Part shown: positions 1 to 64,000 of the stretch, in pieces
How the letters are laid out: the number at the start of each line of letters is the position of its first letter
Numbering within the stretch: position 1 is the first letter of the stretch
DNA from: the human T2T-CHM13v2.0 reference genome, Homo sapiens
Strand: one strand, 5' to 3'
DNA length: 64,000 nt
NCBI RefSeq assembly: GCF_009914755.1
Contig: NC_060937.1
Translations under genes and position numbers: made by a program
Notes under the pieces: generated by a model
The model's database searches: none
Seen by the model: the letters and a program-made list of their open reading frames with translations, nothing else
What the model was told of the DNA's origin: nothing

Positions 1-504
1 AATGGCATCATTTGATTCCATTTCTAACCGCCTTTGAAATGGTGTTTTGGAAAGAACACCAATCCATTGCTAAGACTGTCCCTAGGGAACAAAAGTTCTC
101 TATCTAGAGATGTTCTAAGATACGATCATGAACTTCTCCTGCCTTTCTGGAGAAATGGGAAAAATCACACACTTTAATGTAAATAACACCCCCCAGCCTG
201 ATCATATCAATGTGTTGAACAGAGGTAGGTACAGCTTGTCTACAGCCAGAACCAGTTTGCATACAAAAACTTGCAACAAGCTGACAGTTGCTGAAAGAAA
301 GGTTCTTGTTTCCCAGAGAATGTTGGTGAGTCGAGTCCTTTGCAGGTGAAATACTGATGACAGGGTTTATCTCTACAAGTCTTTGCCAGCTCCCCAACGA
401 CCTTCCATTCTCTCTTCACCATAACTTTTTCCCTTTTGATAAACTGGAATTTCAATGCATTGAAAATTTCTTGAAAGTGAGTCATTTCCTGGGAATTGGA
501 AAGC

Positions 505-536
505 GTTTTGTTTTTTGTTTTGTTTTGTTTTGTTTT
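505..536. repeat. (TTTTG)n microsatellite
   Basis: Imperfect TTTTG pentamer run read directly. Confidence 0.85.
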
Positions 537-873
537 CCTCTGTAGAGACTTTGGTTTCCTTCAGGGCTGACATTCAAAATACTGTTAACAACCTTTGAGT
601 TTGGCCCCTGGTCGTGACTAGCCTGACTACACAGAGGCAGAATATGAGCCCTGGCTTTCTGTGACACTCAACCCAGACACTTTGGTAATGCTGTTCCCTC
701 TCCACACCACAAAAGCGCAAAGAGCCCTTGCTGAGCACCAGGAGGCAGTGGTGTTCTCTGTGTGCACACATATTCTGTACCTGTGTATGTGTGTTTTGCA
801 ATGTGCTGCAGTAGGAAAGGGTGAGAGGGCAGACTTTCCTAGACTCTGTTCTTAGACATAATCCATCACGGGC

Positions 874-1454
874 TGTGATGGTGAATCTTATGTGTCAACT
901 TGACTGGGCCACAGGGTGCCTGTGATATCCTGAGATATTCAGTCAAACATTCTCCTGGGTGTGTCTGTAAGGGTGTTTTGGGAGAGATTCGCATTTGAGT
1001 GTGTAGCTTGATTGTAGCAGACGGGCCTCCCTAGATGGGTGGTGGGTGTCCTCCAACTCTGAAAGCCTGAACAGGACAGAGGCTGGCTCTGCTCTGAATA
1101 CACGGAACTCCTCCTGCCTGCCTGCAGCTGGGACATGGGCTGTTTCCTGCCTTAAGACTGGAACTGAAACATTAGCTCTTCCTGAGTCTCCAGCTTGTAG
1201 ACTCTGCAGGTCTTGGGACTTGTCAGCCTCCATAATCACATGAGCCAATTCCATATTATAAATATCTCACACACACGCACATACACACACGCATATATTC
1301 ACACACACAAATACACATGCACACACACACCACACATACACTCACGCACACACATCCACACACACGCACACACACATGCACACGCACACACACATGCACA
1401 CGCACACATACACGCACATCCTATTAGTTTCCCTAGAGAACGCTGACAAATACG
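874..1454 (+). mobile_element. MLT2 (ERVL) solo LTR with internal degenerate (CA)n tract at ~1268-1417
   Basis: Starts TGTGATGGTGAATCTTATGTGTCAACTTGACTGGGCC and ends GAGAACGCTGACAAATAC, matching recalled MLT2 termini. 5-bp TSD CGGGC (869-873) / CAGGC (1455-1459), differing by one CpG transition. Confidence 0.88.
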
Positions 1455-2029
1455 CAGGCTCTGAGGTTATGTTTCTTCAAAGCTTATGCTATCAGACAAT
1501 AGCAAGCTTCGAATGCTGTTATTTTCCAGAGTTAATTAGGTTTTCATCTCTTTTTATTAAGGAAAAAAACCATGTTGCCTCTAACTTAATATTTAAATAT
1601 GTTTATTTTGTTTGTCATCCTTAGAATAAGACAGTTTTCCTTTATACAGAATGTTCCATAATTCGGCCTCTGCCCCAAGGGTGGGAGTGAGTGGAGAGTG
1701 CAGGCTCTGCCGGCGGCCCTAGTCCTAGCCTGGCGTGGCGTCCGCCTGTAGTAACTGGCTCTCAGTACACTTTCATGCAGCTTTCTCTTCTGCTTTAGAT
1801 GATCTCCTGTTGGAAAGAACAGAGTTTCTTGAGAAACTGGGTGTTTCATTAACTGTTCTTAGAGCCTATGTTTCAGACCCACCGTGGCTCACTCCACCAA
1901 TAAGCATGGGCTGTGAGGCTGACGGGTGTGGCTGGTAGCATTAGACTCCCCTTCTTTGAGTGTCCACGCCCCACACAGATGCCTTCTTAGGGCTGCACAG
2001 GGTGGCCTTCCCCAGGTGCAGGGGGTGAG

Positions 2030-2252
2030 TACCAAGCGCTCCCTGTGTGCCGGGCCCTGCACTCAACCCTCTGCAGACAGCATCTCCTTCCATCTCCTCA
2101 ACACCCAGTACAGGTGCTGTGATTATCCCACTTTGAAGATGAAGAAGGCTTAGGATGCGCGGTCATTTGCCCAAGGTCTTCCCAAGGTCACACAGCTCAT
2201 AGGGGCCAAGTTGGGATTGGAACCCAGGTCAGACCGGCTCCAAGCCTGTGCT
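2030..2252 (-). mobile_element. MIR SINE
   Basis: MIR core-like ATTATCCCACTTTGAAGATGAAGAAGGCTTAGG...TTGCCCAAGGTCACACAGCT...GGATTGGAACCCAGGTC; short internal duplication of CCCAAGGTC. Confidence 0.75.
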
Positions 2253-3509
2253 CCAGCCCCACCCAGCCCCCAACAGAGCCTGATCCTCTGGCTCTATGAG
2301 TGGGTGTGGGGCTCAGGGAGCAGAATTCTTGCTTTCAGTTTCCCAGGAAGGCGCTGGGTGACTGGAAGGAGAGACAGGGAGAGGCACCTTGAATGGAATG
2401 AGGCCGGTTGGTCATCTGAGTGGGAGGTGCTGGGATGGCCCCTGGGGGTGCTCCGGGTGTGCTAGGATTCAAGAGGCCCAGAGAGGGCCAGGCTGGCATG
2501 GGCATGGGGGTGGGGGCTCAGATGAGCCTGGCAGCGTGCAGTGTGAGGGGAGATGGGCACCAGCAGGATTGGGGGGACACCAGGGGACAGGAGGAACTGA
2601 GCCCTCAGTTGTGGAGGGAGGGGAGAGCCCTGTGGATGTGTCCGGGGCAGGAGGACGGAGGGGGCGCTGGCTGCGTCAGGCTGCCTTTGGCTCTCCTGTG
2701 GGGCCACCCTGTCCAGTGTCATTTCCCCTGCATTCTCCCTCAAAACCCATTGACAACTCCGAGCTTGGCGGAGCTGGGCTGGTCCTCCTCCTCCTCCCCT
2801 CACAGCGGCCGGCTGTGGATCTCATTCCTGGGATGTCAGTACCAGGAGGTTGGGGACTCCTGGTTCTTCACTGTCCAACATTGCCAGGGCTCTGGAAGTC
2901 CCCACTGTCACCTCCGGGGCTTCTGTTGCCGACGGCCACACCTAGAGGTGCTGGTGACGTACAGGAGCTTCATCAGTGCAGAGGCCCCTGTCTTTTGCTG
3001 TTAGAGTTATAGGAGAATTTGTGGTTCTCCCTGAAGAACAGTCAAGTCCCAGGGAACTGGAATCTTGACAAGGTCAATCATGAAATTGTATCTAAAGCAG
3101 CAGAGGTTGTCCTGGACAGCAGCACAATCTGGGAAATTGGCTGTAGCTTGAACGACCGCTCACTGCCCTTTCTACACCGCGTGTGTTGGCCTGGCCCCTG
3201 CTGCTGGGGGCACGAGCAGACCTTGTGGCCTGGGGTTTTGTGGTCCTGGGACTGACACTGGCCTGGCAAAGTCTGAACATGGGGGGCTAGGGGCCCCACT
3301 TCAGAGAAGCTCCTGGCCTGTGCTCGATGACAACTGGTGTAGCAGGGAGGTCTCCAGCGACGCTTCCCGGGACCGTCCTCTTCGGCATTTTAACAAAGGA
3401 CGAGCTGGCCGGCTTCCCACGCTTGTGGACAGTGAGGGGCTGGGAGCAGCAGCCAACAGGCTGGATGGAAAAGTCAGAACCCCAATGCTTTAAGAGGGGA
3501 CAGGGAGGC

Positions 3510-3635
3510 CCACCTAACTGTTCTCTAGCAGGTAAGCTCCCAGGCAGGGCTCTCTGTTTTATGTAGAAACCCCAGAGCCTAGGACAGTGCCTGGCACGTG
3601 GTGGGTGCTTGGGAAGCACCAGTGGAGGTGAGTGA
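3510..3635 (+). mobile_element. L2 3'-end fragment
   Basis: TAAGCTCCCAGGCAGGG...CCCAGAGCCTAGGACAGTGCCTGGCACGTGGTGGGTGCTT resembles the L2 3' terminus. Confidence 0.6.
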
Positions 3636-4938
3636 AGGCGACAGGGTCTCAACGTCTGGCTCTGTGCTCGGGCTATGAAAAGCCAGCCATGTGGCTCGGC
3701 AATGGCTCATTTGCCAAAGTCTTTGGAGTTCACAGACAGCAGCTCGGGATTCATGGTGTGACGCGCTCCAGACGGAGGGTCTCAGGCTGCGTGGACGGGC
3801 AAGTGCTGCAGGGTATGGGGGGAGGGGCTGGGCACACTGGGCTGCCATGTGACTCAGGGATACCGGGAGGACAAGCGGGCTGTCAGCCTCACCCAGGACT
3901 GGCTCCCAGGTGTTCTGGAAAGCTCTGAGAAGCCTGGGGCCAGGGACAGAAGCCACAGGATCTGCATGGCCAACTCTTAGCAGGTGGACAGTGGTGGAGC
4001 TGTGTGAACAGGGAGTGGAGAAGGGCTGGACTGGGGGTCCCCACCCCACGAGAGGGTGGGGGGCCTCCTGAAGGGGGTGTGGGGGCCCTTTCTGGGCCTG
4101 TCATGGGGGAGAAGGCTCCCGTCATCACATGGTTGAGACCCTTGAGTAGGTGGGTGCTGGCAGCCTTGTGAGTCCTGATTATTCCTGGGCTGAGAAGAGA
4201 GAGCGTGCTTTCATTGATGTGGCCTGCGACTCCTTGAATTTGGACTTGTTGGGACAGGTGAATGTCTGGACGGGGCTCCCGTGGAGCTCAGGCGGGTCCA
4301 CCTGGGGGCTGGACTCACTTGCTCTTCCTGGAGCTGCTCAGAGACACACGTGTCTGCTGAGTGGGAAAAGAAATCCCCTAGCAGCAACCATTCTGGCACT
4401 TAACTGTCATCAGAAGGGTCTCACATTCTGTTTACCTAAAGCTCTTGGAAGAGTGTCAATGACCTTTTCCAGAGCTGTGAGGCTTTTCATCTCACACATT
4501 GTTTCTCTCTCCTCTTCTGTGGAAAAAATTCAGGACAATGATCAAGATTTGACAAAAAATGATGACTTAACTCCAAGCTCTTGTTTTTCCTTTCAGCCAG
4601 GCCATGGGGCTCTAGACCCCAGGCCATTAGCTTCGACCCTGCCCAGTCCCAGAGAGCCACCATAAACCTTGTTCCACGCCCCATCAGCTCCAACAGATGC
4701 TGAGAGAATTGGTTGGATCTGAGAGTGTAGACCTACCACCCTCTGTCTCTTCACCGGCAAGTGAAGTGAAGTCACTGCTGTGTGCCACTTTTCCTTTATC
4801 TTCTGAGACCATTCTTGGAACGTCCATTAGAATATGATTGATGTCATTAAGAAGCCAAATATAAAAGACTATGCCAAAAAAGATCAGCATCAGAACAAGG
4901 AGAAATCACATGATAGGCTCCATCTTCCCTCGTCGTCA

Positions 4939-5043
4939 TGTCTGCAGATTTTCCATTGTGTAAGGAAGCTAGCCTAGCCCCAGGAGCAGAGCCAGTGAGT
5001 GTCTGCAGGTTTTCCATTGTGTAAGGAAGCTAGCCTAACCAGG
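4939..5043. repeat. Local tandem duplication, period 61 bp
   Basis: TGTCTGCAG(A/G)TTTTCCATTGTGTAAGGAAGCTAGCCTA occurs at 4939 and again at 5000. Confidence 0.9.
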
Positions 5044-5947
5044 GGATGAAAGGGGTCAGTGTCCACAGGGTTTTCCCTGCTGTAACAACTGAGAGTTTTT
5101 CGTTCCTTTGAGCCCCACTTTGAAAACTCTCTGCCTCATAACTGCAGGGTGCGGGGCCCAGGGCCGGTTCTGCAGAGGCTGCACTCTGGAGCAGTCAGTG
5201 ATGGAGCTCAGGCTGGCCCTAAACAATGAGGACCAGGATCCTTGGGATGGCCCTACCTGTGGAATAAATGGATACAAAACCCACTACTGGGAGCCAGGCC
5301 TCATATCAGGTGTTTGTCAGGTGCGTCTGTTTGAAGAGGAGGAGTGGGATTCTGGAAGGGGCAGCCCAGCCAAGGAAATGCCCTGTCTTTGATGCCAGGA
5401 GCATTGGGATTTGCATCTGCTCCTGCATAGCTGGGGCGTTTCCAGAATCGAGGGTGGAGAGAAGCAAAATGGACACCAGCCTGGCGGCCTGACCCTTCAG
5501 GGAGCCTGGAACACCGCCCAGAGAAGTTCCAAGGGCTGGACAGGCCATAGGGAGTGGTGGGCACCGGGCCGTTCTGACCATGCAAACAGCAACACCTGCG
5601 GTCCCACCTGCTGCACGGTCCCCACGGGAAGCGCTCTGATGGGAAGCTGTGATGGGTGCTCCTAGGAAGGCCTCCCCCGTCACGGTGGGCCTGGGCCTAA
5701 GGATGTGAGGCCTCTGCCATGTGTCCCCATATGTAAGAGGGGTAAGTGACACCACTAGCCTTGTTCCTGCCCAGGGCCCTCAGCCTGCTTGTCCCCTGGT
5801 GACTGTGAGGGTAGAGGAGCCCACCTCAACCAAATATTTGGACAAACAAAAAGTCTGAATATTCAAAGAGCCACTTAACATCTTAAATTTGCCATCAGTT
5901 GCCCACTGAGCAGCTATTGCAGACTGGTGGCTTTCTGAGATGCCATG

Positions 5948-6320
5948 TGATACAGTTTGGCTGTGTCCCCACCCAAACCTCATCTTGAATTGTAGTTCCC
6001 ATAATCCCCACATGTCATGGGAGGGACCCAGTGGGAGGCAGTTGAATCATAGGGGCGGTTACCCCCATGCTGCTGTTCTCGTGAGAGTGGGTGAATTCTC
6101 ATGAGATCTGATGGTTTTATAATGGCTTTTGCCACTTTTGCTCAGCACATCTCCTTCCTGCAATCATGCGAAGAAGGACGTTTCCTTCCCCTTCTGCCAT
6201 TGTAAGTTTTCCTGAGGCCTCCCCAGCCCTGTAGAACTGTGAGTCAGTTGAACCTCTTTCTTTTATAAATTACCCAGTCTTGGGTATGTCCTTACAGCAG
6301 CGTGAGAACAGACTGATACA
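5948..6320 (+). mobile_element. THE1 (THE1C/D-like) MaLR solo LTR
   Basis: TGATACAGTTTGGCTGTGTCCCCACCCAAA...GAGAACAGACTGATACA termini; TSD CCATG (5943-5947) / CCACG (6321-6325). Confidence 0.9.
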
Positions 6321-8499
6321 CCACGTCACCAAGTATCTGTTGCTCACTGCAGACCCTACGTGGGGACGCTCCTCTCCAATCTCCCCTGCCCTCCCTTTGC
6401 TTGGCATCTCTAGGCACCACGCCTTCCCTCTCCCCAGTCTACCAGGCTGTCATGTTAGCCTCTGTGTGTCCTCACATCCCCTTCTAGACTGGCCCTCCCC
6501 ATTATCCCAAACTCATCACTTACCTTTCTTTTCTCTCAGTCCCTAATGCAGCTGGTCTTGGCTTGGTGGTTAGGGGCAGAACAATTCAATTACATTGATT
6601 CATTTACACTAGAGTGTGGCTTTTGGGGCCCAAAGGAGTCTGGTGCTGTCCCGAGCTCAGGAGTTGTGTAGGGAGGAAGGCTCCACCTGGAGGCCTTGAA
6701 GCGGCCTCTAGGGCTGAGCAGAGGAGGCAGCAATGACATGGTGGAGGCTCAGGACTGTGTGGGCTGACTTCCTGGGCTGCCCTCATGCCCACCATGCCCT
6801 CAGAGGGCGGCTGTGGCCCCAGGGCCCTGGAGGGCTCTTTCTCTGTGGCTTCTCTGACAGCCAGGTGTGCCTTATGCTGTCCCCTCTTCCTCTGCCGCTT
6901 CCCCAGACTCAGACCTTCCCCGTTGACTCCATCTCAGCCTCGGCCTCACGGCTTCAGTCTGTTCTTATTTCCTCTCATTCCTTCAGTGCGCTCATGGGTC
7001 TGATTCACAGAGCTGGATCCTGAGGTCCCTCCTGTAGACTCACCTGTGACCTCGCCTGCCAAGGAGATGCCCAGTGATATTTAACCCATAACCATCAGGC
7101 AATTTGCACAAGCCAATGAGTGGGAAAAATTCAGAGATACTAAGAATGTTAGGTTTAAATAGAATCTTATTCTTGCATAAGCCCAGAACATCTCCAGTTC
7201 AATCCTTCCCGGCTCCAGAGGCTGGCTTACTGGGGGACTGTTTGAGGAATGGGTTGGGATGCAGATTCCTGGGACCCAACAGAGATGCTTGACTCAGGGA
7301 TGGATATTTAATAAGCTCTTCTCCCTGGTGCCTGGAGCATAATTAGGCTCGGGAGCTGTGACCTGGTCCTGGGTGTGGGGTATACCACAGACATCCTGCA
7401 CATGTGTGCTGGGCAGGTGTCCTTTCTGGATTTGAATCTCTAGGATAAAGAGGAGATATTTCACACCATATGGAGTCTAAGTGCCTCACCCTCTGAGCCT
7501 TTGCACACTTGTATTTTTCGCAGCAAACTCATCTGTTGGAGGGAGGCTTTTCCTTACTCCTGAGGGAACCCTCCAGGGGCACTCTGGCTTTCTCTGCGCC
7601 TGCCCCGGGGAGGAGAAGTGACGTAGCTGAAGCTTTGGGAGAGAGGACCAGGCATTGTGGCAGCACCTGCCTCCCTGTCTTGACATCTGCCTGCCCACGA
7701 GACATTTCTGCTGTGCTTCTCTGGGCTGTGGTTTTTCCAGGGTTGGCCCCATGGGAGGGGGTGGGGGGTGCTAGGGGTCCCTCAGTCCTGACAGAGACCG
7801 GGAGATCTGCCCAACTGGGGGCAGCGGGCACATTCTTCCACCAAGGGTTTATCCTCCACAAAGGAGATGTTTTTGCCTGCGTCTGCCTGCCTCCTGCCTC
7901 TTCCGTTACAGCTGGACTTGGGCAGGGGTAATTGCAAGGCTGAAATTACCATCGAAGGAAAATCTGCCTGTATTCCCAGAAGAGGGTAGCTTTTTCTGAT
8001 GTTTCTGAGAAGTGCTGTTGTCATAATCCTCTTTAATATGGACTTCTTTGATTAAGAACATGGAAAAAATGGGATGGGGAAAAGTTTTCTTGATTACACA
8101 TGTATAAACATTTTTGGCCCATGCTTTATTTTAAAATGCAGGGATGGGATGCTAATACGGTTTGCAAGCTCTATTTGGAAATGTGTGTTGGCAAGTGAAT
8201 GTGTAAACAGAGTCAGGTGTCCTCTGACTCCCTTGAACCAACAGTGTGGACCTTGGCAGATGGCAGGTGAACCAATCCTAGGAACTGGAATTTACATTCT
8301 GGGTGCAAGATTTCAAGAGAGTGCTGAACTTTCCTGCTGCCGAATACACTTTCATGCACTGCGTGGGGATTTCTGATTCCCAGTTCTCTCCTTGGCAACT
8401 GTTGATTCAGTACTCTGTCTTGGTTCTAAATGTGCTGTTCTATTTCCTTGCATATGTCTTTGACCATGTGAAGCTGCACTTGGGGAAGGCCATTCTTTG

Positions 8500-8680
8500 T
8501 GTTGGTTCATGACTCACTGTGTGGCTTGGGCAAGTCATTTGCTAGACCTTGGTTTTACCTTCTGTCAAATGCGATGATGATAACTGCCCTGCTCTCTCAG
8601 AAGCCTTGGGTGAGCGTGAAGTGAGAGCATGGGCGTGTGTGGGAGGAACTGTAAAGTGTTGGTTAGTGCAGGGTTCTCAG
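8500..8680 (+). mobile_element. MIR fragment
   Basis: CTGTGTGGCTTGGGCAAGTCATTT...GTTTTACCTTCTGTCAAATG MIR core. Confidence 0.6.
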
Positions 8681-9489
8681 GTTCTTGTGCCCTGTGTTCC
8701 TGCAGTGGCTCCCGAGGGCGAGAACGTGCCTGAACATGCACTCCAGAGATCCCAGAGTAAAGGGAATTATCCCTGCCAGTCTAGGGTTGACTTCCTCTGT
8801 CTCGGGAAGCTGTAGAAATGGTTTTAGATGCCATATTGTTCACATCTCCATGTGCCCTTGCCCCAGAAGTAGCTGGTCTTAATGCTCAAATTATAGGGTC
8901 ACATATTCCATACCACAGACCTCCAGGAATAAGGGCAATTAGAGGGTTAGAAAGGGGTGTGCTTGCTTTTCTCTTTACGTATCGGTGTTGATAATGTGGA
9001 TGCTGTACTTGGCATTTTGCTCGGTGTTGTTTTATTCAGATCCAAAATCTCCTGGACCAGAATTTCATCTTGGGGGAAGCACACAAGATCACGTTGGAGT
9101 CGGCCCTGCAGGGCTGGCCCTTGGCTCCTGTCCCCTAAGGCCATCTGTACACACAGTGAATGGGAAACAGGAACTCCGGGAACCCAGGGGATGTGGGACT
9201 TGACTTTCGAACGAACCTTCTCTGGGTGGGCAGGCCGCTGCCTCCCTCAATAATTTCAGAAAAACTGAGACCATTTGGACGTTTTGGACACTGAACATTG
9301 CCCCCCAAAGGTACAAGGCTGGACACTTGGCCCACACGTGGTCCTAAGTCTCCTTCCTGCCCTGGGTCCCTCTGTCCCATCTCTGAGGCTCTCCCAAAGC
9401 TGCCCTCTGTGTGTGAGTAAGCGTCGCTCCTGATCTCTGTGTCAACACAGCCTCATTTTCTTCTTTTACGTCCCTATGGGTCCTCCTAG

Positions 9490-9700
9490 GGAGCTTTTAC
9501 CATGAGAGCCCTGAGCTTTGTGTCTGAGAGACCCAGAAAAAACACACAGGCTCTGCTCCCACCAGAATGTGATCTTGGACAAGCATCCTCACGGCTCTGA
9601 GCTTGGGTTTCCTGTCTGTAAAACGGGGGTATGTATTTGCCTGTGGGCTTTTCTGAGGGTCCAATAAAGCAGTGTATGCAGAAGGCGCTCAGCACGGATC
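9490..9700 (+). mobile_element. MIR SINE
   Basis: TGTGATCTTGGACAAG...CTCTGAGCTTGGGTTTCCTGTCTGTAAAACGGGG...AAGGCGCTCAGCAC. Confidence 0.65.
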
Positions 9701-11261
9701 CTGGGCCATGGCCAGGTGTTGTGGCAACCGAGAGTCACCGCTGTCTCTGCAGCACAGTCACCAGGCCAGACTGCAGTGCTGGGCTGAGCAGTGGGTCCTG
9801 GTTTGCTGGGGCCCTCTGGGTTTAGCCCAAAAAGTCCCTCAAAGAGGAGCTCCTCAGCCCCAGGCAAAGTGGGTGTCTGGTCTCTCTAGGACCAGCTCGT
9901 GCGGAATTCAAAGGTAAAGGGGAAGAGGCTGGAAATGAAGATGCCACCAATACGCCCGAGAAAAATGCTTTGTCCTGGGCTCTTGGTGTCTCGCCCAGCA
10001 GCCGCGCTGTCCCTCTTTCTCGCTCACAGAGCTGGGTTTTGGCAATGTGTGCCCCCAGTGAGGCCCTCTGTGGCCAGGTGGGCTACAGCCCTGTAAGGTA
10101 GGAGGAGTCTACCAGCTCTGCAAGGAATTTGCTCCTCCTGATAAAAGGGGAACCAGTGTCCAGGCCTGCACCCCCGCCTCCTGCCCTGGGAGTGGACGAG
10201 GCGTCTGGCACTGTGGACACCATCCTTGATCATGAGGCAGGAGCTTGAAGAGAGGCCAGGACAACCTCAGGGACATGGCCTCGTATTGCGGAGCTGCCGG
10301 ACCAGAGCTGCGTGCCACCTGCCTCTTAGCCGCGGGCGCCCCAGGATCCCAGCCAAGGGGCTGGGCGCTGCCACTCAGGCTCTGTCCGCTGGGGCCAGTG
10401 ATTGGACGGAAGCACCAATCTTAGGAATTCCAAGTTCCTAAACAGTCGTGGTGTCCAGTGAGATGGGGTCTTGGAGAAGAGTGGATATGCATTTGAATGG
10501 CAAGCATTTACTGGGCACTCATCTGAACCAGACACTGCCAGGTACTGGGGGCCAAAGACAGCCCAGCCTCAGTCACTGGTCTCTGTCCCACTCCAGCCAG
10601 CCATGTCCAGGAGTCAGGATTCTATAGCTGTGAGCAGGCACAGCAGGTCAGCAGTAACAGAGCACCCACCAAGGGCAAATGCCCTGTCCCCAGGGCAGAT
10701 TGGGGCAGGCAGAGGACAGGATTCAGCTGACCAGCCCTAAGAAGTGAGCCCTCCTGGGGCACTGTCTGAACTTCCTGGCCAACTCTGGCTTCGGTTGCCC
10801 CATTGTTACTGGGGATCACCCCCGTCCATGGCGGATGGGCTGTCTCTGCAACTCTCCATCTCTAACAACTGTACCCACAGTCCCTGACCTGTCCCAGTGT
10901 GACCCAGTCCACTCCATGCCCGAAGCTGGGAGTGGCCTCCTGGGGACCCAAACTCCTCAAGCTGCAGACACCCTGGGATTCCCTGAGATGGGCGGATGGA
11001 GGCCCAGCTGCGGGGAGGCGCGTTCCTGCTCGGAGAGCAGTCAGGGCTTTGGGGGCCAAAGAGAGGCAGGAGGCCGAGCCACCCCGTGGTGAGCTGCCCA
11101 GGGCGAAAGGCTGCCTTGACCCTTCCACGGGCCTCCCTACCCTCGGGGAGATTGGTCAGGGCTAGAAAAACGCTTTAGGTAGAGATGAAGCCAGCAAGTG
11201 GAACAAGGTTAGGAAGCTCTTTGTTTTAAAACCATGTCTAACTGCTGATGGTTGAATTTTT

Positions 11262-11785
11262 TGAGATAGGAGAGGCTGAAATACAAACAATGACGAGCAC
11301 AACCATCAAAACAGAGCCAAGCACACCTGCAGCAGCCAGTCCAGGGGGCTGGCCTGCTCCACAGTCAGACTTGCCAGAAGTCAGACCTCCTCTAGCAACG
11401 ACTCAGGCAGCCACAACGCAATCCCTGGACCAGCCGGCCCCAGAGGGCCAGGAATGCATCCATCACCGACAGGTCCTATGGCTTTTGTCCTCGCTTCCAA
11501 CTCGGAGCCAACCAGAGAAAGCCACACATGCTCCCTCACCAACCCCTCACCGCCCGTCTGATGAGCCACCCCCAGCACACCCAGCTGCAGCCTGCACGGG
11601 ACCTGGGCTTCCTTTGCCTTAGTGAGGCCCCATCCCCTGCCTGACTCAGAGGCTCTGAAATTGCATGTGATGGTGACTCAGAGGCTTTGAGATTGCACGT
11701 GATGGTGGTGACTGCCCTCCCACAGCAAGCTCTGGACAGAGAGTCTCGGCCTGGCCTGCCTGGGTGGGCTTCACTGACCTCCACA
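11262..11785 (+). mobile_element. Old ERV1-type LTR (MER90-like), GC-shifted
   Basis: Shares TTTTGTCC..CTTCCAACTC, GCTCCCTCACC, CCCCTGCCTG, CAGCAAGCTC and the terminal TCCACA with the reverse complement of 62114-62485. Family name is from memory. Confidence 0.6.
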
Positions 11786-12609
11786 GGGATTTGAATTCTC
11801 ACTGTCAATGCTTTCAGCTTTCTACCTAGAAGAAATCTGGGGGTGTGGATGGGGGTAAGAGCTGCTGCTTCCTTCTAGGTTTAGTTGGTCAGGACCCAGG
11901 AAAAATATCAGAAATGCCAGCCACTCTTTCCTCTTCCAGAATCCTTTTCTGAGGCCACTGTTTCTCTGGGGGTGGCTGAGACACTGGCTGGAGCAGGTGC
12001 TGGTCTCAGGACTAAAACTCTCAGAATCTGGCAACCGCCAGATTCACCAGGAAAGTGAGTCCAGTCACAGCCATTCCTTGACCTTGGGGAGTCTAACTCC
12101 TGCCTGGGGCAGTTCGCTTGAGTACCCAGAAAGTGGACGGGGCGGCAGAAGCGAGAATGGGAACATCCATTCATTCACTGGAGCGCTCACTCATCCATCC
12201 ACCTAACCCATCAAACACGCAGGCAGGCAGAGCTTTTCCCAGGCCTCTCCCACCCAGATGTGGAAAGGGAGCAAAGCCTGACTTCTGACAGCGACAGCTC
12301 CTGGAAAGGGCCCAGCACCTGGGGGCCCTGCGTTCCCACGGGAGCCCCTGTTCGAGGCCGTGCAGCCTTCACAGCCGCAGTCCCGGGCCCTGCCGGGTGG
12401 AAGGTGGCCCCATCCTCTACCCCGACCCCACTCCACAGGCAATGCTGGCAGAGAGGTCCTGGGAGGTGACTGTTTCCCAAGGGCATCGATGTGAGCAGGG
12501 GTCAGGACTGCATGCTCTGAGTCCCAGCATTCTGGGCCTCAGTTTACCCACATGTAAAACGAGAGGTCAGAGCAGAAGTGCAGGCACTGGCTAAGCGCTC
12601 ACACCCTGG

Positions 12610-13200
12610 AGCGCGGCTGTCTACGTGGAAATGGCCGTGAAGGCAAAGGACACATGGAACTGTGGAGAGCCAGCGTGATGGAAAGACTGAAACATCTCAC
12701 TAGTAATTTGACACTGATCCCATGTTGAAATCATCACGTGAAATACAATGTTATTGCAATGAGTTTCATCTGCATCTTTTTAATGTGGCCACTAGACAAT
12801 GAAAAGCACATCTTCGGCTCATGCTGTGTTTCTATTGGACGGCCCTGGCCCAGGGCAGCGGTTCTCAGCCGGCTGTACTTTAGCATCACCTGCAGAGCCC
12901 TAGAGAAGCACAGAGGCACCAGGCTCAGCCAAACCAGCACGGCCTGCATCCCCGGGGTGAGGCCAGGGGGTCTGTAGTTTCCACCATCTTTCCAGGGGGC
13001 TGGCAGGGCTGAGGCGGTGGAGGAGGGGACGGCTCAGCCATGGGGCCTCTCAGGTGCACAGGAATCGGTGGCATCAGGTTGAATGCGGTGCTGGTGCTGG
13101 AGGGCTGGGCCCGGCTTGCCGCTGGGCGTTTCTAACAAGCTCCCCAAACCAGATGATGCAGACGCTGAGGGTCCTTGGACCTCACTTTGAGAAGCAAGGC
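12610..13200. mobile_element. Cluster of old hAT-Charlie MITEs (MER33/MER3-like followed by MER5B/MER5A-like)
   Basis: TTTTTAATGTGGCCACTAGA...TTTCTATTGGAC (MER33/MER3-like); CAGCGGTTCTCA...ATCACCTG and TTCTAACAAGCTCCC...CACTTTGAGAAGCA (MER5-like). Confidence 0.55.
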
Positions 13201-13624
13201 TCCCACGCACTTTTTAGGTGTAATGGTCTAAAATTCTGTCTTCCTTAATTTCTTGAGAGTTTGACTCTTAGATGTCAGCAGTAAAGCTATGGGCCATTGG
13301 TATATGATTCTAGCCCCAAACCAATCAGTTCCCTCCACTGTCTGCAGTTGGTACCAGGTTATCTGGGAAAAAGCCACAGACAACCATCCAGTCCCCTTCA
13401 TGTACAGGCCAGAGGTTGATAGGAGGGGCTTCCTTACCAAATACTGTGGTCATATCGTCATCCATATTTTTAAAACTTGACTAACTTGACGGCAGTCCAG
13501 AACTTGAACCTAGGGGGAAATAAAAGCCCTATAGTTTAACAATGTTCATTGAATTTGCATTTGCTTCTCTTTAAATGGATACCGTTTTGTGGGTGCCCAC
13601 CAGCCCCCTCTAGAGGAAGGAGCC

Positions 13625-14095
13625 TGTCACGCGTATCCATATAGAAGACCACCTAAACAGGCTTTGTGTAAGCAACAAGGCTGTTTATTCACTTGGGTGC
13701 AAGTGGGCTGAGTCCGAAAAGAGAGTCAGCGAAGGAAGATAGGAGAGAGGCAGCTTTATAGGACTTGGGTAGGCAGTGGAAAGTTAGAGTTGAAGGTAGT
13801 TATCTGTTGTCAGCAGGAGAGGGGGGTCACAAGGTGCATGGTGGGGAGATCATGAGATCCATTGTCCAGGAGAAGAATGTCACAGGGTCGATTGATCAGT
13901 TAGGGTAGGGCAGGAACAAGTCATAATGTTGGAATGTCGTAAGGTTGGTTAATCAGTTAAGGCAGAAGCTGACTGTTTCACTTCTTTTGTGGTTTCTTGG
14001 CTGCTCCAGGCTTCTTGGCTCCTGCTGGGCATCTGGATATATACGTGCAGGTCACAGGGGTTACAATGGCTTAGCTCCAGCTCAGAGGCCTGACA
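13625..14095 (-). mobile_element. LTR7C (HERV-H) solo LTR
   Basis: Reverse complement begins TGTCAGGCCTCTGAGC (LTR7 family) and ends GGATACGCGTGACA; 471 bp; perfect 5-bp TSD GAGCC (13620-13624, 14096-14100). Confidence 0.9.
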
Positions 14096-14429
14096 GAGCC
14101 CTGCCTGAGTTCCAGTCCCTCCTGCAGGCCATGAGAGATGGCCCTGGGAAAGTTCTTTGGGATTTGGGCTTCTTGTCTGGAAAATGGGGGGAAATGTTCA
14201 TCCTCGGGGTGGCTGTGAGGATGGAGGACAATTGCCCAGGAGCTCTGAGCTAAGCCTGCCCTCCTGGTCCCTGGAATCACCCCTTGAGAGGCCGAGACAA
14301 CATCCTGGTCCCAAGGATGTCTAGGCTTACCCAGCTGTTTTGAGGTAAGCAAAGTAAGAGGGCACATCTCCTTTTGTGAAAGCAACACTTTGACCTCTTT
14401 CATGACAGCACCCGCAATGCATGCACCTG

Positions 14430-14976
14430 TGTCAGAGGCGTTTGAACCAGAGCCACTCCATCTTGAGTAGGGGCTCGGTAAAATAAGGCTGAGACCTGCT
14501 GGAGTGCATTCCCAGGAGGTTAGACATTCTAAGTCACAGGATGAGGCAGGAGGTCAGCACAAGATACAGGTCATAAAACCTTGCCGATAAAACAGGTTGC
14601 AGTAAAGAAGATGGCCAAAACCCACCCAAACCAAGATGGCAACAAGTGTGACCTCTGGACGTCCTCACTGCTACATGCCAACCAGCGCTATGACAGTTTA
14701 TAAATGCCATGGCAATGTCAGGAAGTTACCCTATATGGTCTAAAAAGGGGAGGCATGAATCATCCACCCCTTCTTCAGCATATCATCAATAAATAACCAT
14801 AAAAATGGGCAACCAGCAGCCCTTGGGGCTACTTTGTCTATAGAATAGCCATTCTTTTATTCCTGTACTTTCCTAATAAACTTGCTTTCACCTTATGGAT
14901 TTGCCTTGAATTCTTTCTTGCGTGAGATCCAAGAACCCTCCCTTGGGGTCTGGATTGAGACCACTTTCTTGTAAAA
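14430..14976 (+). mobile_element. MER41A 5' LTR
   Basis: Starts TGTCAGAGGCGTTTGAACCAGAG. The GGGGAGG-CATGAAT junction lacks the tandem-GAS block of MER41B. AATAAA at 14875-14880. Confidence 0.9.
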
Positions 14977-15672
14977 TCTTTCCGGTGAACCATGGAAGAG
15001 ATGATACTAAAGAGACCCCCAACCCAAAGGAAATAGACTGCACACTGATTGGCTGACCTTGTAAGTCATTTGCATTTACCCGGGTGAAGGGTGGGATTGG
15101 GTTAGAGGCCCAACTTAAGGGAGTTAGAGTCTCTCCTAAGACAGAGTGGGTTAAAGGCAACTCTTAATAAAAGGCAAGAAAGCTTGACTGAACTTGGGTT
15201 CAAGGCCCAACTTAGGAGGGTTAGAGTCCTTCCTAAGATTTAGGGGGTTAGAGGCCCCTCTCAGTAAGGTCCCTCTCAGCTAAGAACATGTTTGGCACTA
15301 AGGGATGTTAACTGCTATTCTCTTTGGATTAATCTGCCTTGCACTCTTTGCTGATGGCTATGGGTGACAGAATCATGGGACATGGGGGGCTTTTTGCTCC
15401 CTAAAGGGGGAAACTTGAGAGCTGATGGGACTGCTGGAAAAGATCCCTTTGCTACTGACAAGCGGCTGCCCGAACTTTTCAGTGTCACTACAATGGCTGG
15501 GTCTTTCTCTGGCCTCCTTGAGCTCTTCACCTTCCCCACCCTGCCACAGGCACTGCTTTCTCTCTCTTTCCTTTTCCTTTCTTATCTTTTCTATTACTCA
15601 GGGCGACCATCTTGCCCAGAGACCACAAGTTGAAACTCCCGGTTGGGGGTTGGATTAAAAGTGATGGGGCCC

Positions 15673-15943
<271 letters not shown>

Positions 15944-16895
15944 CTAAGCATAGTGGCTAATGTCCATGTTTTGTCATGTATTTTGCTCTGGCCAGAACAG
16001 AAAAAGATTATTTTCCTTTGTGTCGCGGCTTTGTCCCCAGGGCTGTGGAGCAGCGAGCCAGGTCACTAGGGCCATTCAGGGAAAGGGAACCCACCAGCCT
16101 GGCATGCCAGCAAAAGGGAAAGGATTTCTTACCAGTCAGACTTCTGGCCTCTCTCGTTCTCTCTGTGCAAACCATTCTCTCTCTCTGTGCCCGTTGAATG
16201 AATGGTAAAAATCAGTTTATCTCTTTCTATAAAGTTTTGATTAATAGGAAAAGGGATTCGTAAGGCTAGTCTTAAGCTGTAGTAAATCTGGTGTGCTTTG
16301 CATATTTTTCTGTATTGTTCTGTCATAAAGAGGGGTAACTTAGGATAGAATGCAGGCTTAGGACCCCATAAGCCTGCTGTTCAAAATGGCCTTGCAAACT
16401 GGTCAGTAACAAACTTTGCTGCAGGTCCCTGAGGAAAAAAAAAAACTGAATAAAGTTTTCCTCTCATCTTGTTTCATGTCCTTGGGAGCTTGACCTTGTA
16501 ACCATATGGCGGTACTTTCTCTTGGTCTCTGTCATCTGGAGAATAGGAATTTTGGAGTTCATGTAAGTTAGCCCTAAAAATCATCTCAAGCAGTTAAAAG
16601 CCTTCACAAGCTCAAAATCTGCTGCTCTGGGCTCCTTCTGATAAGAGCAATGGAGACTGCCCAAGGCTGTATGTAGGTCAGTAGCTAAGGCTTTCTCTCT
16701 TCACAGTGGCGGCCCAGGTTCAGGGCTCAATTCCTGTCTTAAAAAATAAGTCCTTTCTGGTTTAATATCTGTGTAAACATTTGTTAATTCTCTTCCCCTC
16801 CACAAATGGTTTTAAATTTTCCTTTCTCTAAGCTCCTGGGAGTTTACCTTTGGTAAAGTTCAAAAGCCAGAAATACTGGCCGTTTGGCCTGGCTA

Positions 16896-17286
<391 letters not shown>

Positions 17287-18634
17287 GAGCTCTGTGGTTA
17301 AAAATCAGCTTAATTAAAAGCAGATATTCAATTTCTAACCTGCTGGAACTCCTTGGGAAAAACAGAGGAGGCACCACAAACCCCATTTTGGAAAAATTCT
17401 GTTTTTCTCATAAAACCCCAGGAATTAAGAATGGATACGTCCCTCTCAAAATCTAAGGCTCTATTCTATTTTACTTTGTGTTATCTGACATTTATGACTT
17501 TTGGGGGTATCAAAAATTACTTCACATTATAAAAAAGCTTTGGTGTATAATAACTAGGTAAAAAATGTAATTTTATGAATGGCTAATGGCAGTTATGGGG
17601 GGATATGCTGCTCTTTGCACATTTGGATCAGAGAAGCATGCTCTTGGCCACCTAAAAGTTATGGAAATGTGTCCCCTAACACACACACTAAGAGATAAGA
17701 CTCCCATGGGGGAAACGCTGATCACAGAATGGGCTAATGCTCTCTTTTTAGAATCCAAAATCTGATATAAAAATGAGACCTTTAATTTTGGGGGATTTGT
17801 TTTGTCTTCCAGCTGTGCCTGCTTATTAGGCTGTAGAAACTGTTTTCCCAGCCCCATTTCTCCAAGGGCTCCACCCTGAAGCCAGTAATCAAATTAAAAA
17901 ATTGGCAAATGAAAAATCTTACATGCACTAAATATTGGTATGTGTTCCAAAATTATGGAAAACTCTTATAATTCTAATAGGACTTCGTGTACATTATCAG
18001 TAATAATTATAATTGTTGTGTTATTGTGTGACGCTGAGGTAAAAAATTTGTTAATTGTGGTTTTGACCATGGCTACCCTAAGACTTTGCCATCCACAAAC
18101 AATTGTCTTGTGCTAATCTCCTTCAAAAGGTGGTTTTATAATCAACTATAGGACTTTAACAGGTATGCTTAAATGCAGGTTTCTAATAACTTTGGAGATT
18201 GTAACATTAGAATAGAGGAAAAAAATTTTCAGCACTCATGGACAGCTAAAATGTTCATAAATATCAAACCAGAGTTATGCATGGACCAAACTAATAGAAG
18301 TCTAAAGTAGTCTTTTATCCCTTGTTTTGTTTTTCGGAGTCAAGGAAACTTTTCTTTTAAGCTATTTACAGCTTTTAACAATTAAGTCTACTCCTGTGAA
18401 CAAAAGTTGAAGCATATTTGCCTCTCTCTACCTGATTTCTTCAGAATTTGGAAACTATTTGTAAGTATTCTTATGGCAATACAGTTATTTGCATAAGTGA
18501 AATAAAAATCTGCTTTCTTTTGCAACAGGACACAATTAAAGAAACTGGTTATTTTACCAAGGATTTCACTGGAGTGATGTGCTTTCCTTTAAGGAATCAA
18601 GCTTAATTTACAGAGCCAATGAAAACCCTTTGGG

Positions 18635-18930
18635 GGCTGGGCACAGTGGCTCATGCCTGTAGTCCCAGCATTTTGGGAGGCTGAGGTGGGCAAATCACAT
18701 GAGGTCAAGAGTTCAAGACTAGCCTGGCCAACATGGTGAAACCCTGTCTCTACTAAAAATACAAAAATTAGTTGGGTGTGGTGGCATGTGACTGTAATCT
18801 CGGCTACTTGGGAGGCTGGGGCATGAGAATCACTTGAACCTGGGAGGTGGAGGCTTCAGTGAGCCAAGATTTTGCCACTGCACACCAGCCTGGGCAACCG
18901 AGCAAGACTCTTGTCTTAAAAGAAAAAAAA
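18635..18930 (+). mobile_element. AluS (Sx/Sz-like), full length
   Basis: Dimeric Alu with A-rich linker; degenerate TSD AAAACCCTTTGG / AAAATCCCCTTGG. Confidence 0.92.
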
Positions 18931-19918
18931 TCCCCTTGGTAAAACTGGCCTCATACCTTGTCTACATAGTCCCTGTACAGGGTTCCTGACCTGTGTTAAG
19001 TAAAAAATGTCACTTTCTGACAGGCCCAGGAGCCCCAAGTTATCTTAAAACCTCAAAAGAAAAAAATTCACCCAACTCATATAGGTATTTGAGGATACAA
19101 ACCCATGTCTGAACTCTGCTTTTAAAAAAACTGTCTTAACTGAGATTCCTTCTATGGAACAAAATTCCATCAAAGCCAATTTTAAAAGCCTGTGTGAATA
19201 ATAATTATTCTTGCTGCACTTTATACAAATAATCAGGCCAAGTATAATAAAGCAAATCAGTCATACCACAATTTGTCTTTGGTAAAAATGGGAGATGGGA
19301 AAGAAAAAACATTATGTTTCAAGAACTATGGTGTACCTGTTATTAAATTCTAGTCTCATCAGTTGTTTTTAAGTTTTTTTCCTGCAATTTAGACTAACTT
19401 TTCTTATTCCTGTGAACCAACCAGTGATCTATGACTGCTGCTCAGAAGAAACAAGATGTATGGGTAATGTAAAAGTCTAAATCAATATTCTAATTTTGGG
19501 CATGTATTAAAATCAGCTAGCAATCCCATATCAGCTCAGTTTCAACAATTGCCCATTTCATAAAATGCCTTCTAATTTAGTTTACTTGGGATAATTTTAC
19601 TTATTTTGCTTTACTGTTGTAAAACATATTGCCATTGTACTCTTTGTGTAAAAAGCAGAATAAGCTTACCAAATGTTCTCTTAAATTAAACACTTATTAA
19701 TCTTCCAGATATCACCTTTTGCTGGAACTCAAAAGTTATGAATGGCCCTTGCCACACCAATGCTTTCTAATTAAACTCCTCTCTACCCTGAATGCAAGAA
19801 ACTCAATAGTTAGGAATATCATTGCCCCTGTTCAGCCTAAAAAAATTACAAAAGATGGTCTTTGACCCTCTACAACTCTTAGGATTAAGGGTTCTCCTAT
19901 AAAAGAGAGGGAGGGAAA

Positions 19919-20479
19919 TGTCAGAGGTGTTTGAACCAGAGTAACTCCATCTTGAGTAAGGGCTTGGTAAAATAAGGCTGAGACCTGCTGGAGTGCATTC
20001 CCAGTAGATTAGAAATTCTAAGTCACGGGATGAGATAGGAGGTCAGCACAAGATCCAGGTTGTAAGGACATTACTGATAAAACAGGTTGTAGCAAAGAAG
20101 ATGGCCAAAACCCACCAAAACCAAGATGGTGACGAGTGTGACCTCTGGTCATCCTTACTGCTACACTCCCACCAGCACCATGACAGTTCACGAATGCCAT
20201 GGCAACATAAGAAAGTTACCACATATGGTCTAAAAAGGGGAGGTTTGAATAATCCACCCCTCCACCCCTTGTTTAGTATATAATCAAGAAATAACCATAA
20301 AAATGGGCAACCAGGAGCCCTTGGGGCTGCCCTGTCTATGGAATAGCCATTTGTTTATTCCTTTATTTTCCTAATAAACTTGCTTTCACTTTACTCTACG
20401 GATTTGCCTCAAATTCTTTCTTGAATGAGATCCAAGAACTCTCTTGTGGGGTCTGGATTAGGACGCCTTTCCGGTAAGA
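19919..20479 (+). mobile_element. MER41A 3' LTR
   Basis: Follows the PPT; about 11% different from the 5' LTR over the first ~210 nt (manual count). Confidence 0.9.
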
Positions 20480-20913
20480 CCTGGAAGCTTAGAAACATGT
20501 TCTGGGGAAATGGGAAACAGTTTGCAATGCTATGGCTGCATCATGAAGACCTGGCTTCATGGCTCTGTTTTAGGAGGGGCAGGACTCAGAGAGACGGGCC
20601 ACCCCCTTTCTCCTCCTTCATAAGCAAAGTGATTTCAGGGTGGCCCCATTTGCAGATAAGAGGTGGAGTCATGTGGGTGAAATGCTGATGTCTGGAATGT
20701 GGGTTATTCACAGGACCTGTGGCCTCCTGACCTGTAGCCTCAGCTGCCTGGCTGATAGCAGCTGACCCTGCTGAGTGACTCCGACAGTGAATGGTGATTC
20801 TGAGCACTTCTTTCTCCTTGTTAGCCCCCAAACAATGGTTCCTTCCTTCTGCCATTCACAGTTTTTCTTTATTGGAGGTGTGGTGTCTCAGTGTCCTGGG
20901 GCATTGCTTAGGC

Positions 20914-20934
20914 TCAAGGTCAAGGTCAAGGTCA
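20914..20934 (+). promoter_or_regulatory. Three overlapping TCAAGGTCA nuclear-receptor motifs (ERR / NR5A sites; DR0)
   Basis: TCAAGGTCAAGGTCAAGGTCA read directly; function untested. Confidence 0.35.
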
Positions 20935-21523
20935 GTCTCTTCCTCCAGCCCCGAGGTTGGGCTCAGCAGGGCCATGCACCTTCCCTTTCCTAGTGCACAG
21001 AGCTTTCCAGTGGTGTCTTCTAGGATCTGAAGTTCCAACACTAAACCAGTGACAAAGCTGATTTCCAAATGGCTTTAATGACAGACAATCTACACACCAA
21101 TCAACTAGTCTGAGCACATGAAGGCTCAGAACAATGAGGACAAATATGCAAAAAGGTCTGAGATGTGATGACAATTGCTTCCCAGTATGCTGACCTTCAG
21201 TAAATGAAACAAAGTATGGTTCTCTTTGGATGAGACATTAATGATCATTAAGAATGGGTACGGCTGCATCGTGCAAGTGCTTTGTTAAAAATATTCTTTT
21301 CATTTTGTGTCTGTCCCGTAATTATAATGGAAGTATTGTGCAAGTCAGCCAGTAAGCATGTGCAGTAAAATATTTGGGTTTTATAACATCAGTGTGGTTT
21401 TTGAAGTTCATTGTCAAGTGGAGTGGCTTTGCCATATCCTTCATGTGTCACCTCTGACTTCAGCCTCACGGTTTAAGATGAACCATGATGTTCATCTTAA
21501 TGATGAATGCTGTGTAATCATGA

Positions 21524-22106
21524 TGTTAAATATGAGTTATAAATTTCTCTTCAAAGAATTAATATGACAGTATGTTCAATTCTTTGCCTTCTACTTTTAA
21601 ACTTAACTTCCTTGTAAAGCAACCTTTTCTGATTATCTACTCCACCCTGACTCATTCTCCACCTTGACTCATTCTGATTACCTACTCCATCCTGACTCAT
21701 TCTCCACCCTGACTCATTCTGATTACTTACTCCACCCTGACTCATTTTCCACCCTGACTCATTCCGATTACCTGCTCCACCCTGACTCATTCTCCACCTT
21801 GACTCATTTCATAACCGTTTTTCCCTCCAAACAACTCACCCTGTCACTCTCTTTAAATTACTCAATCAGAATTAGTTTAGCCTGTACGGTCTAACCCTAG
21901 CCAATAGGGGAATGACAAAGCAGTAGGGACCATGTGCATAAGGAAAAATAACCCCTTTCCCTCCTTTGTCCAGGTGTGCACTCACCAGTCCTCCATCTGT
22001 AAGGGCATACCCTTCTATAGAAGTACCTTGCCCTGCTGAGAATTAAAAAGAAAATTTTATATTCGAGTGCTATTTCTTTTGTGGCACCGAAACTTTACTT
22101 ATAACA
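21524..22106 (+). mobile_element. LTR10F 5' LTR
   Basis: Starts TGTTAAATATGAGTTATAAATTTCTCTTCAAAGAAT and ends TATAACA; CCAAT at 21901, ATTAAA at 22042; contains the AP-1 VNTR. Confidence 0.88.
21628..21808 (+). repeat. LTR10 VNTR: 4 x 45-bp unit with 8 TGACTCA (AP-1) motifs
   Basis: TGACTCA starts at 21648, 21665, 21693, 21710, 21738, 21755, 21783 and 21800 (spacing alternates 17/28). Confidence 0.95.
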
Positions 22107-22109
22107 ATT

Positions 22110-22127
22110 TGGGGGCTCATCCGGGAT
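22110..22127 (+). other. Retroviral primer binding site, tRNA-Pro
   Basis: TGGGGGCTCATCCGGGAT, 17/18 match to the canonical Pro PBS TGGGGGCTCGTCCGGGAT, 3 nt after the LTR end. Confidence 0.88.
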
Positions 22128-22505
22128 TACATTCCCCTCCGGGGGTGGTCTCTGGTTCTCTCTTGTGAGGAGGTGCACCCCACCCCACTGTGGCGGCCTC
22201 AGGGGTGAGAAATCAAGACCCACCCAGTGTGAAGAATAACCTGAGCTCTCAGCTACATGGAAAGAAACTGGCTAGCAACCTAGCTTAAAGCATCCTCCAT
22301 AAGGGCCACACAAGTGTGTGCATGGACCGAGGAAAAGACACCATGGGAGCCGGTAAAGTATTTCCTTGGTGGTTGGGAGCAAGGTAAGAAAGCCGTGGCA
22401 GGGGGTGGTGAAGTACTCCTTGGTCAGGGTGGCTTAGAGGTTAAAAAGAGGTGAGACATCCCCATTGGCAGGGACTGAACCTCACACAAACCTCCAGTAA
22501 TAGAA

Positions 22506-22627
22506 AAGGCAAGTATGTTCCAGTGGTGGAAATTGAACCTCACCCCGAAAGGCAAGAAATTTCCAGTGGGGGGAATTGAGCCTCACCCCAAAAGGTGAGA
22601 AATTTCCAGTAAGGGAAATTGAACCTT
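22506..22627 (+). repeat. ~43-bp tandem repeat (~3 copies) in the HERV-I leader
   Basis: AAAGGCAAGAAATTTCCAGTGGGGGAA(A)TTGAACCTCACCCC-like unit repeated. Confidence 0.75.
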
Positions 22628-22651
22628 GAACTCTACCCCAAAACCATCAAG

Positions 22652-24375
22652 ATGGGAAATACCCCAAGCAAGACAGGGAGCAAGAAGGATAAAGATGGTA
22701 ACAAAGATATCCCCCCAGATAGCCCCCTAGGTCTCATGCTAAAATACTGGAAAGATAATGAAAGGATAATGAAAGGATTAAACATAGGAAAAAGCAACAA
22801 ATGATAAAATATTGCTGTTTTATTTGGACTCAGGGACCCATCCTCAGACCCTCAATCTTCTGGCCAAGGTTTGGATCAAATGAGGGTGTAATGTGTCAGC
22901 TTCTAATCTGATACATTAATGATAAAAGTCCAGTGTCCCAAGAAGAACTAGGCTATGCCCTTTGTTGGAGGGAAGGACCTGCCCTTCTTTTTCCCTTAAA
23001 AACAGATAGGGAAGAACCCAATCTAGCACATCAAAATTAAAAGTCAGAGGAGCCAGCTCTCATGCCTAAAGACTCCAGTGCATGGGATCCCCTAGACTAT
23101 CTTCCCCCATTCAGTGTCCTCAGTCTTTCCCCTCAGACAGCCATTGCCGCCTCAGATCCCTTTCCAAATTTCCCCTCTACTCACGTTGTCCCTCCTCCTT
23201 ATAACCCTGACTCTTGGGAATTACTGTCCCACCAGCCTGTTCCCTCCCAACCTAAATATCCCTCTCCAAAAGGACTCTAGTGTGAGGTAGAACAATGTAA
23301 AAAAGATATTCAGAATTTCCCATTTCTCTCTGTACCTAAGAGGTCAGCCCTGACCCTCTTCCCTTTGAAAGAGGTACCACGAGGTGGGGAGGGCCATTGG
23401 CTTTGTAAATGCTCCCTTAACCAGTTCAGAAGTCTGGAATTTTAAAAAGGAGCTTAAACCACTACTAGATGACCCTTATGGAGTGGCAGACCAAACTGAC
23501 CAATTCTTAGGACCTCAGTTATACACTTGGGTGGAGTTAATGTCCATCTTGGGCATCCTCTTTTCAGGGGAAGAAAGGAGTATGATTCACAGGGCTGCTA
23601 TGGTAGTTTAGGAATGTGAGCACCCTCCTGGTGAAAACTTTCCTACCGCAGACCAGAAATTCCCTGCCCCTCGAGACCCCCAGTGGGACAATAACGATGC
23701 AGGTCACTGGGAAAATATGCAGGAACTAAGGGAGATGATAATAAAAGGAATTTGGGAATCAGTACCCTGAACCCAAAATCTTTCTAAAGCATTTGTTATA
23801 CAACAGGAAAAGGATGAAGGGCCTATGAGATTCCTAGACAGACTGAGGGAGCAAATGAGGCAATATGCAGGCCTCAATTTGGATGATCCCTTTGGGCAAG
23901 GAATGTTGAAATTCCAGTTTGTCACTAAAAGTTGGCCAGACACTTCAAAAAAGTTGCAAAAGATAGACAATTGGGAAGACCGTCTGCTAAGTGAGCTCCT
24001 CAGGGAAGCTCAGAAAGTATATGTGAAAAGGGATGAAGAAAAACAGAAACAAAAGACAAAACTTATGTTTTCCACCTTCCAACAGATGGCTCCAAACCCA
24101 GGTACTTCTAGACAGAGTTTCCAGGGAGCCAGAAACTATAAAGGGTCTAAACCCTATTTTAAAGGACCCAGCCTCCATCTGGAGGACCAAGGTCCAAGTT
24201 TACCAGGCCCCCTAAAGAGTATGGGGGAGCAAAGTTAAAGAATCCCAGAACTAAGAGGAAGGAAGGACAAGATAAGTGCTATAGATGTGGAAGAACAGGC
24301 CACTTCAAGAGAGGATGTCCTGAACTAAGAAAGGAGAAAGAAGCCCTTCCACTCATGACTTTCAAGGAAGAATAA
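22652..24375 (+). pseudogene. gag: HERV-I gag, disrupted
   Basis: MGNTPSK myristoylation-type start, PPPY late domain, MHR-like QQEKDEGPMRFLDRLRE and zinc knuckle CYRCGRTGHFKRGC (24277-24318). Multiple stops and frameshifts, including an 11-bp duplication at ~22754-22775. Confidence 0.88.
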
Positions 24376-26823
24376 GGGAGTCAGGGGCTCTGTCTCTTTT
24401 ATCTTGAGTCCCACCAGGAGCCCCTGATAAATTTGGAGGTGGGACCTAAACATGAGCTTATCACTTTTTTAGTTGATTCAGGGGCTGCTCACTCCTCTGT
24501 TTGTTTCCCCTCGTCTAATGTTGTCTCCTCCTCAGAGGAACTTTTAGTCTCCAGGGTAAAAGGGGAAGGGTTTAGAGCAAACATTTTAGAAAGCACAGAA
24601 GTTAGATACGAGGATCACTCAGCTCATATTCAGTTCTTGTTAATCCTTGAAGCAGGAACTAATTTACTGGGGAGGGATTTAATGTTAAAGTTGGGCATAG
24701 GTCTACAAGTCAGCCCAAGAGGATTCCTCACTTCATGAAACCTACCCACCAATGCGGATGAAAAATATATTAATCCTAATGTCTGCCCAAAGAAGGAAAC
24801 TGAGGGAAACTCCAAGTCCCTCTGATCCACATCATGCTAAAAACCCCAGGAGAAGTAGTAAGAAGGAAGCAATACCCTATTCCCCTAGAAGGTAGGATAG
24901 GGTTGAAACCTATAATCAAAGACCTTATTAAGGACAGGTTTCTGAAGCCCCGTATGTCTCCATATAACACCCCAATACTGCCAGTCAAGAACAGACGGGT
25001 CATACCGGCTAGTACAGGACCTTAGAGCTATCAACCAAATAGTCCAGACTACCCACCCCATTGTCCCCAGTCCTTACACCATTCTTAGCAAGATTCCATA
25101 TAATCATCAATGGTTTACTGTAATAGATTTGAAGGATGCTTTTTGGGCATGTCCCCTGGCTGAAGACAGCTGATATATTTTGAATGGGAGGATCCCCACT
25201 CAGGGCGGAAACAACAATATCAATGGATGGTCTTGCCTCAAGGGTTCACAGATTCCCCTAATCTTTTTGGCCAAATTTTAGAACAAGTACTAGAAAAAGT
25301 TGTCATCCCAGAACAAATATGCCTTCTTCAGTACGTGGATGACATTCTTATACCTGGTGAAGATACAGAGAAGGTAACTGACTTCTCTACACATATTCTT
25401 AACCATCTGCAGTTTGAGGGGCTACAAGTCTCAAAAAGAAAGCTTCAGTATGTAGAGCCCGAAGTTAAATATTTAGGCCACTTGGTAAGTGCAGACAAGT
25501 GAAGAATAGGGCCTGAATGAATCGAGGGAATCATGTCCCTACCCTTGCCTCAAACTACCAAGAATGAAAAACTTGCCCAGCAGAAGCCTAACCATCTCCT
25601 GTGGACTTCTGAGGAAGTTGATCAAGTTGAGGAGCTGAAGAAAAGGCTCATAGCTACCCCTGCTTTAGCCTTACCCTCCCTAGAAAAGCCATTCCACCTT
25701 TTTGTTAATGTGGACAGTGGGGTAGCTTTAGGAGGCTGACTCAAGAACACGGAGGCCACCAGCAGCCTGTAGCCTTCCTATCAAAGGTCTTAGAACCAGT
25801 CACTTGTGGATGGCCTCAATGCATCCAGTCTGTCATGGTTACAGCAATACTAGTCGAGGAAAGCAGAAAGTTAACCTTTGGAGGAAAATTGACAGTAAGC
25901 ATGCCTCACCGAGTTAGAACTATCTTAAACCAGAGAGCACGGAGATGGCTTACTGACTCAAGAATCTTAAAGTATGAGGACATTCTGTTAGAAAAGGATG
26001 ATTTAACATTGACCACTGATAATTCACTCAATCCAGCAGGTTTCCTAACAGGGAATCCAAATCTAAGGAGGGAACACACATGTTTAGATTTTTTAGACCA
26101 GACATAGGAGAAACCCCCTTCTGGACTGGACAGCACTTATTCATAGATGGTTCCTCCTGGGTGATTGAGGAAAAAAGACAAAATGGGTATTCAGTGATTG
26201 ATGGAGAAACTCTTACAGAAATAGAATCAGGAAAATTGCCCAACAGTTGGTCTGCTCAAACGTGTGAGCTGTTTGCACTCAGCCAATCCTTAAAGTAACA
26301 GAACCAGGAAGGAACCATCTATACAGATTCCAGGTATGCCTTTGGAGTGGCCCATACATTTGGGAACATTTGGACTGGACGAGGTCTCATTAATAGTAAA
26401 GGTCAAGGCCTTGTTCACAAGGAGCTGATCACTCAAGTATTGAATAATCTTCAGTTGCCGGAAGAAATAGCTATTGTCCATGTTCCCAGCCACCAGAAAA
26501 GCCTTTCTTCTGAAAGTCGAAGAAATAACCTAGCAGATCAGGTAGCTAAGCAGGCTGCTGTGTCTTCTGAAATGCGTATTTTTCACTTAACTCCCTGTCT
26601 CCCTCCTCTTACAGTAATCCCCATTTTCTCTTCCACTGAAAAAGAAAAACTAATAAAAATAGGCGCTAAAGAGAATTCAGAAGGAAAATGGGTACTGCCA
26701 GACCAGAGAGAAATGTTGAATAAACCCCTTATGAGGGAAGTCTTACCCCAACTACATCAGGGGATCCACTGGGGGCCCCAAGCCATGTGTGATGCAGTTC
26801 TCAGAGTTTATGGTTGTATAGGG
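24376..26823 (+). pseudogene. pol: HERV-I pro-pol, disrupted and 3'-truncated
   Basis: Protease FLVDSGA and LLGRDL; RT VLPQGFTDSP and LLQYVDDIL; RNase H LFIDGSS; IN N-terminus LHQGIHWG. Stops, frameshifts and internal deletions. Confidence 0.9.
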
Positions 26824-26839
26824 ACTTTGTATGTCTGCA

Positions 26840-27185
26840 AGGGGACAGAGATGGGGGAGAAATTAAAATACGGACTGGGTATTAGCTGCTATAAGGATTT
26901 TTGTTAATTTTGTTAGTGTGATTATGTCATTGTGGATACATTAAAAACAGTGCTTTAATCTGTTAGCAAGAAAACATTTTACATGAGGTGATAAGACACC
27001 TGGGGCAGTGCTAAAATATTCCTGATAATGACAAAAGTGTGTGTGTGTGTGTGTGTGTAGAAAAAGCAAGATGGAAAAATGTGCACAATTACTGAAACTG
27101 AAGGATGAATATGTGGGTGTTCATGGTATTCTTCCTTGACTTCCTGCAAGTTAGAACATTTCCATAAAGTAACAAAAAGTTAAAA
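26840..27185 (+). mobile_element. Old L1M (L1ME-like) 3'-end fragment with (GT)11 at 27037-27058
   Basis: GATGAATATGTGGGTGTTCATGGTATTCTT...AACATTTCCATAAAGTAA resembles the L1ME 3' terminus. Confidence 0.6.
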
Positions 27186-27313
27186 TATATAATGTATGTA
27201 TGGAGTTCTGAAATTATAAATGGCTTCAAATACAGAAAAACTTCTTAAATTCCTCCATTGCCCAAGGAATAAATGTCCAGTGGTAAAAAATTCAGGGAGA
27301 TAGGCAAGGATGA

Positions 27314-27696
27314 TGTCTTCATCTATTTGTTCTGCTATAACAAAAATACCTGAGACTGGGTAATTTTAAAAGGACATAAATTTATTTCACATACTTCTGG
27401 AGGCTGGGAAGTCCAAGATCAAGCCACTGGCTTGTTTGGTGTCTTGCAAAGGCTGCTCTAAGCATCCACGATGGCGCCTTGTTGCTGAGTTCTCTGGAGA
27501 GGAGGAACCCTGTGTCCTCACATGGTGAAAGTCAAGAGAGCCAAATGCTGCACAAAGCCTCTTTCATAAGGGCCTTAATCCCATTCATGAGGGAGCACCC
27601 TTTTGACCAATCACCTCTTAAAGGTCCCACCTCTTAATGTTATCACTATCAGTTTAAATACCTGAATTTTTGAGGGGACACATTCAAACCACAGCA
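27314..27696 (-). mobile_element. MLT1A-type MaLR LTR
   Basis: GCTATAACAAAAATACCTGAGACTGGGTAAT...GGAGGCTGGGAAGTCCAAGATCAAG...CATTCAAACCACAGCA. Confidence 0.85.
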
Positions 27697-28899
27697 GAGA
27701 AGGACTCATGGGAGAAGAGACTGTCACCTGCCTGATTCAGACCCATGGTTTTCTGTTTGCCCAACCATCTACTTGGGACTCTACCTGAATTCATTCTTAT
27801 TGGCCAGGTCTTCACTTCTTGCCAGCAGCACAGCAGGAGGACAAAGCAGAGGGTCCCGTCTCCTTGGCTCACTGCTGTGCTCCCTCCAGCTGAGGGAGAA
27901 GGACCTTATAAAAGTCTTAAGTGTCCCAGCCTTGGTCTCCAGGACAGTGTGGAATGTCAGGACCTGTGACATCATGACCAGGAAGGGAGCTGCTGGCATC
28001 TTGCCTGGGCTGAGCAGAGTTTCTATCCAGTCTATGACTGGGTAGGAGGGAGGAGGTTGGTGGGAGTCTTAAGGTAACAGAGATCCTCTCTCCCATTGCT
28101 TTTTATGGTGACTTCCTCCATCCTGAGGACTCTGAAGACTGAAGGGGTAGACACTAATTAGAACTCTAAGTGCCAGTAGCCAAAAGCCAACAAAATCTGC
28201 TCCCATGGAAAGAGGTGTATTTGAAGGATGCTGGAGAGGTCATTGAGTTACAGAGCAAGTGCCAGAACCAACAGATCCAGAGGGTCTAATCACCTCTTAA
28301 AGGCCCCTTGAGGAACAGAGCCTTGAAGAACAGAGGCCCGTGGCCCCATGTCCCTTTCCACTCTCTCCCACCCTCAAAGTTCCAGGGTGGTGAAGAACAG
28401 GAGACAGATGACCCAGGTTTCAGCATCCTTTCCCTCAAACCTTCTTTCTCAGCATCAGTCCCAATCTCCCCTTGGCAGTGAGACTTTCATCACAAGAGGA
28501 GAACATGGCTGCATTTCCATGTTATCATCCTCCCAGCTTGATTTCCTAGACTTTCTAGAGCTTTCTTCATCAGCACAGTGACAAACCCCAAAGGAGTCAC
28601 TCTGGTTGACTCCCCTGGATCCTATCTCACCCCTGGACTGACTCCTATGTCCAGGGCTCAGAGTGGGGCACCTGGTTTAGACTGGGCCAGGAGTGGGGTC
28701 CCGGGTGAACAGCCCTCAAATCTCAGCTCCATGGTAGAGAGGGAGAAAGAAGTGGTCCTGAATGTACAACCGTGCCTCCTGAGACCAGGTCAGGACCCTA
28801 AGGATGGCTTGACCACCAGGGATCTTTGACCCTATTTTTTTATTGCTGATATGGGGGTTTGAAAAGACTTTCTCACTTTAAACATTATTTTTCACCTCG

Positions 28900-29950
28900 G
28901 AATTCTTGTTTGATTCAATTTCAATTAGCTGGGCTTTATGTTTTATTATTACATTTTCATTTCCCTTAAAATGAATGCATGGATATTATAATCTGTGACT
29001 TCACTGTGTATCATTCTAACAATGAAATGATTGGGAATGATACACTTGGCTCAGGCTGTCTTTTCCTCAGAATTTCTTAAAAATAATATTTTATTTTTTG
29101 GAGTAGTTTTAAGTTAACAGAAAAATTGAACAAAAAGTTTCCATATACCTCCTTATAAATTTTAGAGAAATACTGAATGTTGCTGTGGAGAAGTCTGAGG
29201 CCAATGTGATTACCGTTCTCTGCTGTGTGAGATTTACTTTGCTGTTTGAACACGTGAAGTATTATTTCCTTATCTTGAAGTTCAATAGCATAATTAGGAT
29301 TTATCTTGATGTTTTTATTCCCCATTAAGTTTCACAGAAAAAAAGGTATGTTTGATATGCAAATTTAAACTTTTAGTTTCAAGAACTTCTCTTATCTTAA
29401 TCTTTGCATGTACCATCAGGTATCTGTTTGGTTCTTGACTCAGGGACACTGGTTTTTCTTATATTGGACTTTCATTGTCTGTCTTCAATGTCTAATAGCT
29501 TTTCACTGACTAATGTTACTCCTTTGTCTTTTTCACTTCTATTCATTTTGTTTTTGTCCATGCAAGTCATTTAATTTCTAGAAATACCTATATTATTTCT
29601 TGTTTCTATTCTCTATTGTAATATTGTTAGATCCTCAATTTAATTATGCCCCTCTATATCAATTCTATTGTGTTTTGTTCATCTTTGGGCTTTTTTGTAA
29701 TGTGTCAGTTTTTCCATCCCATGAAGAATTGAGAGGACTTTCCTCTGTCTTTTGTATTGTGTTTCCTCTGTGTTGTTGTTTTGGTTGGCCTTTTGCCTGG
29801 TATTCTTTTTCTTTGATTGCTATTGTTTTAATAAGTTTGTGCTATTCCGTGTATTTCTTTTCACTTTGCTTGTATTTGGGCATGTCTCTCAGATGTTATT
29901 ATGATACACAGTGAATGACCATTTGGTCCTCTTCCAATCTTCTTTAAGTC
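28900..29950 (-). mobile_element. Ancient L1M/HAL1-like fragment with a short younger L1M 3' piece at ~29075-29152
   Basis: T-rich strand bias; ATGTTGCTGTGGAGAAGTCTGAGGCCA and TCCTTATCTTGAAGTTCAATA resemble antisense old L1 ORF1 region. Confidence 0.5.
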
Positions 29951-31294
29951 ATATTTGTTTTCTCCTCACATTCCTGTACCCTATTCTAAGCAAGAGTTTG
30001 AGGACTGGGTTGTGTAGGCTGCCTCATTTTCTATGGCCTAAAGAAATGGAGTTGGGGAAAGAGGGTGGAACAAAGAAGGTGCGGTAATAATGTCACATTT
30101 TTTGAATTTCTAAGTTCATAGAACAAATTTCTGCTCCCGAAAAACATGATAAGAAAAAATAGAGGTTTCAAACCACTGGGAGGAGATGAGATCATTAGAC
30201 CGTTCATCTTTATGTAACCAGACTCCTCAGTTAAAGGTCATTTTCAAAGCACACCTGCACTTGTTTTTTTCTTATGAAAATATCCTGTATATCCTTAATT
30301 TGGCAATATAAATGTGACCAATTGTTTTAAAAACAGAAGTGATGCTGGATATTAAAATGTAAACTGTTTTCTAAATGAAAAACTTAAAGGAATGTAATTA
30401 GAGAAGTATAAACAGTGGTTAATATGCTGCTTCTTGAAAAGACATATTACAACTTACAGTCTTTCTTCATAAGTGTATGTTGTTACTGTTTAATCAGGCG
30501 TGTGATTGTATTCAGCTGTTAAGCAATCCTATTAGCTGGGAAATTGCATTATTATTTGCTGGTCTGTTTATGTTATATTGTTGTTGGCACTCTAAGTTTC
30601 TCTTTTTTCTCCAAGCCTTTCTTACTCTGGTCTCTGTAATCTGTATAATTGTCTTTTTTAACTTTTATCTTTAGAAAATATTGAATAGAGATACTGGGAG
30701 TGATTAACTGTGTCAGAATCACAAAGTTCTAGTGCTTTTCAGATTAATCCTGGAGACATTATGTTGCTGTTTTAAAAGACAGAAGGACCTAGATCCATCA
30801 TGGAGTGCCACAGCAGGGTTGTGGCCAATGGTCCTTCCTGCCTAGGGAGAATCCACAAATGGTATCTAGGAAGACCTGCTGCTGACCAGACCAAGGCCAC
30901 TTCAGTGCATGACATCTTCTTGGACTCATCAACCTTGACCTCAATGGTCAGAGATCTCTCTACTAGTAATTCTAAGTGTTGGCAACAAAAATGAAGAGAG
31001 CAAAATAGGGAGTGCTCTCTATTCTGGGGAAGCAACAGTGGAAGATTTGCCTGAGTAAGAAAATCTCCTAAAAGTTTTCTGTGTCCATCTAAACATTCAT
31101 ACATTCATACATACTTCATTCCTTTGTTCATTCATTTATTTTCCTTGTCTTCTCATAGAATATGTTTTCTGAGATCAGGTTACTATGTTGCTGTTACAGG
31201 AAATCGGATTAATTTTAAATTTCTATATGCAATAAAACAAAAGCCTTTGACATCTCCCTTTTATTTTCAACAGTTAATGAGTTTAGAAGCTCAT

Positions 31295-31650
31295 TGATAC
31301 GGTTTGGCTGTGTCCCCACCAAAATCTCATATTGAATTCCCACGTGTTGTGGGAGGGACTCAGTGGGAGGTAATCGAATCATGGGGGCAGGTCTTTCCCA
31401 TGCTGTTCTTGTGGTAGTGAATAAGTCTCATGAGATCTAATGGTTTTATAAAGGGGCGTTTCCCTGCATGAGCTCTCTCTCTTTGCCTGTCACCAGCCAT
31501 GTAAGACAGGACTTGCTCCTCCTTGCCTTCCACCATCATTGTGAGGCCTCCCAAGCCACATGGAACTGTGAGTCCATTAAACCTCTTTTTGTGTATAAAT
31601 TACCCAGCTCTGGTATGTCTTTATCAGTAGCATGAAAATGGACTCATACA
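31295..31650 (+). mobile_element. THE1B-like MaLR solo LTR
   Basis: TGATACGGTTTGGCTGTGTCCCCACC...AAATGGACTCATACA; TSD CTCAT/CTCAG. Confidence 0.9.
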
Positions 31651-32380
31651 CTCAGTTTTAAAACAAGTTACATGAAGTTGCAGAGCTCTTTAAGAAAGCC
31701 ATGACTTGCCCAGACAAATCAGTACTAGTGTGTTAACTGAACTCAATTTGATTTTTCTGGGCTTTGCTTTGTATTGGCCCCTTCTTGTTAAATAAAAATA
31801 AGAAATTAAATAAAAATGTTAACAAATAGTTTTGACAAAACTGAATATAATACACAAAACATTGTGATGCAGCTTAAAATTTAAAAAGAAAAAAAGAACA
31901 GCTTCAAGAGAATTAAGTACTAATTAAGTACTAAGAGAGCAATCATCAGAGCTAGATACAAAACATCTAATATCTTTTGAGAAACATTCCTTATGTTACC
32001 CAATTCTTCCTTACACATCTTACTGGCTAATTGAGAAAGCAATGCATTAAAATCACATTGAAATGAATTAATATGATAACTGGAAGCAATGAGAGGTAAC
32101 TGAGACATAATTGCAAATGCAGAATTTTTTTCAATTTGAAATTGAACATTTAACAACCAATTTGGAATTTTCTATTTTTGAAAATCCAGTAGCTCTTGGA
32201 GTGAATAGACCAAATGACTCCATTTTAATAGGTCTCATCATTGATCTCTGCTTATGAAATTTGCTTCATTGCCTTTGTGTACCTGAGACTGAAATGCAGA
32301 GCTGTTCTGGAGCCTCCAGGTAGTCCAGGATTTCAGTGCAAACTTGTCTTACACAAAGAGGTCTGTAAAAATAATCTGGC

Positions 32381-32752
32381 TGCTATGATTTGAATGTCCT
32401 CTCCAAAACTCATGTTAAAGTTTAATTGTCTTTGTGATGGTATTAAGAGATGGGACCTTTAAGAGTTAATTAGGTCATGAGGGCTCTGCCTTCCTGAATA
32501 AGTTAATGCCATTATCATAGGAGTAAGTTTGTTATCTCGGGAATTCAGCCCCCTTTCTCTCTGTGTCTTGCACCTGCCTCACCATGTGATGCCTTCTGCC
32601 ATGTTAGGATGTAGCAAGAAGGCCCTCACCACCTGTGGCCGTACAGTCTTGGACCTTCCAGCCTACAGGACCCTGAGACACACAAATCTCTCTTCTTTAT
32701 AAATTACCTAGTCTATAGTATTCTATTACAGCAGCAAAAACAGACTAAGACA
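32381..32752 (+). mobile_element. MST/MLT1A-type MaLR solo LTR
   Basis: TGCTATGATTTGAATGTCC...CAGACTAAGACA; TSD CTGGC/CTGGT. Confidence 0.85.
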
Positions 32753-33018
32753 CTGGTCTTTTACTTTTGATTTTGTTTCTATTGATTTTTACTAGGTACA
32801 TCTAATTTCACCTCTTGAAGATGGCTGACATGGTCACTGAACTGAAGCTTTGTGGTGAAGAAACTATTAAGCAAATGGGGAGGAAGAGCCATACAATTTC
32901 ACTTTAGTGAGGAGCTAAGAACTAATTTTATTCCAAAATCAAACTCATGCCAAAAACGGGCCAATGCAATCATTTAGGGATAAAGAACCTAGAGTTTCAG
33001 GCATGAGTGGAAATGTGC

Positions 33019-33616
33019 TGAGGGGTCCAGAACATGCCACTCCAAAAAAACCCTCCTTGGCATAAGGATTGTTTTGAGCTGAAGGCAATTGAGAATCAAC
33101 AGATGCAGGAAAAATTCTCTACCCTTTCTTTTGTGCCTAAAAGCAATACATAAACTTGTCTTTGTGAAAATGACATGAGTTTTTCCCTCTCCTGAACCAG
33201 GATGAAGAGAGCTACCCTTATCACCACATATGGAGAGCCAGCACCAAGATGAGTCAGTATAAAAAGACCTTACTAAAATAACCCTTACTTTCAGTAGTTT
33301 CCTGATATATTTGCTAGTCACTTTCCCACAAGTTATCACCCCTAGAAGCCTAAAACCCCTCTCCTTTGTCTAGTCACTTCTTTAAAATTTATTGCCTTTT
33401 GTTAAAATGGTATGTAATCTCTTAAGCCTAACTGCTTCTTTGTTTTTTTTTATTTTTTTACTTCTTTTTTTTTATGAAGCCCTTGTGCACACAAAATTAA
33501 AAATATTAATACTATTTTTATGCCTTTTCTCCTGTTAATCTGACTTTTGTCAGTTTTGTTCACAGACTCCAGCCACTGATCAAAAGAGGGTGGAGGAAAT
33601 GTTTTCCAACCCTACA
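33019..33616 (+). mobile_element. MER34-like ERV1 LTR
   Basis: CAGAACATGCCACTCCAAAA...TTGGCATAAGGATTGTTTTGAGCTGAAGGCAATTGAGAA; ends CCCTACA. Confidence 0.7.
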
Positions 33617-34386
33617 ATGCACACTGTATCTCTGTGCAGCATACACCTCTGTACGACAATTTCCCTTGTTGTTTGCCTGAAGACACATGAGCTGCAACTC
33701 TGAATCGGGAAATAGAACTTCAATCACTTTCGTGGAGCAATTGGGGAATGAAACAACCTTGCATGCTCCTCTGAGGAGTATGCCATGAGAGCTCAGAGGC
33801 TACTATTATTGGCTGAACATTGGTGTCAAAATCTTGATTGATGTCCAAATGCTTCTGGTCTCATCCTAGACTTGTGAGGTGTGATCTCCATAGGTCTATT
33901 CCCATCCCTTTCCCCTCCACCACGCCTAGTCCCACATTCTTTTCTGCATGCAGTGTGCTCTGCTCTATTGATCACCTTAACCCAGCTGTGCGCACTCTTC
34001 CACTTGTCCTGAAAACAGCACACCCACGTAGCCTTCTTCGGTGATGTCTGGGCCATGTGTTGGTGTTGTGCACACTCTTATTATGATCATTTGAACTCTT
34101 ATAACACATTGTTTAACACATGTGAAAACGTAAGACAAACTTGCAGGTTTCAGTTATTTAAAGATAAACCACGATATAAATGTTCATATCTATTCAATAT
34201 ATTTAAGATAAGCACTTCAAATTCTCATTTAAATATCTTAGTCTTGCTTCATCTATAAAGTCATAACTTTATTAGTTAAAATGCTTATTTGGATAATTTC
34301 AGACTTTCAAAAAGGTTGTGAAAATTGTACAAAGATTTTCTAAATACTCTTCACTTAGATTCCTGAAATATTCCTACATTAGCATT

Positions 34387-34449
34387 CTCTCTCTCTCCTC
34401 TCCTCTCTGTCTCTCCTCTCCTCTCTTGTCTGTCCTCTCTCTCTCTCTC
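34387..34449. repeat. (CT)n-rich simple repeat
   Basis: Read directly. Confidence 0.85.
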
Positions 34450-34779
34450 AAGGTTCTACAATTACTGATCCTGACACTTAGGATGTGAGTTTAGGTAGAG
34501 ATTTGGGAAGTTCAAGATTGCTCATCATTTTATCTGGTAATGTCTTTTGCTCAAGTGACACCTTTTACTTCAACTGCTATTGTTTGCCTCACTAGTTTCA
34601 CTTGTGGGATTTTTCAAAAATGCATCATGATTGATAGAGTTAAAATTAATCTTTCTTGATGTAAAGCATATTGTGTTCATTGCTGTGGGCCTGCTATGTT
34701 TAGTATTGCAATGCCAGTGGGTTTATATCACCTACCAGTTTATCTTGTTATAACTCATCTGACTGCTTTATCTCTGTGA

Positions 34780-34990
34780 GGTAGCTGTTTAGAGCTTGGG
34801 TTCTGAAGTCAGATGATTTGAGTCTGACTCTTGGCTTTAGTTCCTGAATCCTGGACAAATACCTTCACCTCCCTGGGCCTTCCCTTCCACATCTTCCAGA
34901 TGTGCACATGGTAGTGCTTATCTCATAGGATTTTGTGTATGTGTGAGGATTGAGTCAGACAAATAGGAAGTGTTCAGTATGTTGTCCATT
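34780..34990 (+). mobile_element. MIR SINE
   Basis: TTAGAGCTTGGGTTCTGAAGTCAGA...CCTGGACAAAT...ATCTCATAGGATTTTGTG...GAGGATT. Confidence 0.6.
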
Positions 34991-35399
34991 GTTACATTAA
35001 TCTAAAAAGAACATTGGATAACATTTGAATATCTTCTGTGCCTAAAATGTCTATAGCCTTTCTCTTATTTATTTGTAATTCTCTGCTGTTTGAGTTTCTG
35101 ACAGGCTCTATATTTCTAAGCTTTTATTTAGTCTTGATTAATTTTAGTGAAGTTTTTCTTCAATTTAGTCAAAATAATGTATTTACCATAGGAAGTTAAT
35201 AGTTAAAGATAATTGTTATGTTTGATCTTTACGTAATTAAAACTTGAGAATTTTATCCTTTCAGTTCCTATGTAGGTTAGTTTTTCCTCAATATGGCTAA
35301 TGTGGGTGGTATCTTGGATTGAAATATCTTATTTCCTCAAGTGTACAATCCATTTTAAATAGCAATTTGTGTGGTTGGTAACCATTAACTTGATAGAAA

Positions 35400-36136
35400 C
35401 GTTAGGTCTGAATCTGTCTCTACAAAATTCATGTGTTTGGAACTTAATTTCCAGTGGGGTAGTGTATTAACTCATTTTCATAGTGCTATGAGGAAATACC
35501 CAAGACTGGGTAATTTATAAAGAAAAAGAGGTTTAATGGACTCACAGTTCCACATTGCTGGGGAGGCCTCACAATCATTGTGGAGTGTAAAGGAGGAGCA
35601 AAGGCACATCTTACATGGTGGCAGGCAAGCGAGCGTGTGGAGGGGAACTGCCCTTTATAAAACCAGCAGATCTCATGAGACTTATTCACTATCACGAGAA
35701 CAGCATGGGAAAAACTCAACCCTATGATTGAATTACCTCCCACCAGGTCCCTCCCATGACACGTGGGGATTATGGGAGCTAAAATTCAAGGCGAGATTTG
35801 GGTAGGGACACAGCAAAAACATATCTGGTAGTATTAAGAGGTGGGATCTTTAGGAGGTGATTAAGTCACGAGCATGGAGCTCTTAAGAATGGAATTAGTG
35901 ACCTTACAAAAGATGTGTGAGGGAGCTGTTTGCTGCTTCCACCTCTTCTGCCAGGTGAGGATGCAGCAACAGGAAAACATGTTGGAAGCAGAGAGAAGTC
36001 CTCACCAGACACTGAATCTGCCAAAACCTTGATCTTGAACTTCCCAGCCTCCAGAACTGTTCAAAATAAATTTCTGTTCTTTCTAAATTATCCAGTCTGT
36101 GGCATTCTGTTATAGCAGCAGGAATGGACTAAGACA
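35400..36136 (+). mobile_element. MLT1A0-like LTR interrupted by a THE1
   Basis: 5' part 35400-35462 resumes after 35831 (TATTAAGAGGTGGGATCTTTAGGAGGTGATTA) and ends GGACTAAGACA. Confidence 0.82.
35463..35826 (-). mobile_element. THE1 (THE1C-like) solo LTR nested in MLT1A0
   Basis: Perfect TSD GGTAG (35458-35462, 35827-35831); antisense THE1 termini. Confidence 0.9.
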
Positions 36137-36749
36137 ATTTTATTGAACATCTATCTAAAGAAATGCTACTTCCTTTACTCAAAAATAAAACATGAAGTTT
36201 CTGCGGGTCAGGAAGACCTCTTAGACCAAGTCATTGGTCTGACTATGAGATTCAACTTCCAGGATCCTTTTCTGAGTCTTGCTTCTCTCTCTCTGCTAAA
36301 TTTAAGCGCTCCTGTTCACCATGGAGTCACTATGTTTAAGTAGAGCCCTGCGGCTCTCACACTGCATGTCTGTTTGGATGCTCTTGGGGGCCTTGCAGGA
36401 GTTTTAATGTGGACTGATGTAGGCATGAGGATTCTCAGAGCCCCATGGTATGTTTGCCGTGCAGTGAAACTTGAGGACCACGGCCTACCCAACCTCTGAT
36501 TCTCTGCAGCAACCCCCAGGGTCACGTGGGGACCTGCAAAGTTTGTTCTAAAATTGAGGTGATGAGAGGGGGCTGAGTTCGGAGTGCTACCTCCTTCCAC
36601 ACCAGCTCTACACACTCATCTCCCCTCCACACTCACACTCCTCTGTGCAGTAGTGCAGGCTCCAAGAAATTCCCTTAGAAAGAACTCCTCTTAACTTTGC
36701 TCTATACAGCATTTCCAAACTTAATATCAAATTAGTTCTGTGGTAATAC

Positions 36750-37025
36750 GTGGGCTTATTTTATTAACACATTAAATAAGGATTAGTGGCTATTTCAAAA
36801 CACCTGCAACAGCTTAACATGTGAAATATATGGTTTCTGTTGGTGACAAAGGTACGGGTACCGTGGTTTGTTAGTTGCATTTATAATTAAAGGAAGAGCT
36901 AAATTTCAAATAAAAATTACTGAAAATAAACATGAGATTATTTTTTATCCCAAATTCACAGACCCCCTCCCAACCCCACCTTCCTGCCCCATGCTGCACT
37001 CTCTGTCCATGGGCCCTGGTTAGGG
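36750..37025. mobile_element. hAT-Charlie DNA transposon fragment
   Basis: CATTTATAATTAAAGGAAGAGCTAAATTTCA...TGAAAATAAA...CCAAATTCACAGACCCC resembles a Charlie subterminal region (from memory). Confidence 0.45.
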
Positions 37026-37644
37026 GAAACCCAAGTTGGAACAGGACTCAGGGCTTTTCTTTGACCTGGCTTTTTGCAAACACAAGAAATGCATGGGCTG
37101 GGCATGGCGCTGGTGTGAGAGCTGCACTTTCTGTAGTGACCTGAAGCCTGAATTCACCTCGACCTCCAGTTCCTCCTGCCTGGGAGCTGGTGAATGCCCG
37201 TTGGATCCATTGGAAGGGGTGAATCTCCCTCTTGGCTGTCTCTGTCCAGAGCTGTTCCTCAGGGACTTCCTTGCATTGGGCTCCTGCCAGTCTCAGGGAC
37301 TTCTCAGTCTCTCTGTTGATGGCCCATCAGAGCTCACTCCACTTGTGAAGGCTTTCTCCTGTCATCCTTCCTGGAAGCTCTTTGAATACCGACCACGGCT
37401 GAGCACTGCACTGCCTCCCTGCCCAGCTGCCACTGGGCTTGGATGATTTTCAACCTCAACATGAAAGGGAAACTTTCAGATGGCATCTGGGCTTTGCTAT
37501 TTCTGGTGTGGTGTCATTAAAAGCTGCCTCAGTCTAGCATCTGTGATTTCACTTTTTGATATAAAAAAGATATGAACTGTTAGTGCAATAGTGCAGAGAA
37601 TGATATCCAACTTTTATTTTATGTATATATTTTATTTGTGTCTC

Positions 37645-38137
37645 ATAAAGGGGTTCAGAACACAATAACCCAAAGCATGGCACTTTGACATTTGAGAAAA
37701 CAGCAGAAGCAGGAAGGTCTCTCTCATCTTACTCTGCCCTTCTACCCTAAAGCAGGTCATGAGACCCTCATTCAAGAAGTACACACCCTATACCCAAAGA
37801 AAAGAAACATTCTTATCTCTGAAGACACAGAGACACACAGAGAATAATCTGAACACACCAGTCTTACTAAGCCACCCTATGCCTCCCAGGTTACCACCGT
37901 TCGATCACGCTCCCTTTGTCCAGCCATACTTCCCCGAGACTGTCTACTCTTCATCAAACCTAGCATAAAAAACATGTTTCCCTATTTCTTTGGGTCTTTA
38001 TTTCTGAAGACTCCCATGTCACATACAAATTATATTAAATACACTTGTCTGCTTTCTTCTTCTTAATCTGTCTTATAGGAGCCTCAGGCATAAACTTAGC
38101 AAAGGGTGAGAAAATATGTATCTTTTTATTCCCTACA
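37645..38137 (+). mobile_element. MER39-like ERV1 LTR
   Basis: GGGGTTCAGAACAC...GCAGAAGCAGGAAGGTCTCTCT...AAGCAGGTCATGAGACCCTCATT; ends CCCTACA. Confidence 0.7.
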
Positions 38138-38688
38138 TTTGTATTTATGTTGAAATGCAAAGACAGGCAAAAATAGAGGGCTATACGAATTCAGCAGGAT
38201 TCTAAATTATTAACTTGGAAAGTACTTTCAAACTCTGGAGGAAAGTTTCTAATTACTTTTGGAAGGAAAGGCAGTATTATGTAAGAAAACCACATTTTCT
38301 ATCATGCATTACTAAACTAACTACGGAAGTCACATCCTTATGCCTTTTTGTAGCTAACATTGTTTCTGACCCCTAAGAACTGACTGAAGCAAACAGATCA
38401 AGTTGATTCAGTGTTAGGTAAATAGGAGGGTGGTGAGATTTTAAGATAAACTTACCAGAGCAAGAAAGGATCAGTGCTTCAAACAGGTGCAAAACAAGTA
38501 GGGGAAAGGTAGAATTAAGCACTCTTGTTTTCAAGTTACAAAATGTTCACATTTGTTTCTAATGTTTACTTAAACACTCTAATACCCTAAAAAATCGACA
38601 TCCTTGAATTTGAAGGTCAGTAAAATATAAATAACACAGTTACTGCTTTTTGGAATATCTCTGTGGATTCATTCAGCACTCTTGCTAT

Positions 38689-39014
<326 letters not shown>

Positions 39015-40286
39015 GCTCTTGCTATTTTATTTCTTTTATTGTTTTGCTAAGAATTTTAAAAATTTAAATGTTTACCATATAAAATATCTTACTGCCTTGG
39101 CATTTTTATACCATACATCTCAGAATATTATAATTTGTTAGTTTATCTTGTAAATTATCCCTTGTTATACAGAGAATCTGACCAACTCACCCATTCCCTG
39201 GTCCAGTTGCCATTTTATTTTCTCTAGGAGATTTCTCTTTGGAGAAATATCCTGGTAGCTGCCTGCATGATTGGCAAATTGAAGTTGGAATTTTTTATGG
39301 TCTGTATTAATTGATCTGATTCTTAGAAATTAATTCCCTTCCTAAGAAAAGTACCCTCTTCATTTCTGCTTTTTGCAAGGAGTCATTGGCATTTGTCCAA
39401 CAGTTAATGAGAAATTATTATATAATTACATTTAACTTTTTTCTCAATTCTTTCTGTGTTTGACATAATGTTGAAAAAGAAACTTGAATGGAAAATACAT
39501 CAATAAAATAAAAGCATATTGCAATTATATTCTGACCTTGGCTTTTCCCTCTATATTTCTCACAGGTTAATTATATTCTAAAGCATACCAAGCTCTTCGT
39601 GTTTGCTGCTGGAGTGACTGTGTGTTCCCTTGCCCTTAGATGAAGAAATGCTTTCAAAACCTCTGAAGATGCCTGAATGGTCTGAGGTTCTAATGGTTTA
39701 CATTTTCTTATCGTTCATATGGATAAAAATATGGCTGCATTCCAACTGTCAAGATACATTTGTGTGTTGCCTATAAAACTAGCTCTTCTGTTTAAATGAA
39801 GAGCAGATAAAAAGCATGTATGCAATTAGTCTAATCGGTTCAATGGCAAATTACAGAGCAAAGATTGTGGTAGGATAATCTTTCGGATTATTCATTCTGA
39901 GTTTAAAAATGTTTTGGCTTCTAACAGAAATCCTTTAATTATATGCTAAAGTGGTGATAACCTCATTACAATAGTTTTGCTTATTCCTCAAAGCATTTAT
40001 TAGTTTACTTCTTTAAAATTTGAAAGTGACTATAAAGTTAGGAAGTAAACATTTTTGAAAGGATCAATTAATGATTTAATAATTTGAATTGTTCTCCAAA
40101 GATTAGACATGGCAATTGAAAATAAATGTAGAAATCTCTTCCCTATGGTCATCAAAATTTTGACATGTATTCATATGCCTACTTATAAAGGAGATTGGCA
40201 GCACATAATTGATACCATCTAGCCTTTATTTACAGCAATCAAACATAAGACCTTGACAACATTAACATGCCCTGTGTGCATGTGTG

Positions 40287-40395
40287 CACATACTCATATA
40301 TACACACACTCATATATACACACCCACACATATAACACCCATACACACACATACATATACACACATATACACACAGATACATAAACACACACATA
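40287..40395. repeat. Degenerate (CA/TA)n repeat
   Basis: Read directly. Confidence 0.8.
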
Positions 40396-40519
40396 CTCTT
40401 CACAGTCTTTCTAGGTGAATCCCCCAATCTAAAATGGCCTCCCTCCACACACCCTGTTTGTTTGTATTATCTCTAGCTTGCCTTTGCTTTTTGTCATTGC
40501 CCAGGAGTGCCAAATGCAC

Positions 40520-40682
40520 CCAATTTCATCTTCATTTGTTTATGGGCTTGTCTATCTCCCCACTGGAACAGTGCCCAGGGGGGATAGTGGCTGTTTCTGA
40601 ATTGTTCACTGCTGTATCCTCAGTACCTAGATCAATGCACGGCTCACGATAGGTGCTAAGAATTTGTTCAGTGAATAAGTGA
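40520..40682 (+). mobile_element. L2 3' end
   Basis: TTGTTCACTGCTGTATCCTCAGTACCTAGA...TAGGTGCTAAGAATTTGTTCAGTGAATAA. Confidence 0.7.
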
Positions 40683-40705
40683 CTGTTCCCATTTGGACTT
40701 AAGCT

Positions 40706-41958
40706 TGTGCAGGGAAAAAAACAGACTGCTTTTCCTCTGCTCTCACCCCACAATCAACACAGAAGACTTCTATGGCCAAATGTGTGCATTTTTCCCCCCA
40801 TATACTAAGCAATCAATCTGTTCCACAGCAGATGCCAGCTGGGAGTCCTCCAGCCCAGGCAGTGCTGAGTCTACTGGAGATAGCGTCAGACCCCACGGAA
40901 TGAAGGCTCAGTCCCACAAGACTGCCTCCACTTCCGGTGTCAATCGCAAACCCCAGGTTGTTCACTTGTCTTCTGACTGACCAGCTATAAATCAGGGATC
41001 CCATGGAGCCGCTCATAGAACTCAGGAAATCTCTTATGTTTGCTAGTTTATTACAAAGGACGTTACAAAGACTGCAGATGAAGAGGTGCACAGGACAGGG
41101 CATGGGAGAGGGGTGTGCCACCCTCTAGGCACCTCCACGTGTTCAGCTGTTTAGGAAAATCTCTCAAACCCTGTTCTTCCTCTCCTCTCACACCTCAGCA
41201 GCCATCAATGCAGAAGACTTTTGTGACCTAATGTGGTGGGGTTGGTTTCTTCACATAGCAATCAGTGGACACCAGCTGGGTCCCTCTAATTCAGTTCTAA
41301 CGCTATCTACTTGGAGGTAACCTCAGATCCCACAGGTTGAGGCTTAGTCCCCAAGACAGCCCGCCTCAGACACCAGTGGCAAGTCCAGGCTCTGAAACTT
41401 CTGACTGACTGGCTGGCTATAAATTGGGGATACCAGGACCCTCTTTGGGTTTAATTTGTTGGAGTGGCACACAGAACTCAGGGGAACACCAACTTGTGTT
41501 TACCAGTTTATTGTAAAGGATATTACAAGGATACATCCATCAAGGATACAGATAATGAGATGCGGAGTGAGGTATTGGGGAGGGCACAGAGCTTCCACGC
41601 CCTCCGTGGGTATCACGCTCCAGGACCCTACCCAGGCTCAACCACCCGGAAGCTCTCTGAACCCTGTCCTCTTGAGTTTTTATGGCAGCTTCATTATGTA
41701 GGCATGATTGATTAAACCATTGGCCATTGATGATCAACATAACCTCCAGCTTCTTCCCCTCCCTGGAGATTAGGAGGTGGGACTGAAAGTCCTAGCCCTC
41801 TAATTGTGCCTTTGTCTTTCTGGTGGCCAACCATATCCTGAAGCTATCAGTAAACATCAGCAAACAAAAAGACAGCACTTCGAAGTTTCCAAGGATTTTA
41901 GGAGTTGTATGCCAGGAAAACTGGCGAAGACCAAATATATGTATTTCATAATATCATA
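40706..41958 (-). mobile_element. Two tandem MER21-type LTRs (partial 40706-41147; full 41148-41958)
   Basis: Reverse complement of the right end reads TATGATATTATGAAATACATATATTTGGTCTTCG (MER21 start). CAGAAGACTT, CCAGCTGGG, CTTCTGACTGAC, GCTATAAAT and AGAACTCAGG each occur twice in the same order. Confidence 0.75.
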
Positions 41959-41997
41959 GCTTCCTTCTCTGAATTTCTGTAAGACTTTAGCTTCACA

Positions 41998-43320
41998 TGT
42001 GAAAATAAGTAATTCAAAATCTAAGCTACTGAAACTTTGAAATATTTCAAGCCTTAAGGAAATGTGATTATGGGATCTGAGTCATGCAAACAGGCAGCTG
42101 TAATGTAGGCAGCTGTAATCTTTATTTCTCTGATTATAGATTAGCCTTCTTCCTTACCTACAGTGTTTTGTAAAATGCTGCAAATGACTAAAGAGTGACA
42201 AGAAAGACCCCTTCCCTCTTCACTACTGATCTTTGTTATAGATTAACATCCTTCTTACCTTTCTCACACAAAGACTTTGGCTATCACCTTGCCTAAAATA
42301 AAATGTTAAATATACACTTTTAAATTGGAAACAAAAACTAGCTGTAAAGAAAAGAAAACGTGTCACATGGAGAAAAAAGCAAACTGCACTAATTAAATTT
42401 TTGCAACTAATAAACCAGACTTGCATAGAAAATGTTATAATCCTACTAAACTTCTTTGTTTTCTGCCTAATGAGAAATAAAAAATAAAATCCTAAGCCCC
42501 CCATGTGACTAAACAGACTCCCTCTTAGCCAAGAGGACCCTGAAGAAACCTTAAAAAAAACAGCTCTCAGCCATGACAGTATAGGATGTCAGATGGGCCT
42601 CATGATAGACCCTCCTTTGCTAAATGCCATTAGACTTTCTTTTCCTAAGCTTTAAACAAAAACCAGCCCTCCTGAAAGACTTACTTGACTGCTGATTTCA
42701 ACCAATCACCTGACACTACCCCGGTTTGGTGGACAGCAACTGATCAACATTCCTTCCTGGTAAGAGACCACCAACCATGGAGTGGTTTGGATCAGTTTAA
42801 AGAGACTGCACAATGAGGGCCTTCAGGTCATCTGCTTTACCTTTTGATGTATAGGATCTAATTATAATACATTTAAATGATAAGTCTCCACCCCAAAGTA
42901 AACGTGGGATACATGTTACTTATGTGTTACTCTACTACACATGCCTATGCCTCCCCTTTGTAAAATATTCAGAGCTCCTCTTATAACCTGTAGAATATAT
43001 ATACCTAGCCAATCTGTTCAACATAAGTTCCTGTCTTATCCTTCCCTCCCTTGAAGTGCCTGCTTTCAGCTTCTGAAAGAGGCTATGCTTCCCAGCCTAC
43101 AGGCAGCAACCCTTTATGAGAAATAAAGCTCTCCTTTCCAAATTTATGAACCTCATGATTCTTCAGATGACACTATATATAAAAGCAAAACAACTTTTAA
43201 GTTCAAAGTGCTGACCCTACTTCTCTAGTGTCTTTGTCTTCCAGATGGTCATTCCCAGCTTTTCACCAGAATAAGCTTTTTAAACTGGATTCTGATCATT
43301 TCTATTATTTCAGGCTGACA
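41998..43320 (+). mobile_element. ERV1 (MER4-group) solo LTR split by a second LTR
   Basis: TGTGAAAATAAG...CAGGCTGACA termini with 4-bp TSD CACA (41994-41997, 43321-43324). Confidence 0.75.
42471..43172 (+). mobile_element. Nested ERV1 solo LTR (MER72-like)
   Basis: TGAGAAATAAAAAATAAAATCCTAAGCCCCCC...AATAAAGCTCTCC...CAGATGACA; approximate TSD CTAA/CTAT. Subfamily name uncertain. Confidence 0.7.
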
Positions 43321-43907
43321 CACATAATTCATCACCTCCTTCATCTTACTACAGTCATTCATTCATTTACCATGTCTTCCTGTGAGCTCCCTGAGAGCAG
43401 GTTCTGTGGTAGGTAAATTTGTGTTCCCTCTGGCACTCAACTCAGGAACTTGACATTGAAAGGTGCTTAAACATATTATTGAAGAAATGCATTCATCTAT
43501 TCAAGTCCTGTTTCCTAAGAACATTTCAGTAAAGTCTATTCTGTAAAAATGTTCATCTATGGACATGTATAGATATTTGTTTGATTATAGCTAGGAGCCA
43601 GTATTAGCATTGAAGATTTGTTCTTATAGTGCATGTTCTCATAAAACCAAGTCTGGACACGATCAGTTTCTGTCCTTGGCACAATTGGAGAAAGATCTTT
43701 GCTGCCACAATTTCCTAAATGCCTGTCTTGTTGTCCAAGCATGAAAGGGTTTCCTTTGCCACATCCTCACTTTGCACTTCTCAGAGTCAGGTTCTCTGTG
43801 TCCCTGGTGCTTAAATCATTTTAGGCTAAAGGAAAATGATAATGAAGACACATATTCTCCCTCTCATTCACTGCCTCTCTCTTCTGGTGGTTTCTATCTT
43901 AATGGAT

Positions 43908-44326
43908 TGATATAGTTTGGCTCTGTGTCCCCACTCAAATCTCATGTTGAATTATAATTCCCAATGCTGGGGGAAGGACATAGTGGGGGGTGATTGGATC
44001 ATGGGGGTGAAATTCCCCCCTGCTGTTCTCATGATAGTGAGTGAGTTCACACCAGATCTGATGGTTAAAAGTGTGTGGCACATCCCCATTTGCTGTCTAT
44101 CTCTCTCTCCTGCCACCATGTAAAGAGGTGCATTAGATTAAATGAAATGAAATAATATTTACTAACTACGTCCTCTTCACCTTTTGCCATGATTGTAAGA
44201 TTCCTGCGGCCTCCCAGTCATGCTTCCTGTTAAGCCTGTGGAACTGTAGGTCAATTAAACCTCTTTTCTTCATGAATTATCCAGTCTCAGTAGTTCTCTA
44301 TAGCTGTGTGAGAACAGACTAATACA
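43908..44326 (+). mobile_element. MSTA MaLR solo LTR with a ~40-bp foreign insert
   Basis: TGATATAGTTTGGCTCTGTGTCCCCAC...CAGACTAATACA; perfect TSD TGGAT (43903-43907, 44327-44331). Confidence 0.9.
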
Positions 44327-46252
44327 TGGATCTTAATCCTAGAGATGGACTCTTAAGCATTGTCTTTTTTGGGACAGCACTGGAATAAAAATTTTCAGAT
44401 TTACATGAGCCAAGAGAAGAGAGCAACGCTCTGAATTATCCTTGGGGAAACGGGGGAAGACAAAGTCTGCGGCACCCTGCAACTCACCCCGTAAGCTGTC
44501 GGCCTGCTGTAAAGACATGTAGGGTGTTAATTCCTTATATGACAAAACAAATTTTGATAAATTTGATTAGAATTTTATATCTTGTGCTGTTTTCTAGGAT
44601 GCACATGGGGAAGACGGACATTTTTGTAATTTTAGTAAAGTTCTGTAGGATGATGCACTGTGTAGCTAAAGGTGGTTGTTGTTGTGATCTCATGTTATGG
44701 TTCTAGATTTCCAGGTAGTAATTTAAGTGTAGAGTAACATAATGGTGCCAGCCATTCATTTTATGTTAAGTGTGCTTTTCCCACTCTCATACCACAAAGG
44801 CAATGTTAAATAATTACAGAGAATTGATTATGAGGCCAAGAAAATGAAAGGCTACTTTTGAATGATGCTTTAATACAACTTAAAAGTTAAATGTGAAGGA
44901 AACAGATAGACTTCTAGATTCATTCAGAGCCCAAGGCCCTGTTACTTCTAAAATCACAGAGTTAATAATCTCAACTTGGGGAGACTGATTTGCTGTTAAA
45001 GATCATGCAAAGAGTGAGGCTAGTGAATATTAGTGATTCTAGAAAAGTGATTCTCAAATATTTTATTACGTTGCGGCTAACAAAATTGTTAAGGAGAGAC
45101 CTGAGTAGAGAGACTCCTGAGTGTAACACTTAGTACCCTGAAAGTGTAAGATTTGGACTCCATTTTATGAACATTTTAATCCACGTGATCATTGTTTTGA
45201 TTGAAATGTCTATATAATTGAGCCTGGTCTTAACATTTCCTTAAATATTCACCATTAGAAGTAATCTTCTGTGAAAAAAAAAAAAAGGATCTCTTAGTTG
45301 GCTGATCTTGGCTTGCTCATTTTAATACTAGGAAAATGATGTTAATTTTTTTAAGAAAGACTTAATGGTGCCATGATTAAGGGTGATGGTTACTGGTGCT
45401 TAAAAAAAACTTCCCTCCCCAATTTTATGATATTTGTGCATTTTAGAAATTTTTGGATATCTTTTAAGGAAAGCACTGAGCATGTCACAGATAACCTCTG
45501 TTGATATTTTTACGTAAACCTTTCTTTTTACTGTGCTTACGACATTTTTAATAAAATAAGATCACATTGTGCAAAGTAAATATGGAGTCCTTTGTAATCT
45601 GTATTATTTTAAAACTGAAGTATTAAAGATTATTCCATTCCACTTAATATTATTTTTCTGCATCAGGCATTTGAACATGTGGTCTGTGACCCCACATAAG
45701 GAGGTGATGGCAGTGATGCCACCGCCCATCAGGAAGGCAGCTGCAGCCTCACACCCAACAGCATTGAACCTTAAGGTCATGGCTGGGAATGTAGACCCGT
45801 CCAATGTTCTCAATTTGTTTTCCAGTGAGGGCTCTAGGACGAAATCCTCTTTCATGAGTCATGTGAAAGATGAAACGTGTGGCACTGAGTTTTGCATTCA
45901 AAATAAAAAGAATAGACTATTCTAACATCTGTTACGTTGCTGTTTTGCTTATTCTTGTGGAACTTAAGAACAAAGTGAAAACACCTATTGGTTAGTTGCT
46001 TTCAAATAAAATGTATTCATCGCTAATTTGTCCTTGTGAAAGGGTGCCCATTCCTAATGCAGGTGCACTGGCCGTGTGCACTCCATGGTCCCAGCAGCTC
46101 TCGCTCCCTGGACTCCCGCCGTAGTGAGCGTTTACTAAGGACCTGTTGATCTGGAAAGACAAACCCAACCCAAAGGAGATTAAGGTACAGGGAATAAGTT
46201 TGTGGATCGTTCTTTTCTGAAACAATATTTTACTCCTTTTGCTTCTTTTTAG

Positions 46253-46411
46253 GGTATCGTGCAGCAGTTTTTGGTGTTACTGACGACCAGCTCTGACGAG
46301 AGTCTTCGGTTTCTTAGCTTCAGGCTGGACTTCAACGAGCATTACAAAGCCAGGGAGCCCAGGCTCCGCGTGTCTCTGGGTACCAGGGGGCGGCGCAGCT
46401 CCCACACGTGA
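46253..46411 (+). pseudogene. TUBGCP3: Orphan copy of the last coding exon of TUBGCP3 (gamma-tubulin complex component 3), reading frame intact
   Basis: Polypyrimidine tract plus AG at 46251-46252, then [52 protein letters not shown] (52 aa, TGA 46409-46411). This matches the GCP3 C-terminus as recalled, including the GRIP2-end RLDFN motif. No upstream TUBGCP3 exon was recognised in the window. Confidence 0.85.
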
Positions 46412-47345
46412 AGCTCGCGGTCCTCCCAGGGAGCTGCGGGTGATGTTCGTTGCACTGCTAGACACGAAATTCCCATTGACGTCCTGCAGGAACTGCATGC
46501 TGCAGGTGTCCTGCCCTTCCGCCCACGAGTGCGCCATGTTTCAGCGGAGCGGCGTGTGGGAGAAGCCACGTCGTGTTGCACACGTCGGAGTTGAATGCAT
46601 TTGTAAATCACTAAGTCAAGTAGGCTGGCTGCACTGTTCACATTTGTCTCTAAAAGTCTTCATCCCCAAAAGATACCATAATTTGCTGAGGCTTCTGAAT
46701 CTTAAGTGCTCTAAGTTATAACTTATATTTGTCACTTTAAAAGAACTGTTTGTTTAGCAAAATCTACAGCAAGGGTATATTTATAAAGTGATAATGTCAT
46801 TGCTGTTATTTAGCATCCTCTTCAGAAACTTTTTTTTGCAATATTATTAGATTAAACTGAAATACATAGAAAATATAGAGAGCATTTTATTATCTTGGTA
46901 TTCAAGGTTGTAAAGTGTGAAAATTTTTGTATCTTACATATATCTATTCTTTTCTCTCTCCTTTCAAGGTTTACACTTACAGATTTAATTTACTATTCTA
47001 GATAACTTCTAAAATAGTACAGAACACGAGTAGGAGTGTTGTGGAACAAAAACATCCTTAAACTTAAATTTCTTGACGCCACCAGCTGAAGCAGTGTGGC
47101 AACAGGAATGACTAGAAAGTTAACAAAGTATTTTATTTTTACAATTTTGATGAGCATTATAAAGAAATCGATTTGGATAATGAAGGTTTCTTTTTTCTTT
47201 GACTAATTTTTCCTTGTAAATATTTATATACTATTGACCAGATGCTGGGGAGAACGGTGTCTGTAAAAAGTCACGTCATATCAGCTTGCCTTTATTATGC
47301 TGTATAAGTGAAAACTTAGAAAACTGAAAGCAATTATCTTTCAAA
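46412..47345 (+). other. TUBGCP3-like 3'UTR homolog
   Basis: Follows the stop codon; CpG-rich proximal part, AU-rich distal part with TGTAAATA (47216-47223). Homology to the TUBGCP3 mRNA 3'UTR is from memory. Confidence 0.55.
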
Positions 47346-47939
47346 GCATTGGCTGTTTTTTGAATAGTCTATTAAGTGACAGTTCATTTGCCAGGGGGGC
47401 GGGGATTGACAGGATTTGATTTAATGTAGTACAGCATATGAATTATTTAATCATAATTAGAAACCAAGAAATTAGATTTTGTGTGACTTTCGGTGTAGAA
47501 GCAAACGCAATGTCACCACTCAGGTCTCAGGAGCGGTGCTTTAGTTATCTGAATCTGCCTCTGACTCCTTTAGGTGTGGATTCCCTTTAAAACTAAAGGG
47601 GCCATCAAGAATCCTGGCCATGCAGAAATGATTCCATGGCAAAGGCCAGAAATTCTTAGGATAAAAACTTAATTTAATTTTAGTTTTCAAGTTCATAAAA
47701 TCAGAAATTTGAAACAGATTTCTCCACTGCAAGTTGTCCTAGAAATTATGGCGTATTGTGTATCTCCGAGAGAGGTTTACCAAGGTTATTAACCATGCAG
47801 CCAGCTTTTATTTTATTTTATTCAGAGAGTTGTTCCAGGGATTAATCCTCGGTAGAAACCACCCTAGCAAAGGCCCACCTCGATTTTAGGGATTACGACT
47901 CCATTGGAGTGTAGGAGTCACCAGGACTTAGGTCAGATC

Positions 47940-48890
47940 TGTGGGCTATGGAGGGCTTCCGGGAGGTGCGGCCCTGGGGGGTGCCTGCGGGTCTGGAGGG
48001 TGGGAGCTGGGATGGGGTGAGGCCTCTGAGGAGCTGCGTGAGACCCACTCTCCGTCATTGTGGGTGCACAATCAGGCCCCTTAGGGAGCCAGGGCCCCAA
48101 AACCCAGCATCAGCCAAGCATGGATGACTTGGGGGTTCCACACTGGGGTTGTGCGTAAAGGAGAGCTCCTCTCAGGGGTGGGTGCGCCCGGCCCGGGGGT
48201 GCCACGTCTTCACCCAGAAAACGAGGCCGAGTCTGCAGGGGCCCTGCTGCATGGATGGAGGTGTGGGTGGTTGGTAGGACCCCAGGCCGGTCTCCAGTAG
48301 ACCCAGGGGCAGGAGTGCAGGTGCCCTTCCTTCTGGCTTCCACAGTGGGAGGCAGCAGAGCCCGCCGGCTGGAGATGGGGGCCCCCCGCAGTCCAGCCCC
48401 CTGCACCTGCAGCACAGGCTCTCGGCGAGGAGGACCAGGCCTGGCTGGAGGCTTCCAGGGCTGCGGGGCCACCCCCAACCCGTCTCTTTTCCTGTGCAGG
48501 CCATGCCTGTTTTTAAGGCACCTCCTCCTTCTCCATCGTGGCTTCTGGCCCTACCCTCAACGGCACAGGCCACACACCCGGGCCTGCGAGCCTCCTCCCG
48601 CAGCCGCTTGCTCCGGTCCTGGGGTCTTCTGGCTCTGAGGCCAACCCCGCTCCCCCATCCCTGCTCTGCTCTGAGGTGCCAGCCAGAGCCGCTCAGGGTC
48701 CTCCGTCCGGTTTCCCGTGGGCCTAACAGCAGGGCCCTGGGGCCACTACCCGCACCTCCCTGCCTCCATCTCAGAAACTGAAGCCTGGGAGCCCCCTGGG
48801 CCACCTGAGTCTGGGAGACGCAAGCCAATCCCGGGGACAGGCCCCGGCCCCTTCCTAGTGAGGGGCACGCTCTGGTCAATCGTGGGGCAG
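47940..48890. other. GC-rich unique block in AT-rich surroundings
   Basis: About two-thirds G+C; ~38 CpG in ~950 bp by manual count (O/E ~0.4, below the CpG-island threshold). Confidence 0.6.
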
Positions 48891-49227
48891 AGAAATTTGC
48901 TTTTTAACATAAAACGTATCCTTTGTCCCTAGAATGGCAGGCTACCTCCCTGCCTTATTCTGTGAAGATGTAGTTCTTTTATTAGCAGAGCTTACTTTGA
49001 AGGTAGAATAACAATAAATATATAAGCAGTTGGAGAGTAAAATCACTACAGTATTCAAGTCTAAATATATTACAAATGCCAAGTTTTATTGGAAAATTAT
49101 ATATAAAATTCTTATATACATTTTAGTAAGCCTCCATCTTAGTATCTAAAACTTCATCCACTTTAATTACCAGAAGGCCATGTATTTGACTTTTAGAATC
49201 AGTTACATTTTCTTTTAAAATAAGTTC

Positions 49228-49601
49228 TGCTGTGGTTTGAATGTATTCCCCAAAGTTCACGTGTTGGAAAATTAATCCCCAATGCAACAGTGTTGAGAGG
49301 TGGGGCCTAATAAGAGGTGATTATATCTGAGGGCTCTAATGTCTTTTGGAGTGAGTGAGTTAGTTATTGAGAGGCTGAATTTGTTATAGAAGTGAGTTTG
49401 GCTCCTCTTATGCTCTCTCAAGCACTCTCTTGCCCTTGCAACTTCCACTATGGGATGACACAGCAAGAAGGTTCTCACAAGATGCCAGCACCTTAATCTT
49501 GGACATCCCAGCCTCCAGAACTTTAAGAAATAATTTTCTTTTCTTTATAAATTATCTAGTCTGTGGCATTCTCTTATAACAACACAAAATGGACCAACAC
49601 A
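49228..49601 (+). mobile_element. MSTD-like MaLR solo LTR
   Basis: TGCTGTGGTTTGAATGTATTCCCCAAAG...GGACCAACACA; TSD AGTTC/GGTTC. Confidence 0.85.
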
Positions 49602-49944
49602 GGTTCCCTTTCTTCTCTGTTGTAAAAAGGAAACTTACTATATTAGTAAGAATGTCTTATGACAAAAACATTATTTTTTTCATTTTTTAGATTTTAAAAT
49701 GTATTGTAAATTATAAATAAAAATTGTATATATTTATAGTGTACAACACGATGTATTGAAATATGTGTATATTATGAAATGGCCAATAACATTCTTGATA
49801 ATTCTATATTAATCTTTCCTTCTTGCTATAAATAGAGGTGTAATCTAACTGTGTTAACAATAGCTTATTAAAATCTAGGGAATGTGCTTAAAAGTGAAAG
49901 TAGGAGCTGTGATTTAATCTTTTTTGGGAGTTTCTTTTAGTTAG

Positions 49945-50168
49945 ATTTTTAAATTTTGAGACCATTGTAGAGTCACATGAAGTTATAAGGAAAAATACAG
50001 AGAGATTCCGTGTATTCTTTAACCAGATTTATCCATGACAACATTTTGCCAAACTATAGTACAATATCACAGGACATGGACATCAATAGAGTCAAGACGA
50101 AGGACATTTCCATTACTACCAGGATCTCTCATGGTGGCTTTTGCAGACATACTCACTTCCCTTCCACC
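49945..50168 (-). mobile_element. L1MB/L1MC 3'-end fragment
   Basis: TTGAGACCATTGTAGAGTCACATGAAGTTATAAG...AACTATAGTACAATATCACA, antisense L1M 3' end. Confidence 0.7.
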
Positions 50169-50868
50169 TGTGCGGAGGGGCGGCCATCACCACTGCTGTG
50201 GCTGCCTGCTGTCTAAGATGTCTGAGCTCCTTGGGGGAAGGGCAGCAGCCAACACTGCAGCTGCAGGGCCTCCCTGCAGGAACTCCAACTCTAGCCAAGG
50301 GCTCAGGGACAGAACTCTGATCTCCCTGGGTCTGATTCCCTAGGGGGAGGGGTGGTTGTAGTCGCTGCGAACCAGCAGACTTAGTCTTTCCTTCTGCTAG
50401 CTCTGAGGAATCTGGGCAGCCCAGAAGTGTGGGTTTCCCCCAGCACAGCACACCCCCTCCACCAAGGGACAGCCAAAGTGCCTCATTAAACGAGTACTGT
50501 TTCCTGTGCTACCCAACTTGGTGAGACCCTCTGCCCCCAACAGGGGTTGTCAGACATGCTATATACAAGAGCATTCCTACTGGCATCAGGTCGGTGCCGC
50601 TCGATGTCAGAGATCCCAGAAGAAGGAGCAGGCACCCATCTTTGCTGTTTTCCAGCCTCTTCGAGTGATATCTCAGGTGCAGGAGTAAACCAGATGAATA
50701 GGGCCTGAAGTGAACCCTCAGCAAACTGCAACATCCCTACAGAAACGGGTCCTGACCATTGAAAGAAAAACAAACAAACACAAAACAACAATAGCATCAA
50801 CAAAAAAAGTCCCCACAAAAACCTCATCCAAGGGTCAGCAGCCTTAAAGATTGAAACTAGACAAACTC

Positions 50869-51905
50869 ATGAAGATGAGAAAGAATCAATGAAAAAAATG
50901 CTGAAAACCCAAAAAGCCAGAGTGCCTTGTCTCCTCTAAATGATTGCAACACCTCTGCAGCAAGGGTGCAGAACTGGACGGAGGATGAGATGGCCAAGTT
51001 GACAGAAGTAAGCTTCGGAAGGTGAGTAATAACAAACTTCGCTGAGTAAAGAAGCATGTTCCAACCCAATGCGAAGAAGCTAAGAACCTTGATAAAATGT
51101 TGAAGGAGCCGTTAACTAGAATAACCAGTTTAGAGAGGAACATAAATGACCTGATGGAGATGAAAAACACAGCTTGAGAACTTCATGGAGCACACACAAG
51201 TATCAGTAGCCAAACCAATCAAGAAGAAGAAAGAATATCAGAGATGGAAGACTATATTACTGAAATAAGGCAGGCAGACAAGATTAGAGAAAAAAGAATA
51301 AAAAGGAACAAACAAAACCTCTGAGAAATATGGGACTATGTAAAAAGACCGAACCTATGACTGACTGGAGTACCTGAAAGAGATGAGGAGAATGGAACCA
51401 AGTTGGAAAACACACTTCAGGATACTATCCAGGAGAACTTCCCCAACCTAGCAAGACAGGCCAACATTCAAATTCAGGAAATACAGAAAACCTCACTAAG
51501 ATAACCCCACTAAGATACTCCATGACACACAATCATCAGATTCTCCAAGCTCGAAATGAAGGAAAAAATGTTAAGGGCAGCCATAGAGAAAGGCCAGGTC
51601 ACCTACAAAGGGAAGCCCATTGGACTAACAGTGGATCTTTCAGCAGAAACCCTACAAGCAGAAGAGAGTGGGGGTCAATATTCAGAATTCTTAAAGAAAA
51701 GAATTTTCAACCCAGAATTTCATATCTGGCCAAACTAAGCTTCATAAACAAAGGAGAAAGAAAATCCTTTTCAGACAGGCAAATGCTGAGGAAATTTGCC
51801 ACCACCAGGGCTGCTTTGCAAGAGCTCCTGAAGGAAGCACTAAATATGGAAGGGAAAAACTGGCACCAGCCACTCCAGAACACACAAAAATATAAAGACC
51901 AATGA
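50869..51905 (+). pseudogene. L1 ORF1p remnant
   Basis: Fragments MKEKMLRAAIEKGQVTYKGKPI and KEKNFQPRISYLAKLSF; many stops and frameshifts. Confidence 0.88.
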
Positions 51906-51955
51906 TACTATGAAGAAACGGCATCAACTAGTGTGCAAAATAACCAGCTAGCATC

Positions 51956-54900
51956 ATGATGAAAGGATCAAATTCACACATAACAATATTAACCTTAAAT
52001 ATAAACAGGCTAAATGCTCCAATTAAAAGAAACAGATTGGAAAATTGGATAAAGAGTCAAGACCCATCAGTGTGTTGTATTCAAGGGACCCATCTCACAT
52101 TCAAAGATACACATAGGCTCAAAATAAAGGGATAGAAGAAAATTTACCAAGCAAATGCAAAGCAGAAGAAAAGCAGGGGCTGCAATTCTAGTCTCTGACA
52201 AAACAGACTTTAAACAAACAAAGATCAAAACAGACAAAGAAGGGCATTACATAATGGTAAAGGGATCAATTCAACAAGAAGAGCTAACTAAATATATATG
52301 CACCCCATACAGGAGCACCCAAATTCATAAAACAAGTTCTTAGAGACCTACAAAGAGACTTAGACTCCCAGCCAATAATAGTGGGAGATTTTAACACCCC
52401 ACTGTCAATATTAGACAGATCAATGAGACAGAAAATTAACAAGGATATTTAAGACTTGAACTCAGCTCTGGATCGAGTGGACCTAATAGATATCTACAGA
52501 ACTCTCCACTTCAAAACAACAGAATATACATTCCCCTAGTGTCACATCACACTTACTCTAAAATCAACCACATAATTGGAAGTAAAACACTCCTCAAAAA
52601 ATGCAAAGGAACTGAAATAATAACAAACAGTCTCTTGGACCACAGTGCAATCAAATTAGAACTCAGGGTTAAGAAGCTCTCTCAAAACCACACAACTACA
52701 TGGAAATTGAACAACCTGCTCTTGGGTAAATAATGAAATTCAGGCAGAAATCAAGAAGTTCTTTGAAACCAATGAGAACAAAGAGACAATGCACCAGAAT
52801 CTCTGGGACACAGCTAAAGCAGTGTTAACAGGGAAATGTATAGCATTAAATGTCCACATCAGAAAGCTGGGAAGATCTGAAATCAACATCCTAACATCAC
52901 AATTAAAAGAACTAGAGAAGCAAGAGCAAACACATTCAAAAGCTTGCAGAAGACAAGAAATAACTAAGATCAGAGCAGAACTGAAGGAGATAGAAACATG
53001 AAAAACCCTTCAAAAAATCAATAAATCCAGGAGCTGGTTTTTTGAAAAGATCAACATAATTGATAGACTGCTAGCAAGAAGAATAAAGAAGAAAAGAGAG
53101 AAGAATCAAATAGACACAATAAAAGATGATAAAGGGATATCACCATTGACCCCACAGAAATACAAACTACCATCACAGAATGCCATAAACACCTCTATGC
53201 AAATAAACTAGAAAGTCTAGAAGAAATGGATAAATTCCTGGACACATACACCCTCCCAAGACTAAACCAGGAAGAAGTCAAATCCCTGAATAGAACAATA
53301 ACAAGTTCTGAAATTGAGGCAGTAATAAATACCCTACCAACAAAAAAAAGCCCAAGACCAGACGGATTCACAGCCAAGTTCTACCAGAGGTACAAAGAGG
53401 AGCTTGTACCATTTCTTCAGAAACTATTCCAAACAATTGAAAAGGAGGGACTCTTTCCTAACACATTTTATGAGGGCAGCATCATCCTGATGCCAAAAGC
53501 TGGCAGAGACACGATAAAAAAAGAAAAGTTCAGGCCAATATCCCTGATGAACATCAGGGTAAAAATCCTCAATAAAATACTGGCAAACCAAATCCAGCAG
53601 CACATAAAAAAGCTTATCCACCATGATCAAATCGGCTTCATCCTTGAGATGCAAGGCTGGTTCAGTATACACAAATTGATAAACGTAATCCATCACATAA
53701 ACAGAACCAATGACAAAAATCACATGGTTATCTCAATAGATGCAGAAAAGACCTTTGATAAAATTCAACATCACTTCATGTTAAAAATGATCACTAAACT
53801 AGGTACTGTTGGAACATATCTCAAAATAATAAGAGCCATTTATGACAAACCCATAGCCAATATCATACTGAATGGGCAAAAGCTGGAACCATTCCGTTTG
53901 AAAACCAGCACAAGACAAGTATGCCCTCTCTCACCACTCCTGTTCAACACAGTATTGGAAGTTCTGGCCAGGGCAATCAAGCAAGAGAAAGAAATAAAGC
54001 GTATTCAAATAGGAAGAGAGGAAGTTAAATTGTCTGTTTGCAGATGACATGATCCTATATTTAGAAAACCCCACTGTCTCAGACCAAAAACTCATTAAAC
54101 TGATAAACAGCTTCAGCAAAGTCTCAGGATACAAAATCAATGTGCAAAAATCACAAGCACTCTTATACACCAACAATAGACAAGCAGAGAGCCAAATCAT
54201 GAATGAACTCCCATTCAAAATTGCTAAAAAGAGAATAAAATACCTAGGAATACAGCTAAGAAGGGATGTGAAGGACCTCTTCAAGGAGAACTGCACACCA
54301 CTGCTCAAGGAAATAAGAGAGGACAAAGACAAATGGAAAAACATTCCATTCTCATGGATAGGAAGAATCAGTATTGTGAAAATGGCCATACTGATCAAAA
54401 TAATTTATAGATTCAATGTTATTTCCATCAAACTGCCATTGACATTCTTCACAGAATTAGAAAAAAAACTACTTTAAAGTTCATATGGAACCAAAAGAGA
54501 GCCTGCATAGCCAAGACAATCCTAAGCAAAAAGAACAAAGCTGGAGGCATCACATTACCTAACTTCAAGCTATACTACAAGGCTGCAGTAACCAAAAGAG
54601 CATGGTAGTGGTATCAAAATAGACATATAGATCAATGGAACAGAATAGAGACCTCAGAAACAAGACCACACATCTACAACCACCTGATCTTTGATGAACC
54701 TGACAAAAACAAGCAATAAGGAAATAATTCCCTATTTAACAAAGGGTGCTGGGAAAACTGGCTAGCCATATGCAGAACACTGAAACTTGTACCCCTTCCT
54801 TACACATTATGCAAAAATTAACTAAAGACTTAAATGTAAAACCCAAAGCCATAAAAACACTAGAAGAAATCCTAGGTAATACCATTCAGGACATAGCCAT

Positions 54901-55752
54901 AGGCAAAAATTTTATGATGAAATCGTCAAAAGCAATTGTAACAAAAGCTAAAATTGACAAGTGGGATCCAATTAAACTAAAGAGCTTCTGCACAGCAAAA
55001 GAAACTGTCATCAGAGCGAACAGGCAACCTACAGAATGAGACAAAAATTTTGCAATCTATCCATCTGACAAAGGTCTAATATCCAGAATTTACAAGGAAC
55101 TTAAACAAATTTACAAGAAAAAAAACAAGGAACCTCATCAAAAAGTGGCCAAAGGACAGACACTTCTCAGAAGAAGACATTTATGCAGCCAACAAACATA
55201 CGAAAGAAAGCTCAACATCACTGATCATTAGAGAAATGCAAATCAAAACCACAGTGAGATACCATCTCATGCCAGTCAGAATGGCAATGGTTAAAAAGTC
55301 AAGAAACAACAGGTATTGGTGAGGCTGTGGAGGAATAGAAAGACTTTTACACTGTTTTTGGGAATATAAATTGGTTCAACCATTGTGGAAGACAGTGTGG
55401 CGATTTCTCAAGGATCTAGAACCGGAAATACCATTTGACCCAGCAATCCCATTACTGGGTATATACCCAAAGGAATATAAATCATTCTACTATAAAGATA
55501 TATGCATGCTTATGTTTATTGCAGCACTATTCACAATAGCAAGGATATGGAACCAATCGAAATGCCCATCAATAATAAACTGGATTAAGAAAATGTGGTA
55601 CATATACATCATGGAATACTATGCAGCCATAAAAAGAAATGAGATCATGTCCTTTGCAGGGACATGGATGAAACTGGAAGATATCATCCTCAGCAAAGTA
55701 ACACAGAAGCAGAAAACCAAACATCGCATGTTCTTTCATAAGTGGGCGTTGA
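51956..55752 (+). pseudogene. L1 ORF2p remnant (endonuclease / RT)
   Basis: [17 protein letters not shown]...[10 protein letters not shown]; RT FADDM at ~54038-54052 sits across a frameshift; C-terminal PLWKTVWRFL. Confidence 0.92.
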
Positions 55753-56869
55753 ACAATGAGAACACATGGACAAAGGGAGGGGAACAACACACACCAGGGC
55801 CTGTCAGTCGGGGAGGCGAGGGGAGGGAGAGCATCAAGACAAACAGCTAATGCACGTGAGGCTTAAAACCTAGGTGATGGGTTGATAGGTGCAGCAAACC
55901 ACCATGGCACACGTATACCTATGTAACAAACCTGCATGTTCTGCACTTGTATCCTGGAATTTAAAAAATAAATTAATAAATAAAAACAAATTCAAAAAAA
56001 CTTCACTCATAGGCTTTTAAAAGTCCTACAAAGCTATTACCAAAGTTTTGAAAAAGCTGTGCTTTGAAGAAAGAAGAATACATAAATTTTAAAAGATGTG
56101 TTTTTTACACACTTTTTTGGACAATAAACGTGTACTTCACACTTTATGCTTTCCACCCAATCTGTTCCACACCTATTATTAGTTCCCAACACCTGGTGAT
56201 ATTTGGGAAGAAAAAAAGATTGCACTTTAATTCTGACCTAATCCACATATGGCATTCCAGTTGTTTTAGGAGAGGTAGACCATGACCAGACTGTCCTGAG
56301 CTCCCAGGCTAGGAAAAGCAAGTGTTGGCAGGCACACCTAGGACCCATCCTCTGCTGGGGGCGTCCTGCCTTAGGTTTTCCCTAGGGTGCATTCTCGAGG
56401 TGGGAGTCACAGCCCGGCATTTGGGAGGATGAGAAGTTGCCTGTCTGTTCCTCACTTTTTCACGCCCTCTCCTCTCTTGGGAGTGCAGACCCATCATTAG
56501 CTGTGAAGTCATGCAGCCCTGTGCAGCCCTACTGATCACTTTCCTCTTCCCTGTGCCTTCCTGGCTGTGTGAGGGAGGGTTCCAGGGCATTAAGCCTGTG
56601 AAGAAGCCACTGCCCAGCAAGTATAACTGTGCCTTCTGACCAGGGCCCTGACTCAGTGCATCACCAGTCCCTAGCATGAGACCTGGTACTGGTGTGGCAG
56701 CTGTCATGTTGGTGTTGGGGAAGAAGTACAGCATGCTGGCCAGAGGCATGGCTCTGACCCCTGCCCAGCCCAGGGTTCACCCCTGGCTCTCCCCTCCAAG
56801 GCTGGAACAGATTTTGCTTAACTTCCCTTTGCCTCAACTTTCCTGTCTATACAATGAGGATGTTCCTGC

Positions 56870-57249
56870 TGCTATGGACTGAATCGTGTCCTACCCAAAT
56901 TCATGTGTTCAAGCCCTAACCCTTAATGTGACTGCATTTAAAATAGGACTTCCAGGAGGCAATGAAGGTTAAAATGAGGGCCTAAGGATGGGGTCCTAGT
57001 CCTACAGGATTGGTGCCGTATAAGAAGAGGAAGGTCTCTTTCCTCTCCATGCTCACACATCAAGGAAAGGCCATGTGAGGACAGTGGGAAGGTGGCCATC
57101 TGCAAGCCAGGAAGAGAGCCCTCACCAGGAGCCAACCCTGCTGGGTCTTAGTCTTAGGCTTTCCAGTGTTCAGAACTGTGAGGAAACAAATGTCTGTTGT
57201 TTCAGCCACCCAGTCTGTGGTGTTTGTTACTGCAGCCTGAGCTAGGTCA
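56870..57249 (+). mobile_element. MLT1B-like MaLR LTR inserted into a MIR (56740-56869 and 57250-57310)
   Basis: Starts TGCTATGGACTGAATCGTGTCC; perfect TSD CCTGC (56865-56869, 57250-57254). Confidence 0.85.
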
Positions 57250-57779
57250 CCTGCCCTGTAGAACCACTGGGAGATGTGAGATGAAGGTGGCCTAGCACCT
57301 GGCACAGGGTACATCTTGCAGGGTGGCTCTTACCCCCACAAGAGCTAGCTTCAGAGTCTCTAAGTCCACTGTACTCCCAGGATCATTTTCTCATCTGTCC
57401 CTTTCACGACAGGTGTGAGGCTAAGAGAAAGCCCTGTGGAGACTGAAAAGCCATGTGCACCTGTAAAGCCCAGGTGAGGCCTGGACTCAGACCCACTACA
57501 GTATGCAGAGGTGGATCACTAGTTCTGCCTTTCTATGGACACCCCAGGGGCTCTGAAGTAGACTTTGAAAGGAGTGTTAGGGTAGAGGGACAGCTCTCTA
57601 AGCCCTGAGAACTCAGAGAACTGATTTGAAGTAGGGGAGACAGAGGAAGGATGTCCATTATTCTTCAGAACACAAAGGTAGATTAAAAGGGCTACTGGAG
57701 TAGCCCCTGTTCCAGCCCTCATGTTAATTCTTTAAAGAACTTGCAGTGAGTTCAGCTTTCAGAAAGCTGTTCACTGTTT

Positions 57780-58090
57780 GTCTATTTCTTTCTTTTATGT
57801 ATTAATTTGTGAATATCTGCTATGAACGACTCTAGGTAGATGCTGGGAGTAGAATGTGGAGGAAAAGAGAAATTATCTCTGCCATGTGGAATGCAGAGAC
57901 TATCAACAATACTGCAAATAAAAATATGATGACAAATTATGATGAGTTCTATGAAGGGGAAAAATAGAACTATGAGTGGGGACTTGAAGGGAAAGCCACT
58001 TTAGCTTGGTTGTTCTGGGAAATCGTCTTTGAGGGAACAGAATGTGAGCCAAGGCCTAAAGGACAAAGTGGAGCCGTGAGCACATGTGAC
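57780..58090 (-). mobile_element. L2 fragment
   Basis: TATCTGCTATG...CTCTAGGTAGATGCTGGG...AGTTCTATGAAGG...GAGCCAAGGCCTAAAGGA, antisense L2-like. Confidence 0.5.
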
Positions 58091-58665
58091 ATTCTGTGGA
58101 GACCATAGGGACATGGTGAGAGAGTCTGAAAAAGACAAATGCAACTAAATAAGCAAAAAACACCTTAGAACTCCAGAAGTTGTAGAAAATGAATAGAAAT
58201 GCAAATGATCTTGTCCATAGAAATGCAGATTGTGTCCAGTAGAATGCAATTAATTATTGCCCTGTGGATAGTGACCAGTTTTGCATCTATTTATAAATTC
58301 ATTTCTATATTCTTTGTAGGACCTGAAATGCGGTAGTCATTTATAGTCACAAACAACTGTATAAATATGACTAGAGTCATTCCTTACATGACTATAAAAC
58401 TTTGAATTCTTCTTTGTAACATCTCTATGTCTGAACATCTGAGCACTATATGTCTTGTGATTGTTTGTGCACAATTCAAAGCAGTCTTTACCTCTTGTGG
58501 GAGTGTGTAAATGTTTTCTTATCTCTGGATGGTTGTACAGCAAAATAAACTTTAGATCACAGCCAAATATTGGGAGATCAGGGATTCTCTGGATAGAAGG
58601 GAACTCCCAGGCCTCAGCAAATTGTCCTGTTGGTTTGAGCCATAAAGATAGCTTTAAGAGATCGC

Positions 58666-58823
58666 TCAAATTGAGTTAATTAAGGTATAATTTGTGGACA
58701 CCTAGATGATTTCTAAGTAAGACAGAATATTGAAACACTGATTACTGAGCATAATTTTAAGTTTATATACTTTTGATTATTTTTATATGCTAGATAGAGG
58801 CTACATCTTTGGGTCATGCTAAT
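58666..58823 (+). repeat. 158-bp dispersed direct repeat, copy 1 (copy 2 at 60354-60511)
   Basis: Gap-free manual alignment gives 148/158 identity. Confidence 0.92.
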
Positions 58824-59494
58824 GAACTAAGCACGGTAGGAGATTTGTCAAAGGTCAGGGGCACTTCCACTCAGAGTCCCTTTGTGGTTGCCCAATTGTA
58901 AACCAAGAGGTATCTGAGACAGTTCTCAATCAACTTAGAAAGTGTATTTTGCCAAGGTTAAGGACATGCCCGTGACACAGCCTCAGGAGGTCTTGATGAC
59001 ATTTGCCCAAGGTGGTTGGGGGCACAGCTTGGTTTTATACATTTTAGGGAGACATAAGGCATCAATTAATATACGTAAGGTGTACATTGCTTCGGTCTGG
59101 AAAGGCGGGACAGCTCAACTTGGGGAGGAAACATCCAGGTCATAGGTAGTTAAGAGACAAATGATTGCATTCTTTTGAGTTTCTGATTAACCTTTAACTG
59201 AATGCACAATTTATAGGAATAGTCATTTATGCCTTAGTCTGGCTTAGTGAAACAAGAGGGCAAAGGAAGCAATCAGATATGCATTTGTTTCACTTGAGCA
59301 GAGGGATGACTTTGATTTCTGTGTGCCCTTCATCCACAAAGAATTTCCTTGTGGGCAAACTGTGAGGGAGGTATGTAGCTTTTTTTATCTTGGTACCTGT
59401 CTTATTTAGGAATAGAAAGGGCGGCAGGTTTGCAGCTCCCAGCTTGTCTTTTCCCTTTGGCTTAGTGATTTTGGGGTTCCAAGATTTATTTTCT

Positions 59495-59797
<303 letters not shown>

Positions 59798-59970
59798 AAG
59801 ATTTATTTTCCTATCACAGTATTGATAAGTTAAATTATAAAATATCTTAAGTTTAAGGCGGTCTGTCTGGCTTACAGAAATAAATAAGCACTTATATAAA
59901 GTGAAAATTTCTAAAACTTCAAAAAAATAAGGAAATTGAACTTCATTAATGAAAGCATGCTTTAAATGTA

Positions 59971-59994
59971 GTGTGTGTGTGTGTGTGTGTGTGT
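59971..59994. repeat. (GT)12 microsatellite
   Basis: Read directly. Confidence 0.9.
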
Positions 59995-60353
59995 ACAAAA
60001 TCCAATTCAGAAGTGTTCTAAGAATTCAAGTTTAAAGAATAAGCAAAACTTTGGTAAATGAGACTAATTCAATCCAGTCTAAAATCTAGTTTTAAAAGAG
60101 CTCTCCCTGATTTATCAGTGTTAAGTAGAATACCTAACTACTTGGGTTTATTCTTCCTAAACTAAAACAAGTTTACTGATCAAATCAGCTAATATTGCTC
60201 CCTTGTAATATATAAGATTATAAAAAAAGTAAGTTTTTCGGTAAATGGAATCCTTATTCTGATGAGCTGTTTTCTTCAATGGCTGTTGTGTTGCACCGTC
60301 AGCTTGAAAATAGTTTTCAAGATCTTTACATAACCTAAGATCTTAGAGTGATT

Positions 60354-60511
60354 TCAAACTGAGTTAATTAAGGTGTAATTTGTGAATACCTGGATGATTT
60401 CTAAGTAAGATAGAATATTGAAACTCTGATTACTGAGCATAATTTTAAGTTTATATACTTTTGCTTATTTTTATATGCTAGATAGAGGCAATATCTTTGG
60501 GTCATGCTAAT
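60354..60511 (+). repeat. 158-bp dispersed direct repeat, copy 2
   Basis: See 58666-58823. Confidence 0.92.
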
Positions 60512-60609
60512 AAACATGTTCATTTTTGCTACATTGGAAAGGGATGTGTCTGGCTTGTAGAAAGTGGTATGAAGACATTGCTAGGATGCTAACATGTTCA
60601 CGTATGACA

Positions 60610-61093
60610 GGCAGTGAAACAGAACTCTCGGGATATTCAGATCTAGAGAGAGAGATTTCGTATAGGGAACTGGCTCCCATGATCACGGAGGTTGACGAGC
60701 CCAAGGTCTGCAGTCAACAACCTGGAGACCCAGGAGAGCCCCTCCTGCGGTATAAGTTCCAGGCCAAGCTGTCAGGCTTCAGACCCCAAAAGGGCCGATG
60801 TTTCAGTTTGAGTCCAATGGCAGGACAAGACCGATGTTCAGCCCAAGGTAGTGAGGGAAAGGAGTTCCCTCTTAGTTGGCATGGGCAGGAGGCAGTCTTT
60901 TTTGTCCCATTCAGGCCTGAACTGGTTGGGTGAGGCCACCCGCATTGTGGAGGGCCATGTGCTTTGGCCAGTCCACGGATTCAAATGTTAGTCTCAACCG
61001 GAAACACCTTCACGGACACACCCAGAGTAACATTTGACTAAATACAGGGTAGCCTGCGGCCCAGTCAAGATAGCACACAGAATTCAGCACCAC
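60610..61093 (-). mobile_element. MLT2 (ERVL) LTR
   Basis: AGGGAACTGGCTCCCATGATCACGGAGG...GGAGACCCAGGAGAGCC...ACACACCCAGAGTAACATTTGAC...GGCCCAGTCAAG; antisense homolog of 874-1454. Confidence 0.8.
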
Positions 61094-61212
61094 CCTAGCC
61101 CCCAGGTTTCTATTCTGAAATATAGGTGAACACACTCGTAGCAGCAACAGCAGGGAGACGCATCCAGGCCTGCCTGTGGTTTTGGTAAGGAGAAAGGTAG
61201 TTTTGTCCTCAA

Positions 61213-61455
61213 ATGGTGGTTTTACCTTTTTGATCTCTGGGCACCTTTAACACTCTTAGAACTTAACAAAGACCTCAGCTTCTGTTTATGTAGGTCATAG
61301 CCATATTTATTACATTCAACACTGAGGTTGAGAACTTTTAAAAAAATATGTATTGTTTCACTGGAAAGCAGCAATAATAAACACATTGCATGTTAACATA
61401 AATGAAATCTCAATATTATTGCAAAATCAATTTTGACCTCGTAGACCCTCTGAGA
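61213..61455. mobile_element. hAT-Charlie MITE (MER119-like), internally deleted
   Basis: CTTTTTGATCTC...CTTTAACACTCTTAGAA...TGTTTATGTAGGT...TTTTGACCTCGTAGACCC. Confidence 0.5.
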
Positions 61456-61599
61456 TCTGTTTCAGAATAGGATCATCATGAAGGACAAAAATTGGAAAAA
61501 GATTTTTATTTGCCTGATTTTATGATATCTGAATCTGAAAATAAAGGCTTTGAAATGTGTAAAATCTCAGCGAGGGCCACTGAATTTTGATGGGCTTGC

Positions 61600-61988
61600 C
61601 CCGTGGTGACTGTTTCCGACCTTTCCCTACAATATGCAGGGTCATCTTCCCTTCTCAGTCACCCTCGATGTCTGAGTGGGCTTCTCAGCCTCCATGGTCG
61701 CCAGGTGACATCCAAGCATCCTGCCTGCCTTCCCCAGGAATCCTGCTAGGTGGATTTGGCCACAATCCCCCATGGCCCTGAGATTTCCGCTTACTCATTT
61801 TCCATCCACTGACCCCACCCTACTCCTTAGCTACAAATTCCAAGTGCTTGTGCTGTCATCAGAGCTGAGCTCATCTCCCTCCACTGCGAGACCCACAGCA
61901 GCAGTCCCTGAACCTGTGGCCACTGCCCCTTGAGTAAATTCTGCTTTCCCTCTTCAGCAAGTATCATTGGATCATTTTTCTCTTTCGC
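61600..61988 (+). mobile_element. MER31-like ERV1 LTR fragment
   Basis: TTTTCCATCCACTGACCCCACCCTACTCCTTAGCTACAAATTCC...GAGCTGAGCTCA. Confidence 0.55.
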
Positions 61989-62113
61989 CGTAGCTTTAGC
62001 TGAGTAATTGGAAGTTTCAAGCCTTCAAAAACACAAGAAACGCCTGCTGTACCCTACTTGCAGGGATGTGTAGAATCAGGTGCAATAATGTGAATCAAAG
62101 TATATTTAAATAT

Positions 62114-62485
62114 TGTGGAAGTAAAAGGAGACCACTCAGACGAGAAACGCAGAACCTATCATTCGGAGCTTGCTGTAGCGAGGGCATCAGCTGCCGTCTC
62201 AAGAGCTTGAGAGGTACTGGAAGGCAGGCAGGGGAGTGGGAGAGATTTATGATGAAGACAAGGGGAGGCTCCTGCAGGCACGCCCTGAAGGTGGCTGTTG
62301 GCCTGAGGATGCTGCAGGCTGTGGCTGAATGAGGCACGCCGTGTGACCGGTGAGGGAGCGTGTTTGGCTCTCTATTCTTGCTCCTGAGTTGGAAGTAGGG
62401 ACAAAAATTTGGGAAATTATTAATCTAGTCTGGACCATCGGGCCGATTGTTCCAGAATTATTGTTTGCAATCTGACTTCCTGCAA
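62114..62485 (-). mobile_element. Old ERV1-type LTR (MER90-like)
   Basis: Antisense homolog of 11262-11785. Confidence 0.55.
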
Positions 62486-63423
62486 GTTTGACCTGCATTA
62501 GACGGCTGCCCAGGCTGGGCTTTGTGTCTCCACCCGGAGCTGGCTTCCGGGGCAGCAGCTGCAGGCTGTGTGTCCAAGCTCTGTTTTTATGTCTGCCCTG
62601 GCCACTGTCCATGTGTACATTTCGTTTCTCCACATGTATTAAAGTACTAATAATAATTCCTAATATGTGACTAAACTGATTTATGACATTAGTGTCCAAT
62701 ATTTCTGAAAATAGAGTATTTTTAAGCAAAATTCCAAAATATTAATTGAACTAAATAGACACTTTCCCAGAAACTTCCTTCAGAAAGCAACAGCTGCTGC
62801 TATTTAAAGATTTCCCTGAAATCAACTGCCCGGAAAGTTGAGCTGGTTTAATTGTGAGGTCCTCCGGGCTCGGGCTCAGCAGAGAGGGTGGGAGTAGGAA
62901 CAGGTGGCTGGACTCAGTACCCAGGCCACTCTGTGCCCGGTGCCTGATTCTTCTATCAGAAGTCACAGAATTGGGAAGGAGCTCAAAAAGGGGCTTGTCC
63001 GGACCTCTCCCTGGAAGAGTACGTCTACATTATTTGTTAAGCAGTTCTACTGAGACCACAATCATCTTACTTGGCAGCTGATTGTGGATTCTAACTTCCA
63101 GAAAAGTCAAGTGGGAGGAGAAATTATATGAGGAGCCAAAGGCAGCCATGGGAACAAGGCAAGGAGTCTGTCTGTGGGACTGAAGGCTCCACACGAGGAC
63201 GTCGCGACTGTTCTGGAGCCTTCGCTGGCTGAGGCTGAGTCATAGGAGACTGTACTGTCAGCGGGAGACCTCCCACCAGGCCTGAATTGGCCGACCTCAC
63301 AGTAACACACACTCAAAAGCCCTTGGCTAAACACTCTTATTCCTGTCCTCTCTTTAAGACTTCACTTTCTTAGCAGCAGGCGTTGCCAAGGGATTTTGTT
63401 ATTTTTAATAGCTTTATGGGATA

Positions 63424-63805
63424 TGTAATAGTCTGTTTTCACACCGCTAAAAAGAGCTACCTGAGACTGGGTAATTTATGAAGAAAATACGTTTAATCAC
63501 CTCAAAGTTCCATAGGCAGTACAGGAAGCATGGCTGGGAGGCCTCAGGAAACTTACAATCATGGTAGAATGCAAATGGGAAGGAAGCAAGTCTTTGTATG
63601 GTGGGGCAGGAGACAGAGAGAGAGCAAAAGGGGAAGTGCTACACACTTACAAACCACCAGATCTCGTGAGAACTCACTATCCTGAGAGCAGCACGGAGGA
63701 AAGTGCCCCCATGATACAATCACCTCCCACCAGGTCCCTCCCCCAACACTGAGGATTACAATTCAGCATGAGATTTGGGTGGGGACACAGAGCCAAACCA
63801 TATCA
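63424..63805 (-). mobile_element. MSTA MaLR LTR inserted in an antisense L1 3' fragment (63400-63895)
   Basis: TGTAATAGTCTGTTTTCACAC...GGGGACACAGAGCCAAACCATATCA. Confidence 0.88.
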
Positions 63806-64000
63806 GGGTGCAAGTGCATACATAGCTTGTGTAGTGGTGAAGTCAGGGCATTTAGAGCATCCATTACTAGAATGACATGTTGTACCCATTCAAATATTAT
63901 TTTTAATGCACTTTAGAAAATCTCAAGCGTATATAAAAATTGTCACTTGCACTACAATAAAATGCTTCCCCTCACCCTAACCATTTGAGAATAAGTTGAG

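What the first reader, a model, noticed from the sequence alone, without database searches (positions are those of the whole stretch)
45500..47345. Young core and old flank: candidate gene-converted repeat that could switch the TUBGCP3 3'UTR by inversion
Seen: ~26 CpGs in 46253-46590 (O/E ~0.8) and scattered CpGs back to ~45500, against CpG-poor neighbours. A dead, methylated duplicate should have lost these. Recalled, not verified: the exon and first ~280 nt of UTR are near-identical to the human TUBGCP3 mRNA, but after ~46690 similarity drops sharply while staying colinear to ~47345, where the gene's ATTAAA appears as ACTGAA (47324-47329). Inference: an ancient duplicate whose ~1-kb core is homogenised by gene conversion, as in inverted-repeat pairs such as F8 int22h or FLNA-EMD. 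If it lies convergent to TUBGCP3 on the same chromosome, crossover in the core would invert the interval and swap the distal 3'UTR and poly(A) region without altering the protein.
Basis: partly seen in the sequence, partly recalled or inferred. Interest (0 to 1): 0.85.

Follow-up and report, generated by a model that had tools for sequence, protein, structure and literature searches.

The report
TUBGCP3 tail copy patched by conversion
The last exon of the lncRNA LINC00431 is an old, inverted partial copy of the end of the TUBGCP3 gene 1.5 Mb away, and short stretches of it have been rewritten recently to match the gene exactly; this is a clear but ordinary case of gene conversion, with no sign yet of the proposed inversion switch.

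Summary
Window 45705-48162 (+) is a genomic, not processed, copy of the TUBGCP3 3' end. It covers the end of the last intron, the last exon and about 817 nt beyond the poly(A) site. The partner lies 1.51 Mb away on the same chromosome, inverted and convergent. Identity is a mosaic: about 72%, 91%, 100%, 93%, 77%, 90%, 97%. The perfect stretch is 369 nt (46209-46577) with 24 CpGs; no shuffle of 10,000 gave a run above 83 nt. The best reading is an old duplicate patched repeatedly by interlocus gene conversion. Cross-species trees could not be built here.

- A second young core lies at 47793-48162.
- The block is not isolated. Window ~1-48162 is inverted paralogy to chr13:111.60-111.79 Mb, with perfect runs up to 596 nt.
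- LINC00431 exon 2 reuses the inherited splice acceptor and the proximal ATTAAA.

The geometry of the inversion and UTR-swap idea is correct. Nothing shows that it happens, and the homology is short compared with known toggling repeats. Novelty: a new member of a known kind.

The parts
45705..45815 (+). Left edge of the duplicate (from the TUBGCP3 last intron); oldest stratum, 72% identity, K2P 0.37, one 21-nt gap
45816..46208 (+). Intron-derived stratum, about 91% identity (K2P 0.098); 10 CpGs here against 4 in the TUBGCP3 intron
46209..46577 (+). Core 1: a 369-nt tract identical to C13:111733302-111732934. It holds the splice acceptor, 52 codons of the GCP3 C-terminus (46253-46408), the stop codon (46409-46411), the first 166 nt of 3'UTR and 24 CpGs
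46578..46711 (+). Shoulder of core 1, 93% identity
46712..47442 (+). Old stratum: distal 3'UTR copy, 77.5% identity, K2P 0.275, 17 gap events, GC 0.30. The distal poly(A) signal is lost (ACTGAA at 47323-47328)
46851..46856 (+). Proximal ATTAAA shared with TUBGCP3 (111732657). It is the only canonical hexamer in the copy downstream of the stop codon. The LINC00431 exon ends 19 nt later, at 46875
   Evidence: hub annotation
46253..46875 (+). LINC00431 (NR_126378.1) exon 2, the exapted TUBGCP3 terminal exon. 325 of its 623 nt are identical to the TUBGCP3 mRNA
   Evidence: hub annotation
47443..47792 (+). Stratum downstream of the poly(A) site, about 90% identity (K2P 0.108)
47793..48162 (+). Core 2: 97% identity (10 transitions, 1 transversion in 370 nt), GC 0.57. 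Homology ends at 48162
34450..40268 (+). Further inverted, colinear homology (74-87%) to a large TUBGCP3 intron (C13:111786787-111778228). It holds no exons
1..32953 (+). Block A of the same inverted paralogy, against C13:111682774-111603654. Identity runs from 66 to 98%, with perfect runs of 596 nt (12775-13370) and 396 nt (12150-12545)

Best explanation
Window 45705-48162 is a DNA-level partial duplicate of the 3' end of TUBGCP3. It lies 1.51 Mb centromeric of the gene, in inverted and convergent orientation. It is the distal end of a larger old inverted paralogous region, window ~1-48162 against chr13:111.60-111.79 Mb.

The copy is old: the flanks have diverged to about 72-77% identity, with many indels. 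Short patches have been overwritten again and again by non-allelic (interlocus) gene conversion with the TUBGCP3 locus. This left strata of about 91%, 97% and 100% identity.

The youngest tract is 369 nt and spans the splice acceptor, the last 52 codons and the first 166 nt of UTR. That explains why 24 CpGs survive in a non-coding copy: they are re-copied, not preserved. With recalled mutation rates, zero differences puts the last homogenisation within about 5 My (95% bound) if the CpGs are methylated, or about 12 My if not. This dating is inference.

LINC00431 uses the inherited acceptor at 46253 and the inherited proximal ATTAAA at 46851 for its terminal exon.

What is shown: the homology, orientation, distance, mosaic and run statistics. 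What is inferred: conversion as the mechanism, its timing, and its direction. TUBGCP3 is the probable donor because its reading frame is under selection.
For: - Two copies only, inverted, on the same chromosome. The TUBGCP3 exons lie on the minus strand.
- Not a retrocopy: it holds 548 nt of intron-derived sequence and 817 nt beyond the poly(A) site.
- Mosaic: the strata show 72.2, 90.9, 100, 93.0, 77.5, 90.0 and 97.0% identity. Chi-square for heterogeneity is 189, df 6, p 4e-38. The segments were chosen after seeing the profile, so that p is descriptive only.
- Test free of segment choice: the longest perfect run is 369 nt. Over 10,000 shuffles of the match vector the mean was 36.7 and the maximum 83, and 0 of 10,000 reached 369.
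- The old stratum (46712-47442) is sandwiched between younger ones, which a single duplication date cannot give.
- The perfect tract ignores functional borders, running through intron, coding sequence and UTR.
- The same pattern holds region-wide: 14 perfect runs of 100 nt or more, up to 596 nt, inside paralogy that falls to 66%.
- Identity correlates with GC: Spearman 0.61, p 4e-22, n = 207 windows of 100 columns. This fits GC-biased conversion or GC-rich hotspots.
- Antiquity of the low stratum: the Alus at window 16901-17292 and 38679-39010 have no counterpart in the partner, where the gaps are 216 and 45 bp (coordinates).
Against: - No outgroup or orthologue was available, so the defining phylogenetic test was not done. 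That test asks whether core sequences cluster by species while flanks cluster by paralogue.
- Direction and dates rest on recalled rates.
- The correlation of identity with GC, and the overlap of some high-identity patches in block A with RefSeq-annotated enhancers, would also fit stronger constraint on functional GC-rich elements.
- No PRDM9 13-mer lies in the block.
- The order of the two paralogous blocks is not that of a simple inverted copy. The duplication history is therefore more complex than stated, and unresolved.
Confidence: 0.8

Rival explanations
1. Functional inversion switch. Crossovers in the homogenised core recurrently invert the ~1.5-Mb interval. TUBGCP3 would then alternate between its own distal 3'UTR and the copy's distal UTR, which lacks the distal poly(A) signal.
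For: The geometry is as required: same chromosome, inverted, convergent. The two loci evidently interact, given the perfect tracts. 132 of 183 sequence-resolved balanced inversions have flanking inverted repeats of 200 bp or more (passage of the Porubsky et al. preprint). The copy keeps only the proximal ATTAAA, so a swapped allele would be predicted to end about 460 nt after the stop instead of about 990 nt.
Against: No inversion here was found in print. Neither 'chr13' nor '13q' occurs in the main text of two inversion surveys; their supplements were not seen. Repeat length is the main driver of recurrence, and 23 of 32 recurrent inversions have repeats of 10 kb or more. Here the perfect homology is 369 nt at 1.5 Mb distance. 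The longer perfect tracts (596 and 396 nt) lie in block A outside TUBGCP3, so exchange there would leave the UTR untouched. CHM13 carries the same arrangement as the reference cDNA NR_126378.1 (hub annotation).
Confidence: 0.05
2. Purifying selection, not conversion. The core is kept identical because both copies carry a functional element, for example a translated 53-aa GCP3-tail micropeptide from a LINC00431 isoform, or a shared UTR regulatory element.
For: A proteogenomic study lists the sORF M+GIVQQ...SSHT (53 aa) from lnc-ARHGEF7-7:3 with one peptide match (supplement). It also notes high PhastCons and PhyloCSF over the sORF (passages). The peptide begins with M, whereas GCP3 has Q at residue 855, so it is not a canonical GCP3 tryptic peptide.
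Against: Selection does not give 0 differences in 369 nt that include synonymous sites, 24 CpGs, 44 nt of intron and 166 nt of UTR. Neutral-looking flanks 100 nt away are 7-25% diverged. In NR_126378.1 the tail frame has an upstream stop and no ATG. The peptide support is a single match at probability 0.90. Perfect tracts also occur in non-coding block A.
Confidence: 0.07
3. Local mutation-rate heterogeneity. The GC-rich, CpG-rich patches are germline-hypomethylated and simply mutate more slowly, while AT-rich stretches diverge faster.
For: Identity correlates with GC (rho 0.61). CpG O/E is 0.86 in the core.
Against: The contrast is K2P 0 against 0.275 within 150 nt, far beyond known regional rate variation (established knowledge, not tested here). 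Other GC-rich aligned segments are only 85-88% identical, for example 14096-14429 at GC 0.54 and 85.7%, and 27960-28743 at GC 0.51 and 88.5%.
Confidence: 0.03
4. Assembly artefact: the TUBGCP3 exon was copied or collapsed into this locus.
For: None beyond the perfect identity.
Against: The flanks on both sides are colinear but diverged. A curated cDNA (NR_126378.1) and an independent LNCipedia model on hg38 carry the same exon (hub annotation).
Confidence: 0.01

Closest known systems
PMS2 / PMS2CL on 7p22
   Same: A partial copy of the 3' end of a gene sits in inverted orientation on the same chromosome arm some hundreds of kb away. Ongoing sequence exchange makes the 3' exons of gene and copy locally indistinguishable.
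   Different: PMS2CL is a young, long, high-identity segmental duplication. Here the copy is old (flanks about 75%), the TUBGCP3-derived block is 2.46 kb, and only 369 nt are identical. No clinical or diagnostic consequence is known.
F8 int22h and FLNA-EMD inverted repeats
   Same: Inverted repeats on one chromosome that are homogenised by conversion. A crossover within them inverts the interval between them.
   Different: Those repeats are about 10 kb at over 99% identity and lie 50-500 kb apart, and both orientations have been observed. Here the perfect homology is 369-596 nt, the distance is 1.4-1.5 Mb, and no inversion has been observed.
Inversion 'toggling' between inverted segmental duplications (Porubsky et al. 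preprint, passages read)
   Same: Inverted paralogous blocks flank a megabase-scale interval.
   Different: Most recurrent cases (23 of 32) have repeats of 10 kb or more at 79% identity or more, and repeat length is the main predictor. This pair is patchy, and the longest contiguous alignment at 92% or more is 3.9 kb.
Concerted evolution of mammalian gene pairs by long-lasting gene conversion (PMC2720389; abstract from the search listing and one passage seen)
   Same: Stretches of homogeneity between old paralogues that are kept up by repeated conversion.
   Different: That work treats pairs of intact genes. It mentions TUBGCP3 only as a binding partner of TUBG1/2, not this locus.

Membership tests
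Interlocus (non-allelic) gene conversion between paralogues | Two paralogous copies in one genome | tested here: met
   exactly 2 matches; one 2531-column alignment.
Interlocus (non-allelic) gene conversion between paralogues | An identical or near-identical tract significantly longer than the overall divergence allows (GENECONV-type test) | tested here: met
   the run is 369 nt; the maximum over 10,000 shuffles was 83, and 0 of 10,000 reached 369.
Interlocus (non-allelic) gene conversion between paralogues | Phylogenetic discordance: the tract clusters by species and the flanks by paralogue | not testable with these tools
   No other mammalian genome is held by any tool.
Interlocus (non-allelic) gene conversion between paralogues | Older sequence on both sides of, and between, the young tracts (patchwise replacement) | tested here: met
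   strata of 72, 91, 100, 93, 77, 90 and 97% identity.
NAHR inversion-mediating inverted repeats (int22h / FLNA-EMD type) | Inverted orientation on the same chromosome | tested here: met
NAHR inversion-mediating inverted repeats (int22h / FLNA-EMD type) | Long, high-identity homology (typically 10 kb or more for recurrent events; 200 bp or more as a minimum) | tested here: inconclusive
   Perfect tracts of 369, 396 and 596 nt exceed 200 bp. No repeat of 10 kb or more at high identity exists; the longest alignment at 92% or more is 3.9 kb.
NAHR inversion-mediating inverted repeats (int22h / FLNA-EMD type) | Both orientations of the interval observed in people or between species | not testable with these tools
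   No population or primate assemblies are held. Nothing was found in print.
Processed (retro) pseudogene | Intronless cDNA copy ending in a poly(A) tract | tested here: not met
   The copy holds intron sequence (45705-46252) and 817 nt beyond the cleavage site. There is no A-tract at about 47345.
Segmental duplication by the usual database rule (1 kb or more at 90% or more; rule recalled) | 1 kb or more at 90% identity or more | tested here: not met
   The focal block is 84.4% identical with gaps and 88.5% without. Its part at 91% or more, 45816-46711, is 896 nt. Pieces of block A do meet the rule, for example 7417-11314 at 92.4%.

The most novel reading that the evidence does not exclude
The inverted paralogue pair covers about 48 kb here against chr13:111.60-111.79 Mb, with perfect tracts of 369-596 nt. 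It may be an unrecognised NAHR substrate that has inverted, or still occasionally inverts, the ~1.4-1.5-Mb interval. That interval holds SOX1 (shown) and ARHGEF7 (recalled). Crossovers inside the TUBGCP3 core would then produce TUBGCP3 alleles that carry the LINC00431 distal UTR and lack the distal poly(A) signal. The odd order of the two paralogous blocks could be a trace of such past rearrangements.
Probability: 0.07. Interest if true: 0.75.

Novelty: new member of a known kind. Interest (0 to 1): 0.4.

Why it matters
1. It is a clean example, readable from a single genome, of conversion keeping a CpG-rich patch young inside an old non-coding duplicate.

2. It bears on published LINC00431 work. 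325 of the 716 nt of NR_126378.1 are identical to the TUBGCP3 mRNA. Short reads, qPCR amplicons, probes or knock-down reagents placed there cannot tell the two apart. In the two LINC00431 papers searched for the word, 'TUBGCP3' has 0 occurrences in the main text.

3. The 'conserved sORF' reported for LINC00431 is the GCP3 C-terminal tail plus a methionine. The paper reporting it also has 0 occurrences of 'TUBGCP3' in its main text.

4. Conversion in the other direction could carry variants from the copy into the last coding exon or the UTR of TUBGCP3.

5. The pair is a candidate substrate, so far without evidence, for a megabase inversion around SOX1.

Tried and rejected
- PRDM9 13-mer CCNCCNTNNCCNC: 5 matches in the window against 2.08 expected, none inside 45705-48162.
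- Tandem repeats in 45000-51000: only 5 trivial rows.
- Rfam on 45000-49000 at E up to 1: 0 matches.
- Other TUBGCP3 exons in the window: own-genome scans with PF04130 and PF17681 found only window 46217-46345. A sensitive BLAST of 40000-45800 against the 44.8 kb of partner between the blocks added only a 49-nt match, 45236-45284.
- Extension of the paralogy to the left of the window: a search with C13:111680001-111690000 found only window 2523-4110, at 96%. A search with 111720001-111730000 returned only interspersed repeats. Both are inconclusive, because repeats fill the scored slots.
- To the right of 48162: only L1-type repeats.
- Processed-pseudogene reading: rejected, because intron and downstream sequence are present.
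- ATG-initiated GCP3-tail ORF in NR_126378.1: absent. Candidate ATG|GT donors near 39677 and 39693 could serve the LNCipedia isoform, but this is unverified.
Whether published LINC00431 reagents hit TUBGCP3 therefore stays open.
Full report
**1. The observation**

The window is T2T chr13:110174001-110238000 (hub note; confirmed). In 46253-46590 there are 26 CpGs, with O/E 0.86 and GC 0.60. O/E is 0.22 in 44000-45499, 0.28 in 46591-47345 and 0.23 over the whole window. A search of the window's own genome with 45500-47345 found two places only: the window itself and C13:111732118-111733777 on the minus strand. The 52 codons at 46253-46408 equal residues 856-907, the C-terminus, of human GCP3 in PDB 6v6b_B.

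**2. Extent and nature of the copy**

BLAST against 30 kb around the TUBGCP3 3' end gave one alignment: window 45705-48162 against 111733777-111731312, inverted, 2531 columns, 84.4% identical. The copy holds three parts:
- 548 nt derived from the last intron,
- the whole last exon,
- about 817 nt beyond the poly(A) site.

It is therefore a genomic duplicate, not a retrocopy. TUBGCP3 exons lie on the minus strand, and the penultimate exon ends ...ILTHFYQ at 111736812 onwards. The copy sits at the lower coordinate on the plus strand, so the two are convergent and 1.51 Mb apart.

**3. The mosaic**

A global alignment and per-segment counts give the following strata.

| Window coordinates | Identity | K2P | Notes |
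|---|---|---|---|
| 45705-45815 | 72.2% | 0.37 | left edge |
| 45816-46209 | 90.9% | 0.098 | intron-derived |
| 46210-46577 | 100% | 0 | core 1 |
| 46578-46711 | 93.0% | 0.074 | shoulder |
| 46712-47442 | 77.5% | 0.275 | 17 gap events |
| 47443-47792 | 90.0% | 0.108 | beyond the poly(A) site |
| 47793-48162 | 97.0% | 0.031 | core 2; 10 transitions, 1 transversion |

The longest perfect run is 369 nt (46209-46577). In 10,000 shuffles of the match vector the mean longest run was 36.7 and the maximum 83, and none reached 369. Heterogeneity among the segments gives chi-square 189, p 4e-38. The segments were cut after seeing the profile, so that figure is descriptive only.

The perfect run covers 44 nt of intron with the acceptor, all 156 coding nt, the stop codon (46409-46411) and 166 nt of UTR. 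It does not respect functional borders. An old stratum lies between younger ones. Only patchwise replacement, or very uneven constraint, can produce that.

**4. Poly(A) signals**

Downstream of the stop codon, TUBGCP3 has two canonical hexamers: ATTAAA at 111732657 and at 111732138. The copy keeps only the proximal one, at 46851. The distal one reads ACTGAA at 47323-47328. LINC00431 exon 2 (46253-46875, hub annotation) therefore uses the inherited acceptor and the inherited proximal signal.

**5.

A search with window 27000-45704 found further inverted matches near TUBGCP3. I fetched C13:111590001-111820000 and ran BLAST with the whole window. There are 27 colinear minus-strand alignments in two blocks:
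- Block A: window 1-32953 against 111682774-111603654.
- Block B: window 34450-48162 against 111786787-111731312.

Identity ranges from 66% to 98%. Fourteen perfect runs of 100 nt or more occur. The longest are 596 nt (12775-13370), 396 nt (12150-12545) and the 369-nt run of the finding. Over 207 windows of 100 columns, identity rises with GC (Spearman 0.61, p 4e-22).

Block B upstream of the focal block matches only a large TUBGCP3 intron. No exon other than the last is present. The window has 5.4 kb where the partner has 44.5 kb. Alus at 16901-17292 and 38679-39010 are private to the window copy, because the partner has gaps of only 216 and 45 bp there (coordinates). This fits an old origin for the low-identity stratum.

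Each block is inverted, yet their order is not that of one simple inverted copy. This remains unexplained. The interval between the paralogues contains SOX1 (SOXp domain at C13:111311504-111311893). That ARHGEF7 also lies there is recalled, not tested.

**6. Mechanism**

The best reading is an old inverted duplicate that undergoes repeated interlocus gene conversion with its partner. With recalled rates (1e-8 per site and 1.1e-7 per CpG base per generation, 29-year generations), zero differences in the 369-nt tract bound the last homogenisation at about 5 My if the CpGs are methylated, and about 12 My if not. This is inference. The CpGs are young because they are re-copied. In the 91% intron stratum the copy keeps 10 CpGs against 4 in the gene. 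The link between identity and GC fits GC-biased conversion or GC-rich initiation sites, but it would also fit constraint. No PRDM9 motif, tandem repeat or Rfam family marks the block.

**7. The inversion idea**

A crossover in core 1 would invert the interval and give TUBGCP3 the copy's distal UTR, which has only the proximal poly(A) signal. The protein would be unchanged. The logic is sound, but nothing shows that it happens.
- No paper holds TUBGCP3, inversion and breakpoint together.
- Searches on 13q34 with inversion and on ARHGEF7, SOX1 and inversion gave nothing relevant.
- The main texts of the Porubsky et al. preprint and of PMC13629690 do not mention chr13 or 13q. Their supplements were not seen.
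- In the preprint passages, 132 of 183 resolved balanced inversions have inverted repeats of 200 bp or more. Recurrence, however, is driven by repeat length, and 23 of 32 recurrent cases have repeats of 10 kb or more.
- The longer perfect tracts lie in block A outside TUBGCP3.

**8. Literature on LINC00431**

Seventeen papers hold the name. In the two on LINC00431 biology where I searched for it, 'TUBGCP3' has 0 occurrences in the main text (passages only). PMC7418880 also has 0 occurrences. It presents LINC00431 as a peptide-encoding lncRNA with focal conservation (passages). Its supplement lists the sORF M+GIVQQ...SSHT, 53 aa, with one peptide match at probability 0.90. That sORF is the GCP3 tail plus a methionine. 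GCP3 itself has Q before G856. In NR_126378.1 the tail frame has an upstream stop and no ATG. The only paper holding both TUBGCP3 and 'gene conversion' that concerns mammals names TUBGCP3 merely as a tubulin partner.

**9. Verdict**

The 'young core, old flank, gene conversion' reading is well supported from within one genome but lacks the cross-species test. The orientation is as predicted. The inversion switch is unshown and unlikely to be frequent. This is a new member of a known kind, with practical consequences for work on LINC00431.

Noticed in passing
window 1-48162 against C13:111603654-111786787: Nearly the whole left three quarters of the window is inverted, colinear paralogy to the SPACA7/TUBGCP3 side of 13q34 (the gene name SPACA7 is recalled). 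There are 27 alignments at 66-98% identity. Perfect runs of 596 nt (12775-13370) and 396 nt (12150-12545) overlap RefSeq-annotated enhancers and an exon of LOC105370364.
   Followed up: partly
window 32953/34450 junction; partner 111682774-111731312: Blocks A and B are each inverted, but they stand in the same order as in the partner, and the partner's 48.5 kb between them has no counterpart here. This is not the layout of a single inverted duplication, and the history is unresolved.
   Followed up: no
window 14096-14429 and 20479-21474: These two pieces are contiguous in the partner (111640045-111638722). In the window they are split by about 6 kb that matches 111634789-111630579, which indicates a local rearrangement inside block A.
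   Followed up: no
window 46253-46411, plus an upstream exon near 39617-39695: A published 'LINC00431 micropeptide' sORF (53 aa, one peptide match) is the GCP3 C-terminal tail plus an initial M. The RefSeq isoform has no ATG for it. ATG|GT donors at 39677 and 39693 could supply one in the LNCipedia isoform.
   Followed up: partly
window 46253-46577: 45% of NR_126378.1 (325 of 716 nt) is identical to the TUBGCP3 mRNA. Expression and knock-down studies of LINC00431 may therefore cross-read TUBGCP3. The two LINC00431 biology papers and the sORF paper checked have 0 occurrences of 'TUBGCP3' in their main text.
   Followed up: partly
window 47850-48900: A stretch of about 1 kb is GC-rich (0.61-0.69) but CpG-depleted (O/E 0.26-0.45). 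The paralogy ends inside it at 48162. What the rest of it is remains unknown, and no tandem repeat was found.
   Followed up: no
window 40269-45235: About 5 kb lies between two pieces that are adjacent in the partner (111778228 and 111778223). It has no match in the 230 kb of partner sequence examined. It may be an insertion private to this copy.
   Followed up: no
window 45816-46208: The intron-derived stratum of the copy keeps 10 CpGs where the TUBGCP3 intron has 4. This suggests faster CpG decay in the body of the transcribed gene than in the copy.
   Followed up: no

What the first reader, a model, noticed from the sequence alone, without database searches (positions are those of the whole stretch)
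46201..46411. Orphan but intact TUBGCP3 terminal coding exon
Seen: a strong acceptor (TTTTACTCCTTTTGCTTCTTTTTAG) followed by an open 52-codon phase-0 frame ending in TGA. The ORF track misses it because it has no ATG. Known (from memory): the peptide is the C-terminus of GCP3, a core gamma-TuRC subunit. Seen: the intron-side acceptor is kept, so this is not a processed retrocopy, yet no preceding TUBGCP3 exon (e.g. ...MCSQLRILTHFYQ) is recognisable in 46 kb upstream. Inference: a DNA-level duplicate of only the gene's 3' end that has not decayed.
Basis: partly seen in the sequence, partly recalled or inferred. Interest (0 to 1): 0.8.

Follow-up and report, generated by a model that had tools for sequence, protein, structure and literature searches.

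The report
TUBGCP3 exon copy inside lncRNA LINC00431
The intact last coding exon of the microtubule gene TUBGCP3 seen here is the final exon of the lncRNA LINC00431, part of an old, mostly decayed partial copy of TUBGCP3, and it looks pristine because a short stretch was recently overwritten from the real gene.

Summary
Window 46253-46411 is 52 codons plus TGA behind a strong acceptor, and all 52 residues match human GCP3 856-907.

The exon is not orphan. It is exon 2 of LINC00431 in the hub annotation.

The genome holds two copies: this one, and the true TUBGCP3 last exon 1.51 Mb away on the opposite strand.

Collinear inverted blocks at window 34450-40268 derive from one TUBGCP3 intron, and 45705-48162 derives from the gene's 3' end. 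About 44.5 kb of the parent, with all intervening exons, is missing.

The copy has decayed. Identity is 79.6% in the intron blocks and 84% in the 3' block. A 369-bp tract (46209-46577) has no differences, and 0 of 20000 shuffles reached that run. This points to recent gene conversion, not selection.

A 2020 proteogenomics paper listed a 53-aa "conserved" sORF here, Met plus these 52 residues, on one spectrum match, without mentioning TUBGCP3.

348 of 603 21-mers of exon 2 also occur in TUBGCP3, so LINC00431 reagents and RNA-seq counts can cross-react.

This is an ordinary kind of feature with a useful twist.

The parts
34450..40268 (+). Upstream part of the duplicate. Seven collinear, inverted, unique-copy blocks (34450-35302, 36262-36405, 36395-36679, 36664-37635, 38156-38634, 39060-39860, 40062-40268) match C13:111786787 down to 111778228. 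That parent stretch lies in an interval with no Pfam-detected exon, read as a single TUBGCP3 intron.
   Evidence: blastn of the window against 130 kb. (genome-wide: only self plus the TUBGCP3 locus as long matches). (flanking GRIP1 exons at 111793366-536 and 111774481-594 cover adjoining profile positions). (K2P 0.14-0.47, pooled 0.242; 79.6% identity over 3651 sites).
39618..39679 (+). Inferred alternative first exon of the LNCipedia isoform lnc-ARHGEF7-7:3. It ends in ATG (39677-39679) followed by a GT donor, with an in-frame TGA directly upstream. Spliced to 46253 it gives Met plus the 52 residues.
   Evidence: the paper's supplement gives hg38 coordinates and a 53-aa sORF. (sequence and in-silico splice). 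(the parent reads ATT|GC where the copy reads ATG|GT). The exon limits are inferred from an assumed constant hg38-to-CHM13 offset and are not annotated in the hub table.
40269..45704 (.). 5.4 kb that replaces 44.5 kb of the parent (C13:111733778-111778227, which holds the remaining GRIP1 exon, all GRIP2 exons and the penultimate exon). It contains interspersed repeats at about 41148-44326.
45705..46252 (+). Retained tail of the TUBGCP3 last intron: 548 nt here against 519 nt of the parent's 3437-nt intron. It includes the acceptor and polypyrimidine tract at 46228-46252.
   Evidence: 88.4% identity; parent penultimate exon and donor.
46253..46411 (+). Copy of the TUBGCP3 terminal coding segment: 52 codons plus TGA. 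It forms the first 159 nt of LINC00431 exon 2.
   Evidence: 159 of 159 nt identical to the parent; hub annotation.
46209..46577 (+). 369-bp tract with no differences from the parent: 44 nt intron, 159 nt coding and 166 nt 3'UTR. It has 24 CpG and 55.8% GC. Read as a recent gene-conversion tract.
46412..46875 (+). Sequence derived from the TUBGCP3 3'UTR, forming the rest of LINC00431 exon 2. The only poly(A) hexamer in 46412-48200 is ATTAAA at 46851-46856. It aligns with an ATTAAA in the parent and sits 19 nt before the annotated transcript end.
   Evidence: (88.6% identity), hub annotation.
46876..48162 (+). Rest of the duplicated 3' flank. An AT-rich, strongly diverged part (46701-47470, K2P 0.271) is followed by a second high-identity GC-rich block (47771-48120, K2P 0.029). 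Homology fades at about 48162-48230, with no poly(A) run there.
22291..22383 (+). LINC00431 exon 1 of RefSeq NR_126378.1, which splices to 46253. It has no AUG in the GCP3 frame, and a stop lies 9 codons before the junction.
   Evidence: Hub annotation.

Best explanation
The exon is the terminal exon of the lncRNA LINC00431. It was inherited from an old, inverted, intrachromosomal, DNA-level partial duplicate of TUBGCP3 that has lost every other coding exon. The lncRNA reuses the parent's last-exon acceptor and a parental ATTAAA poly(A) signal. The duplicate as a whole has diverged to about 76-87% identity in most blocks. The coding frame is intact because a stretch of at least 369 bp spanning the intron-exon boundary, the coding part and the proximal 3'UTR was recently overwritten by interlocus gene conversion. 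The donor was most likely the functional TUBGCP3 copy 1.51 Mb away. Shown here: two copies only, the extent and orientation of the copy, loss of the exons, the mosaic of identity, and the statistical excess of the identical tract. Inferred: the conversion mechanism and its direction, the timing (roughly the last 4-8 Myr for the tract and tens of Myr for the duplication, using recalled mutation rates), and that the intact frame is a by-product and not selected.
For: There are two genomic places only, self and C13:111731312-111733777 on the minus strand. The second is the real gene: 7 GCP_C_terminal and 4 GCP_N_terminal exon matches lie upstream of it on the same strand, and the penultimate exon with its GT donor lies 3.4 kb upstream. 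In the 3' block, 2531 aligned columns hold 411 discordant ones, yet one run of 369 is identical. 0 of 20000 column shuffles reached 369 (maximum 91). Restricted to the best-conserved neighbourhood 45794-46700 (911 columns, 64 discordant), it was again 0 of 20000 (maximum 181). The tract includes 44 intron bases, all synonymous sites, 166 UTR bases and 24 CpGs, so protein-level selection cannot explain it. K2P in the flanks is 0.104, 0.053, 0.271, 0.106 and 0.029. Upstream intron blocks pool to 0.242. High-identity segments coincide with GC-rich segments. There is no poly(A) at the end of homology. RefSeq's isoform has no AUG in the GCP3 frame.
Against: No outgroup genome was available. So similarity between paralogues exceeding that between orthologues, the direct test of conversion, was not tested, and the direction of conversion is only argued from constraint on the essential parent. 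Divergence among blocks is heterogeneous (K2P 0.14-0.47), so the baseline and the ages are rough. One published spectrum match (probability 0.905) to a peptide that begins with the copy-specific Met would, if real, mean the frame is translated. That leaves room for some selection on top of conversion.
Confidence: 0.8

Rival explanations
1. The frame is kept intact by purifying selection because a 53-aa micropeptide (Met plus the GCP3 C-terminal 52 residues) is made from a LINC00431 isoform and has a function, for example at gamma-tubulin complexes.
For: PMC7418880 (passages and one supplement row seen) lists isoform lnc-ARHGEF7-7:3 with a 53-aa sORF. It reports one spectrum match in hepatocellular carcinoma to a peptide starting with the extra Met, and shows 'focal conservation' of the sORF. 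An ATG|GT site at 39677-39681 with an in-frame stop just upstream reproduces that sORF. It is specific to the copy, since the parent reads ATT|GC.
Against: Selection on a peptide does not keep intron, synonymous, CpG and UTR positions identical. There is only one match, at probability 0.905, in one cohort, from a semi-tryptic search at 20 ppm, and 19 of its 20 residues are shared with GCP3. The AUG is the fourth in the inferred transcript and has T at -3. The curated RefSeq isoform has no AUG in this frame. CPAT called the RNA noncoding in PMC12466122. The fragment covers only 33 of 309 positions of the GCP_C_terminal profile and scores below its cut-off. A single-sequence fold was not informative.
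Confidence: 0.08
2. The identity is kept for an RNA-level role. LINC00431 carries the same proximal 3'UTR as TUBGCP3 and acts as a decoy or competitor for factors that bind the TUBGCP3 mRNA 3' end.
For: 166 nt of 3'UTR are identical and a further 123 nt are about 95% identical. 348 of 603 21-mers of exon 2 occur in the TUBGCP3 sense strand. Functional phenotypes are reported for LINC00431 in PMC12466122 (abstract and passages seen).
Against: No factor or site has been identified, and there were no Rfam matches in 45500-48400 (0 at E<=0.1). Selection of this kind does not predict zero differences at 24 CpGs and in intron sequence. PMC10231995 reports LINC00431 as mainly nuclear, and its knockdown as not significantly different from the scrambled control in the colony assay.
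Confidence: 0.07
3. It is a 5'-truncated retrocopy of an intron-retaining TUBGCP3 transcript.
For: The 3' block starts inside the last intron and runs through the last exon, as 5' truncation of an unspliced RNA would give.
Against: There is no A-run where homology ends. Collinear blocks from a different intron 45-55 kb upstream in the parent lie 5.4 kb upstream in the same orientation, which a retrocopy of the 3' end cannot explain.
Confidence: 0.01
4. It is the true TUBGCP3 terminal exon reached by a very long intron, or a misassembly.
For: None was found beyond the perfect identity of the tract.
Against: A second, complete locus carries the penultimate exon 3.4 kb upstream of its own last exon. 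The window copy is on the opposite strand 1.51 Mb away. The identical patch is 369 bp inside diverged flanks, not a long block of the kind a collapse would produce.
Confidence: 0.01

Closest known systems
Unprocessed (duplicated) partial pseudogene taken up as a lncRNA exon
   Same: Intron, exon and flank are copied at the DNA level. Most exons are lost. The parental splice acceptor and poly(A) hexamer are reused by a noncoding transcript (hub annotation).
   Different: At 84% identity over about 2.5 kb it falls below the usual segmental-duplication threshold (1 kb or more at 90% or more; recalled). No pseudogene symbol was found in print (0 papers for 'TUBGCP3P'). One exon is still letter-perfect.
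Interlocus (ectopic) gene conversion between a gene and its pseudogene; recalled examples are CYP21A2/CYP21A1P and GBA1/GBAP1
   Same: A short tract of complete identity sits inside diverged paralogous sequence on the same chromosome.
   Different: Here the acceptor appears to be the pseudogene-like copy, so no disease allele is implied. The partners are 1.5 Mb apart, inverted, and otherwise diverged to about 76-87% identity. No outgroup test was possible.
lncRNA-encoded micropeptides reported by proteogenomics (PMC7418880)
   Same: This very sORF is listed there with one spectrum match and 'focal conservation'.
   Different: The sORF is a copy of a known protein's C-terminus, not an independent conserved small gene. 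The paper's main text has 0 occurrences of TUBGCP3.
GCP3 / GCP_C_terminal (GRIP2) domain, PF04130
   Same: The 52 residues are identical to the end of human GCP3 and align to profile positions 277-309 of 309.
   Different: Only the last tenth of the domain is present, at 16.9 bits against a cut-off of 25.8. It is a fragment, not a GCP family protein.

Membership tests
Processed pseudogene / retrocopy | Absence of intron sequence | tested here: not met
   548 nt of the last intron is retained upstream of the exon. 5.8 kb of sequence derived from another intron lies upstream.
Processed pseudogene / retrocopy | Poly(A) tract at the 3' end of homology | tested here: not met
   No A-run at 48100-48230, where homology fades.
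Unprocessed partial gene duplicate | A second genomic locus with homology across intron, exon and flank | tested here: met
   2 places; 2531 columns at 84.4%; 8 collinear unique blocks among the 9 unique blocks.
Unprocessed partial gene duplicate | The parent locus is the complete gene | tested here: met
   7 PF04130 and 4 PF17681 exon matches lie on the minus strand of C13:111733166-111795837. The penultimate exon and its donor were found.
Segmental duplication (conventional definition, recalled: 1 kb or more at 90% identity or more) | At least 90% identity over at least 1 kb | tested here: not met
   84.4% over 2531 columns. Upstream blocks are 65-87% identical.
Interlocus gene conversion tract | A run of identity significantly longer than the surrounding divergence allows | tested here: met
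   A 369-bp run. 0 of 20000 shuffles reached it, both for the whole 3' block and for the local region.
Interlocus gene conversion tract | Paralogues more alike than orthologues within the tract (phylogenetic incongruence) | not testable with these tools
   No primate or other mammalian genome is held. Only the window's own assembly could be searched.
Interlocus gene conversion tract | GC-rich or GC-biased tract | tested here: inconclusive
   The tract is 55.8% GC. High-identity blocks coincide with GC of 50-65% and the most diverged part with 26-33%. That is a correlation only.
GCP_C_terminal domain protein (PF04130) | Score above the Pfam gathering cut-off | tested here: not met
   16.9 bits against 25.8, covering profile positions 277-309 of 309.
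lncRNA-encoded micropeptide | AUG-initiated ORF in an annotated transcript | tested here: inconclusive
   RefSeq NR_126378.1 has no AUG in frame. The LNCipedia isoform in PMC7418880 has a 53-aa sORF, which an inferred exon ending at 39679 reproduces. The exon limits were not verified.
lncRNA-encoded micropeptide | Direct evidence of translation | not testable with these tools
   There is one published spectrum match at probability 0.905. No ribosome-profiling or raw MS data could be examined.

The most novel reading that the evidence does not exclude
A small ORF was born from scrap. Two substitutions in a duplicated TUBGCP3 intron (ATT|GC to ATG|GT, window 39677-39681) created a start codon that is also a splice donor. 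It splices in phase onto a TUBGCP3 terminal exon that gene conversion keeps identical to the parent. The resulting 53-aa peptide, Met plus the GCP3 tail, is really made, as one hepatocellular-carcinoma spectrum suggests, and interferes with or mimics the C-terminal end of GCP3 in gamma-tubulin complexes. Conversion, not selection, would then be what keeps a young micropeptide gene 'conserved'.
Probability: 0.08. Interest if true: 0.65.

Novelty: new member of a known kind. Interest (0 to 1): 0.4.

Why it matters
There are three practical consequences.

1. A published example of a lncRNA sORF judged coding-like by PhastCons and PhyloCSF (PMC7418880, Fig. 4B legend and supplement row) is a copy of a known gene's last coding exon. 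Its 'focal conservation' is most simply inherited from TUBGCP3. Screens for conserved sORFs need a paralogue and gene-conversion filter.

2. Exon 2 makes up 623 of the 716 nt of NR_126378.1. 58% of its 21-mers and 43% of its 100-mers are identical to TUBGCP3 mRNA. So shRNAs, gapmers, qPCR amplicons, FISH probes and RNA-seq reads for LINC00431 can hit or be confused with TUBGCP3, which encodes a core gamma-tubulin ring complex subunit. This bears on the functional claims in PMC12466122 and PMC10231995, whose reagent sequences I could not see.

3. It is a clean small example of conversion between partners 1.5 Mb apart, inverted, and otherwise diverged to about 76-87% identity.

No paper in the searchable library holds both 'TUBGCP3' and 'LINC00431' (0 papers).

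Tried and rejected
- **Retrocopy:** rejected. Intron sequence is retained and there is no poly(A).
- **Real gene with a long last intron, or misassembly:** rejected.
- **Further duplicated sequence beyond 48162 and in 40800-45750:** genome-wide searches returned self plus interspersed repeats only. Only 40 of 22052 and 40 of 12743 candidates were scored, so I repeated the test locally against 130 kb of the parent locus. That search uncovered the upstream intron blocks but nothing in 40269-45704.
- **Known RNA families in 45500-48400:** 0 matches at E<=0.1.
- **Fold of the 52 residues alone:** the model had mean pLDDT 76 and all beta strands, from a single sequence. I judged it uninformative and did not use it for a fold search.
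- **Literature on gene conversion:** 'TUBGCP3' with 'gene conversion' gave 2 papers. The one I opened (PMC2720389, one passage) names TUBGCP3 only as a binding partner of TUBG1/2.
- **Literature on other names:** 'TUBGCP3P' gave 0 papers. 'lnc-ARHGEF7-7' gave only PMC7418880.
- **Reagent sequences:** the supplement of PMC12466122 names shRNAs and a primer table, but the passages shown carried no sequences.
- **Not used:** the large protein-database searches and complex prediction, because they could not decide between conversion and selection.
Full report
**1. The observation**

The sequence at 46228-46252 is a long polypyrimidine tract ending in AG. From 46253 a frame of 52 sense codons runs to a TGA at 46409-46411 and contains no Met. 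A search of the sequences of all solved structures returned three distinct chains, all gamma-tubulin complex component 3. The human chain (6v6b_B, 907 aa) matches 52 of 52 residues at its last positions, 856-907 (E 4.5e-28). A 910-aa GCP3 differs at 3 of 52 residues and the 906-aa 'GCP3 homolog' at 3 of 51. Against Pfam the fragment covers only positions 277-309 of the 309-position GCP_C_terminal profile and scores 16.9 bits, below the 25.8-bit cut-off.

**2. Where the real gene is**

A search of the window's own assembly with window 45000-47500 found two places only. One is the window itself. The other is C13:111731959-111733777 on the opposite strand at 82% identity.

That second place is the true TUBGCP3 3' end:
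- A six-frame search with PF04130 gave 25 matches genome-wide. Seven lie on the minus strand of C13:111733166-111769512, and one lies in the window (window 46217-46345).
- PF17681 gave 15 matches. Four lie at C13:111774481-111795837 and none in the window.
It lies at about C13:111736696, which gives a last intron of 3437 nt. The motif occurs 0 times in the six frames of the window.

The two terminal exons are 1.51 Mb apart and inverted.

**3. Extent of the copy**

Local blastn against the parent aligns window 45705-48162 to the parent over 2531 columns at 84.4% identity. On both sides identity drops to about 45%. No A-run lies where homology fades.

Genome-wide searches with the flanks (40800-45750 and 48100-53000) returned only self and interspersed repeats. 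Only 40 of many thousand candidates were scored there. I therefore fetched 130 kb around TUBGCP3 and compared the whole window with it.

Of 258 HSPs, nine were unique on both sides. Eight form one collinear, inverted chain:

| Window | Parent (C13) |
|---|---|
| 34450-35302 | seven blocks running from 111786787 down to 111778228 |
| 36262-36405 | (same run) |
| 36395-36679 | (same run) |
| 36664-37635 | (same run) |
| 38156-38634 | (same run) |
| 39060-39860 | (same run) |
| 40062-40268 | (same run) |
| 45705-48162 | 111733777-111731312 |

Two of the upstream blocks were checked genome-wide. Window 39040-39900 has 2 places in all. Window 36380-37660 has self, two pieces at the TUBGCP3 locus, and 18 weak matches of under 200 bases.

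The parent interval 111778228-111786787 lies between GRIP1 exons that cover adjoining profile positions (135-191 and 191-236). So it is read as part of a single intron of about 18.8 kb.

The copy is therefore a DNA-level partial duplicate of at least 13.7 kb (window 34450-48162). About 44.5 kb of the parent, with every coding exon between that intron and the last one, is missing and is replaced by 5.4 kb of other, partly repetitive sequence.

**4. Decay and the pristine patch**

The upstream intron blocks are 65-87% identical. Pooled, they are 79.6% identical over 3651 sites, K2P 0.242.

K2P distances within the 3' block:

| Window segment | K2P |
|---|---|
| 45794-46208 | 0.104 |
| 46209-46577 | 0 |
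| 46578-46700 | 0.053 |
| 46701-47470 | 0.271 |
| 47471-47770 | 0.106 |
| 47771-48120 | 0.029 |

The zero-difference run is 369 bp: 44 nt of intron, 159 nt of coding sequence with the stop, and 166 nt of 3'UTR. It holds 24 CpGs.

Shuffling the 2531 alignment columns (411 discordant) 20000 times gave a longest run of 91 at most. Shuffling only the well-conserved neighbourhood 45794-46700 (911 columns, 64 discordant) gave 181 at most. No shuffle reached 369 in either test.

Purifying selection on a peptide cannot remove differences at intron, synonymous, CpG and UTR positions. Suppose constraint froze the parent completely: half of the lowest flank distances would still predict roughly 18 or more differences in the copy (my arithmetic).

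The best reading is a recent interlocus gene conversion. The other moderately similar and GC-rich blocks are compatible with earlier conversions, but block-to-block heterogeneity makes that tentative.

Using recalled human mutation rates (about 0.4-0.5e-9 per site per year, about tenfold higher at CpG), zero differences bound the event to roughly the last 4-8 Myr. K of about 0.24 puts the duplication at tens of Myr. Both figures are inference.

The direction, TUBGCP3 into the copy, is argued only from constraint on the parent and its conserved protein sequence.

**5. What the exon does now**

By the hub's RefSeq table, 46253-46875 is exon 2 of LINC00431 (NR_126378.1), spliced from 22291-22383. 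So the parental acceptor is in use. The only poly(A) hexamer between 46412 and 48200 is ATTAAA at 46851. It aligns with an ATTAAA in the parent and sits 19 nt before the annotated end. In that isoform no AUG is in the GCP3 frame, and a stop lies nine codons before the junction.

**6. The published sORF**

PMC7418880 (passages of the main text and one supplement row seen) presents LINC00431 (lnc-ARHGEF7-7) as a peptide-encoding lncRNA with high focal conservation of its sORF. Its supplement lists isoform lnc-ARHGEF7-7:3 in hepatocellular carcinoma with:
- a 53-aa sORF that is Met plus the 52 residues;
- one spectrum match, probability 0.905, to the N-terminal peptide carrying an oxidised Met.

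The search was semi-tryptic at 20 ppm and included UniProt. The main text has 0 occurrences of TUBGCP3.

I assumed a constant offset between hg38 and this assembly, anchored on the exon 2 end. On that assumption the isoform starts near window 39618. There an ATG at 39677-39679 is followed directly by GT and preceded by an in-frame TGA. Joining 39618-39679 to exon 2 in silico reproduces a 53-aa ORF as the fourth AUG of the transcript, in the context gcctgaATGG. Ten ATG|GT sites exist in 39618-46252, two of them here (39677 and 39693), so the exon limits remain inferred.

This site lies inside duplicated intron block 39060-39860. The parent reads ATT|GC where the copy reads ATG|GT, so the start codon and donor are specific to the copy.

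I rate real, functional translation as unlikely (about 0.08) but not excluded. The paper's 'focal conservation' is most simply a property inherited from the TUBGCP3 exon.

**7. Practical consequence**

Of the k-mers of exon 2, 348 of 603 21-mers, 281 of 574 50-mers and 226 of 524 100-mers occur identically in the sense strand of the TUBGCP3 3' end. Exon 2 is 623 of the 716 nt of the RefSeq transcript.

Two functional studies are affected:
- PMC12466122 (abstract, passages and supplement passages seen) used shRNAs, qPCR and FISH, and called the RNA noncoding by CPAT.
- PMC10231995 (passages seen) used LNA gapmers and qPCR.

Neither main text mentions TUBGCP3. I could not see their reagent sequences: one search showed none, and one search was closed. 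Whether they cross-react is open.

**8. Novelty**

The kind of feature is well known: an unprocessed partial pseudogene taken up by a lncRNA, with a gene-conversion tract. The particular link was not found in the searchable library:
- 0 papers hold both 'TUBGCP3' and 'LINC00431'.
- 0 papers hold 'TUBGCP3P'.
- 17 papers mention LINC00431, of which 13 were listed and 4 opened in part.

Subscription-only papers and database annotation such as GENCODE pseudogene tracks were not searchable, so prior description there cannot be excluded.

**Verdict.** This is a real feature, correctly seen and partly misread. It is ordinary in kind, with a specific and useful explanation.

Noticed in passing
window 50167-53000 (and on towards about 55700 by the hub's repeat mask): A long interspersed repeat. 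Dozens of genomic copies at 81-87% identity cover up to 2.8 kb of the query. It looks like an L1-type element, but the family was not determined.
   Followed up: no
window 41148-44326: Several older interspersed repeats (many genomic copies at 70-81% identity) fill much of the 5.4 kb that replaces the missing 44.5 kb of the parent. They may be insertions after the deletion or part of the junction filler.
   Followed up: no
window 38679-39037: An Alu-sized repeat, with about 300-bp matches to many places in the TUBGCP3 region. It sits between duplicated blocks 38156-38634 and 39060-39860, where the parent has only a 46-bp gap. It therefore looks like an insertion into the copy after the duplication.
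   Followed up: partly
window 47771-48120: A second GC-rich block, 54-65% GC, at 97% identity to the parent (10 differences in 350 sites, 9 of them transitions). It lies well downstream of the LINC00431 end. It may be an older conversion tract or a constrained element, and it has no Rfam match.
   Followed up: partly
window 48200-48800: A 66-70% GC stretch begins where homology to TUBGCP3 fades. It could be a CpG-island-like element at the duplication boundary.
   Followed up: no
window 53561-53872: A weak (66%) unique match to the same TUBGCP3 intron (C13:111784379-111784676) in the same inverted orientation but out of order with the chain. It could be a displaced fragment of the duplicate or an old repeat.
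   Followed up: no
window about 22291 (LINC00431 transcription start, inside the RefSeq enhancer 21243-22442): A bioRxiv preprint (10.1101/2020.09.09.288324, one passage seen) lists LINC00431 among the genes with the strongest ZNF473 ChIP peaks near their start sites.
   Followed up: no
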